Below are positions 1-40,936 of a DNA stretch of 40,936 bases, in pieces (position 1 is the first letter of the stretch; each line of letters starts with the position of its first letter). The stretch is from positions 1 through 40,936 of IMG/VR virus record IMGVR_UViG_3300002042_000002. One strand, written 5' to 3'. Source of the DNA: a virus. The notes under the pieces were generated by a model, which saw nothing but the letters and a program-made list of their open reading frames with translations, was not told where the DNA came from and ran no database searches. The position numbers and the translations under genes were made by a program.

Positions 1-36
1 ACAGTTCAAGCCCTTCATACTAATATCGCCCATGTC
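1..36. repeat. Terminal direct repeat (assembly overlap or terminal redundancy), copy 1
   Basis: ACAGTTCAAGCCCTTCATACTAATATCGCCCATGTC is identical to 40901..40936. Confidence 0.95.
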
Positions 37-303
37 CCATACTTTCCTAAAGCCTTCTCTGACGAGAACGCGCGGATTAGAGCTGAGCAGGAAGCTTCTC
101 TAGGCTTTCGTTATATTATTAGGACTGTGTCACAGCCTCACGAATTTATAGCACATGACGACGGCGCTATTCTTCATACGTCTAATCAGGAAGACGCAGG
201 CTGGTTTCAGCTTAAATCGGCCGCGTGGAAGTTCCTCGAGGACAATAACGTGAAGAAGAATAAGTATCAGGTTATAGCTATCCCGGATCCTGAGAAGAAG
301 TAG
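1..303 (+). CDS. Hypothetical protein, 3' part of the junction-spanning ORF (continues 40625..40936)
   Basis: Frame 1 is open from nt 1 to TAG at 301-303. It is in phase with the ORF starting at ATG 40625 once the 36-nt overlap is collapsed. The combined product is about 192 aa. Confidence 0.7.
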   Translation, partial: TVQALHTNIAHVPYFPKAFSDENARIRAEQEASLGFRYIIRTVSQPHEFIAHDDGAILHTSNQEDAGWFQLKSAAWKFLEDNNVKKNKYQVIAIPDPEKK

Positions 304-310
304 TCCTCAG

Positions 311-583
311 TTGTCCCAGACAAAAACGAAACGGTTATTAATCAAAGCAGTTAAGGCATGGTGTGAAGAGGATCCTCATAGATCCTATGTCTCCTATACT
401 AACGGCCGCTCTGGACATGATATCGTAAGGGTTACTGTCTGGGACATACCTCTCAAAGTGTCTGTAGATTGCACCCCTAAAGGCGGCCCAGAGAAGGCGG
501 TAAAGAAATGCCTATCAACACTAAACACAAAATCCCGACTTAAGATCCAAGCGATCATAGAGGGTAAAGGAAAGATCTATTAA
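311..583 (+). CDS. Hypothetical protein (90 aa)
   Basis: ORF with a TTG start 8 nt after the upstream stop. It is on the same strand and packed like its neighbours. I recognise no motif. Confidence 0.55.
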   Translation: MSQTKTKRLLIKAVKAWCEEDPHRSYVSYTNGRSGHDIVRVTVWDIPLKVSVDCTPKGGPEKAVKKCLSTLNTKSRLKIQAIIEGKGKIY

Positions 584-723
584 TGTCAGATATCCCTCTC
601 GATAATAAGGCAGATCCTCAGCTCGAGACTAAGCCGAGCCCATGTAAAGGCTATACGCCAGACTATCAGGCTATGGGAGATTGTGCTCACTGTGGCCGCA
701 TACGAGAAGATCACTATGACTAG
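583..723 (+). CDS. Small hypothetical protein (46 aa) with C..CxxC
   Basis: ATG overlaps the upstream stop (TAATG). Translation is MSDIPLDNKADPQLETKPSPCKGYTPDYQAMGDCAHCGRIREDHYD. It is below the ORF-track size cutoff. Confidence 0.4.
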   Translation: MSDIPLDNKADPQLETKPSPCKGYTPDYQAMGDCAHCGRIREDHYD

Positions 724-925
724 ATGCGAGGTTATATGCTGTCCTCATAAAACAGAGAAGCCATACGTCTTCTGGTTTTGTAAGGATCATTGGCCGCTAG
801 TCCCCCGCTTACTTAAGAAGAAGATCCGCAAATCAGAGAGAGCTAAGAGACACGCCTTATCTCAGAAGCTTTGGGTAAAAGCTCAGCGTCACGTTATCCA
901 CGTCGTCGCCGGGATCCAGCCATGA
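716..925 (+). CDS. Hypothetical Cys-rich, basic small protein (69 aa)
   Basis: This is the internal ATG of track ORF 683..925 (MTRCEVICCPHK...). It has a basic KKKIRKSERAKRH segment. Its stop overlaps the next start (ATGA). Confidence 0.55.
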   Translation: MTRCEVICCPHKTEKPYVFWFCKDHWPLVPRLLKKKIRKSERAKRHALSQKLWVKAQRHVIHVVAGIQP

Positions 926-1278
926 CAGCTACAGTCACATATAAAAATCACGACGGCTCAGTCATAGCCTCCTATACCTATGAGCCTTCGCCCGGTATCT
1001 CGTGTAGCTGTAAAGAGCGAAAGCAACCGCTAACAGTTCCGGAAGGGTCTAATCAACGTCCTCGACAATGGGCTAAGCTATACACTGTCTGGGCTGGGAC
1101 TGGAGCCCTAAGAGGTAGAGAGACTTCGCGAACATATTCTTACATTGCATGTCGAGTATGCGGATCACACTGGAAGACATATAGCGACGCTATTATATCC
1201 GCTTGCCCTACTACCGAAGAGCTAGGCTATCCATGGCCCGGATCACATCTTCCCTTCGTCCCTCCTATAGAGGACTAG
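922..1278 (+). CDS. Hypothetical protein (118 aa) with Cys pairs
   Basis: ATG at 922 lies inside track ORF 871..1278 and overlaps the upstream gene by ATGA. The protein contains SCSC and CRVCGSHW motifs. Confidence 0.6.
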   Translation: MTATVTYKNHDGSVIASYTYEPSPGISCSCKERKQPLTVPEGSNQRPRQWAKLYTVWAGTGALRGRETSRTYSYIACRVCGSHWKTYSDAIISACPTTEELGYPWPGSHLPFVPPIED

Positions 1279-1294
1279 CTCTCCTGTAGAGCGA

Positions 1295-1309
1295 AGAGAC
1301 ACTGTCTCT
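1295..1309. promoter_or_regulatory. 15-bp perfect palindrome AGAGACA-C-TGTCTCT (hairpin or protein-binding site)
   Basis: Read directly from the sequence. It lies 17 nt after the stop at 1278, inside the 212-nt non-coding gap upstream of terS. Confidence 0.35.
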
Positions 1310-1490
1310 CAGTTAAAGAGCACCCTAAAATCTATGCAAACTCTGCCCATATAGGGCGATGGATAACAGGGGGGGAGCATAAAACCTCACCCAGAGCCGA
1401 GGTTCTAGCGGCGGCCATCAAAAAAAACTTTCGCCGCAGGTTAGGACATAGGGGGTCGATTTTTTCTAAACGATATTCTAAAGGTCGAAT

Positions 1491-1976
1491 ATGCCCGGCC
1501 CAAAGAAAGAACCTACAGCGCTAAAAAAGCTGAAAAATAATCCCGGTAAGAGGGCGCTCCCGAAGAATGAGCCGAAGCCAAAGATCCGGATCCCGACAGC
1601 TCCGGCTCACTTAAGCCCGTCGGCGAAAACAGAGTGGAAGAGGATCTGTAAAGAGTTGTTCAATCTAGGCCTTTTATCTGGCGCAGATCGCGCGGCGCTC
1701 GCCGCATATTGCCAATGTTATAGCCGCTGGAAGACTGCGGAGACAAAACTTACGCAAGCCGGGAAGAAAAAAGGAGCCGTCGGCGGCGGACTTTTGGAAA
1801 AAACCTCTAACGGAAATCTTATTCAGTCGCCTCTCGTAGGCATAGCCAACACTGCAATGCGAGATATGATGCGCTACGCGGCCGAGTTTGGCATGACGCC
1901 CAGCGCAAGAACGCGGATCGAAGCCAGCCCTTTAACGGACGACGAGCCGGAAGACGAGTTCTTCGGCGATGACTAA
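1491..1976 (+). CDS. terS: Terminase small subunit, P27 family
   Basis: 161 aa. It has a basic N-terminus (PGKRALPKNEPKP), then LSGADRAALAAYCQCYSRW and a C-terminal EFGMTPSARTRI, the pattern of P27-family small terminases. It overlaps terL by 8 nt. Confidence 0.85.
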   Translation: MPGPKKEPTALKKLKNNPGKRALPKNEPKPKIRIPTAPAHLSPSAKTEWKRICKELFNLGLLSGADRAALAAYCQCYSRWKTAETKLTQAGKKKGAVGGGLLEKTSNGNLIQSPLVGIANTAMRDMMRYAAEFGMTPSARTRIEASPLTDDEPEDEFFGDD

Positions 1977-3858
1977 GACAAAACCTAAGCCATATAATTA
2001 CGCTCGAGACTACGCTCGGCTCGTAATGAAAAAAGAAATCGTAGCCGGGCCGCATGTCCGCAACGCTTGCCGCCGTTTCCTCGCAGACATTAAGCGCAAA
2101 GATATTTATTTCGATCTCGCCGCCGCTGACAGAGCTGTAAGATTTATCGAAACTAAGCTGAAGCTCAGCGAGGGACAGTTCGAAAAGAAGCCGTTTAAAC
2201 TCGAGCTCGTACAGAAGTTTATCGTAATGAATATCTTCGGCTTCTTTAAGTTGAACGGAAAGCGCCGTTTCCGCCGGGCATATCTGGAGATAGGAAAAGG
2301 AAACGGTAAGTCCCCGCTCGCTGGAGCAATAGGTCTTTACGGCTTAATGGCCGATAATGAGCCGGGAGCTGAGATATACTCCGCCGCTTCTAACCTTCAG
2401 CAAGCGGAGATCCTCTTTAAGGACGCCTGTAAAATGGTGCGTAAGTCTCCAGACATAGAGCGGCGCGTCCATATCTCCGGCTCCGTCGGCGCTGAGACTA
2501 ACATAGCTTACCTAAGGAAGGGATCTTTCTTCCGTCCAGTGTCTAAGGGTTTCGCTACTTCAGGGGCCGGGCCGCGTCCTCATATGGCGCTCGCCGACGA
2601 GATCCACGAAATGAAAAACCGTAAGACGCTCGAGCAATTAGAGCGGGGCTTTAAATTCCGTCGTAATCCCCTCCTCCTTATGATTACTAACTCCGGATCC
2701 GATAGAGCTTCGATATGCTGGGAAGAGCATATCCACGCTGTTAAAGTTGCGGCCGGGAACGAAGACGCGACAGACGAAGATCCTCACTACATAGGAGATA
2801 TCATAGACGACAGCACCTTCTCTTTTGTTTGCGGTTTAGATCCAGACGACGATCCTCTCGAAGATCCCTCTTGCTGGATTAAAGCTAATCCTCTCCTCGG
2901 CGTTATTCTCGATCACGATTACATGGCGGATATCGTTAATCAGGCTAACACTAAGCCCGGCTCATTAAACGGGATCTTAAGGCTTCACTTCTGCCAATGG
3001 ACAGACGCAGTTAAGGCGTGGATGCCTCGTAAGACTTTGTCTCCTGTTCTCCAGAAATACGATCCTAAAAGCTTTCGCTTCCGGGATATCCACTCTGGGA
3101 AGAGAGCCTACATAGGCTTAGATCTGTCTCAGTCGAAAGACTTAACGGCCAAGGCTCTAGTAGTTCCTACGGGAATGAAGAAGATTGTTTCAGAAGATAA
3201 GAACGGCAAGAAAGTCGAGAGGATGCGTCCGACTTTCGACGGCTGGATCGACGCTTGGACGCCCCGCGACACAATGGACGCTCGGGTCATACGAGATAAT
3301 AAACCGTATAGAAAATGGTATGACGAGGGATATCTCATAGCCAAGCCGGGAAAGAGGATCCCTTACTTCGACGTCGCTCAGGCTGTCGGCGACGATCTGC
3401 GAGATTATGATCTTCAAACTATCGCATATGATCGCTACGCTTTCGAGAGGTTCGAAGATGAAATGAAAGAGCTGGGGCTGTCGTGTGACGTCATAGAGCA
3501 CCCTCAGGGCGGCATAAAAAAAGGCAAACCTAATCAAGCTATGATCGACTATATCCTCGCTCAGGGTAAGGAGGAGAGCGAGGCTAAGGGTTTATGGATG
3601 CCTAAGAGCGTCCAGCTTCTCGAGGAGCTTATCGCAGAGAAGAGGATCCGTCTTTTTGCTAACCCAGTTCTCCTCTCGGCCGTCGCTTCGGCCGTTCCTT
3701 ATACGGATCGCTGGGGTAACTATTGGCTTGATAAAGAGACAAGCCTTAATAAAATTGACGCCGTAATCGCCTTGTGCATGGCAGTCGGCGCGGCTATAGC
3801 TTTAGAAAAGACGCTTTCCGGCGGCGTCGATGATTGGTTAGAAAGTTTTGAAGAATGA
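1969..3858 (+). CDS. terL: Terminase large subunit (Terminase_1-like)
   Basis: 629 aa. It has a P-loop-like GKGNGKSPLAG, a Walker-B-like MALADEIHE and a C-terminal nuclease-like region. It sits between terS and the portal gene with overlapping stop/start codons. Confidence 0.9.
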   Translation: MTKTKPKPYNYARDYARLVMKKEIVAGPHVRNACRRFLADIKRKDIYFDLAAADRAVRFIETKLKLSEGQFEKKPFKLELVQKFIVMNIFGFFKLNGKRRFRRAYLEIGKGNGKSPLAGAIGLYGLMADNEPGAEIYSAASNLQQAEILFKDACKMVRKSPDIERRVHISGSVGAETNIAYLRKGSFFRPVSKGFATSGAGPRPHMALADEIHEMKNRKTLEQLERGFKFRRNPLLLMITNSGSDRASICWEEHIHAVKVAAGNEDATDEDPHYIGDIIDDSTFSFVCGLDPDDDPLEDPSCWIKANPLLGVILDHDYMADIVNQANTKPGSLNGILRLHFCQWTDAVKAWMPRKTLSPVLQKYDPKSFRFRDIHSGKRAYIGLDLSQSKDLTAKALVVPTGMKKIVSEDKNGKKVERMRPTFDGWIDAWTPRDTMDARVIRDNKPYRKWYDEGYLIAKPGKRIPYFDVAQAVGDDLRDYDLQTIAYDRYAFERFEDEMKELGLSCDVIEHPQGGIKKGKPNQAMIDYILAQGKEESEAKGLWMPKSVQLLEELIAEKRIRLFANPVLLSAVASAVPYTDRWGNYWLDKETSLNKIDAVIALCMAVGAAIALEKTLSGGVDDWLESFEE

Positions 3859-5093
3859 GTATTTTTGCTAGAACCTTCGGCTATTTCGGATCCTTAAGAA
3901 CAAAGCTTAAGACAGATACGTCCGACGGCCTTTATCCCGGCGGCCCCTCTGGGCGGAATATAATTCCCATGGACGAGACTGTCGCTATGTCTATCTCGGC
4001 TGTCTGGGCTTGCTTAAATGTTATAGGAGGGACAATCGGAACTCTCCCTTTAGAGCTCTTCCATGCGAAGAAAGACGGCGAGATCCAGCCTGCTAAAGAT
4101 CATCCTCTCTACTCAGTTTTAAATTCAGATCCTAACTACGATCTAACATGCGTAGACTTCTGGGAGTACATGTCGGCCGCTATAGAGCTTCACGGATCCG
4201 GATATGCTAAGAAGGTAAAGAGCGTCTTAGGCGGGACGTCTTCTCTAATCCCGATTAACCCTTCTTACATGCAAGTCCGGAGAAAAACTTCAGGCGAGCT
4301 CGAATATACTTACATGCTGGAGGGTAAGCGTTACGTCGATAAACAAGACGACGTCCTGCATATTCGCGGATCTTTTGCTACTCCTATGGGCGGCGTATCT
4401 ACACTCAGCGCCGGAGCCCGTACTCTTCGGACGGCCTTTAATGCAGAGCACGCGGCCTCGCAAACTTTCGATAATGGAATGTCCCCCAGCGGCGTCCTTA
4501 CATATCCTCGTCCGCTGGATAAAGCGCAAAGAAAGAAAGCTAAAAATGTTCTGCTTAATGAATATCAAGGCTCGATAAACTCCGGCCGTCCTCTGATCTT
4601 AGACAATGGCGTGACATGGGAAGCTCTATCTATAGCTCCTAAAGACGCCCAAATGCTCGAGACGCGGGGCTTCAGCGTAGAGGAGATCTGTCGTTTCTTT
4701 GGCGTCCACCCGTTTATGATCGGCCATTCTGAGAAGAGCACGTCATGGGGTAAAGGGCTCGAGCAACAGATCTTAGCCTTCCTTAAGTTCACTCTCCGCA
4801 GACGGTTAAAGCGTATCGAGAAGTCTCTCGAGAAACAGCTTTTAACGCCAGAAGAACGCGCGAGAGGAATGTATATTAAGTTCAATATGGAGGCTCTGCT
4901 AAGAGGCGATAGCGCCGCTCGAGCGAAGTTCTATGAGATAATGATCCGTAATGGTATCTTCTCTCAGAACTATGTCAGAGAGTTAGAAGGCCTTCCCGCA
5001 GTTGACGGCGGGGACGAATGCAGGGTACAAATGCAAAATGTTCCGCTTAACGAAGCAACCGGAAACGAAAACGGAGATCCTCAAAATGCGTGA
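3855..5093 (+). CDS. Portal protein, HK97 family
   Basis: 412 aa, ATGA overlap with terL. Motifs include FWEYMSAAIELHGSGYAKK and FMIGHSEKSTSWGKGLEQQ. Its position is between terL and the prohead protease. Confidence 0.85.
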   Translation: MSIFARTFGYFGSLRTKLKTDTSDGLYPGGPSGRNIIPMDETVAMSISAVWACLNVIGGTIGTLPLELFHAKKDGEIQPAKDHPLYSVLNSDPNYDLTCVDFWEYMSAAIELHGSGYAKKVKSVLGGTSSLIPINPSYMQVRRKTSGELEYTYMLEGKRYVDKQDDVLHIRGSFATPMGGVSTLSAGARTLRTAFNAEHAASQTFDNGMSPSGVLTYPRPLDKAQRKKAKNVLLNEYQGSINSGRPLILDNGVTWEALSIAPKDAQMLETRGFSVEEICRFFGVHPFMIGHSEKSTSWGKGLEQQILAFLKFTLRRRLKRIEKSLEKQLLTPEERARGMYIKFNMEALLRGDSAARAKFYEIMIRNGIFSQNYVRELEGLPAVDGGDECRVQMQNVPLNEATGNENGDPQNA

Positions 5094-5781
5094 TAATCTA
5101 AACGCTACTCTAGAGCTAAAAGAGATCGACGACGAGGGCGAGTTCGAAGGCTTGGCCTCCGTCTTTGGTAAGGTAGATATGGGCGGAGATATGATCCTCC
5201 CCGGAGCTTACAAGAAAACATTAATCGCCATGAAGCGCGAAAAGAGAATTATTCCCTTCCTCTGGAGACATCAACAAGAGGAGGTCATGGGCGGATTTAC
5301 AGATCTCGAAGAGACTTCAAAAGGCCTTAAGGTTAAAGGCCGTATCGTTCCGGATCTTTCAGAATATTCTATGAAGGCCTATCGCCTTATGAAGAGCGGC
5401 CTCGCTCGAGGTCTATCCATTGGCTATCGCGTCCCCGAAGGCGGCGCTACAAAAGAAGACGGCGTCCGGAAGATCAAGGCGCTAAATCTATTCGAGATTA
5501 GTTTCGTCCCGGTAGGGATGGATCCTTACGCAAATGTGACGAGCGTTAAGGCGCTGTCAGATATCCGCGCTAAGCTTGCAGACGGGGAACGTCTGAGCGA
5601 GCGCGAGTGGGAGTTGTTCCTAAAGCAGGATTGCAACCTCACTAACTCTCAGGCGGAGCGGGCTGTCCGCGTAAACCTGAAAAACGGCTCGGGGGCTCCG
5701 GGCAATTCTGGAAGTGATTATGATCTCCGCGAGGGGCTTAAATCGCTATTATTAAAAACAGAGGCGAGCCCTCAATCCTAA
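5086..5781 (+). CDS. Prohead serine protease, HK97 / Peptidase S78 family
   Basis: ATG at 5086 is internal to track ORF 5002..5781 and overlaps the portal stop. Motifs are FEGLASVFGKVDMGGDMILPGAY, FLWRH, GLSIGY and LFEISFVPVGMDP. Confidence 0.85.
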   Translation: MRDNLNATLELKEIDDEGEFEGLASVFGKVDMGGDMILPGAYKKTLIAMKREKRIIPFLWRHQQEEVMGGFTDLEETSKGLKVKGRIVPDLSEYSMKAYRLMKSGLARGLSIGYRVPEGGATKEDGVRKIKALNLFEISFVPVGMDPYANVTSVKALSDIRAKLADGERLSEREWELFLKQDCNLTNSQAERAVRVNLKNGSGAPGNSGSDYDLREGLKSLLLKTEASPQS

Positions 5782-5792
5782 AGGTGCATATC

Positions 5793-7103
5793 ATGCAAAA
5801 CAAACTTAAACTTACTCTCTTCGCTTCAGCTCTTGTTCTGGGCGTTTCTCATATGGCGGCCGCTGGGCCTTTGGAAATCAAAGAAGATCCTCAGCAAGTC
5901 GATATGGACGAAGTGAAAGAACTCGTAGAAGGCATTAAAAAAGGCTACGAGAAATCTATCGACGAAGTCCGGGAGAAAGCTGAGAAGGCTCTATCTCAGG
6001 TGAAGACTGGCGAGGAAGCTACGATTTCCTTTAAAGAGAAGCTGGACGAAGCTCTTACAAAAATGAACGAGCAAGGCGCGGCGTTTAAAGAGCTCGAGCA
6101 AAAACTAGACCGAGTTAAGGGCGAGAAGTCTGTCGTAATGACGGCCGGAGATCGCTTTATTAATTCGGACGAGTTTAAAGCTATTGCCGGAAAATCTATT
6201 TCTCAGGGTCAATCTATCTCTGTTCAAATGAAGACTATTACTTCTTTGACAACAGACGCCGACGGATCCGCCGGAGATCTCGTCCAGACACAGCGCGTAC
6301 AAAGCCCTATGTCTACCTTACCAAATCGCCGTATGACTGTCCGCGATATGTTAATGCCCGGCCGTACTAACTCGAATGCTATCGAGTTTGTGCAAGAGAC
6401 AGGCTTTACGAATAATGCGGCTATGGTCGCTGAAGGTGCGACAAAGCCTGAGAGCTCGCTGAAGTTCGATCTTTCAACTTCTCAGGTTCGTAAACAGGCT
6501 CATTTCATGGAGGCCTCCATGGAGATCCTTCAGGACGCTCTAGGGCTCGGCTCTATGATCGACGGCCGCCTACTCTATGGCCTTCAGTTCAAAGAAGAAA
6601 ATCAGCTTCTTAATGGCGACGGCGTCGGCCAAAACCTATTAGGCCTGAATACACAAGCTTCAGCTTTCGCTCCGGCTTTTGCTGTTGGTGCTCAGACTAA
6701 TATCGACACGATCCGCCTTGCTTTATTGCAAGCCTCTCTCGCCGAGTACCCGGCTACAGGATGTATTATCCATCCTACTAACTGGGCAGATATCGAGACG
6801 CAGAAGGACACGCAAGGCCGCTATATAATCGGTAATCCTCAGGGAACGATCCAGCCTATGCTATGGTCTTTGCCTCTTGTTGTTACTCAGGCTCAGGCTA
6901 TCAATACCTTCCTAGCTGGCGCGTTCTCTATGGCCGCTCAGATCTTTGATCGTATGGACGCCGCTGTTATGGTTTCGACAGAAGACGGAAATAACTTCCG
7001 TAATAACCTTGTGACCATTCTAGCGGAGCAACGCCTAGCGCTTGCCGTCTATCGTCCTGAGGCGTTTATCAACGGCTCTCTTACCGCGCCTACTCCTATC
7101 TAG
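5793..7103 (+). CDS. Major capsid protein, HK97 fold, with N-terminal coiled-coil delta domain
   Basis: TVRDMLMPGRTNSNAIEFVQETGFTNNAAMVAEGATKPES and LLNGDGVGQNLLGL closely resemble HK97 gp5 motifs. ATG at 5793 has AAAGG 8 nt upstream; GTG at 5784 is an alternative start. Confidence 0.92.
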   Translation: MQNKLKLTLFASALVLGVSHMAAAGPLEIKEDPQQVDMDEVKELVEGIKKGYEKSIDEVREKAEKALSQVKTGEEATISFKEKLDEALTKMNEQGAAFKELEQKLDRVKGEKSVVMTAGDRFINSDEFKAIAGKSISQGQSISVQMKTITSLTTDADGSAGDLVQTQRVQSPMSTLPNRRMTVRDMLMPGRTNSNAIEFVQETGFTNNAAMVAEGATKPESSLKFDLSTSQVRKQAHFMEASMEILQDALGLGSMIDGRLLYGLQFKEENQLLNGDGVGQNLLGLNTQASAFAPAFAVGAQTNIDTIRLALLQASLAEYPATGCIIHPTNWADIETQKDTQGRYIIGNPQGTIQPMLWSLPLVVTQAQAINTFLAGAFSMAAQIFDRMDAAVMVSTEDGNNFRNNLVTILAEQRLALAVYRPEAFINGSLTAPTPI

Positions 7104-7130
7104 ACTTCTTCTAGATATTTGGTATTAGAA

Positions 7131-7160
7131 AGCAGGGCTTCGGCTCTGCTTTTTTATTTT
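7131..7160 (+). terminator. Rho-independent terminator after the capsid gene
   Basis: The stem is AGCAGGGC / GCTCTGCT (one G-U pair) with a TTCG loop, followed by TTTTTTATTTT. Confidence 0.7.
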
Positions 7161-7174
7161 CACAAGGTAACATT

Positions 7175-7372
7175 ATGGCTCAGAAGAAAGACTTTAAGGT
7201 AATCCGCGCTCACACTGGAGACAAAGATTACGCCGTCGGCGATACTCGGACAGAGGATCCTAACAAGGTTAAACACCTAATCGGAAAGTGTTTAGAGGAT
7301 CCAGACGCCAAGCCCGCAAAGGCTAAAAAGAAGGCTCCAGCTAAAAAGAAGACGGCCGCAAAAAAGAAGTAG
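7175..7372 (+). CDS. Small lysine-rich protein with an AKKK-repeat tail (65 aa)
   Basis: RBS AAGG precedes the start. The C-terminus is AKPAKAKKKAPAKKKTAAKKK. It looks paralogous to the 8355..8519 product (HxGDK ... G ... P ... G..E pattern). Confidence 0.7.
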   Translation: MAQKKDFKVIRAHTGDKDYAVGDTRTEDPNKVKHLIGKCLEDPDAKPAKAKKKAPAKKKTAAKKK

Positions 7373-7494
7373 AGATCTCGCCAACTCCGGCCGAGCCGGG
7401 ATCTCTTAAAATACACGACGAGGCTCCGGCCTCTCCTGTCAAATCGGCCCCGAAGAAGAAATCTATCTTCTCTCGATTATTTAAAGGTTAAGCC

Positions 7495-8010
7495 ATGATC
7501 GACTTAGAGCTCGCAAAGCAACATTGCAGAGTAGACGACGACGATAACGACGAGCTCCTAAATGTTTATATTAAAGCGGCTTCCGCATATTGCGAGAGCT
7601 ATACTGGATTGGTTATTGATCCTCGAGACAAAACCTTTTCTTTTGATTGCTTCGGTGACTGCCTTCCTATTCCACTCCGTCCCGTCGAAGCTATTATTAA
7701 TATTCTCTACACAGATCCGGACGGTAACGAGCAGACACTTCCCGCAGAAGACTATCGTCTCGTCGGCGAGAATATCCACCCGGCGCTAGGCAAGCTATTT
7801 CCGTCCATAGCCTATCCTTCTAAGGTTATGGTCACAGCGACTTTAGGATCCTCAGACGACGAGGCTCAGGAGAATATCACTAACGCTCAGCTATTATTGA
7901 TCTCTCACTGGTACGAGAACCGCGAGGCTGTCGTCGTAGGAACGATCTCCGGGACACTTCCCTTCGCGGTTAAGGCTCTCTTAGATCTCAACAGAGACGA
8001 GCTCCATTAA
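7495..8010 (+). CDS. Head-tail connector (gp6-like / DNA-packaging QLRG-type)
   Basis: MIDLELAKQHCRVDDDDNDELLNVYIKAASAYCESYTG is the typical N-terminal signature of gp6-like connector proteins. Its position downstream of the capsid gene fits. Confidence 0.75.
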   Translation: MIDLELAKQHCRVDDDDNDELLNVYIKAASAYCESYTGLVIDPRDKTFSFDCFGDCLPIPLRPVEAIINILYTDPDGNEQTLPAEDYRLVGENIHPALGKLFPSIAYPSKVMVTATLGSSDDEAQENITNAQLLLISHWYENREAVVVGTISGTLPFAVKALLDLNRDELH

Positions 8011-8345
8011 TGGCCTCAGGCAAGTACGATCAAAGGATCGAAGTCCTCGTAAGATCCATCACGCAGAACGCGCAGAAGGAAGACGTAGAGACATGGGAGT
8101 GCGGTAAAAAGCTCTGGGCCGAAGTCATGCGAGGATCCGGCGGAGAACGCCGCGTAGGAGCCGCTCAGGAGCAGGCTAACCTCCCAGTTACGGTTACAGT
8201 CAGATTTTCTAAATACACGTCCTGCCTAAAACCTCAGGACAATAGGCTTGCATTTGACGGCTTCCAGTGGGATATCGAAAGCTCCGCAGAAGGGAAGAGC
8301 CGTAATAGAGAAATTATTATGATTGCTCGAGCCCGCATTAAATAG
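8010..8345 (+). CDS. Head-tail adaptor / head-closure protein (SPP1 gp16-like)
   Basis: 111 aa, TAATG overlap with the upstream gene. The pattern YDQRIEVL...WECGKKLWAEV...VTVTVRF...FDGFQWDI is typical of the head-tail adaptor family. Confidence 0.7.
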   Translation: MASGKYDQRIEVLVRSITQNAQKEDVETWECGKKLWAEVMRGSGGERRVGAAQEQANLPVTVTVRFSKYTSCLKPQDNRLAFDGFQWDIESSAEGKSRNREIIMIARARIK

Positions 8346-8354
8346 GAGCCGGAC

Positions 8355-8519
8355 ATGAAAGTTAAATCTCTAAAAAAGCATCGTAATGCCCATGGCGATA
8401 AATTCGAAAAACCTAAGGGCGTAGAGTACGATCACCCCAGCCCGGAAGCTGATATTAAAGCGGGCTTCGTTAAAGAAGTCACTTCGGCCGAAGGCAAGGG
8501 CAAAGCTCCTCAAAAATAG
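8355..8519 (+). CDS. Small lysine-rich protein (54 aa), paralogue of 7175..7372
   Basis: AGGAG lies 6 nt upstream of the ATG. Translation is MKVKSLKKHRNAHGDKFEKPKGVEYDHPSPEADIKAGFVKEVTSAEGKGKAPQK. It is not in the ORF track (under 60 aa). The antisense track ORF 8370..8717 is discounted. Confidence 0.55.
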   Translation: MKVKSLKKHRNAHGDKFEKPKGVEYDHPSPEADIKAGFVKEVTSAEGKGKAPQK

Positions 8520-8523
8520 CGCC

Positions 8524-8970
8524 GTGTTTAAAACGGAGTTAAAAGGCGGGAAGGAGATGGAAGATCTCCTGTTCTCACTCAAAGGCGCAACGGCCAAGGC
8601 CTTAACGCGCCGCTCCATGATTAAGAGCCTCGAGCCTGTCCGCGTCTTTGCTGAGTTTAAAGCACCGGAACGGATCGGGGTTCTTCGTTCAAATATAAAA
8701 ATATCTTCCAAGGCCAAGCCTCGGGCGAGAAAAAGATCCGACGTCGAAGTCTATGTAGGGCCGGATAGATCTGTAAGACATGCAATCCCGCAAGAGTTCG
8801 GAACTATCAATCACAGCCCCTCGCCTTATATGCGCCCGGCATGGGACGCTAAGAAGTTCGAAGTTTTAGTTAAATTTGAAGGTGAAATGTGGGATCAACT
8901 CTACACAGCTATAGAGAGACAAGAGCGCAAGATCGCGCGTGAAGCTGAGAAATTAAAGAGGACTTCGTAA
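8524..8970 (+). CDS. HK97 gp10-family tail-attachment/neck protein
   Basis: 148 aa. The QEFGT....PSPYMRPAWD motif and an N-terminal L..G..ME..L region are characteristic of the HK97 gp10 family. The start is GTG. Confidence 0.7.
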   Translation: MFKTELKGGKEMEDLLFSLKGATAKALTRRSMIKSLEPVRVFAEFKAPERIGVLRSNIKISSKAKPRARKRSDVEVYVGPDRSVRHAIPQEFGTINHSPSPYMRPAWDAKKFEVLVKFEGEMWDQLYTAIERQERKIAREAEKLKRTS

Positions 8971-9404
8971 TGCAACAAGATTATATAGATCATCTTCACG
9001 CTTCAGAGACTTTACAAGCTTTGCTCGGATCTCATAGCAAGCATGAAACGCCTTTAATCAACTGGGTAACTCGCCCGGATAAAGAAGGCCTTCCGGCTAT
9101 GACGCTCGAGACTATATCCACTGTAGGGCAGTACGCGCAGGGCGGCCGAAGTAACGAAGAGCCTACTCGGATCCAGCACGATATCTGGGCTAATAGCTAT
9201 CTCGAGGCTCGTAAGATTGCGAAGGCTCTTCGAGATTATATAGATCCCCGCGCGGATTTTGCAGACGTCGAAGTAGGCGACACTCGCTTCCATAGGATCT
9301 TCTTTGACGCAGATAGAGATCTTCCGGTACAAGACTTACAAGGCGGAGAGCGGATCTATCATATCGCTATCGACGCTGAAATATGGCACTATAATATCGC
9401 TTAA
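8970..9404 (+). CDS. Tail terminator / tail completion protein (DUF3168-like)
   Basis: 144 aa, TAATG overlap with the upstream gene. The LQALLGS....W......GLPAMTLETIS ... IQHDIWANSY pattern and its position just before the major tail gene support the call. Confidence 0.55.
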   Translation: MQQDYIDHLHASETLQALLGSHSKHETPLINWVTRPDKEGLPAMTLETISTVGQYAQGGRSNEEPTRIQHDIWANSYLEARKIAKALRDYIDPRADFADVEVGDTRFHRIFFDADRDLPVQDLQGGERIYHIAIDAEIWHYNIA

Positions 9405-9479
9405 ATATTCCCCCTTGTGAATTTTGTTTTTATCTGTCAATTTGCGCGAAAGTTTTACTGTCACTAAACGGAGCTCGTA

Positions 9480-9920
9480 ATGTCAAATGTAGACGGAATT
9501 ATCGGCGGCGGAATTGTCCTAAGCCTCACAAATAGCGGAGCAACGCTACAAGCAATCCTCGGACTTATGACTTGTACGCCTCCTAATACTACTGCGGCGA
9601 CAGTTGATAGTACGGATCAGAGCTCCGGAAATGTGGACGAGTTTATCGTCTCTCGTATTAACCCCGGCGAAATGACCGGGACTATTAAATACGTTCCGGG
9701 CAATCCAGACGATCTTCTATTTAAAGAGCACTTGATCTCTAGAGAGAAGCGGGCTGTCCAGTTAGATAATCCTTCGGCCGCGCCTATCGCTACTCAGCGA
9801 CTAGCTGGCGTCGGCGCTGTGACGGCTTACACCCCTAACGACGGATCTATCGACGGTATTCGGACTTCTTCTTTCACTATTAAAATCTCTGGATTGCCTA
9901 CTGAAGGCGACGCCACTTAA
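9480..9920 (+). CDS. Major tail (tube) protein
   Basis: 146 aa with a GGAG RBS. It lies immediately upstream of the chaperone pair and tape measure. It is Thr/Gly-rich and looks beta-rich (GEMTGTIKYVPGNPDD). Confidence 0.7.
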   Translation: MSNVDGIIGGGIVLSLTNSGATLQAILGLMTCTPPNTTAATVDSTDQSSGNVDEFIVSRINPGEMTGTIKYVPGNPDDLLFKEHLISREKRAVQLDNPSAAPIATQRLAGVGAVTAYTPNDGSIDGIRTSSFTIKISGLPTEGDAT

Positions 9921-9924
9921 GATT

Positions 9925-10245
9925 ATGAGCTCAGGAAAGTCAGTCCCCTTCGGAGACTATAAACTCGAATTTAATTTTAATGCCATGTGCGACGCGGAGG
10001 AGGTTCTCGGGCCTCTCCCCGAGCTTGCTCGTGATCGTGTAAGATTTGAAGCGGCTAAAACAGTGCGGGCTCTATTATGGGCTATGCTCCTCGAGCACCA
10101 TCCGGAAACAACGCTGAAGGAAGCCGGGGCGATTGTTGAAAAAGTCGGCCTCGATAAAGCCGACGCCGCCGTTAATGCGGCCTTTGTGAAGGCTTACCCG
10201 GACGCTTTCGACGAAGACGGAAATCCTAAAAAAAAACAGAAGTAG
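9925..10245 (+). CDS. Tail assembly chaperone (lambda gpG analogue)
   Basis: 106 aa ending in an A9 run 7 nt before its stop. It lies between the major tail gene and the tape measure. The N-terminus FGDYKLEFNFNAMCDAEEVLG resembles GTA/siphovirus chaperones. Confidence 0.8.
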   Translation: MSSGKSVPFGDYKLEFNFNAMCDAEEVLGPLPELARDRVRFEAAKTVRALLWAMLLEHHPETTLKEAGAIVEKVGLDKADAAVNAAFVKAYPDAFDEDGNPKKKQK

Positions 10246-10595
10246 ACGACAGCCCTAAAGGAGGGCTTCGTTTCTACATGACGCTCCTTAGTGACTGGGC
10301 GGAGTGTGGATTTTCTGAAGCCGACTTCTGGAAGCAGACACATCGTACTTACGAGGCTATTATGATCGGCGCTCGTAGAGCTAATTATCAGCGCCATAAC
10401 AGAGCTGTTATTACGGCATTTTTGACGGCCGTCTTCATAAAGTCAAAAGATCCAGATCCTAAGAATTATCTCGTAGACTTGAAAACTGGCTCGCCTCAGA
10501 ATAAGGCTGAGACAGGAAATAAAGAACAGCTCCCCGCTCAAGAGGCTCTAGCTCAATGGTGGGACTTATTCGCTGTCTCTGCAAAGAAAGGTTAA
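9925..10595 (+). CDS. Tail assembly chaperone, -1 frameshift fusion product (lambda gpGT analogue)
   Basis: It joins 9925..10236 with 10236..10595. The junction would read ...NPKKK/TEVDDSPKGGLRFYMTLLSDW.... Confidence 0.7.
10228..10236 (+). promoter_or_regulatory. Slippery A-run for -1 programmed ribosomal frameshift
   Basis: CCT AAA AAA AAA CAG. The -1 frame opens exactly at 10230 (TAA at 10227-10229) and stays open through 10595. Confidence 0.8.
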
Positions 10596-10599
10596 GGCC

Positions 10600-13188
10600 A
10601 TGGCAGGAAGCGCAACAATCGGAGCTCTAAGAGCTGTCTTCGGCGCAGATACGGCCGCTTTTGAAAAAGGCGTTACGCGCGTCCAGAGAGATATTAAGAA
10701 GACGACAAAGTCTTTTCAGAGAATGGGAAAGAAGATCTCCGGTATCGGCCGGACTATGTCTGTCGGAATTACAGCTCCTCTCGCCCTTATAGGTGTAACG
10801 TCTCTTAAGGCTGGAGCGCAACATGCGGAGGCTATGGCTCAGGTAGAGGCTGGCTTAAAGTCTATGGGAGACGCTTCCGGGAAATCTCTAGACGGATTAC
10901 AGAAGAACGCTGAGGCTCTGGAAGGGCTCAGCAACTTTAACGCCGACGACGTCCTCCGGAAAGTCACTGCAAATATGCTAACCTTCGGAAACATTTCCGG
11001 GACTGAGTTTGATCGAGCGCAACAGGCGGCCGTAGATCTCTCAGAGAGATTAGATCAAGATCTCAAAACCTCGACGATTGCTGTCGGTAAAGCTCTTAAC
11101 GATCCTGTCCTCGGGCTTACAGCACTGTCTCGAGTAGGGATCCAGTTTACTAATGAGCAGAAGGAGCTCGTTAAAGGCATGGTAAAAGCCGGGGACGTTG
11201 CCGGAGCTCAGGGCGTTATCCTCGCCGAATTAGAGAAACAGTACGCCGGATCCGCCAAGGCCGCGCAGGACGCAGTCCCCGGCTCGGATCTACAGGACGC
11301 ATACGCTCGCTTCTCTCGTGTTGTTGGCGAGCTCGCCTTACAGGTTCTTCCTCCATTAACGGCCGCTCTGACTTCCGTCCTCGATAAATTTAACAATCTC
11401 TCGCCGGGAATGCGTAAGACGATTGTCATAGCAGGCGGCGTATTAGCCGCTATCGGGCCTATCGTTTCAATCGTGGGGACGCTGGTAACAGTTCTGGCTC
11501 CTCTCTCAGCGGCCTTCGCTGTATTATCCGGAGCGACAGCCCTCGGAGGCACTGCGGCCGCTCTCGTCGCAATCCTCGGCCCTCTAGGGCTAGTGGCCGC
11601 CGGACTTACGGCGCTGTATATGGGATATAAAACTCTAGCTCCTGCAATACGGGATAATAAAAAAGCTAGAGACGAGCTCTACGGAGTGATCGGAGATAAC
11701 GAAAGTCTCCTTAATAGAGAGAAGGCGACGACGCTCGCCGGAGCTCGAGCTCAGCTTACAGAGGCGAAGGCTATCCGGGAGAATATTAAAGCCCGCCTCG
11801 AGCAACAAGAGGCGATCTTAAAGAAGCAGGCTAAAGGTTTCGTCGCGCTCAATTCTAACAGTATTGGCCGAGGGTTAGGACAGCTCGGACTTAATAAGAA
11901 AATAGCGGAGAACATGTCTAAAACCGCTATGGCCGTAAAAGACGCTCGTAAGGCTCTTATGGCAAATGAGAAAGCCTCCGCAGATCTACAGGCGCAATAC
12001 GACGCCCTCAGCGGCTCAGCAAAAGGGTTAGCAGGATCTACGGGCGAAATGACCGCAGAACAGCGTAAGGCCATTCTCGCCGCTCAGGAAGCCGCAGAAG
12101 CTACAGCTAAAAGATCTAAAGAGCTAATGGACGCTCATAAGTCTTTAACAGCTTCGACGGCCGAGGAGATCCAGAATAACGAGAAGCTGACAGAGGCTCT
12201 TAAAGTTTCACAGCGCGAGTACGAAATTACGGCCGAAAAGATCGCTCTTGTTGAACAAGGTTTTCAAGGGACAGACGCCGCCGCTCGAGATCTCGCTATC
12301 TCTCTAATTGATAGCCGGGCGTCTTTCGACGAAGTAAAGTCTTCAGTAGACGCTCAGGCCGCCGCTCTGGAAGAAGCAAAGCAAAAAGCGATAGATTACG
12401 CCGAAGAAGTAGAAAGGGCCGCTCAGCGAGCCGCAGAAGCTCATAACAGCGTTGTCTCCAGTTACGAAAAGGAGCTGGAGAATAATCAATTATTGATCGA
12501 GGCTCTCCGGATCTCTCAGCGCGAGTATGAAATCACAGCGGAGAAGATCCGTTTAATGGAGCAGGGCTTCACAGGTACGGACGCGGCCGCGCGTAAAATG
12601 GCCGAGACTATTGTCCAGTCTAGAAGTGAGTTAGGCGAGCTTCAAAAGGAGGCCGCTAAAACAGACGCCGCCCTTAAGAAGACGGGAGACACTGGCGTAG
12701 ATGCGTTTTCCCGGACGCTGAATAGCTTCCAGTCATTAATCCAAGGGATAAAGGACGGAGACATAGGATCCATTCTCGGCGGCGTTGCGGACGTTCTAGG
12801 ACAGATCTTCGGCGGTGGATCTTCTGGCGGCGGATCCGGAGGAGGCCTCTCAGGTATCTTCTCCTCGATAACGTCTCTCTTCGGCGGGAAGTCTTCCGGC
12901 GGCGGAGGTGGCGGCATTAGCTCTCTGATATCTTCTTTCTCTCCGAAGACGTCCAGCCTATCTTCTCCTAAAGGATCTTCGTTCTCTACTAATAAGGCGC
13001 GAATGCCTCAGGGCGGATCTGTGGTTAAGGTTGATATCTCTACGAATAAATTCCTAGACACAGAGATCGACAAGCGGGCGGCCACTGTCGCCGCTCCTAT
13101 CGCTGAGATCACGACTGTTAAGGGCGTTTCAGAATACAATCGGACAGCGTCTCAGTCTGCCCGGCAAAGTCTCAGAAGGGGCCGCTAA
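10600..13188 (+). CDS. Tape measure protein
   Basis: 862 aa, the largest helical protein after the chaperones. It has central hydrophobic segments (VIAGGVLAAIGPIVSIVGTLV...), a 102-aa tandem duplication and a Gly-rich C-terminus. Confidence 0.9.
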   Translation: MAGSATIGALRAVFGADTAAFEKGVTRVQRDIKKTTKSFQRMGKKISGIGRTMSVGITAPLALIGVTSLKAGAQHAEAMAQVEAGLKSMGDASGKSLDGLQKNAEALEGLSNFNADDVLRKVTANMLTFGNISGTEFDRAQQAAVDLSERLDQDLKTSTIAVGKALNDPVLGLTALSRVGIQFTNEQKELVKGMVKAGDVAGAQGVILAELEKQYAGSAKAAQDAVPGSDLQDAYARFSRVVGELALQVLPPLTAALTSVLDKFNNLSPGMRKTIVIAGGVLAAIGPIVSIVGTLVTVLAPLSAAFAVLSGATALGGTAAALVAILGPLGLVAAGLTALYMGYKTLAPAIRDNKKARDELYGVIGDNESLLNREKATTLAGARAQLTEAKAIRENIKARLEQQEAILKKQAKGFVALNSNSIGRGLGQLGLNKKIAENMSKTAMAVKDARKALMANEKASADLQAQYDALSGSAKGLAGSTGEMTAEQRKAILAAQEAAEATAKRSKELMDAHKSLTASTAEEIQNNEKLTEALKVSQREYEITAEKIALVEQGFQGTDAAARDLAISLIDSRASFDEVKSSVDAQAAALEEAKQKAIDYAEEVERAAQRAAEAHNSVVSSYEKELENNQLLIEALRISQREYEITAEKIRLMEQGFTGTDAAARKMAETIVQSRSELGELQKEAAKTDAALKKTGDTGVDAFSRTLNSFQSLIQGIKDGDIGSILGGVADVLGQIFGGGSSGGGSGGGLSGIFSSITSLFGGKSSGGGGGGISSLISSFSPKTSSLSSPKGSSFSTNKARMPQGGSVVKVDISTNKFLDTEIDKRAATVAAPIAEITTVKGVSEYNRTASQSARQSLRRGR

Positions 13189-13784
13189 TGATAAATCTTC
13201 CTACGTCCCCAGCTCCGGCCGATTACGCCGTCACTTTGATAGATTATGGATCTACGCTTACGCCTCCTCTGGGCGGCGCTGAGCAGAGGATTAATCGTCT
13301 AGGCTCTAAGTTCCGCGTAGCTTTCGCTATGCCTCCTATGAGAAATAAGGACGAAGGCCGGGTCTTTGTGTCCCGTCTTATCCGGGGTAAAAGCGAAGGA
13401 GCTCGCATTCCTCTACCTCTCTCTGGGATAGACGTAGGATCTCCCGGATCTCCTGTAATAGCTGGGGCCGCCCAGATCGGCAGGATCATTAATTTCTCAG
13501 GCTTCTCGAGCGGTTATGAAATTAAAGAAGGACAGCCCTTTTCAATTCAAGACGCGGCCGGAACTCATTTCCTGCATTACGCTAGCGCTCCTGCTACGGC
13601 CGACGCTGGAGGGGCGGCTACGATAACAATAGATCCGGCGGTGCGCGTTGTGTTTAATAATAACGCCCCCTGTCATTTTGAAACGCCTATGATAGAAGGC
13701 CTTGTCGAAGGAGATAATCTGGAGTGGGGAATGTCTGTAGATCATCTTCTGCAATTAGAGTTTGCGATAAGAGAGCGAAAGTAA
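13188..13784 (+). CDS. Distal tail / minor tail protein (position of lambda gpM, RcGTA g12)
   Basis: 198 aa, TAATG overlap with the tape measure gene. It is the first gene of the tail-tip cassette. The functional call is by position only. Confidence 0.45.
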   Translation: MINLPTSPAPADYAVTLIDYGSTLTPPLGGAEQRINRLGSKFRVAFAMPPMRNKDEGRVFVSRLIRGKSEGARIPLPLSGIDVGSPGSPVIAGAAQIGRIINFSGFSSGYEIKEGQPFSIQDAAGTHFLHYASAPATADAGGAATITIDPAVRVVFNNNAPCHFETPMIEGLVEGDNLEWGMSVDHLLQLEFAIRERK

Positions 13785-14447
13785 ATGCCATTTACAGGTG
13801 ACTATCCTACAGCGGCAATCTTAATAAAGGTAGAGCTACCCAGTAAGACTATCCGTATCTGCGACGGCGGCCTCGTTCTCTTTTCTGGAGAGGGAGACGC
13901 TACGCCCTATCTATATGAGAGCGAAGATAGCGATTACGGCTCTATCGCTTCAGGAGACGCTCTCACAGAAGGACAGGGAGACGAAGTCCCGGCTTCTGTA
14001 ATAACCTTCCTTCCAAATGGAAACGCCGCTACAGGATCTTTAACGAGCCCAGATATGCAGTGGAGCCCGGTTTCTATGTGGCTTGTCGAGCTGGATCCCA
14101 TGACTGGAGCCGTGATAGATCAAGAGGATTATTTCTTCGGCGTTATCGACATTCCTACATTTAGAGAGGTAGCTGAAGGCCGCGCTGTGGATATGAAGCT
14201 CGTCGCCACAACTGAGTTATTCTTTCAAGTTAACGACGGAAATCGCCTCTCTACGGAAAATCATAACAGAGTGCATCCCGGAGAGCGTGGCCTCGATAAT
14301 ATGACAGGCGTAGAGATTGAAGTTCCGTGGGGAACAGAGCGTCGTCCTCGCAATGCTGGATCTGGAGGATCTGGAGGCGGCGGCGGAGGCGGAGGCGGAG
14401 GCGGATCTCCCGGTGGCGGCGGATATCATTATTTTAATCAGAGATAG
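13785..14447 (+). CDS. Tail tip/hub protein (position of lambda gpL, RcGTA g13) with poly-Gly C-terminus
   Basis: 220 aa. The C-terminus is GSGGSGGGGGGGGGGGSPGGGG. The functional call is by position only. Confidence 0.45.
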   Translation: MPFTGDYPTAAILIKVELPSKTIRICDGGLVLFSGEGDATPYLYESEDSDYGSIASGDALTEGQGDEVPASVITFLPNGNAATGSLTSPDMQWSPVSMWLVELDPMTGAVIDQEDYFFGVIDIPTFREVAEGRAVDMKLVATTELFFQVNDGNRLSTENHNRVHPGERGLDNMTGVEIEVPWGTERRPRNAGSGGSGGGGGGGGGGGSPGGGGYHYFNQR

Positions 14448-14449
14448 CA

Positions 14450-14857
14450 ATGAATACAGATCTCAATATTAGAACGGCGGCTTTTAATGCGACATACGAG
14501 AAGTTTAAGGATCGTCCTTTTGAATGGGGGAAGGTGGACTGTATTAAAGTCTCCCGCTTTCTCGCTCTCCAGTTAAAGCATAAGCCGCCTAGAGCTCCTC
14601 GTTATACAACAGAGATAGGCGCTATCCGCTCACTAAAGAAAATGGGCTTCGACAACTGCGAAGGATTGCTCTCCAGTATGTTCCCTAAAATACCTGTGGC
14701 TCGAGCTCTTGTCGGAGATCTATTGATAGGCGACGGCGAGGGAGGCATGGACGCTGTATTTATTTCCGCAGGCCGACAAATCTTAGGTTTTCACGAGGAC
14801 AGCGACGTCATAGAATTTATACTTCCAGAAAAACTCCGTTGCGCCTATAGACTGTAA
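14450..14857 (+). CDS. Small tail-tip protein, possibly NlpC/P60-like peptidase (position of lambda gpK, RcGTA g14)
   Basis: 135 aa. WGKVDCIKV could hold a catalytic Cys and GFHEDSD a His. The size and position match the tip-cassette peptidase. Confidence 0.4.
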   Translation: MNTDLNIRTAAFNATYEKFKDRPFEWGKVDCIKVSRFLALQLKHKPPRAPRYTTEIGAIRSLKKMGFDNCEGLLSSMFPKIPVARALVGDLLIGDGEGGMDAVFISAGRQILGFHEDSDVIEFILPEKLRCAYRL

Positions 14858-14877
14858 ATAAGTTTAAGAGGTAACGC

Positions 14878-17800
14878 ATGGCGAAAGCGCTAAAAGTCGT
14901 AGGAAAAATAGCTAAAGTAGCCGCCACGGTCTTAGCTTTCATTCCCGGAGGACAGCCCTTCGCCGCCGCCGCCTCTGCTATTGCGGCCGTCGCTACGATT
15001 GGATCTCAGTTATTGGATCGTCCGGAGCCTGCGGGAGGAAGCCCCAGTAAGACGCTGATAGATACGGCCGCCGCTTCCCCTTACATTATGGGAAGATTTA
15101 GATCCGGCGGCGTCCTCGTGCATGATGCGGCCCACGGCGCAGACTATAAGAAGATCCCTAACCCTAACCGCTCATTAGTTTATGTTTATTCAGATTGTGG
15201 CCCTGTTCAAGAGGTCGAAGGGCTCTGGAGCGACGGATCCTTTATCGTCTCTCAGGGACTTTCTTCGTCGTCTGCTTACTACGGCGACAGCATGGGCTTT
15301 AGTAGACAGCTCGGCCAAGTGCGGGAGACGACGGCTCTATCTGGACTAAACGGATCTATCCCGCGCTGGGGCTTCAGCTATAAGTTATCGGGCAAGGCCG
15401 CAGGACTGGTATCGCTCCGCTGGGATAAGAAGCAAAAGAAGTTTCAAGGCGGCCTCCCAGATCTAACCTCTACGATCAAAGGCGTTAAAGTTTATAGCGC
15501 TAGAGACGACAGCACATATCCGGGCGGATCTGGGCCTTGTCGTCTAGGAGACGAGACAACCTATATCTATTCTACAAATCCTTCGGATCATGCTGTAACC
15601 TATCTTTACGGCCGAAACGTCGAAGGCGAGAAGATCTTTGGCGTTGGCCTTCCTCGGACAGGCATAGATCTTCCTGCATTTGTGGAATGGGCTAACGTCT
15701 GTGACGCTAACGGCTGGGAAGTGAATGGCCGGATCTTCGAGCCTGCCGACAAGTGGAATAACTTTAAGCTTATCCTAGAGGCTGGATCCGCTCGCCCAGC
15801 TCATAACGCAGGCAAGATATCTATTTCCTACGACGCTCCGAAAGTCTCCGTCGCTACTTTCACTATCGCGGATCTCGCCGAAGGAGACATAGAGCTCCCA
15901 GCTACGCAGGGGATCCGCTCAAGAATTAATACCGTTGTCCCTCGCTACATGTCTCCGGCGCATAACTGGGAGTATGTTCCCGGCTCCGCTGTCACGTCTG
16001 CGGCTTATCTTGCCGCCGATACAGAGACTGTCCGCGCAGAGTATCAATACTCTTTAGTCACAGACGCTACTCAGGCCGCCCAGCTCGCAGGATATGACCT
16101 TGTAAACGCTAGAGAGCTGACAGATCTTTCTATGACGTTTAAGCCTGTTATCCGTAGCGTCGGCATAGGTGAAGCTATAACTCTCGACATGGACGAGATA
16201 GGGCTTCAGGGACAATTCGAGCTTGTCTCTAAAAAGCTTAATCCTTTGAATATGACTGTTGACGTTATCCTCCGGACGTTATCCTCCGGCCGTGATCCCT
16301 TCGCGCTAGGAGCGACGACGACGCCTCCGGAAGTTCCTACTCTGCAATTCGGAGAAGATTATGATAGGATCGTTACGGCTTCTACGGGTTTAGATGCCGC
16401 AATCCAAGCGCAGATCGCCCAGTCGTGGACGCGTAATCTCGTCCTTACGGCTTCTAATAATGGGTCTATCACAATTTCAGGACATTCCCGAGTTTATGCT
16501 GACGAAACTTTAGTAGTTACTGGGACAGTTTTAGCGGGTCTTTCCCTTAATACTAGGTACTCAATTTATTACGACGACGCGGATCTCGAAGGCGGATCAG
16601 TAAGCTATGTAGCAACAACAGATCACGCCTCCGCCCAGACAAGCGAGGAGGCACCTTATCGGCATTATGTGGGGTACGCCATAGTCCCGGCCGACGCTTC
16701 CGCCCCAGCTAATTTAGGGTATGCCAGCATCCCTCCCAATGTTGTACCTGAGGAAGTTCCTCTCTCACAATCCGCGCTAGACGCGCAGGCATTGGGCGGC
16801 GTTAATGCTTCAGATATTATCGACGATATATCAGATCTTTTTAATACAGTAGGCATATTCCCCGACGCTCAGGCCAGCGCCGCCGCCGCCGAAGCCGCCG
16901 CCCTTCTCGCGGAGGATGATCGTCTCTTAGCGGAAACAGCCCGCACTTCTGCCCAAGCCGCTGAAGCCGCCGCCGTTAGCGCTCGAGACGACGCTGAGAA
17001 TTTTTCAGCAAGTGCGGCGACGGCGGAGATATTAACCGCAACATATAGAGAAGCAGCGAGGCTATCCGCTGTTAAAAATAGACCTACTACGATGGAAGAA
17101 GGTGGAGAGTATTTTACAGGAAATGTGATATCAGATCCCGCCCTTGCCGCCGACGCCACAAATAGCCCGGCCCTAACAGCGGGATCCGACGCGGACGGAT
17201 TTTACATTAAGAACACTAGCTCCAGCGATCAAAGCGTCAGTTTAGGTCAGAAAGGAATTATCCCTTATATTGTTGGCGCAACGTACAGAGTGACATCAAC
17301 AGCGAAAGCCGTAAACGCCGCTGGGTCTTTTTACCTAAGAGGTCGAATGATATCTAGCGGGTTTACTAATCTAAGTGTTATTCAGGATAACAAAGGTATA
17401 ATATCTACATCTTTAACAGAGTACTCATTTGAGTTCACAGCTCCTCAGTCTCATTACGACGCAGGGGCGAGATATTTTAGAGTAGAGGCTCTTCTTAATT
17501 TTGTCCCCCATGGCTCTGAGCATAAGATTTATTCTTTAGATATTCAGAATATTTCAGATTTAAAAGCCGCTGAAAATCAAGCATTAATAGCGCAGAATAA
17601 CGCCGTCATAACAACTATAGACGCCGCTAGTACCGCTTCAGACAGGACAGCGGTATCCAATTTTAGAAACGAAGCGGAGGCCTTTAAAGACGCGGCGGAA
17701 GCGAGTGCGTTAATAACTACCTCAGATCGCACTATCGCAACGGAGCAAGCGGCTATAGCAACAGCGCAAGCGGAGCTTTCAGCTCGTATAAATCAAAACG

Positions 17801-18507
17801 GTAGAAGCGCATTAAACGCTAATCCGGATTATCAGAATTGGCCTGAAGGCGACACGTATCCTTTCGGTTGGTCACTCTGGTCTTTTAATCATCAGTTCAC
17901 GTCTTACACCACTTCAGACGGACGTAAGGTTCCGTGGATGCACACTCCATCGGCTAACATTAACGATAATGGCGGTATAATTGTAAATCAGGCAAACTCT
18001 AAAGATTTTGTCCCCGGTTGGTATGTTGTTGAAGTCGATGTCACTTTATTGGCTGGAGGACTTCGAGGCGCTGGGGTCTACGTTTATTCCAGAAACGTAG
18101 CGCAAGGCGGCGCAGGGTCTATACATCAAGTAAACTTTGCTAGTGATGTTACAAATGAGGAGATAGTAGCAGTTCCTAGTATAGGAAAATCATATAGATA
18201 CTCTAAACTTGTTGATATGAGAGGCGACGGTACAGACGATGCTTACACCTTTCACGTAATGAACAACTGGGCCGGGCATGGAGCTATAAGAGATCCAAAA
18301 ATAATAGCTTGGAACCATGCTTATTTACGCCCTGCCACATCGGAGGAAATCAGGAGCGGGACTGTTATCCCATCACTGGAGGCCTCGACGCTCATTACTC
18401 AGAGTGCAGTTGCCTCTATAGAGGGCGATTTGTCAGGAGCTATAGCTCTAGGGGTTAAAGCTGGGACAGCCGCTCGTCGCTCTCGACGGCTCGGATATCT
18501 CAGGTAG
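14878..18507 (+). CDS. Host-specificity / central tail fibre protein (lambda gpJ, RcGTA g15 analogue), N-terminal 1209 aa up to a frame break
   Basis: This is the largest ORF and the last gene of the tip cassette. It has a hydrophobic Ala-rich N-terminus and Ala-rich coiled-coil segments. The last ~10 codons (RRSRRLGYLR) look out of frame. Confidence 0.8.
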   Translation: MAKALKVVGKIAKVAATVLAFIPGGQPFAAAASAIAAVATIGSQLLDRPEPAGGSPSKTLIDTAAASPYIMGRFRSGGVLVHDAAHGADYKKIPNPNRSLVYVYSDCGPVQEVEGLWSDGSFIVSQGLSSSSAYYGDSMGFSRQLGQVRETTALSGLNGSIPRWGFSYKLSGKAAGLVSLRWDKKQKKFQGGLPDLTSTIKGVKVYSARDDSTYPGGSGPCRLGDETTYIYSTNPSDHAVTYLYGRNVEGEKIFGVGLPRTGIDLPAFVEWANVCDANGWEVNGRIFEPADKWNNFKLILEAGSARPAHNAGKISISYDAPKVSVATFTIADLAEGDIELPATQGIRSRINTVVPRYMSPAHNWEYVPGSAVTSAAYLAADTETVRAEYQYSLVTDATQAAQLAGYDLVNARELTDLSMTFKPVIRSVGIGEAITLDMDEIGLQGQFELVSKKLNPLNMTVDVILRTLSSGRDPFALGATTTPPEVPTLQFGEDYDRIVTASTGLDAAIQAQIAQSWTRNLVLTASNNGSITISGHSRVYADETLVVTGTVLAGLSLNTRYSIYYDDADLEGGSVSYVATTDHASAQTSEEAPYRHYVGYAIVPADASAPANLGYASIPPNVVPEEVPLSQSALDAQALGGVNASDIIDDISDLFNTVGIFPDAQASAAAAEAAALLAEDDRLLAETARTSAQAAEAAAVSARDDAENFSASAATAEILTATYREAARLSAVKNRPTTMEEGGEYFTGNVISDPALAADATNSPALTAGSDADGFYIKNTSSSDQSVSLGQKGIIPYIVGATYRVTSTAKAVNAAGSFYLRGRMISSGFTNLSVIQDNKGIISTSLTEYSFEFTAPQSHYDAGARYFRVEALLNFVPHGSEHKIYSLDIQNISDLKAAENQALIAQNNAVITTIDAASTASDRTAVSNFRNEAEAFKDAAEASALITTSDRTIATEQAAIATAQAELSARINQNGRSALNANPDYQNWPEGDTYPFGWSLWSFNHQFTSYTTSDGRKVPWMHTPSANINDNGGIIVNQANSKDFVPGWYVVEVDVTLLAGGLRGAGVYVYSRNVAQGGAGSIHQVNFASDVTNEEIVAVPSIGKSYRYSKLVDMRGDGTDDAYTFHVMNNWAGHGAIRDPKIIAWNHAYLRPATSEEIRSGTVIPSLEASTLITQSAVASIEGDLSGAIALGVKAGTAARRSRRLGYLR

Positions 18508-19078
18508 CGTCGCTAGGATCTCTGCTGATTTAATTATCTTAGAGGGTACTATTCAAGCGATACACCTTCAAGACGGGAGCCTTTTTAACCTTGCTCAGGA
18601 CACCTCCACTACTGAAATAAACCTAGGTAACAACAGCACAAATTGGTTCGGCCCTTACCTCTCTAAGGTATTTACGTCTGTCGGTAAAAAAGTAAGAATA
18701 GACGTAGACCTTAACTTCGTGCTGGGAGGAGAGGATGACGAAGCAGTCCCCGGCGTTGGCTTCACTTCAGATCATCAAAAAAGACTGAGAGTTAGGATCC
18801 TACGAAACGGGACTGTTATTTCAGAGCGCGGCGTCGGGGCGCTCTTTATGACGGAATTTGAGCTTGACGACGTAGGCTTCCCCGGATTTGGACAAGATTA
18901 CATATTAACTGATACTGACATATCAAACTCTTTTGTGTATGTTGACGAGCCCGGATTAGGTTCGCATACATACACTGTAGAGGTAAAGAATAAAGCCGCC
19001 AAGGGTGGAGCCGATAATCGAAAAACCGTTAGCGTTTTGGTGGATAGGTCGATGTTTATAACAGAAATAGATAATTAG
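18452..19078 (+). CDS. C-terminal continuation of the host-specificity protein in the +1 frame (no start codon of its own until GTG 18719)
   Basis: Frame 2 is open from 18452. It reads LVALDGSDISGSVARISADLIILEGTIQAIHLQDGS..., which is fibre-like, well upstream of the track start at 18719. Confidence 0.65.
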   Translation, partial: GLKLGQPLVALDGSDISGSVARISADLIILEGTIQAIHLQDGSLFNLAQDTSTTEINLGNNSTNWFGPYLSKVFTSVGKKVRIDVDLNFVLGGEDDEAVPGVGFTSDHQKRLRVRILRNGTVISERGVGALFMTEFELDDVGFPGFGQDYILTDTDISNSFVYVDEPGLGSHTYTVEVKNKAAKGGADNRKTVSVLVDRSMFITEIDN

Positions 19079-19079
19079 C

Positions 19080-19089
19080 GGGATATCCC
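19080..19089. promoter_or_regulatory. Perfect 10-bp palindrome GGGATATCCC
   Basis: Read directly. It lies 2 nt after the fibre stop and 5 nt upstream of a TTGACG hexamer. It shares its half-site with repeats in the 33887..33937 control region. Confidence 0.3.
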
Positions 19090-19094
19090 AGCTA

Positions 19095-19123
19095 TTGACG
19101 CCGCATTTATTTTAAGGCATAGA
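19095..19123 (+). promoter_or_regulatory. Candidate promoter for the lipoprotein gene (TTGACG - 17 nt - CATAGA)
   Basis: The hexamers and spacing were read directly. The -10 element is weak. Confidence 0.25.
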
Positions 19124-19152
19124 TTGGGCCTCTTAGGAAAAAGGAAAAGACT

Positions 19153-19284
19153 ATGAAAATTATTTTAATACTTGCTACTCTCAGCTTCGGCTCTTGCTAT
19201 ACGCCGTCGTCTCCCGCAGAAGAACCCGTCCCCGCTACCTGCTATCGCAACAGTAGCGGACAAATTGTATGCCCAGAAATGTAA
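19153..19284 (+). CDS. Small lipoprotein (43 aa)
   Basis: Translation is MKIILILATLSFGSCYTPSSPAEEPVPATCYRNSSGQIVCPEM, a signal peptide plus a lipobox-like FGSC. An AAGGAAAAG RBS precedes it. It is not in the ORF track. Confidence 0.6.
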   Translation: MKIILILATLSFGSCYTPSSPAEEPVPATCYRNSSGQIVCPEM

Positions 19285-19298
19285 TTGAGGATTTTTTC

Positions 19299-19670
19299 AT
19301 GGACGAAAAACAACGTAAACTTATCGAGGCCGCCGAGATCTCCGTACAGGAAGAGTTCGAGAAAGCTCCTGAGCTTTTAACTAAGCTCTCCGAATTACAA
19401 CAGGCGTATGGACTTAAAGATCAGTCTCTCGCAAGAAAGGCCACTCTCACAGGAAACGTAATTTCTATTATAGATCTCTTTGCAAAGTCGGCGTTTAAGA
19501 CTGCCGATCAACGGGCGGCGGAGGCCGCTCAGTCTGCGCTTATTTTGAGAGATAAGGAGGACGAGAAAGTCAGGCGCTACCTTGAAGATAGGGAGTACGA
19601 AAGGGCCACGCCGGATCAAACTAAAGAGGCCGAGCGCATTATAGCTAAGCGGAAGAAAGAGAAGCCTTAA
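19299..19670 (+). CDS. Hypothetical coiled-coil protein (123 aa)
   Basis: ATG at 19299 is internal to track ORF 19269..19670 and avoids overlap with the lipoprotein gene. The protein looks helical and charged. A terminator follows. Confidence 0.6.
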   Translation: MDEKQRKLIEAAEISVQEEFEKAPELLTKLSELQQAYGLKDQSLARKATLTGNVISIIDLFAKSAFKTADQRAAEAAQSALILRDKEDEKVRRYLEDREYERATPDQTKEAERIIAKRKKEKP

Positions 19671-19692
19671 CCCTTCTAACTTTCACAGATAA

Positions 19693-19721
19693 AAGGCTCG
19701 GCTATATGCCGGGCTTTTTTT
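19693..19721 (+). terminator. Rho-independent terminator
   Basis: GGCTCGGC-TATAT-GCCGGGC hairpin (one G-U pair) followed by TTTTTTTAT. Confidence 0.7.
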
Positions 19722-19787
19722 ATGGATTTGCTATTTCTCTCTGTCGTGTTATTTCGAGTTTGTTCCTGTAGTGTTTAGAGGCCTATT

Positions 19788-20120
19788 ATGTCTTCATGTG
19801 AAAACGATCCTATCGAAATAACTAAAGGCTCAGACATGCGTCTGCGTTTTGAATGGCTGGACGAGGCAGACAACCCTATCGACGGCACTGGGGCAGTAGC
19901 GACGGCCTTCCTTAAGACTTCAAATGTAGAGATAGATCTCGTCGTGTCATGGCATGACAGAACTCTAGGTCTTTTCGATGTTAAGATCGGCCGTAATGCG
20001 TCCGCGCAAATGACAGACGGTGCGACTAACAAAATTATCGTGAATACAGAAACGCCCTCTCCGGATCCCGAGCTGACAATATGGCCGCCTTTAATTATGA
20101 AAGCGAATAAAGGTGACTAA
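19788..20120 (+). CDS. Hypothetical virion protein, possibly Ig-like (110 aa)
   Basis: It is the first gene after the terminator. The pattern ITKGSDMRLRFEWLDEADNPIDGTGAVATAFL resembles Ig-like fibre/baseplate N-domains. This is a weak call. Confidence 0.5.
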   Translation: MSSCENDPIEITKGSDMRLRFEWLDEADNPIDGTGAVATAFLKTSNVEIDLVVSWHDRTLGLFDVKIGRNASAQMTDGATNKIIVNTETPSPDPELTIWPPLIMKANKGD

Positions 20121-20520
20121 TACTCTTACAGCTACGACGGTTAATCACAGCCTGAGAGTTACTCCTCTCGAGAAGAAGCTCGTCCTACGCGCTCCTGTAA
20201 CGCATACGCTCAGAGTTTCTAACGACGGAGGAAGCCTGAAGGTTAAATCTCCTGTCCTTCATAAGCTTGTGATAAAGCAGGTAGGCCTCCGAGGATTGCC
20301 GGGTACGGGGCAAGGCTCCTCATATCCTAATCCGGACATTCTCGACGAGAGCGACGCTACCTACTTTTATTTTGGCTGGGAAAGCATTAACGACGGCTGG
20401 CTTGTGGAGAGGCAGGTTAGATCCACGTCACAAAGGCGGCGGGCTACAATATCTGCAAATCCAGACAATCTAACTTTCTCTTCGGCGTGGTTAGATAGAG
20501 CTTCACTCTCTTACGATTAA
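20113..20520 (+). CDS. Hypothetical fibre-associated protein (135 aa)
   Basis: GTG start overlapping the upstream gene. It has repeated xLRVxx...KLV strands followed by GLRGLPGTGQG. Confidence 0.5.
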   Translation: MTNTLTATTVNHSLRVTPLEKKLVLRAPVTHTLRVSNDGGSLKVKSPVLHKLVIKQVGLRGLPGTGQGSSYPNPDILDESDATYFYFGWESINDGWLVERQVRSTSQRRRATISANPDNLTFSSAWLDRASLSYD

Positions 20521-20529
20521 AGGAACGAC

Positions 20530-22764
20530 ATGGCATTCTTGCGAGATAAAAAGACTTCGCTAGTCATTACCAATGTAAATAATATAACTGTAGATCTGCC
20601 GGATAATTATGAGGCGGGAGATCTGTTAATGCTCCTAGTTTCTAAGGACACGACAACAGGAGGTGTGTTTTCCACTCCTTCCGGATGGACAAAGTTAGCT
20701 GAGGAGTTACAGGGTACGGCTGTAAGAGGCGCTGTTTACTATAAAGAAAACGTAAGCGCTTCTGAGACGGCTCCTAATATATCTTCTACAGATAACGATA
20801 CGTGGTCTGCTATTGCTATGGCATGGGGAGGCGTTTCTGCGTCTAATGTTATTGGCGCTTTTAATGCGGAAAACTGGACTTTCGGCTCGTCCCATGAGAG
20901 GGACGCCGCTGGAATTACCACTCAGGAAAATAACTCAGTTGTAGCATGGCTATTCGCTACAGACGGTGCGGCTCAGGCTATCGGCGGCCGGAACTCTAGA
21001 CTAATAAACTATGACGACGGCGTCGGCTGTTCCGCTGTAGGATGGTATTCTACATTCCCTTCTGCTGGAGCAACAGGCACTTATAAGGCGTACTCTGGAG
21101 GGACTGAAAACGTCGCCGCATTTTGTATTGAGATAAAAGACGGGTCTAGCGGGAACGATGTTCAAGCTTATGTTGAAGGCGGTATAGACGCAGAGAACGT
21201 CGTTAATTTATTTCAAGGCATAGAGACTAATAGCTATGCTCCCGGCGGAACGGGTGCGACAGGGGTAAACTCCGGCATTAATCAGACGCCCTTAATTACA
21301 TCGTTAGCGGGCAAGGCTGTTCAAGTCACAAATACAGTGCAAGATCAGGCAGACGCTAACGCTATGCCATATGCTCGCGCGGCAAGAATAGAGACTGACA
21401 GGAGCGCTACTATCGCTCGTGGTTTAACTTTCGACGTGGATCCTTCAGGCGCTAACGGCACAATAGACCTGAGCGGAGATAGGTATTTTCATGTTATTAT
21501 GCACAGTAGGGATCTAAAAGTTCATTCTCTAGGAGGGCAGGTAGAAGAGTTCGGGAGGTGCGTAGCTCTCCATGACGCGGCTGGAAACTGGAAGGCGTGG
21601 GGTGTGGACGGAAGAGACGCGTCCAGAAAGCTTGCCTCTCCGATAGCTGGGCCTGTCGTCATAGATTTAGATAGTGACGAAAATCTTCTAGGTTCTAGCG
21701 GTACGCTTAATAGAGCCACTATTCAGCATATGAGCTTTTTATCTTGGGCGCAGTTAGCTAATAATTACTACGCCTATGTCTGTAATGCCTATAGAGCGTT
21801 GCCGTTTTCTGTTCTCGGAGGGAGCGTTAATTTCCCGGCTAGCATAGGAACTCTGGTAGAGCACTTAGAGGCTAAAGGGGAGCTTACTTTTAGTAACATA
21901 GGGGAGGGAACTTTCGTTCTAAGAGCTCCTGTTATTTTTGGTAATGACGGCGGAGACGATTATGTCGGCTCTATCGAAGGTCAGAGTTTAATCATTGCGT
22001 CTTCTGAGCCTGCCCAGCATATCACGGAAGATTTTTTAGGAATAACTGTTAAGCCGGGCGGATCTCTTAACGCTTCTGGATCCTCGGTTTCTTCTGGTAC
22101 TGCGTGGAAGCTAGATATTCAGTCTGGAGCGAGCCCTAATTTTTCTTCGGCAGTTATCAGTAATACAAAAACTTGTAATATTAGAGGAGACTTTCAAGGC
22201 TCTATTATGTCTCCAAAGTCCGGAGAGGTTGTTAACGACTATGGAGCTAATATAGACGCTATGAGAGTAAATGGGGATTTAGTAATACACTCTGTCAAAA
22301 ACCTCTCTTCCTTAACTGTAACTGGCACTCTCGAAATAACGACGGCGGGGACTTATAATCTTGACGCCTGCGAAATTAACGAGATTACTAATAGCTCCGG
22401 TGGAAATGTTGTTTTAAATCTTAGTAATGGATCAACGGTATCTGTAAACTCCGGCCCTAACATTCAAATTAATAATAGCAAAACTATATCTTTTAACATA
22501 AGTTTTGCGGGCGTCGATCCGGTGGACTATGAATGGAGACTGTACGAAGAGGACGTAACTCCCGGAATTGTAGGCACTGTGGATCTCGCTGGCGCAGAAA
22601 ATGAAACATCATTATCAGTTGAATATGTCTACGAGTATGTGTCGGATCAAAAGGTAACGCTTCAAATTATTGCCGACGGTTTCATAGAGAAAGAGGAAGA
22701 ATACACTCTATTAAATCAAAATCAGTCTTTTAATGTGGGTGTCTCTAGGGACTTTAATTTATAA
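20530..22764 (+). CDS. Tailspike/fibre-like protein with a beta-helix-like repeat region (744 aa)
   Basis: The C-terminal half has periodic short motifs (VNGDLVIHSVKNLSSLTVTGTLEITTAGTYNLDACEINEITNSSGGNVVLNLSNGSTVSVNSGPNIQINN) typical of parallel beta-helices. GATC density is low here. Confidence 0.55.
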   Translation: MAFLRDKKTSLVITNVNNITVDLPDNYEAGDLLMLLVSKDTTTGGVFSTPSGWTKLAEELQGTAVRGAVYYKENVSASETAPNISSTDNDTWSAIAMAWGGVSASNVIGAFNAENWTFGSSHERDAAGITTQENNSVVAWLFATDGAAQAIGGRNSRLINYDDGVGCSAVGWYSTFPSAGATGTYKAYSGGTENVAAFCIEIKDGSSGNDVQAYVEGGIDAENVVNLFQGIETNSYAPGGTGATGVNSGINQTPLITSLAGKAVQVTNTVQDQADANAMPYARAARIETDRSATIARGLTFDVDPSGANGTIDLSGDRYFHVIMHSRDLKVHSLGGQVEEFGRCVALHDAAGNWKAWGVDGRDASRKLASPIAGPVVIDLDSDENLLGSSGTLNRATIQHMSFLSWAQLANNYYAYVCNAYRALPFSVLGGSVNFPASIGTLVEHLEAKGELTFSNIGEGTFVLRAPVIFGNDGGDDYVGSIEGQSLIIASSEPAQHITEDFLGITVKPGGSLNASGSSVSSGTAWKLDIQSGASPNFSSAVISNTKTCNIRGDFQGSIMSPKSGEVVNDYGANIDAMRVNGDLVIHSVKNLSSLTVTGTLEITTAGTYNLDACEINEITNSSGGNVVLNLSNGSTVSVNSGPNIQINNSKTISFNISFAGVDPVDYEWRLYEEDVTPGIVGTVDLAGAENETSLSVEYVYEYVSDQKVTLQIIADGFIEKEEEYTLLNQNQSFNVGVSRDFNL

Positions 22765-22832
22765 AACCGCTGTTGACTTTTTTGTGTTTTTCCCTTCAAA
22801 AGCTTTAACGGCATTTTTTTAAGGTAAAGACA

Positions 22833-24323
22833 ATGGCAGAGATTACGCTCCTCTCACAACTTCAGCAGTCAACACAGTCCCGTGACGGCGGCACTCCAGA
22901 CGGCAATATCTACTTTAATCCTAATGGCACTCTAGAGCTTATTACGGTAGAGGAGCTTGCTACAGTTGGCGGACAGCCTAACCCTCTTACAAATGCCGAC
23001 GGCATTTCTATGAACATGCTCTATCGTTTCGAGCGTCAAGAGCGTCGGACAGACGAAAATCTGCGAGAGCTCGACGTGTTTATCGAAGGCTCGTTTAAAT
23101 TCGCTGGCGCTTATAACTTTGTGAATGGCCGTAAGCTTTCAACAGCGGGCGTTCTCGCTCCTTTAACAGACGATAGACAGAAGATCCGAGGCTCTGGATT
23201 TATTGAGTACGCGGCCGGAGGCGGGGGTAACACGCTTGTAGATCGTATCTACTTCGGCGATCTCGGAACAGGTACAATTCTTGCAACGTCTCAGATCTAT
23301 TCACAAAGCACTCCAGACGGAGCGACGAGCGATCTCGCTTTCCTCGGAAACGCTAACGAAGTTGTGCAAGTTTTCGGATCAACAGCTAACGGCGACGCGG
23401 CGGCCGGGAACTTCGACAACACAACTTATCAAGCTCTCTCTATCCGGTCTTTCGGACAGGTGCATGATCGTAAGTTCGCCTCAGAAGCCAACGTAAGCGA
23501 GCTCTCCGGCTTTCTAGGAACCTTCGCCCTATCGGAAAGTCCTAACGCCTATCACGCTGAAGCTGGGGATCCAGCTATCGCCGACGTCTTCGGCGGTGGA
23601 GCCGTAGCGCCTTACGCGACTATGTTATTTGAAACAGTAGACGCGGCCGAAAACCTTCCCGGCTTAATCAATACTGATACAGATACGGGGCAAGCTGGAG
23701 CCTTCTCCGCTGTTGTTCGAAATCCCGGCGGCGGCTCTCTTGCTCAGCTCGTCGCCTTAATGGACGCGCTTTCCATTCAGGACGCAGATATTGACAGTCA
23801 TGCGACTAACACTCGCAACGGTAAAGAGACAGAAACTCTCTACACGCTAGACGCTCAGGGTAACGTCGTTATGCGCCCCGGTATTTACCTAGAGAATATC
23901 CCCGTCGCCGACAGAGCGAAGATCCGTTACACAGACGACAGCGGCGATCCTCTCGTCTATGAAACAGTTTCCGGCGGGACTATCGACGTCGGTACAGCGG
24001 CCGCAGGCGACGCTAACGCATGGTATCACATGTTTATTCAAGACGGCGACGCTACCAATGACTTTAACACATTGGACGCGATCACAGTTAACGACGCTCA
24101 GGGAAATCCTATTAAAGGACTTGTCGGAGGTCTTACGCAAATCCCATGGGACTTCGCTTACTCTACTAACACGCAAGGCGGCCGGAGCCCTAATACGGAT
24201 CTCGTCGTCGTCGTCGAGGTCGAAGGGAACGGCGGCGCGACGTTTAAGAAGACGATCCACAATATCACGTCTTCAGCGTCTCAAACTATCAACTGCCAGC
24301 CAAGCGCGGAGACTAATATCTAA
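22833..24323 (+). CDS. Hypothetical virion/fibre-module protein (496 aa)
   Basis: A long ORF with an AAGG RBS in the same late transcription unit. I recognise no family. Confidence 0.6.
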   Translation: MAEITLLSQLQQSTQSRDGGTPDGNIYFNPNGTLELITVEELATVGGQPNPLTNADGISMNMLYRFERQERRTDENLRELDVFIEGSFKFAGAYNFVNGRKLSTAGVLAPLTDDRQKIRGSGFIEYAAGGGGNTLVDRIYFGDLGTGTILATSQIYSQSTPDGATSDLAFLGNANEVVQVFGSTANGDAAAGNFDNTTYQALSIRSFGQVHDRKFASEANVSELSGFLGTFALSESPNAYHAEAGDPAIADVFGGGAVAPYATMLFETVDAAENLPGLINTDTDTGQAGAFSAVVRNPGGGSLAQLVALMDALSIQDADIDSHATNTRNGKETETLYTLDAQGNVVMRPGIYLENIPVADRAKIRYTDDSGDPLVYETVSGGTIDVGTAAAGDANAWYHMFIQDGDATNDFNTLDAITVNDAQGNPIKGLVGGLTQIPWDFAYSTNTQGGRSPNTDLVVVVEVEGNGGATFKKTIHNITSSASQTINCQPSAETNI

Positions 24324-24529
24324 TGTCGAAATCTAGTAAAAAATCCGAGACGCTATCTGCGTTTCAAAAAACTCTCCTCGAGAACCTTATCCGAGACGAC
24401 GAAGTCCTTCGCCATGGACACAGCGAGCCCGTACAAGATCTGATTAAGCGCGGATATGTAGAGCGCGTTAATGTCAAGGGAGCTATTGTTTTCAAGGCTA
24501 CTAAGGAAGCGAAAAAAGCTTTAAAGTAG
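24323..24529 (+). CDS. Small winged-helix-like protein (68 aa)
   Basis: TAATG overlap with the upstream gene. LSAFQKTLLENLI...DLIKRGYVERVNVKGAIVFKATKEAKKAL resembles a wHTH recognition helix plus wing. Confidence 0.45.
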   Translation: MSKSSKKSETLSAFQKTLLENLIRDDEVLRHGHSEPVQDLIKRGYVERVNVKGAIVFKATKEAKKALK

Positions 24530-24536
24530 GTGTTAA

Positions 24537-25043
24537 ATGTCGGTGCTCAATCCAGTAATTGACCGTATCGACGGCCCTTCCAGACGTATATTTTTGAGGC
24601 AAGGTGTTGTCGAGTGGAACCCGGTAGACGACATTTATAAAGAGGTTAGGGATCTTCGCCTTAATGATCCTTCTCTTCGCCGCTTCGATATGTTCTGCGA
24701 GGCAATTCCTTTAATCGAGAAGTCTCCCGGCGTATTTACCGGAAGAGGCCTAGTTTTGCTTCTAGGGACTAGGATCGTCCCCTTCGACGAGACAGCTACT
24801 CAGACGATAACAGGGGAGCTTCTCAGCGACGCCGGGCAGTCTGGGCCGGAGCTTATAGATCTAACCTCTCTGTCTGTTTCTTCTAAGGTTAAGATAAACT
24901 ACGCGCCTCCCCCTGCGACTGAGATCGTATCTGGAGGATCGGGCGGCGGAGGCCTGTTGCCAGACGAAAGAGAGGCTCTGTTCCTAGCGAGGGATCATGC
25001 CCGCGCCGCTAACATGCAGACGAAATCTGATATCTCTACTTAA
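24537..25043 (+). CDS. Hypothetical virion protein with a Gly linker and C-terminal helix (168 aa)
   Basis: It is the last gene of the fibre operon. The sequence includes SGGSGGGGLLPDEREALFLARDHARAANMQ. Confidence 0.55.
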   Translation: MSVLNPVIDRIDGPSRRIFLRQGVVEWNPVDDIYKEVRDLRLNDPSLRRFDMFCEAIPLIEKSPGVFTGRGLVLLLGTRIVPFDETATQTITGELLSDAGQSGPELIDLTSLSVSSKVKINYAPPPATEIVSGGSGGGGLLPDEREALFLARDHARAANMQTKSDIST

Positions 25044-25120
25044 AAACGCATTTGTGAACTTGCGTTACTTCCGTCTTTTGATTATCGAGATTAAAAGCAA
25101 TCTCTCATAAGGGCTGTAAA

Positions 25121-25468
25121 ATGACCGAAGAAGAAACAGCCAAAGGATTACTAGCTATCTGGAAAGAGATCCGCGTTAATCTGGGCGTCTTAGGCGTGGC
25201 GGGCTTGGCCGGAGTGTTTATTAAAGGCCTCCTCGCTCCAGAGCAGGAGTGGAAGAAGCGGGCTATTCAGGCTCTCTCAGGTCTTTTCTCAGCTATCTTC
25301 TTAGGCGGCTTCATAGGATCTCTAGTCGAGCCCTTGGTAACAGTCGCGGCTTACGCTTATTTGGCGTCTGGGTTTATATGTGGTACGGCTGGGGAGCTAG
25401 CTATCGCCTTTGCTCAGAAAAAGATCTTAGGTAAAGAGGCCGGGGCGCAACAAAAACGGAGTGAGTAA
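25121..25468 (+). CDS. Holin-like membrane protein (three predicted TM segments)
   Basis: 115 aa. Hydrophobic stretches are VNLGVLGVAGLAGVFIKGLL, LSGLFSAIFLGGFIGSLV and AAYAYLASGFICGTAGELAIAF, with a charged C-terminus. It is the first gene of the lysis cassette. Confidence 0.65.
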   Translation: MTEEETAKGLLAIWKEIRVNLGVLGVAGLAGVFIKGLLAPEQEWKKRAIQALSGLFSAIFLGGFIGSLVEPLVTVAAYAYLASGFICGTAGELAIAFAQKKILGKEAGAQQKRSE

Positions 25469-25470
25469 TA

Positions 25471-25743
25471 ATGGCTTTGCTCGATCACTTCGCGGGATTT
25501 ATTCTAGTATGTCTCGCTTTATCTATATTGCATCAATCCGGGAACTTCGGCGACAGGGAGAAGAGTTTCGGGCTCATATTAATTCGGGTCGCTGTCGCTC
25601 TTATAGGCTTTGCTGTCGGCGTTAATTTCATCTTCGAGCTAGTCCCTGTCTCTCACCTTGTCGGACTGATTTGGAAATCCTGCGTAGATCTGCTACTGGT
25701 AGGCGTCGTCCTTCTTCTGAAGAGGCGATTAAATCGTATCTAA
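25471..25743 (+). CDS. Second holin/antiholin-like membrane protein
   Basis: 90 aa with two or three hydrophobic segments and a basic C-terminus KRRLNRI. It is adjacent to the holin-like gene. Confidence 0.55.
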   Translation: MALLDHFAGFILVCLALSILHQSGNFGDREKSFGLILIRVAVALIGFAVGVNFIFELVPVSHLVGLIWKSCVDLLLVGVVLLLKRRLNRI

Positions 25744-25755
25744 CAGGAGAGACTT

Positions 25756-26043
25756 ATGTCCGAATTTATCAAGTTAACGCCAGAGCACAAAACCCGCATT
25801 ACTGAGATACTTACTCAGAACGGCTATCCGGCCCCTACTAATATTACATGCGAAGAAAACATTCTCCGCTATACGCCTAACTCACACGAGCGTAGCGCTA
25901 TGATCGCTACCAAGGCTCTAGAGGACGCTGGGCTAAATGTTGCCTATGACGGTGATCCTTCGACGACAGAGTGCGGGATAGATTACGACACAGATCCTCT
26001 CTCTGTTGTAATGATGGTGCAAGCTCCTCTCTTTAAAGAGTAG
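25756..26043 (+). CDS. Hypothetical soluble protein inside the lysis cassette (95 aa)
   Basis: An ORF with a GGAG RBS. Its stop overlaps the GTG of the next ORF by 1 nt. I recognise no motif. Confidence 0.55.
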   Translation: MSEFIKLTPEHKTRITEILTQNGYPAPTNITCEENILRYTPNSHERSAMIATKALEDAGLNVAYDGDPSTTECGIDYDTDPLSVVMMVQAPLFKE

Positions 26044-26810
26044 TGTTAAAGCTCCTCGAGATCCTCTTAGGCTTTTTCAATCGAAAAGATCCGGATCTCG
26101 AGGAAGCCTCTCAGACGCCCCCAGATCGCCCTTTTCCTTCTGAGAGCACCACTGGCATAGAAGAGGCGTCTCCCGTCGTCCCTGCCAGCGGAGATCAAGA
26201 GGAAAGCGACGTTAAAGACCCTCAGATCCTACAGGAGGACAGAATGCTCCCTAGAACTTCATTACGCGGCCGTATCGAGATCATGGCTAGCGAAGCTATT
26301 ATCTTAAATCGCTATCTCGACAGTAAGGGGATCTGGACTATAGCCGTCGGCGTAACGGCTTCGGCCGGGGCGAGCATAGATCCTCGAGTGTTTAAGGGCG
26401 TTATCACTCTGGAGAGGGCTGTAGACATGTTCCAGCACTTACTCCCGAAATATGAGAAGATCGTCTATAACCTTATGGACGGCCCAGACAAAGCCGCTGA
26501 GCTCGAGCAACACGAGTTTGACGCCCTCGTCTCGTTGGCTTGGAACGCCGGGAATATCAACAAGCCTATGACGCGCCGCCTTGCCCGTAGCGGCGATATA
26601 GCCGGAGCTATAGATATCTGGAGAGCGGATAGATCTCTCTGGAGCCGGAGAGATAAGGAAGTCGAGCTCGCCGCCCATGGGATCTACAGCGCGAAGACTG
26701 TCCTAGTAGGTATGGCGGATCCTAACGGACTTGTGCTACAGAGCACTATGAAGCGTCGTCGTGTCGATACTCTAATCGCTATGATGGAAAACCATGGAGG
26801 GCTTGCATAA
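26043..26810 (+). CDS. Endolysin, GH24 (T4/P22-type) lysozyme
   Basis: ASEAIILNRYLDSKGIWTIAVG has the E-x8-D-x5-T catalytic spacing of GH24 lysozymes. An alternative start, ATG 26244, is preceded by AGGAGGA; using it would remove a 67-aa acidic N-terminal extension. Confidence 0.85.
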   Translation: MLKLLEILLGFFNRKDPDLEEASQTPPDRPFPSESTTGIEEASPVVPASGDQEESDVKDPQILQEDRMLPRTSLRGRIEIMASEAIILNRYLDSKGIWTIAVGVTASAGASIDPRVFKGVITLERAVDMFQHLLPKYEKIVYNLMDGPDKAAELEQHEFDALVSLAWNAGNINKPMTRRLARSGDIAGAIDIWRADRSLWSRRDKEVELAAHGIYSAKTVLVGMADPNGLVLQSTMKRRRVDTLIAMMENHGGLA

Positions 26811-27265
26811 TGGGTTTTTTATTTGATCCTATACCGTTGCCCGGCAAGGCCATAATAGCCGGAGCTCTATTTGCTTCAGGCTTGATCGTCGGCGGCGTCG
26901 GAGTGCATAAAATGTGGAACGGCCATATTAAGGACGAGAAGATAAAGTCCCTCGAGGAGGAGCTCGAAGGATCGAAGGCCGCCCATAGAGCGGAAGAGCT
27001 TGTCTCTAAGGCCTATAAGGAAATTAACGACGGTTATACGAAAGCCATTAAGACGAAGGACGACGAGATCTCCTCCTACGCTCTGGCAAATGTGAACCTT
27101 GCTAATTCTCGAGCTGGATCTCGAGAGGTTATCTACAAAGAAGGAAAGACGATATCCAATGAAGAACAATCTAAAAACCCCAAAGATCCTATTAATTATT
27201 GCCTCGGCGTCGCTGTTAATGAGCGGATGCGGCTCTACGCCAATGGGGACACTGGAGCCCCCTAA
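26810..27265 (+). CDS. i-spanin (Rz-like)
   Basis: 151 aa. It has an N-terminal TM segment AIIAGALFASGLIVGGVGV followed by a charged coiled coil. TAATG overlap with the endolysin gene. Confidence 0.75.
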   Translation: MGFLFDPIPLPGKAIIAGALFASGLIVGGVGVHKMWNGHIKDEKIKSLEEELEGSKAAHRAEELVSKAYKEINDGYTKAIKTKDDEISSYALANVNLANSRAGSREVIYKEGKTISNEEQSKNPKDPINYCLGVAVNERMRLYANGDTGAP

Positions 27266-27593
27266 CTGTCCTCGCGCTGAAGGCCTTAACGATTGGAAGT
27301 CTATCCCTGCCACAACCTATCAAGAGGCTCCCGTACCGGATAGAGTTGGACGCGCCGTTCCTACAGAGGATTTATACGTCGTGATCGCAGAGGCGAGATC
27401 TGCTACCAATAAATATAATAAGGAAACTCTTCCTAATATCCGTAAGGCTGGAGAAAAGCAGGACGAGAAAGTCGAAGAGTACAATAGCAAGATCAAACGC
27501 CAAAACGCGACATGTGACAGCATTATAGAAAAGTGGATTAAGAAGTATAATCCGGAGAGAAGTAAGCTGGATAAGCTTCTCGGGCCGCTATAG
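27159..27593 (+). CDS. o-spanin (Rz1-like lipoprotein), overlapping the i-spanin in another frame
   Basis: ATG at 27159 is internal to track ORF 27099..27593. Translation starts MKNNLKTPKILLIIASASLLMSGC, giving lipobox LMSGC, and the mature N-terminus is Pro-rich. It starts inside the i-spanin gene. Confidence 0.75.
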   Translation: MKNNLKTPKILLIIASASLLMSGCGSTPMGTLEPPNCPRAEGLNDWKSIPATTYQEAPVPDRVGRAVPTEDLYVVIAEARSATNKYNKETLPNIRKAGEKQDEKVEEYNSKIKRQNATCDSIIEKWIKKYNPERSKLDKLLGPL

Positions 27594-27607
27594 CCGCTAT
27601 TTACAGC

Positions 27608-27627
27608 AATGTTTCACGTGAAACATT
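27608..27627. terminator. 20-bp perfect palindrome between convergent operons (candidate bidirectional terminator or binding site)
   Basis: AATGTTTCAC|GTGAAACATT read directly. It lies between the o-spanin stop (27593) and the stop of the leftward gene (27627-27629). Confidence 0.4.
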
Positions 27628-28040
27628 TATGATATTCTGAAACAGTACATGTCCTCAGCTTCGGACATTGCCTTAAATATCGCTCTCTTAATCTCTTCCC
27701 GGACGCTCTTCGTCTTTATAAGCCATACGACATACGAATATTTATAGGGATCGTTACAGAAGACGTCGTCCTTATACTCCTCGAGCGTAAGGCTCTTCTT
27801 CTCGAGATTGTTATAGCTCCAGTGCATGTCCTTTACGATCTGCTCTGGAGTGTATCGGCTAACTGGGCCGTGATCTGCCTTCGCTTCGCATGACAACAGA
27901 GTGAAGAGTAGCAGGCATACGAAGCCGATAGAGAAATGAACGATAATGCTTTCTCTGGATCCTCGCTCTTTAGATCTTAGCCAAGCGTATAGCGCGGCCG
28001 ATAAAACTAGAGCTCCTATGAAGAATAAAATCTGAGCCAT
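27627..28040 (-). CDS. Membrane protein (two TM segments plus a soluble domain), last gene of the leftward operon
   Basis: 137 aa. Hydrophobic segments are ILFFIGALVLSAALYAWL and IIVHFSIGFVCLLLFTLLS. Confidence 0.65.
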   Translation of the reverse strand: MAQILFFIGALVLSAALYAWLRSKERGSRESIIVHFSIGFVCLLLFTLLSCEAKADHGPVSRYTPEQIVKDMHWSYNNLEKKSLTLEEYKDDVFCNDPYKYSYVVWLIKTKSVREEIKRAIFKAMSEAEDMYCFRIS

Positions 28041-28333
28041 TATGAGCCCTCCTTACTTTTAAACATGTCCGCCGTATTAGGGCATCTTTCGTCCTGCTCT
28101 AGATATCCCGCTTCTCCAGCGGAGCTAACGTAAGCAGAACACGTAGCGTTGCCAAATTTATTAATATGCCACTCTTCCGGCTGTTCGTCGCCTTCGCAAA
28201 CAGGCTCTCTAAAGTCCTCTATAATCCAGCATCCTTCGACGTCGTCTTTATCGCACTTACTGCATAGAGCTTTCATAAATGCGACGAGCTCGTCTCCGTC
28301 TTTAGGAGTGTAGCTATCGCCGGGCTTTCTCAT
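28040..28333 (-). CDS. Hypothetical Cys-rich acidic protein (97 aa)
   Basis: The internal ATG at 28333 forms an ATGA overlap with the upstream stop. The protein contains CSKCDKDD...C...C. Confidence 0.6.
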   Translation of the reverse strand: MRKPGDSYTPKDGDELVAFMKALCSKCDKDDVEGCWIIEDFREPVCEGDEQPEEWHINKFGNATCSAYVSSAGEAGYLEQDERCPNTADMFKSKEGS

Positions 28334-28980
28334 ATCAAAACTTCCTGAGGGCTCTTCTGAGACTTGGAATATTTCACCATCCACGGCTTAGGCTCCGGAA
28401 GAGCCTCTGAGCTCTCCTCCCATTTGAAATACGAGAGCTTCCCTGTTGTCTTACCCTTCGGCCGATATGGAAGAGGATCTCTGAGGACAAGGCCTCTCGG
28501 CCCCATAAACCAAGGGCTAGCATGATCGTTAACGATCCGGGTAACTGTAACGCCGCCGATTATACAGCCTCGTAGAAGCTCGTCTGGAGCCGGACAATCA
28601 ATCCCGCAATGCTCTAGCATATAGAGCCGCGCGTTCTCGTAATCCTTCTGAGAGACGCCCTGAGCGGCATGTATGGCTATCCTCTTAGGCTCCATTTCGC
28701 CCTTAGTGATCGCGTAAGAGGATCTGTTCTCGATATCCTTCCCGGCATAGATGATCGCCCATGCCCACGGCTGGCGGACAGACAGCGCTATAGAGGGCGG
28801 ATCGTAAGACGCAATCTTAATGTCCCGTATGTCCTTCTCTTCCAGCTCGTAGCGCTCCTGAGCTCGCTCCTTAGCCTGCTTTGAGCTTATGGCGTGGATC
28901 TGTAGGGAAAGCGCTTCAAACTCCGCTACAGCCTCCAGAGACAGCCCTATGTCCCATAATATCTCTTGCGGGTATATCAT
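28330..28980 (-). CDS. ASCH (PUA-like) domain protein with a ~65-aa N-terminal extension
   Basis: SVRQPWAWAIIYAGKDIENRS ... RIAIHAA is the typical ASCH-domain signature seen in phage proteins. Confidence 0.6.
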   Translation of the reverse strand: MIYPQEILWDIGLSLEAVAEFEALSLQIHAISSKQAKERAQERYELEEKDIRDIKIASYDPPSIALSVRQPWAWAIIYAGKDIENRSSYAITKGEMEPKRIAIHAAQGVSQKDYENARLYMLEHCGIDCPAPDELLRGCIIGGVTVTRIVNDHASPWFMGPRGLVLRDPLPYRPKGKTTGKLSYFKWEESSEALPEPKPWMVKYSKSQKSPQEVLI

Positions 28981-29480
28981 GCCTTACCCTCCGCTATCGC
29001 CATGCAAGCAAGGATAACGCCGTCCTTCTGTTGCCGCTGGGCTTCCATGCCTCGGAACATGCTATCAGCGCGGGACTTCTCTTGTTCATATTTGTTGCGA
29101 TAGAGGTCTCGTTTAGTACGTGCTTCTCCAAGATCGTCTAGATACCCGAGAGACTGATCTACTATCTTATTAACAGTGTCTCTCGCTACGCCGAGCTCTT
29201 CGTTACGGCGGATTAAGTCTCCCTGAAGATCTAGGACTTGCTCCTGTAGATCTGCGATCATTTCTGCGTCGTCCTTCCGGAGGCCTCTAGTCCGCTTCAG
29301 GACATGCCCGGCGCTATTGAGAACCTTCCGGACGGCCGCGTTATCGACTTCTAGATATCGAATATAGGACATAACCTCAGTAAGTGTCGTAAACGATATA
29401 GCAGGAGCCGCTCCGCTATCGAGAGAGATATCCTTCGCAGTTTGAAGAATGAGGGCTAAGTGTTTAAATTCAGGTTTCAT
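28977..29480 (-). CDS. Hypothetical coiled-coil protein (167 aa)
   Basis: The ORF overlaps the downstream gene by ATGA. It looks helical and charged. Confidence 0.65.
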   Translation of the reverse strand: MKPEFKHLALILQTAKDISLDSGAAPAISFTTLTEVMSYIRYLEVDNAAVRKVLNSAGHVLKRTRGLRKDDAEMIADLQEQVLDLQGDLIRRNEELGVARDTVNKIVDQSLGYLDDLGEARTKRDLYRNKYEQEKSRADSMFRGMEAQRQQKDGVILACMAIAEGKA

Positions 29481-29491
29481 GTGTCTTTCCT

Positions 29492-29593
29492 TTAACTTAT
29501 GAAAATGTAGATAATAGCTCCCCAGAGCAATAGAGCGAAGGGAAGCCAGATAACGAGAGCTCTCTTTAAGCCGTCGCTGTTTTTATGTTTCAT
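29492..29593 (-). CDS. 33-aa single-TM peptide
   Basis: A strong AAAGGAGG RBS lies 7 nt upstream of the ATG. Translation is MKHKNSDGLKRALVIWLPFALLLWGAIIYIFIS. It is not in the ORF track. Confidence 0.5.
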   Translation of the reverse strand: MKHKNSDGLKRALVIWLPFALLLWGAIIYIFIS

Positions 29594-29604
29594 ATAAACC
29601 TCCT

Positions 29605-29817
29605 TTAGTGTTTCCCGGCTTTGATTTGCTTCATTACTCGACGGTATATTTTAGCTCTCTCTCGCCGCCGTATTTCCTTCCATAGAAACTCTATAACACG
29701 CTCCGCCGCCTCGCCCCTTGGAATGTAAGCCGGATCTTCTGCCTCCGCGCATTGCTCAGCGTAATATCGCAGACCGTCGATACCTTCCTGAAGATCGTCT
29801 TTAGTGCATTTTTTCAT
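29605..29817 (-). CDS. Hypothetical protein (70 aa)
   Basis: The ORF is packed in the operon and its start overlaps the upstream stop. Confidence 0.6.
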   Translation of the reverse strand: MKKCTKDDLQEGIDGLRYYAEQCAEAEDPAYIPRGEAAERVIEFLWKEIRRRERAKIYRRVMKQIKAGKH

Positions 29818-30176
29818 TAGCTTACGTCCTCGTCGTCTTCGGCGGCCGTATTGAATGCCTTATTCCTAAAGCTCATTTTGTATCGCTCGCGCATAAAGCG
29901 GAGAGCGTGTTTCCAGTTTTTATATCCACCTTTAGGGGCGGAGCATGGCTCGGCGAATGTCCGCGTCTCGCCGTCCATTTGATATGTCTCTCCATGCGTC
30001 GGATAGAAGCTCGGGTGATATAGGGTGAAGCCGGATGTAAAGATCGTTTTATCAATCTCGAGGCGGCCGGGGCCGAGGTCACTCGCTACGACAGCGATAC
30101 GAGCTTTAGTACGCTCCGCGCCTTCTGCGAATTTCTTGTACTCCTGTAGATCCTTAGGGACTGGGCTGTCTGACAT
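29817..30176 (-). CDS. Hypothetical protein (119 aa)
   Basis: The ORF is packed in the operon. I recognise no motif. Confidence 0.6.
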   Translation of the reverse strand: MSDSPVPKDLQEYKKFAEGAERTKARIAVVASDLGPGRLEIDKTIFTSGFTLYHPSFYPTHGETYQMDGETRTFAEPCSAPKGGYKNWKHALRFMRERYKMSFRNKAFNTAAEDDEDVS

Positions 30177-30772
30177 TATCCTCTATCCTTCTTCTGGAAG
30201 CCTCTACTCTGGATCTTCCTCCCTTTAGGCCAATTAGAGCGGCCTTTGTTTCCCCAGCCTTGGCCGCTGGAGAGTTTTTTCTTCCCGTATGACTTTGGGA
30301 GGGGCTTTCCGTCTAGGATCCCCTGAGCACGTCTTAGACGAGCTACCTTGCCCTCTCTGGGCGTCTCGAGCGCGTCTGCTACTGCCTTATTACAAGCGTA
30401 ATGCCATGGGCCGCAGTTCTTCCGGGTATGGCCGCCGCTATTAGCGAAGTTAATCATATGGCCTAGAACACAGCTCATAGGATCTTGTCCGCTCTTAGTG
30501 ACGTCCACTCGCTTAAAGCAATGCGGACATGTCCAGTTATGCTCCTCGTAAACCTCGATAGGGTCGAAGTCCTCTATCTCGATAAGCGTATGAAGGAAGC
30601 GCGGATCCGAGATCTCGTCGTTAAGCGCTATAAGATCTTCATTCCTGCGCCTCGCCCGGCCCATATGAGCGCGGCCGTTTTTTCGAAGCCGGGCAATAGT
30701 TCCCGGCTTCAATACTTCTATGTCTTCTCGAGTGAGAGGAATTGACGGATCTAAATGGAGCGCAAGAGCCAT
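30176..30772 (-). CDS. HNH-type nuclease with a basic C-terminal tail
   Basis: CPHCFKRVD...GHMINFANSGGHTRKNCGPWHYACN fits the C..C / H / N / H..CN pattern of HNH nucleases. Confidence 0.55.
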   Translation of the reverse strand: MALALHLDPSIPLTREDIEVLKPGTIARLRKNGRAHMGRARRRNEDLIALNDEISDPRFLHTLIEIEDFDPIEVYEEHNWTCPHCFKRVDVTKSGQDPMSCVLGHMINFANSGGHTRKNCGPWHYACNKAVADALETPREGKVARLRRAQGILDGKPLPKSYGKKKLSSGQGWGNKGRSNWPKGRKIQSRGFQKKDRG

Positions 30773-30773
30773 G

Positions 30774-30860
30774 CTATATACTCAGCATCAACAGGAAGCC
30801 TACGATCAAAGCCCCCAGAGCGTAACAGAAACGCTCTTTCCATGTGCGAGGGCGGATCAC
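30774..30860 (-). CDS. Possible 28-aa TM micropeptide
   Basis: A GTG start overlaps the recT stop (GTGA). Translation is (M)IRPRTWKERFCYALGALIVGFLLMLSI. The call is speculative. Confidence 0.2.
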   Translation of the reverse strand: MIRPRTWKERFCYALGALIVGFLLMLSI

Positions 30861-32212
30861 TCTCCGGCCTCTTTAAGCGCTTCTATAGTTGTCTCAGTCG
30901 TCGTAATGACGTCGGCCTTCTGAGCTTCGTCCAGAGCGACAAACCACTCTAGATCTTGTTCTATCGGCCAAGCCTCCGAGATCATTTCGTAAGTAGTTTC
31001 TTTATCGTCGCAGTATGATAGCCAGTCCCGAGCCTCTTCGGGAAGCTCGACAGACGAGGGCTTGGGGGATCCCTCGTCTGTCTCAGCGGCCGGGGCGCTG
31101 TGGCCGCTGGGATCTTCTGTCGAATTGTCTTCCTTTTTCGACGTTGCAAACTTCTCTATCATTGCAAGGCTCAAATAGCAAAGCTCTCCAGTATCGTTAA
31201 GAGCCGGGCGATCATATTTAGCGTCCGGTTTAGAAGGGTCGAAGTCCTGCTTAATTCCCCGGAAGGTTCTATATGTAACGCCTTTGAAATAAACCACTTC
31301 CGGCTCTTCTCGCTCGTCGCTCTCGACAGTGCCGTACTCTTCCCGGCCGTAGCCGAAGAACTCACAGAACGCCTCTAGGTTCTCTTTGAAGGCGTCCGGA
31401 CGATCAATAAGCAGAAGCTTAGACGGCCGCTCAGTCTCCTCTCCGCTGTCCTCAGGATGATCCTCGAGTATTACCGCGTCTTCGACGTCTTCGTCCTCGA
31501 GGCTCTCAGGGATCGTCTCAGGCTCCTCTACGGTGTCTTCCGGAATGTTGCCTTTTAGCTTCTGGGCTAGACGAGAGGGCTTGTCCGCGTCTTCCTCGGC
31601 CGTCTGGATCGTAACGACGTGATCTTCCATTTCCTCGACAACCTGAAGCCCGTACATTTCGTCGGAGCAAGCGTCGCGGACAGCCCAGCTTATAGCGCGT
31701 CTCCAGATCATGCGTTCCGGATATTTCCACCATGGGCTATCGTTCTTAGTTTCGTAATGCTCGCGCTTCTGTCTATTCCATCGTTTAACGATAGCCTCAG
31801 TCTCCCAGAGCCCGGCTCTCTTTGCCATGGCTACAGAGAAGCTTCTCTCGATAACCGTCCCAGTATCTTCTCGAGTGATCTTACAGGTGACTTTGTAATC
31901 TTCGTCCTCGACGGATCCTGTAATCGTTTCCTCGAGCTTATGCCCGGCTCTATGAAGTATCGCTGTAAGGCCGTCGGCATAAACGGAGGGCTTGTCATTT
32001 ATGACTGTGATATTCGCTAGAGCTTGTGTCTCACTCCAGCCCATGTCCCGGCCCATAAGGATTATATACATTAGCGCTTTTGCGTTCTTTACGCTCTTCG
32101 GGATCATTCCGGACTGGAATAGCTTCTGAGACAGCTCCCATATGTCCGCTTGCTCGTCGCTCGTCGGCGTTGTTGTTTTGCGTACCGCTACGGCTTTCTG
32201 TTGTTGTGACAT
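30857..32212 (-). CDS. recT: RecT-family single-strand annealing protein with a ~250-aa acidic C-terminal extension
   Basis: The N-terminal ~200 aa (SGMIPKSVKNAKALMYIILMGRDMGWSETQALANITVINDKPSVYADGL ... WWKYPERMIWRRAISWAVRD) look like RecT. An exonuclease partner lies upstream. Confidence 0.7.
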   Translation of the reverse strand: MSQQQKAVAVRKTTTPTSDEQADIWELSQKLFQSGMIPKSVKNAKALMYIILMGRDMGWSETQALANITVINDKPSVYADGLTAILHRAGHKLEETITGSVEDEDYKVTCKITREDTGTVIERSFSVAMAKRAGLWETEAIVKRWNRQKREHYETKNDSPWWKYPERMIWRRAISWAVRDACSDEMYGLQVVEEMEDHVVTIQTAEEDADKPSRLAQKLKGNIPEDTVEEPETIPESLEDEDVEDAVILEDHPEDSGEETERPSKLLLIDRPDAFKENLEAFCEFFGYGREEYGTVESDEREEPEVVYFKGVTYRTFRGIKQDFDPSKPDAKYDRPALNDTGELCYLSLAMIEKFATSKKEDNSTEDPSGHSAPAAETDEGSPKPSSVELPEEARDWLSYCDDKETTYEMISEAWPIEQDLEWFVALDEAQKADVITTTETTIEALKEAGE

Positions 32213-32213
32213 G

Positions 32214-32447
32214 TTATATATCCCCGGCGAGCTGGAGGCTGTGGATAGCGTCTTCTACGCTACCCTTAGCTTCTGTTAATTGATCTGCGGCCTGCTCCGC
32301 TTGTTGGCCGCGCTCAGATCCTTGTAGGTTTTCTGGCATATTGTCGAAATACTCTTGCTCTTCGTCTGCTATAGTTTCTAAATCCGAGTTAATTTCTTCC
32401 AGTGTTTCTACGGCCTTCGCTATGGCCTCTCTTCTATCTTTATTCAT
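32214..32447 (-). CDS. Small, very acidic helical protein (77 aa)
   Basis: Contains DEEQEYFDNMPENLQGSERGQQAEQAADQL. It is wedged between the exonuclease gene and recT, overlapping the exonuclease gene's stop at its start and ending 1 nt before the recT start. Confidence 0.65.
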   Translation of the reverse strand: MNKDRREAIAKAVETLEEINSDLETIADEEQEYFDNMPENLQGSERGQQAEQAADQLTEAKGSVEDAIHSLQLAGDI

Positions 32448-33457
32448 GGTTTTACGATCCTCATTTTACCGTCTAGATTTGGGAGTATTCCCTTTTTAAT
32501 TAGTAGCTCGAGCTTCTCCTCTGTCCGGTTAGAATATCCGGGAGGATTGTAAGTTACGATCTCGTCCGTATAGCCGTCCCATTGTCCGCCTATGACTTGG
32601 CGGCCTTTTGCGAATTGCTGAGCTCCATATAGAGCCTTGGCCGCTAGCTTGTGCATGAAGTCATTTTTCAGCTCGATAACGGTTATCCCGTATGGAGCCT
32701 CTGTCTTCTGGAAGACGAGAGCGAAGTCGAGATCTCCGAAGTTCAATCCTAAGAGACGACATGCCACTAGAGCGCAACAGGCGAGCTTTACGTCATAGCC
32801 CATATTCTCGATCTGCTTTTTACAGGCGTCCGGGGAATTGTTGAAACATGTCTTATAGTCGCTGAAGATGTTATCGGCGATCCGGACACGCTTCGTCTTC
32901 TTGTCCTCGTAAACCGGGAGCATATCTGGACGGGTCTTAATGACGACGCCGCTCTCGTCCTCTATGAAGAGAGAGATCTCCGGCTCGCCAACCTCGAATA
33001 GTGTAGAGGCTAGCGTATGATCCTTAATACGTCTCGCCATGGCGTCCACTCGAGCGACGTCTTTTAGATTGATAGTGGTTAAGCCCTTTTGCGCCTCTTG
33101 CACCCAGCGCCAGTGCTTAGCGTCTTCAGATCGCATTGTTTTCCACTTCGGAGGCCATGGGATATAATCGTCTATCCACTTCTGCGGCTCTAAGATTTTC
33201 GTATGAGCGGCCGTACCAAATCTAAAGCATTCTTTGTGGAGGGCGATCTGTCGCTTATTGTTTTGATTGTCCTCGTTATAGTAGCTCTCTACCCAGTATT
33301 CCTCTCCATTCTCGGACAGCTTATAACAGTCGCCGGAAGAGACGCTCTCTTTCCAAGCGCAATCGCTATGATATGTCGAGAGTGGCATACGGTAGAGGCC
33401 GGGCTTCATAACCTTAGCGCCGGGCTCTAGGTCGATTATAGATAGAGATTTAGTCAT
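32444..33457 (-). CDS. PD-(D/E)XK exonuclease (RecE/exonuclease VIII-like), partner of RecT
   Basis: 337 aa. The motifs GTAAHTKILEP, KTRPDMLPV and IFSDYKTC fit the D...(D/E)xK nuclease pattern. Synteny with recT supports the call. Confidence 0.6.
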   Translation of the reverse strand: MTKSLSIIDLEPGAKVMKPGLYRMPLSTYHSDCAWKESVSSGDCYKLSENGEEYWVESYYNEDNQNNKRQIALHKECFRFGTAAHTKILEPQKWIDDYIPWPPKWKTMRSEDAKHWRWVQEAQKGLTTINLKDVARVDAMARRIKDHTLASTLFEVGEPEISLFIEDESGVVIKTRPDMLPVYEDKKTKRVRIADNIFSDYKTCFNNSPDACKKQIENMGYDVKLACCALVACRLLGLNFGDLDFALVFQKTEAPYGITVIELKNDFMHKLAAKALYGAQQFAKGRQVIGGQWDGYTDEIVTYNPPGYSNRTEEKLELLIKKGILPNLDGKMRIVKP

Positions 33458-33475
33458 GTATCTTTCTTTCTTAGG

Positions 33476-33838
33476 TTAATAGTCAGGATTGTTTTTGAGG
33501 CGTTGCTCGGCTCTCCAGCGAGCGCTATCGCTTTCTTCGTCGTCGCTCCCGTCCGAAAAGTCAGAGCGCGGCTCGCCGTCGTAAGGCTCCTTATGGATCA
33601 TGTTGTGACCCTCTACCCATAAAAGATAATCATATCCGGCCATATCAATCTCGAAGAGTTTATAGGCGTCTGGTATAGCCAGTCCTATATATGGGGCGTG
33701 ATCTTTGTTTTTTTGGGTTAAGTGTGCGAGCATCCACTGGAATGCGTCTCTATCTCTCTCTTCTTTCGAAAAGAAGACGTTAGTCCTAGTCCCGCAATCG
33801 TCGTCTGTAGTAAACGTAAAAATAGTTTCATTGGTCAT
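33476..33838 (-). CDS. Hypothetical acidic protein, first gene of the leftward early operon (120 aa)
   Basis: I used the internal ATG at 33838 (MTNETIFTFTTDDD...). The longer track start (33982) would run through the control region and overlap the RHH gene. Confidence 0.6.
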   Translation of the reverse strand: MTNETIFTFTTDDDCGTRTNVFFSKEERDRDAFQWMLAHLTQKNKDHAPYIGLAIPDAYKLFEIDMAGYDYLLWVEGHNMIHKEPYDGEPRSDFSDGSDDEESDSARWRAEQRLKNNPDY

Positions 33839-33886
33839 ATTGTTTTCCTGAGTAGTCTGGTAGCTCGCTCTCCTTACTTCGATAAT

Positions 33887-33937
33887 GGGATATCTGTCAA
33901 CATAAAAAAAAAGATTGCGTATATCCCAAATATATCC
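33887..33937. promoter_or_regulatory. Candidate operator/promoter region: GGGATAT / ATATCCC inverted repeat, a third ATATCC copy, and a leftward TTGACA hexamer
   Basis: GGGATAT lies at 33887-33893, ATATCCC at 33921-33927 and ATATCC at 33932-33937. TGTCAA at 33895-33900 is TTGACA on the minus strand. The region sits between the divergent early operons. Confidence 0.4.
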
Positions 33938-33971
33938 TAAAGAGCTTTCGTCAATCAGGAGATAATGAACA

Positions 33972-34124
33972 ATGGCTACCAAAAAAGATCACACTATGAA
34001 GTCCCTTAACCTCCCGGACGCGCTTGTAGACCTTATCCAGCTAATCGCTGATAAAGAGCGCCGTTCCTTTACGGCTCAAGCTGTATTGTTTCTAGAGCAG
34101 GGCGCGGAGCATTACCGCCAATAA
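33972..34124 (+). CDS. Ribbon-helix-helix (Arc/CopG-like) transcriptional regulator (50 aa)
   Basis: MATKKDHTMKSLNLPDALVDLIQLIADKERRSFTAQAVLFLEQGAEHYRQ has the beta-strand plus two-helix RHH pattern (LNLP..L...L...A..E.RS....). It is not in the ORF track. Confidence 0.65.
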   Translation: MATKKDHTMKSLNLPDALVDLIQLIADKERRSFTAQAVLFLEQGAEHYRQ

Positions 34125-34174
34125 CAGAATAATGGAGACGATCTCCCTTATCCGCGCCGAGCGGCTTTCTCGGC

Positions 34175-34717
34175 ATGTCCTTAAATCAGGTGAAGACTAT
34201 GGAAGACACTGACGTAGACAAAATAGTCCGGGAGAATTTCCCAGACTTAACAGAGCACTCTCGCTGGCTAGAAGGCCTCCGCGAAATTGCAAAAAACATT
34301 AAGAGCGAGCAGGCGATTTATCGCAACAAGCTTAAGCCTCACTTAGACGAGCGCCGGGATCTCCTTAAAGACGCCCGTCTCGCCGGAGTAGATACGAAAG
34401 CTTTAAAGCAAATGGCTCTAGTCGTCGATTTTCTCGATAAGAACGTAATTAACGTACATGACAAAATCGGTGAAGACGCAGGCGACACAGCTCAGGCAAT
34501 GTTCGATCAATTTAGCCTCCCCTTCGCGGACTTCCGTCCGGGTAAGGATCTCATAGCAGAAGCCAAGCGTAAACACGCTGAGGCCAAAGCTAAGAAGGCC
34601 GAAGAGATCAAGGCGGCCAAAGCGAAAGCCAAAGCCGACGGCGATAAGCCGAAGGGTGGTCTTAAAGCGGCGGCCGCAAAAACAGCAACAGGTCAAAAGA
34701 AGGCCAAGGCTAAATAA
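34175..34717 (+). CDS. GapR/DUF2312-like DNA-binding protein with a Lys/Ala-rich histone-H1-like tail
   Basis: DARLAGVDTKALKQMALVVDFLD resembles the GapR core EAKGNGFDVKVLKKVVRIRKQD. The tail is AEAKAKKAEEIKAAKAKAKADGDKPKGG...KKAKAK. An alternative start, ATG 34199, has an AGGTGA RBS. Confidence 0.4.
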   Translation: MSLNQVKTMEDTDVDKIVRENFPDLTEHSRWLEGLREIAKNIKSEQAIYRNKLKPHLDERRDLLKDARLAGVDTKALKQMALVVDFLDKNVINVHDKIGEDAGDTAQAMFDQFSLPFADFRPGKDLIAEAKRKHAEAKAKKAEEIKAAKAKAKADGDKPKGGLKAAAAKTATGQKKAKAK

Positions 34718-35322
34718 TGGAAGGGGAGCTTCCAGTATTAGACTTGTGGCTCCCTGTCACTCCGCGCGGGAAAGGCCGTCCTCTAATGAGAACGATCCCC
34801 CGCGCGAAGGACGTAGATTATATGGAAAAAGAGATCCCGGATCCCTCTGGAGAATACGGGTTTAAAATGGCTAAGTTTTATCAACTCAGAGATCTTCGCC
34901 CGTCCGCATATGGCGAGACGACGACGAAATACGAAGAGGCTCTAAGACAAGAGATAAAGCGCCAGTACAAAGAACAAAAAGAATTTACCACAATTAGGGG
35001 AGCCGTTACTGTAGATTGGTGCGCGTACTTCCAGCCCGTTAAATCAGATCCTCGTAGGATCCAGAGATCTAAAATAGCCGGAGAGATCATGCACACTCAG
35101 CGGCCGGATAAAGACAACATAGAAAAGCTCATTTGCGACGCCATGGACACTCTGGCTTATGTGGAAGACTGTCAGATCAATTTCGGGACAGGCGCTAAGA
35201 TGTTTTCTCATAGAGAGGGGATTAGGATCCTTGTTAAGAAGTCTTCTCCTCAGGCGATATTAGACTGGGAAGCGAAGACGTTTCACTGGGAAGAGGAGGA
35301 GTTTAGACTTGTCTCAGAATGA
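34717..35322 (+). CDS. rusA: RusA-family Holliday junction resolvase
   Basis: PVTPRGKGRP ... RPDKDNIEKLICDAMDTLAYVEDCQI matches the RusA pattern (P..K.RPR ... PD.DN..K...DAL...DD.QI). Confidence 0.7.
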   Translation: MEGELPVLDLWLPVTPRGKGRPLMRTIPRAKDVDYMEKEIPDPSGEYGFKMAKFYQLRDLRPSAYGETTTKYEEALRQEIKRQYKEQKEFTTIRGAVTVDWCAYFQPVKSDPRRIQRSKIAGEIMHTQRPDKDNIEKLICDAMDTLAYVEDCQINFGTGAKMFSHREGIRILVKKSSPQAILDWEAKTFHWEEEEFRLVSE

Positions 35323-35590
35323 ACATTTAACGAAGTCAGAAACAGCTATGCTCGGCTATGTCAGAGGCTTCTATGACGCCTGCGGCCGTTATCCTAATCA
35401 ACATGAGATAAGTCGCGCTTTACAAGTCTCACGAGAAACAGTTGTTAGGATCCATAAAGGGCTTAGAGAAAAGGGCCGGGTAACGTATGGACACGGCGGC
35501 TATCAAATTAAAGGCAGGATGCAAAAGCTTATAGAGACGGTGATCCCCGGTTACAGCGACGATAATACGAAATACTTTATTTACAAATAA
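35309..35590 (+). CDS. Winged-HTH protein resembling the LexA N-terminal DNA-binding domain
   Basis: TTG start with GGAGGA 8 nt upstream. LTKSETAMLGYVRGFYDACGRYPNQHEISRALQVSRETVVRIHKGLREKGRV parallels the LexA N-terminal domain. Confidence 0.55.
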   Translation: MSQNEHLTKSETAMLGYVRGFYDACGRYPNQHEISRALQVSRETVVRIHKGLREKGRVTYGHGGYQIKGRMQKLIETVIPGYSDDNTKYFIYK

Positions 35591-35615
35591 GACTACAGCT
35601 CAGGAAAGCTAAAAA

Positions 35616-37094
35616 ATGCAAGATTACAGCGATTATACTCCCTCAGGTATAACAAGCGAGCTGGACAAAGTCCCGCAGTCGCAGGAGGCAGAGCAAGCCG
35701 TTCTAGGGGCTCTCATGTATGATAACAGGGCCGTCTATCCGGAAGTCCGGGATATTATCCAGCCTAAGCATTTCTATAACCCTATTCACGTCCGGATCGC
35801 CGAAGAGATTTTTAAGAAGTCCAGACGAGGACAGCTCTCGGACGCAATTAAGCTTAAGAACAGGTTTTCTCAGGACGAAACATTAAAGGATATCGGCGGC
35901 GTCGAATATCTGGCGTTATTGCTCGATAACTGCCCTCCTCTATCGACAGCTCCTGAGTACGCCCGGCTTATCGCAGATCTCGCAGGACGCCGCGAATTAA
36001 TCAGGCTCGCAAATGAGACGAGGCGATCCGCAGAGGATCCAGACGGAGATCTAGACGCTGAAGGACTTATAATGGAGCTGAGGCAGAAGATAGCGGCCGT
36101 CGAGGGCGTACTTCCCGCAAATGCTAAGTTTGTTACGCTCAGGGAGGCCTCTACTGAGGCTGTGGAGGCCATAGGGCAAGAGCGAGCCATGGGTCTACCT
36201 ATCGGCCTATCTGAGCTCGACGAGAAGCTCTCAGGCCTTGGCCGTGGGAAGCTCTCTGTCGTCGCTGGGCGGCCGTCTATGGGCAAGACGTCACTAGCGA
36301 CGAATATAGCCCGTAACATAGCTCTATCTGTTTCGAATAAGGACGAAGGCGTCCCCGGTAAGGTTGGCTTCTTCTCTCAGGAAATGCCTGCTACCGAGCT
36401 GGGCGAGAGGGCCGCGTCCTCAGCTCTGGGATCTAATTTCGGTATCGCGTACAACAAGATCGCAGGACATAAAGTCGGCGACGCTCAAATAACGAGGCTA
36501 AAGGGAGCTCTCCATAAGATCCCGGAGACTGTCCTTATCGACGAGGCCTCAGGGCTCACATATAGCGACATAGAAAAGCGCTCTCGTGCCATGGAGAAGC
36601 AATTAGGCGGCCTCGATATGATCGTCGTCGATTATCTTCAGCTAATGGGCGCTTCGGATTGCGAGGATCCTCGAAACGACGTGAAATACTTCGCGGAGAT
36701 CTGTAAGAACCTGAAGGCACTCGCAAAGCGGCTTAATATTCACGTCATGCTCTTAGCCCAGCTATCTAGAGAGGTAGAGAAGCGAGATAATAAGCGGCCG
36801 CAGATATCAGATCTTAAAGGATCCTCAGGTATCGAGGACGCGGCCGATATCGTCCTGTTGATTTATCGTAAGGAGAAGATCTTGCTCGATGCCGGGGAGC
36901 CGGAGAAGAGCGACGCAAAGCAGACCTATTACGACGATCTCAGGGAGGCTCGAGATAAGATGAATGTAATTATAGCGAAGAACAAGGGCGGCCCGCTCGC
37001 TGAGATCCAGCTCCGTTGTCAGTTAAAGTATGACTTAATTACAGAGCTCTTCGAGGAGGACGGAGAAATAAACGACGAGGATCCCTTCGCTTGA
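35616..37094 (+). CDS. dnaB: Replicative DNA helicase, DnaB family
   Basis: The N-terminus PQSQEAEQAVLGALMYDN, Walker A GRPSMGKTSLATNIA, VVDYLQLM and a C-terminal RecA-like core support the call. Confidence 0.92.
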   Translation: MQDYSDYTPSGITSELDKVPQSQEAEQAVLGALMYDNRAVYPEVRDIIQPKHFYNPIHVRIAEEIFKKSRRGQLSDAIKLKNRFSQDETLKDIGGVEYLALLLDNCPPLSTAPEYARLIADLAGRRELIRLANETRRSAEDPDGDLDAEGLIMELRQKIAAVEGVLPANAKFVTLREASTEAVEAIGQERAMGLPIGLSELDEKLSGLGRGKLSVVAGRPSMGKTSLATNIARNIALSVSNKDEGVPGKVGFFSQEMPATELGERAASSALGSNFGIAYNKIAGHKVGDAQITRLKGALHKIPETVLIDEASGLTYSDIEKRSRAMEKQLGGLDMIVVDYLQLMGASDCEDPRNDVKYFAEICKNLKALAKRLNIHVMLLAQLSREVEKRDNKRPQISDLKGSSGIEDAADIVLLIYRKEKILLDAGEPEKSDAKQTYYDDLREARDKMNVIIAKNKGGPLAEIQLRCQLKYDLITELFEEDGEINDEDPFA

Positions 37095-37268
37095 CAGCGG
37101 GGCTCTTCATAGGCCAAAGAAAAACCCCGCAACGGGCTACCAGAGCGGGGTCTTAAAATGTCTCAGGAAAGACGCGACTTAATTTAAAAAACTAAGAAGG
37201 TTCGCAATGAACAAAATCTATATATTGATTAAAAAACACTTTCGCAAGCTAAATATAGGCTTTGCGCT

Positions 37269-38183
37269 GTGAGTTATATCGTTACAGCACATATTCGCTC
37301 TCGTGTTGTCGGCCATGCCGTCAAAAAAGCTATTCTCCTCGTAATGGCCGACGCCGCTAATCACGACGGCTCGGATATATGGCTCTCAAAACCTACAATT
37401 TCGGCCGAGACTGAGTACGGGATCTCTACAATTAAAAAACATATGAGGGAGCTTGTAGCTGTCGGAGAGAAGTATGAGGACTTTACCCCGCTCATAATTG
37501 AGACAGGAAAACGCCGGGTAACTAACGGCTTTGTAAAGATCTATAAGATCGACTTAGAGGCTATATCTGCGCTCCCATTATCGAAAGTTATAGACCAGAC
37601 AGGGGGGTTATCTCTCGCCCCCGTCAATAATGGAGAAAATAGTGACGTAACCCCGACAGGGGCAGGAGACGCCCCCGACACAGGTCAGGACATGCCCCCT
37701 AACAATCCTGAACAGTCCGACAACAGTCCATCTACGGGAGATATCTTTGAGAAGCTTTGGAAGAAGATAATCGAGATCACTCCTGTAGACATTAGAACTC
37801 GTCATAAGAAGAAGCCCGCTCTAGCCAAATTTACTAAGATCGTTACCCGGAAGGAAAATTCTATTTCAGCGTCCAGAGTAGCTAACGCTGTATTGTGGTT
37901 TTATGCTTCTCCAGAGCAGACGCGCGACGGCGGCCGCTACATGCCGGGCCTCGTGCCGCTGTTGAACTCAGAAAACTTTACTCACTTTCTCGATAAAGGC
38001 GTATATGATCGCGCTGAGAGTAAAGAAGCTAAATCGCTCGAGGCTTGGCAGATCCGCGCTGATTATGTTAATCAGAACGCCGGAGAGTGGCCTCCTTCAG
38101 CTCCTAGTCCTCGTACATGCCCTAAGGACGTTAGAAAGCTCTTCGATAAACAGCACTGGGAAGCTTTAGGGTGGACAGAATGA
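37269..38183 (+). CDS. Replication initiator/organiser-like protein (N-terminal wHTH)
   Basis: GTG start. AILLVMADAANHDGSDIWLSKPTISAETEYGISTIKKHMRELV is a typical phage replication-protein HTH. A central IFEKLWKKI...PALAKFTK motif is seen in replisome organisers. Confidence 0.5.
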   Translation: MSYIVTAHIRSRVVGHAVKKAILLVMADAANHDGSDIWLSKPTISAETEYGISTIKKHMRELVAVGEKYEDFTPLIIETGKRRVTNGFVKIYKIDLEAISALPLSKVIDQTGGLSLAPVNNGENSDVTPTGAGDAPDTGQDMPPNNPEQSDNSPSTGDIFEKLWKKIIEITPVDIRTRHKKKPALAKFTKIVTRKENSISASRVANAVLWFYASPEQTRDGGRYMPGLVPLLNSENFTHFLDKGVYDRAESKEAKSLEAWQIRADYVNQNAGEWPPSAPSPRTCPKDVRKLFDKQHWEALGWTE

Positions 38184-38509
38184 AAAAGCGGTTAATCCAT
38201 TCTTACGGATCTCGATACTTTGCTAAGCCGGGAGGCACGATAGAGCCATATTACGAAGAGGATGTTATGGAGCTCGAGGCTTTAGTCCGGAAAGCGGCCT
38301 CAGGACGTGCCATAGACCGCGAATTAACACGCCTCATAGAGCAGGGCGTCGATTACAGCTTAGAGCTCACAAATGAGATAAAGTCCCTCAGGCGACGTCT
38401 GAGAGCGTCTGAGGAACAGTGTAAACAGCTCGTAACGGCTGTAGAGGCTTTAAAAGCGTCAAATCCGCGTCCCGTATTTGGGTACTTTAGGAAATTCTTC
38501 AGAAAATGA
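38171..38509 (+). CDS. Hypothetical coiled-coil protein (112 aa)
   Basis: The ORF overlaps both neighbours. It has a helical segment EIKSLRRRLRASEEQCKQLVTAVEALK. Confidence 0.6.
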   Translation: MDRMKKRLIHSYGSRYFAKPGGTIEPYYEEDVMELEALVRKAASGRAIDRELTRLIEQGVDYSLELTNEIKSLRRRLRASEEQCKQLVTAVEALKASNPRPVFGYFRKFFRK

Positions 38510-38997
38510 GATCTCTTAGAAGCATATTATCTCCGAAACTCCCCGGCTCTGCTTTACGCGTTTCTGGCTATGCTACCTTCTTCTGGAAGGAGGACGAGAA
38601 CGCAGACGTCCTAGCGCCGGGCGCATTTAGCGAAGATCTCGCTCTCGGGCCGTTCTATCGGCCGATGTTTTACAATCACGTTTACGAAGAGCTAGCTATA
38701 GGCGCGTGGGATCATATTCAGGCCTCAGAATACGGGATCTACGTCTCTGGAGTGATTAATCCGAGATTTAGTCTCGGCCGAGGCATAACTGAAGCCGTAA
38801 TTAAGGGATATATGAGATCTTTGTCTATCGGCTATCATAAATACCGCTTATTTGAGACATTAGGCGGCGCTGAGCTTTGCGACAGTGCTGTATTGCAAGA
38901 GATCTCTATTTGCGACGGCGGAGCCATGGAAGGGGCCGTCATTTCGGATTATCGCTGGATAAGGAACCCGTTTACAGGAAGGGCAGGTGAAAAATGA
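38506..38997 (+). CDS. Second HK97-type prohead protease (Peptidase S78)-like protein, core domain only (163 aa)
   Basis: It aligns by eye with 5086..5781: VSGYATFF..D.NADVLAPGAF / GLASVFG.VD.GGDMILPGAY, PMFYNH / PFLWRH, GIYVSGVINP / GLKVKGRIVP, SLSIGY / GLSIGY and LQEIS / LFEIS. Confidence 0.6.
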   Translation: MRSLRSILSPKLPGSALRVSGYATFFWKEDENADVLAPGAFSEDLALGPFYRPMFYNHVYEELAIGAWDHIQASEYGIYVSGVINPRFSLGRGITEAVIKGYMRSLSIGYHKYRLFETLGGAELCDSAVLQEISICDGGAMEGAVISDYRWIRNPFTGRAGEK

Positions 38998-39359
38998 CCG
39001 CAATTAAATTTATAGAAGAAAGACGGCCGCTAGCTAAGGCGTTTAAGGCCTCTCGAGAGAAGCTGGACTATAAAAGGGCCACTTTTGGCCTAATGCTCGG
39101 TTATAACGGCAATAATTGTAAAAAGCGCGTTCAAGAGTTCGAAAGTGGACATAGGCAGATCCCCCAGCATGTTTTACGCAAAGTTCACGACTGGATTACG
39201 CTCGGGCTTCCAGAAGACGCTCCAGAGCCGGATCTGTTGATCGCAAAAGCGACTTATTTCGAGAAAATGAGGCAGGGAAAGCCAAAATTTAACAATCGGG
39301 AGAATGTCGGCTCCCTACAGCCCGGCACTATCAATCTAAACGCAAAGGAAGACGCATAA
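38994..39359 (+). CDS. XRE/Cro-like HTH protein (121 aa)
   Basis: FKASREKLDYKRATFGLMLGY....KKRVQEFESGHRQIPQHVLRKV follows the HTH_3 pattern, ending in E.G.r.iP. Confidence 0.5.
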   Translation: MTAIKFIEERRPLAKAFKASREKLDYKRATFGLMLGYNGNNCKKRVQEFESGHRQIPQHVLRKVHDWITLGLPEDAPEPDLLIAKATYFEKMRQGKPKFNNRENVGSLQPGTINLNAKEDA

Positions 39360-39592
39360 TGAAGTCTCTAAATGTAAAAATAGGATCTCTCGGACAGATC
39401 TTGCGAAAATTAACTGAAATGGAAGATAATTCGCCCGGCGCGGCGGAGCTCGAAAATATGTCCGATTATCTCACAGATCCGGAGAGTAAGATCCTCACAG
39501 TCGGCATAGACGGAGATACGGCCGTAATCTCATTACATGAAGATCTTATAGAGGTTCTCTCTGAGAACGGCCTAGAAGAGGTTTTTAAGTAA
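39359..39592 (+). CDS. Hypothetical acidic protein (77 aa)
   Basis: The ORF has TAATG overlaps on both sides. Confidence 0.6.
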   Translation: MKSLNVKIGSLGQILRKLTEMEDNSPGAAELENMSDYLTDPESKILTVGIDGDTAVISLHEDLIEVLSENGLEEVFK

Positions 39593-40062
39593 TGGGAAAG
39601 GCAGTTAAATTCGAAGGGTGTAACTTCAAGTTCGCGGCTCCTGAGGCCGCTAAGAACGTCGTAGATCTAGAGTGCTTTACAAATGGCTCTCACAATGTCC
39701 TCGCTGTAGAGCTCACAAGCGAAGAACACGCCGAGTATATGAAAACAGGCCGGATATTTGTTTCTGTTCTTAGTGGACAGCATTTCTTCCCTATATTCGT
39801 CGGAACAGAGACTAGCACTCGAGAGCTTGTGAAACAGGACGGCGGCGTCGTATGGCCTAGCGCCGAAGATCTCCTCGAGCAAAAGTTGATCCGGGAAACA
39901 CATAAGCTCTTAGGAGGCGACGCTAAACAGAGACAGCTCTGTAGGACTAATCCGGAGCATTTCAATAAGGCTTGTGCTGATATTAAGCGATTATTGTTCA
40001 ATTCTGTAAGCGTAAAAGAGATCCGTCCTATAGTGTCTCAATATCTCGCGCATATCGACTAA
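39592..40062 (+). CDS. Hypothetical protein (156 aa)
   Basis: The ORF is packed in the operon. I cannot name a family with confidence. Confidence 0.65.
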   Translation: MGKAVKFEGCNFKFAAPEAAKNVVDLECFTNGSHNVLAVELTSEEHAEYMKTGRIFVSVLSGQHFFPIFVGTETSTRELVKQDGGVVWPSAEDLLEQKLIRETHKLLGGDAKQRQLCRTNPEHFNKACADIKRLLFNSVSVKEIRPIVSQYLAHID

Positions 40063-40067
40063 TCGAC

Positions 40068-40409
40068 ATGGCGAAGCGTGTAGCTCGAGAGGTCTATATC
40101 AAGTGGTACGGCCTTGGCGTCTGGAAGAAACTTCGCCTATTCCAGCTCCGTAGAGAGCCTCTCTGTCATATGTGCAAAGCTGAAGGGAAGACAGTCCCCG
40201 CTACGGTAGCAAACCACACTAAGGCACATAGAGGCGACTGGGATCTCTTCGTAGATCCTAAGAACCTCGATAGCCTCTGCGAGCATCACCATAACAGCGA
40301 TCAGCAGTCTTTCGAGAAGGGAGGAACGCCTAAGCTTAAGTTCGACGACGACGGCTGGCCTCTGGAAGATCCTAACGAATTGCTTGCAAAGCGACAGGCT
40401 AAGAGCTAA
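40068..40409 (+). CDS. Terminase-associated HNH endonuclease (HK97 gp74-like)
   Basis: LCHMCKAEGKTVPATVANHTKAHRGDWDLFVDPKNLDSLCEHHHN is the classic phage HNH. It is the last gene before the packaging region. Confidence 0.85.
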   Translation: MAKRVAREVYIKWYGLGVWKKLRLFQLRREPLCHMCKAEGKTVPATVANHTKAHRGDWDLFVDPKNLDSLCEHHHNSDQQSFEKGGTPKLKFDDDGWPLEDPNELLAKRQAKS

Positions 40410-40624
40410 GCGCTCGAGAGCGGAGGGCGCACCGTATGGGAGACGCGGCCCATATGCGAGACAGAAGAGCATAGGCAAGGGCCGAGATTGATCGCTCGAG
40501 TACCTACTTAACTCTCCCTCCGCTCCATTTGCTTATATGACTATTAAATGATATCTCTGTCCTCTCAGGTGCGAGCCTGAGCGCCATAAGGCGAAACAAC
40601 AACTAGAACGACACGGAGTTATAC

Positions 40625-40936
40625 ATGTCACATCTGTTTACAATTAAGGCTATCTCAAAGACAGGCGGCCTATCCCTTTTAACCACACTTAATTACGCCT
40701 TCTTTCCCACGGTGCTACACGGCCCCGGCGGTGGATATCGCGTAGAGTTTCTCGACAGCAACGCTACAGACGACGTTAGGCAGGTTCTTATCGTCGGAGA
40801 TTATACAGGCCTTAAAGAGGGCGAGCATGGCAAAGACGAGGACTTCTACGCCAACGTCCGCCACTGTGAGAAAGTTTATATCGAGAATGAGAAAGGCGCT
40901 ACAGTTCAAGCCCTTCATACTAATATCGCCCATGTC
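40625..40936 (+). CDS. Hypothetical protein, 5' part of the junction-spanning ORF (continues at nt 37 of the window)
   Basis: ATG at 40625 is followed by 104 open codons to the window end, in phase with 1..303. Confidence 0.7.
   Translation, partial: MSHLFTIKAISKTGGLSLLTTLNYAFFPTVLHGPGGGYRVEFLDSNATDDVRQVLIVGDYTGLKEGEHGKDEDFYANVRHCEKVYIENEKGATVQALHTNIAHV
40901..40936. repeat. Terminal direct repeat, copy 2
   Basis: Identical to 1..36. Confidence 0.95.

Follow-up and report, generated by a model that had tools for sequence, protein, structure and literature searches.

A second homolog of the HK97-family (S78) prohead proteases, denoted here as S78L, was identified outside of the portal-protease-capsid trio of a virus represented by IMG/VR record IMGVR_UViG_3300002042_000002 (positions 1 to 40,936, the whole of which was analyzed and is referred to as the window). 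This 163-aa orphan protein retains the His and Ser that align with the catalytic pair of HK97 gp4, and its gene lies between two genes that are directly adjacent in both sister phages. The explanation that we favor, with a probability of roughly 0.45, is that S78L is an accessory protease that was captured horizontally, is probably active, is not targeted to the prohead, and acts on a substrate other than the capsid.

Table 1. Features of the window that bear on S78L (positions are those of the window).
Feature	Position	Strand	Remarks
Resident canonical S78 prohead protease, 231 aa	5086..5781	+	PF04586, E = 1.8e-22
Replication initiator (HTH_36)	37269..38183	+	PHROG replication-initiation families; first gene of block
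Coiled-coil-like helical gene, 112 aa	38171..38509	+	Backbone gene, conserved in both sister phages at full length including C-terminus
ATGA overlap, coiled-coil gene stop/S78L start	38506..38509	+	Left insert edge; local sequence GAAAATGA
S78L, 163 aa	38506..38997	+	HK97-family (S78) homolog; protease domain approximately residues 16-153
His58 codon CAC	38677..38679	+	Aligned with HK97 gp4 His65; invariant in 149/149 homologs
Ser107 codon TCT, motif SLSIGY	38824..38826	+	Aligned with HK97 gp4 Ser114; invariant in 148/148 homologs
Glu132-Ile-Ser134 (E-I-S motif)	38899..38907	+	98% conserved in family
ATGA overlap, S78L stop/121-aa gene start	38994..38997	+	Right insert edge; local sequence AAAAATGA
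121-aa gene (HTH121), possible XRE-like HTH regulator	38994..39359	+	phrog_14076, E = 1e-4
HNH endonuclease	40068..40409	+	Last gene of block; followed, across the circular junction, by small terminase gene (1491)
36-nt repeat of window positions 1-36	40901..40936	.	Terminal direct repeat

Homology and Sequence Conservation of S78L

S78L is homologous to HK97-family prohead proteases far beyond chance. It was 33.6% identical to HK97 gp4 (MEROPS S78; PF04586/TIGR01543) over the catalytic domain (residues 21-147; tblastn, E = 1e-12), and it was matched by the profiles TIGR01543 (proheadase_HK97; E = 1.2e-14, 54.7 bits, profile positions 4-139 of 142) and phrog_80 (head maturation protease; E = 1.5e-5). 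An exhaustive phmmer search of 1.84 billion representative proteins returned 699 matches at E ≤ 1e-3, the top non-self match being P0002 (E = 1.4e-12), and every match whose Pfam annotation was checked carried PF04586. A preliminary description of the sequence had proposed a second S78-type homolog, and the gp4, TIGR01543, and phmmer matches bear this out.

While the homology is certain, the protein is atypical for curated family profiles. Its TIGR01543 score fell slightly below the curated cut-off (59 bits) and compares with 72-111 bits in six other S78 proteins, making S78L the most divergent S78 homolog examined. PF04586, the match that the preliminary description anticipated, was not returned by Pfam even at E ≤ 1. 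S78L is also a singleton: no protein among the 1.84 billion representatives was more than 41% identical in the phmmer search, a word-indexed homolog search recovered the self-match alone, a search of PDB sequences gave one spurious match (E = 0.36), and no close relatives were detected in a search of viral contigs. It forms one 90% cluster, the two contigs of which differ by 2 nt, both outside of S78L.

His58 and Ser107 align with gp4 H65 and S114 (Table 1), which we take to be the catalytic residues of gp4, and the preliminary description was correct in considering both retained. D30, D34, G39, G66, E132, and S134, each conserved in at least 96% of 149 homologs, were also kept. All positions at or above this level of conservation were kept (one as the conservative substitution L78I) at an overall identity of ~30%. 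Six positions with 80-87% conservation in the family carry other residues in S78L (E73A, D74S, G105S, R123E, V136C, and P139G). These departures, together with the TIGR01543 score and the lack of a Pfam match, could reflect relaxed constraint. Both the divergence and the conserved residues could also be inherited from an earlier canonical head protease, in which case neither would be informative as to selection at the present location.

Identity between S78L and the resident protease, which is encoded between the portal and major capsid protein genes and shares 68% identity with its counterpart in sister phage L004, was 33% over 95 aa (BLASTP, E = 4e-9) and was no higher than that to unrelated S78 proteases. 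On these grounds we rejected the idea that the resident gene was recently duplicated, in tandem or as a segment, to give S78L, which is not a decaying duplicate of that gene. A leftover of a replaced head module was likewise rejected, since the insert lies between two genes that are adjacent in the sister phages and is far from the head genes.

Predicted Structure and C-Terminal Length

An AF2 model of S78L guided by an S78 protease alignment had a pLDDT of 90.4 and a pTM of 0.84 (pLDDT of 29 from the single sequence) and, because of that guidance, does not by itself prove that S78L is a folded and active enzyme. In Foldseek searches the model matched prohead proteases (E = 1e-14, query-normalized TM-score 0.7-0.8), herpesvirus assemblins (E about 1e-5), and T4 gp21 (5jbl, TM-score 0.6). 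S78L is therefore predicted to have the assemblin/prohead-protease fold that it would share with HK97 gp4. The resemblance to T4 gp21 and the herpesvirus assemblins (S77/S21) is one of predicted fold, whereas sequence identity is 11-21% and those proteins are essential morphogenetic enzymes.

S78L was described from the outset as missing the C-terminal extension of the resident copy, and this holds: 32 residues follow from Glu132 to the C-terminus, versus a median of 83 among the subgroup members whose His-to-Gly loop is as long as that of S78L. The frame of 163 codons is intact, with its start at the native domain N-terminus and its end ~10 residues past the last strand. S78L thereby differs from HK97 gp4, the C-terminal region of which (about 60-70 aa) reportedly targets the enzyme into the prohead. 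It further differs from gp4 in that its gene is not between those for portal and capsid, in that it coexists with a resident S78 protease, and in being under the TIGR01543 cut-off and missed by Pfam.

The loop from the His to the next invariant Gly is of the length found in the long-form HK97 gp4 subgroup, with the motif MF(F/Y)NH...G.WD in common with gp4. This suggests that the tail was lost through truncation of a long form, although by overall identity S78L is equidistant to the long-form and the natively short S78 groups. Lengths of 154-182 aa are usual for the S78 proteases of canonical head modules of the gene transfer agent (GTA) type, and the missing tail alone is therefore no proof of a new role. 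These GTA-type/alphaproteobacterial short forms (e.g., P0002, P0054, P0159, P0160, and P0016) are like S78L in length and in their domain-only architecture. However, they occupy the canonical order terminase, portal, (small ORF), protease, and capsid, which S78L does not, and most have a His-to-Gly loop that is one residue shorter.

Genomic Context and Insertion Relative to Sister Phages

The three reading frames spanning 38171..39359, and the ATGA overlaps that join them, were found as the preliminary description gave them. Also as described, S78L sits outside of the portal-protease-capsid trio, in a tightly packed, co-directional block (37269..40409) that runs from the replication initiator to an HNH gene of the terminase-associated type. 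The contig is a circular assembly, as marked by the 36-nt terminal direct repeat, and on the circle the HNH gene, the small terminase gene, and the resident protease gene follow downstream of S78L at distances of 1.07, 3.4, and 7.0 kb, respectively. Between S78L and the head genes lie the HNH gene, ~0.8 kb that is poor in ORFs, a number of small ORFs, and the terminase genes. The earlier statement that S78L is far from any capsid gene is thus overstated.

Early timing of the block would be consistent with its gene order, but the block also ends in the terminase-associated HNH gene. Consensus scans, which are uninformative here, returned no convincing promoter or terminator flanking S78L, including the promoter and terminator pair of a classical moron; the gene is instead translationally coupled to its neighbors. 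No repressor or integrase was recognized in the window, and a megablast search of GenBank phages returned no match to the early region.

The profile matches behind the labels given previously to the flanking genes are weak. The 112-aa product is helical and coiled-coil-like, and its Pfam matches to coiled-coil families are weak (E about 0.004-0.05). The XRE-like HTH assignment of the 121-aa product is consistent with its single PHROG match (Table 1), although neither Pfam nor NCBIfam returned a match. The family of this HTH-like protein comprised three members alone among 5.8 billion proteins, and no close relatives were recovered in the search of viral contigs.

The backbone of the genome is also found in two sister phages, L004 and L005: the large terminase (TerL) is about 78%, DnaB 65%, and HNH 72-74% identical, and the portal, protease, and capsid genes are 63-70% identical to those of the window. 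In both sisters the coiled-coil gene is followed immediately by the HTH-like gene, and S78L is absent; the uninterrupted junction in L004 reads ATAAAATGA. The motif AAAATGA is present at both junctions of the S78L insert. Other lineage-specific small inserts occur in the replication-to-HNH segment of each phage, a pattern that is that of accessory-gene hot spots. The absence of S78L from both sisters marks it as a lineage-specific insert at an ATGA junction within a variable region. Carried by one lineage but missing at that junction from close relatives, as accessory cargo would be, S78L is by this comparison an optional accessory gene rather than a core part of the phage. That two of the three grouped phages lack it counts against our preferred explanation.

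Since S78L was inserted at this junction, its coupling to both neighbors is a consequence of the insertion site and not evidence of a functional trio. Coupling to a putative XRE-like HTH gene recalls the pairing of ImmA/IrrE-type anti-repressor proteases with XRE repressors, as a functional analogy only. ImmA is a zinc metalloprotease of the HEXXH type with a different fold, whereas a serine-protease fold is predicted for S78L; furthermore, the sister phages lack the pairing, which arose by insertion into an existing coiled-coil/HTH gene pair, and the HTH match is weak. Arrival of the coiled-coil gene and S78L together as a scaffold-protease pair was rejected, given that the coiled-coil gene is kept through its C-terminus in sisters that lack S78L. 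Similarly, a recent foreign origin was not visible in composition, as neither the GC3 nor the codon usage of S78L was an outlier.

Orphan S78 Homologs in Other Phages

Short S78 orphans were identified on three further sets of phage contigs that are unrelated to the window: P0039 (L018), P0021 (L022/L023), and P0046 (L024/L025, in a Mu-like early operon). Like S78L, they are short (144-163 aa), keep the His, Ser, and Glu-x-Ser, and are encoded in early-type operons of co-directional genes, at a distance from any portal or capsid gene. Their neighbors encode CI-like repressors, RecT/exonuclease, ParB, or a Mu-type transposase, and no HMM matches to portal, capsid, or terminase were detected in their loci. 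P0039 and P0021 have ATGA overlaps at both ends, as does S78L, and P0046 has a GTGA start overlap.

These orphans differ from S78L in several respects. They are 31-36% identical to S78L and do not group with it as a clade. All three resemble canonical proteases of the GTA type (43-53%) more than they do S78L, and two of the three also resemble GTA-type proteases more than they do the other orphans. All three pass the TIGR01543 cut-off that S78L does not, and their contigs carry CI-like S24 repressors, whereas none was recognized in the window. A dedicated orphan subfamily was rejected because the pairwise score matrix shows no clade; hence there is no evidence of a conserved family of "early proteases."

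Orphan genes of this kind appear to be rare, recurrent, and polyphyletic. Among metagenomic S78 relatives, all 74 informative loci were portal- or capsid-adjacent and thus canonical (orphans, 0/74), and at most 3 of 808 GenBank phage records had two S78 matches. The preliminary description had named a consistent location beside capsid genes as the pattern that would point to a decaying duplicate of a head module; the three short S78 genes in early-type operons depart from that pattern. In the search of viral contigs, no close relatives of P0021 were found and P0046 had one distant relative (37% identity). A metagenome scan with orf156 as the query returned nothing, and a genome scan with the replication initiator returned a distant locus in a Hyphomonas MAG alone, with no synteny. 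Judged by this locus and by a match to a Paracoccus phage, the host is probably alphaproteobacterial. Orphan S78 genes in early operons were not described in the literature searched.

Origin and Possible Roles of S78L

Under our preferred explanation, S78L would derive from a protease gene in the head module of some unsampled phage and was probably captured through short-homology recombination at the AAAATGA stop/start junction. Its site of arrival would have been the junction of two backbone genes, themselves translationally coupled, within the variable replication-to-HNH segment, and S78L would be made together with this block. The product would be a free-standing serine-protease domain of the HK97 fold, with the His/Ser (and Glu-x-Ser) residues and lacking a capsid-targeting or scaffold-like C-terminal extension. 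Such a protein would probably be catalytically active; most likely, it would remain unpackaged in proheads and would act in the cytoplasm to the benefit of the phage on a non-capsid, non-morphogenetic substrate, possibly a host or defense protein or a protein of a competing element. The homology and predicted fold, the retained residues, the insertion relative to the sisters, the ordinary GC3 and codon usage, and the recurrence of similar orphans speak for this explanation. Against it stand the rarity of the orphans and their failure to form a clade, the departures at well-conserved positions, and the risk that an active S78L would trigger protease-sensing immunity (PMC12991175).

Less probable, and on balance unlikely, is that S78L is a neutral hitch-hiker, namely a functionless, slowly decaying, tail-less fragment of a foreign head module that was inserted at a gene junction by illegitimate recombination and that survives by keeping the coiled-coil and HTH-like genes translationally coupled. 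Its absence from both sisters, its singleton status across all searches, its position as the most divergent S78 examined with no Pfam match, and its substitutions at six otherwise well-conserved positions are all consistent with such a fragment, as are a loop length suggestive of tail truncation and the rarity and polyphyly of the orphans, which sporadic accidents predict. Against these stand an intact frame with native domain boundaries, the retention of every position that is at least 96% conserved (one as L78I) at ~30% identity, and a fully ameliorated composition. Three independent orphans also keep all of the catalytic residues, and in a capsid of limited size 0.5 kb of junk DNA is selected against.

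It is improbable that S78L is an auxiliary morphogenetic protease that processes a non-capsid virion protein or enters proheads without a C-terminal tail. A tail is not universally needed, given that S78 proteases of 154-182 aa serve canonical head modules, and the location of S78L on the same strand, ~1 kb upstream of the HNH gene and near the terminase on the circle, would allow expression close to that of the late genes. However, sisters with head genes 63-70% identical to those of the window build heads without S78L, which is itself 33% identical to the resident protease and does not adjoin the head genes, as the HNH gene, the ORF-poor region, small ORFs, and the terminase genes intervene.

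More improbable still is a non-catalytic use of the fold, whereby S78L would bind and titrate or heterodimerize with the resident protease and so delay maturation, or would mimic a prohead protease to host sensors. The departures at residues 73-74 (ED motif), R123, and P139 could mean changed partners, and prohead proteases are determinants of CBASS activation and escape (bioRxiv 10.1101/2023.05.21.541620; PMC12991175). Nevertheless, the kept His, Ser, and Glu-x-Ser would be unexpected in a pure binder, and 33% identity would make specific hetero-oligomers with the resident protease unlikely. In PADLOC, S78L also had no match to a known defense or anti-defense family.

Implications for Prohead Proteases

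Prohead proteases are regarded as strictly morphogenetic enzymes that are confined to head modules, and annotation pipelines call any match to TIGR01543 or PF04586 a head gene. The window and three unrelated sets of contigs reveal that stand-alone S78 domains with intact catalytic residues occur in early/replication operons. A broader proposal is that phages repeatedly capture head-maturation proteases, drop the tail, and place them in early/replication operons as free cytoplasmic proteases that cut immune sensors, regulators, or the capsid precursors of competitors; we regard this generalization as doubtful. Of similarly low probability is that S78L, P0039, P0021, and P0046 represent four independent cases of an undescribed, non-morphogenetic use of the HK97/assemblin fold.

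CBASS CD-NTases of bacterial immunity are triggered by prohead-protease cleavage (PMC12991175). If active, orphan S78 proteins would constitute a new class of phage effector proteases, and a protease of this kind, untargeted and produced ahead of head assembly or together with it, could pre-empt, subvert, or trigger CBASS sensing. If they are instead inactive remnants, they would record the scattering of head-module genes by junction-level recombination and would caution against inferring a head module from a protease match alone.

Homology of S78L to Prohead Proteases

S78L, the orphan homologue of HK97-family (S78) prohead proteases, aligned with the resident protease of the head module at 33% identity over 95 aa (BLASTP, E = 4e-9) and with HK97 gp4 at 33.6% identity over residues 21-147 (tblastn, E = 1e-12). 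It matched 62 GenBank phage records by tblastn, and all of the matches listed were, by annotation or gene position, head maturation proteases. The model TIGR01543 (proheadase_HK97) matched S78L end to end (E = 1.2e-14), at 54.7 bits against a curated cut-off of 59 bits; the range for six other S78 proteins was 72-111 bits. An exhaustive phmmer search of 1.84 billion representatives returned 699 matches at E <= 1e-3, none of which exceeded 41% identity. PF04586 (Pfam), expected to match in the preliminary description, did not match S78L; S78 homology is nevertheless beyond doubt, and the observation of an S78 homologue outside the portal-protease-capsid trio is confirmed. S78L is the sole member of both its 50% and its 90% cluster and was also present on one further contig, of 1.7 kb, in the same JGI sample. 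An AF2 model guided by an alignment of 30 homologues, and hence non-independent evidence (pLDDT 90.4, pTM 0.84), matched prohead proteases in Foldseek (E down to 1.6e-14, TM-score 0.7-0.8) as well as herpesvirus assemblins and T4 gp21; single-sequence AF2 modelling was unsuccessful.

In an alignment that included HK97 gp4, H58 and S107 of S78L corresponded to gp4 H65 and S114 (numbering verified by counting along gp4), which we take to be the catalytic pair of that enzyme; the claim that both His and Ser are retained is thereby borne out. All positions at least 96% conserved among 149 homologues were kept (G21, D30, D34, G39, A40, H58, G66, G77, G82, S107, G109, E132, and S134), with the conservative L78I, while six positions that are 80-87% conserved deviated (E73A, D74S, G105S, R123E, V136C, and P139G). 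The core of an active enzyme is predicted to be present, and its periphery is unusual.

The reported loss of the C-terminal tail holds, in that ~60-70 residues are missing relative to the resident protease and gp4, but short S78 proteases (154-182 aa) are the normal form in GTA-type and alphaproteobacterial head modules. From the catalytic His to the next invariant Gly, the S78L loop is as long as in the gp4-like subgroup, where the median protein is 223 aa and only two of 28 members are short (S78L excluded). Loop length hints that S78L may be a truncated long form, although overall identity is ~30% to every S78 subgroup; we lean towards truncation.

The best reading of S78L is as a potentially active HK97-type protease that would have a non-morphogenetic job outside the head module. 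This interpretation, put forward in the preliminary description, is partly supported, with three amendments: S78L is lineage-specific cargo rather than one of a conserved trio of genes, its early expression is suggested by gene packing only, and the main rival is a neutral recombination remnant rather than a local duplicate in decay. Prohead-protease-type enzymes can act on cytoplasmic targets; for an extra free protease, this is double-edged.

Genomic Setting and Origin of S78L

The first 36 nt of the window are repeated exactly at its end (1-36 = 40901-40936, direct repeat), indicating that the contig is a circular assembly and a complete phage genome of ~40.9 kb. Because the window is circular, the 'early' block continues directly into the HNH and terminase genes.

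Features of the window, its two sister phages, and the loci of other orphan S78 genes
Sequence	Feature	Position	Strand	Order, size, or source
Window	Small terminase	1491		Head of gene order, then large terminase
Window	Portal	3855		After large terminase, before S78 protease
Window	Resident S78 protease	5086..5781		Between portal and major capsid protein
Window	Major capsid protein	5784		Then tail genes
Window	Endolysin	26043		After tail genes
Window	Recombination module (RecT-like, exonuclease VIII-like, HNH genes)	27627..33982	minus	
Window	ORF	34175-34717	plus	Start of plus-strand block; RusA next
Window	DnaB	35616	plus	After RusA
Window	Replication initiator	37269	plus	After DnaB
Window	Coiled-coil gene (helical protein)	38171-38509	plus	112 aa; between replication initiator and S78L
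Window	S78L	38506..38997	plus	163 aa
Window	HTH-like gene	38994-39359	plus	121 aa; then 77-aa ORF, 156-aa ORF
Window	HNH	40068	plus	Last of plus-strand block; terminase next across circular junction
L004	Sister phage			IMG/VR contig 3300002061_000008; found through HNH gene
L004	Coiled-coil gene	539..862		
L004	HTH-like gene	859..1212		
L005	Sister phage			IMG/VR contig 3300001202_000004; found through HNH gene
L005	Coiled-coil gene	8037..8348		
L005	HTH-like gene	8350..8685		
L018	Orphan P0039	6001-6492		163 aa
L022/L023	Orphan P0021	6001-6435		144 aa
L024, also L025	Orphan P0046	4860-5333 (L024)		157 aa

From 37269 to 40409, genes overlap or are separated by a few bases at most. Early expression of S78L, as originally proposed, is suggested by this gene packing only, and the block ends at the terminase-associated HNH gene. 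A candidate cos or late-promoter region is the ~0.8 kb from HNH to the next plus-strand ORF (40410-40936 plus 1-310), which holds a single ORF of at least 70 aa (40715-40933, minus strand). The recombination module includes a second HNH endonuclease gene (30176-30772, minus strand, 198 aa), whose neighbours encode a long RecT-like protein of 451 aa and an exonuclease VIII-like protein. Among ORFs scanned with PHROGs, Pfam, and NCBIfam in window 27627-34717, no integrase or recognisable CI/Cro-type repressor was detected, and the divergent ORFs at 33476-33982 (minus) and 34175-34717 (plus) had no family match.

The window and the two sister phages are about equidistant from one another, and the sister phages are ~78% (TerL), 65% (DnaB), and 72-74% (HNH) identical to the window. 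Both keep a backbone of replication initiator, coiled-coil gene, HTH-like gene, orf77, orf156, and HNH. The ATGA overlaps described at both ends of S78L are real; however, the coupling of S78L to its neighbours is not that of a conserved trio, as in L004 (with an ATGA overlap) and L005 the coiled-coil gene is followed directly by the HTH-like gene, without S78L. Alignments extend to the C-terminus of the coiled-coil protein and start at the first residues of the HTH-like protein, so that at this junction the genomes differ by exactly the S78L ORF. S78L is thus an optional, lineage-specific cargo gene.

AAAATGA occurs at both edges of S78L, and the uninterrupted junction of L004 reads ATAAAATGA. 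These edges are consistent with a short-homology insertion of S78L at the stop/start junction. On the star-like tree, a single gain has a slight edge in parsimony over a pair of losses, and loss may also account for the pattern. S78L is unremarkable in GC3 and codon usage, suggesting that its acquisition was old or that the donor phage was of similar composition. Duplication of the resident protease was rejected, and with it a decaying local duplicate as the main rival, since S78L scores 40 bits to the resident protease and 45-78 bits to unrelated S78 proteins.

Small junction ORFs differ among the three phages (window 37269-40409, L004 1-2817, and L005 6899-10816). Between initiator and coiled-coil gene, L004 has a 93-aa ORF and L005 an 81-aa ORF that is, by eye, probably a winged helix; ahead of orf156, L004 carries two ORFs of 68 and 69 aa, and in L005 ORFs of 69 and 90 aa follow orf156; and orf80 (683-925) follows HNH in the window whereas its L005 homologue precedes it. 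The other junctions of the initiator-to-HNH segment thus hold small inserts specific to each phage, suggesting that the segment is a cargo hot spot. The terminase-associated HNH endonuclease of L005 (9908-10816) carries a fused C-terminal extension of ~190 aa with a P-loop-like GPAASGKTT motif; the whole protein has 302 aa, against 113 aa in the window.

All three sister phages share the coiled-coil and HTH-like pair, and the two genes are translationally coupled in each. Among 5.8 billion proteins, only three belong to the HTH-like family. No antiterminator and no late activator were recognised in the window. The pair occupies the position where lambdoid phages carry late regulators and is a candidate for that role.

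Other Orphan S78 Genes

Short S78 proteins looked up individually comprised five canonical members (P0002, P0054, P0159, P0160, and P0016), three orphans, and three (P0006, P0018, and P0045) left out of both classes on contigs too short to classify. The orphans lie inside early operons on three unrelated metagenomic phage or prophage contigs, and capsid, portal, and TerL HMMs built in this analysis had no match in their loci. P0039 lies among small ORFs downstream of a CI-like S24 repressor, with a 280-aa protein (ParB-like by eye) and a Trans_reg_C protein upstream and a DUF87 ATPase and a DUF5131 protein downstream, so that its operon is of a ParB/DUF87 type. P0021 follows a CI-like repressor, a LexA-type DNA-binding protein, a DUF3799 protein, RecT, and a DUF6197 protein, in an early operon of the type that pairs a CI-like repressor with RecT/exonuclease. 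P0046 belongs to an early operon of Mu-like type; on one side is an HTH_35 gene (Ner-like by position), and on the other are ParB, a Mu-type transposase, and a TniB/MuB-like ATPase. All three keep the catalytic residues; P0039 and P0021 have ATGA overlaps with neighbours at both ends, and P0046 a GTGA overlap at its start.

All three score closer to GTA-type canonical proteases than to S78L, and for two of them these proteases are also closer than the other orphans; judged by sequence, orphan S78 genes are polyphyletic. The best cultured-collection matches to the orphans, in GenBank 'Bacteriophage sp.' records MW462191.1 (41685-54074) and MW091529.1, appear to be RcGTA-type head-tail clusters. 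Bacterial genes, for a penicillin-binding protein and a LysE transporter, flank the former, and MW462191 is probably bacterial DNA that carries a gene transfer agent rather than the genome of a phage.

Of the 80 metagenomic loci with the highest similarity to P0039, 74 had a capsid or portal gene next to the protease (same HMMs), and the other six were on contigs too short to judge. GenBank phages yielded 811 S78 matches in 808 records, so that at most three deposited phage genomes have two S78 homologues. By these counts, orphan S78 genes are rare. No description of orphan S78 genes in early operons was found in the literature searched, and S78L belongs to a known protease family while its genomic setting is undescribed. 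That setting is unusual and recurrent; S78L itself is a singleton, dispensable in relatives, and its role is putative.
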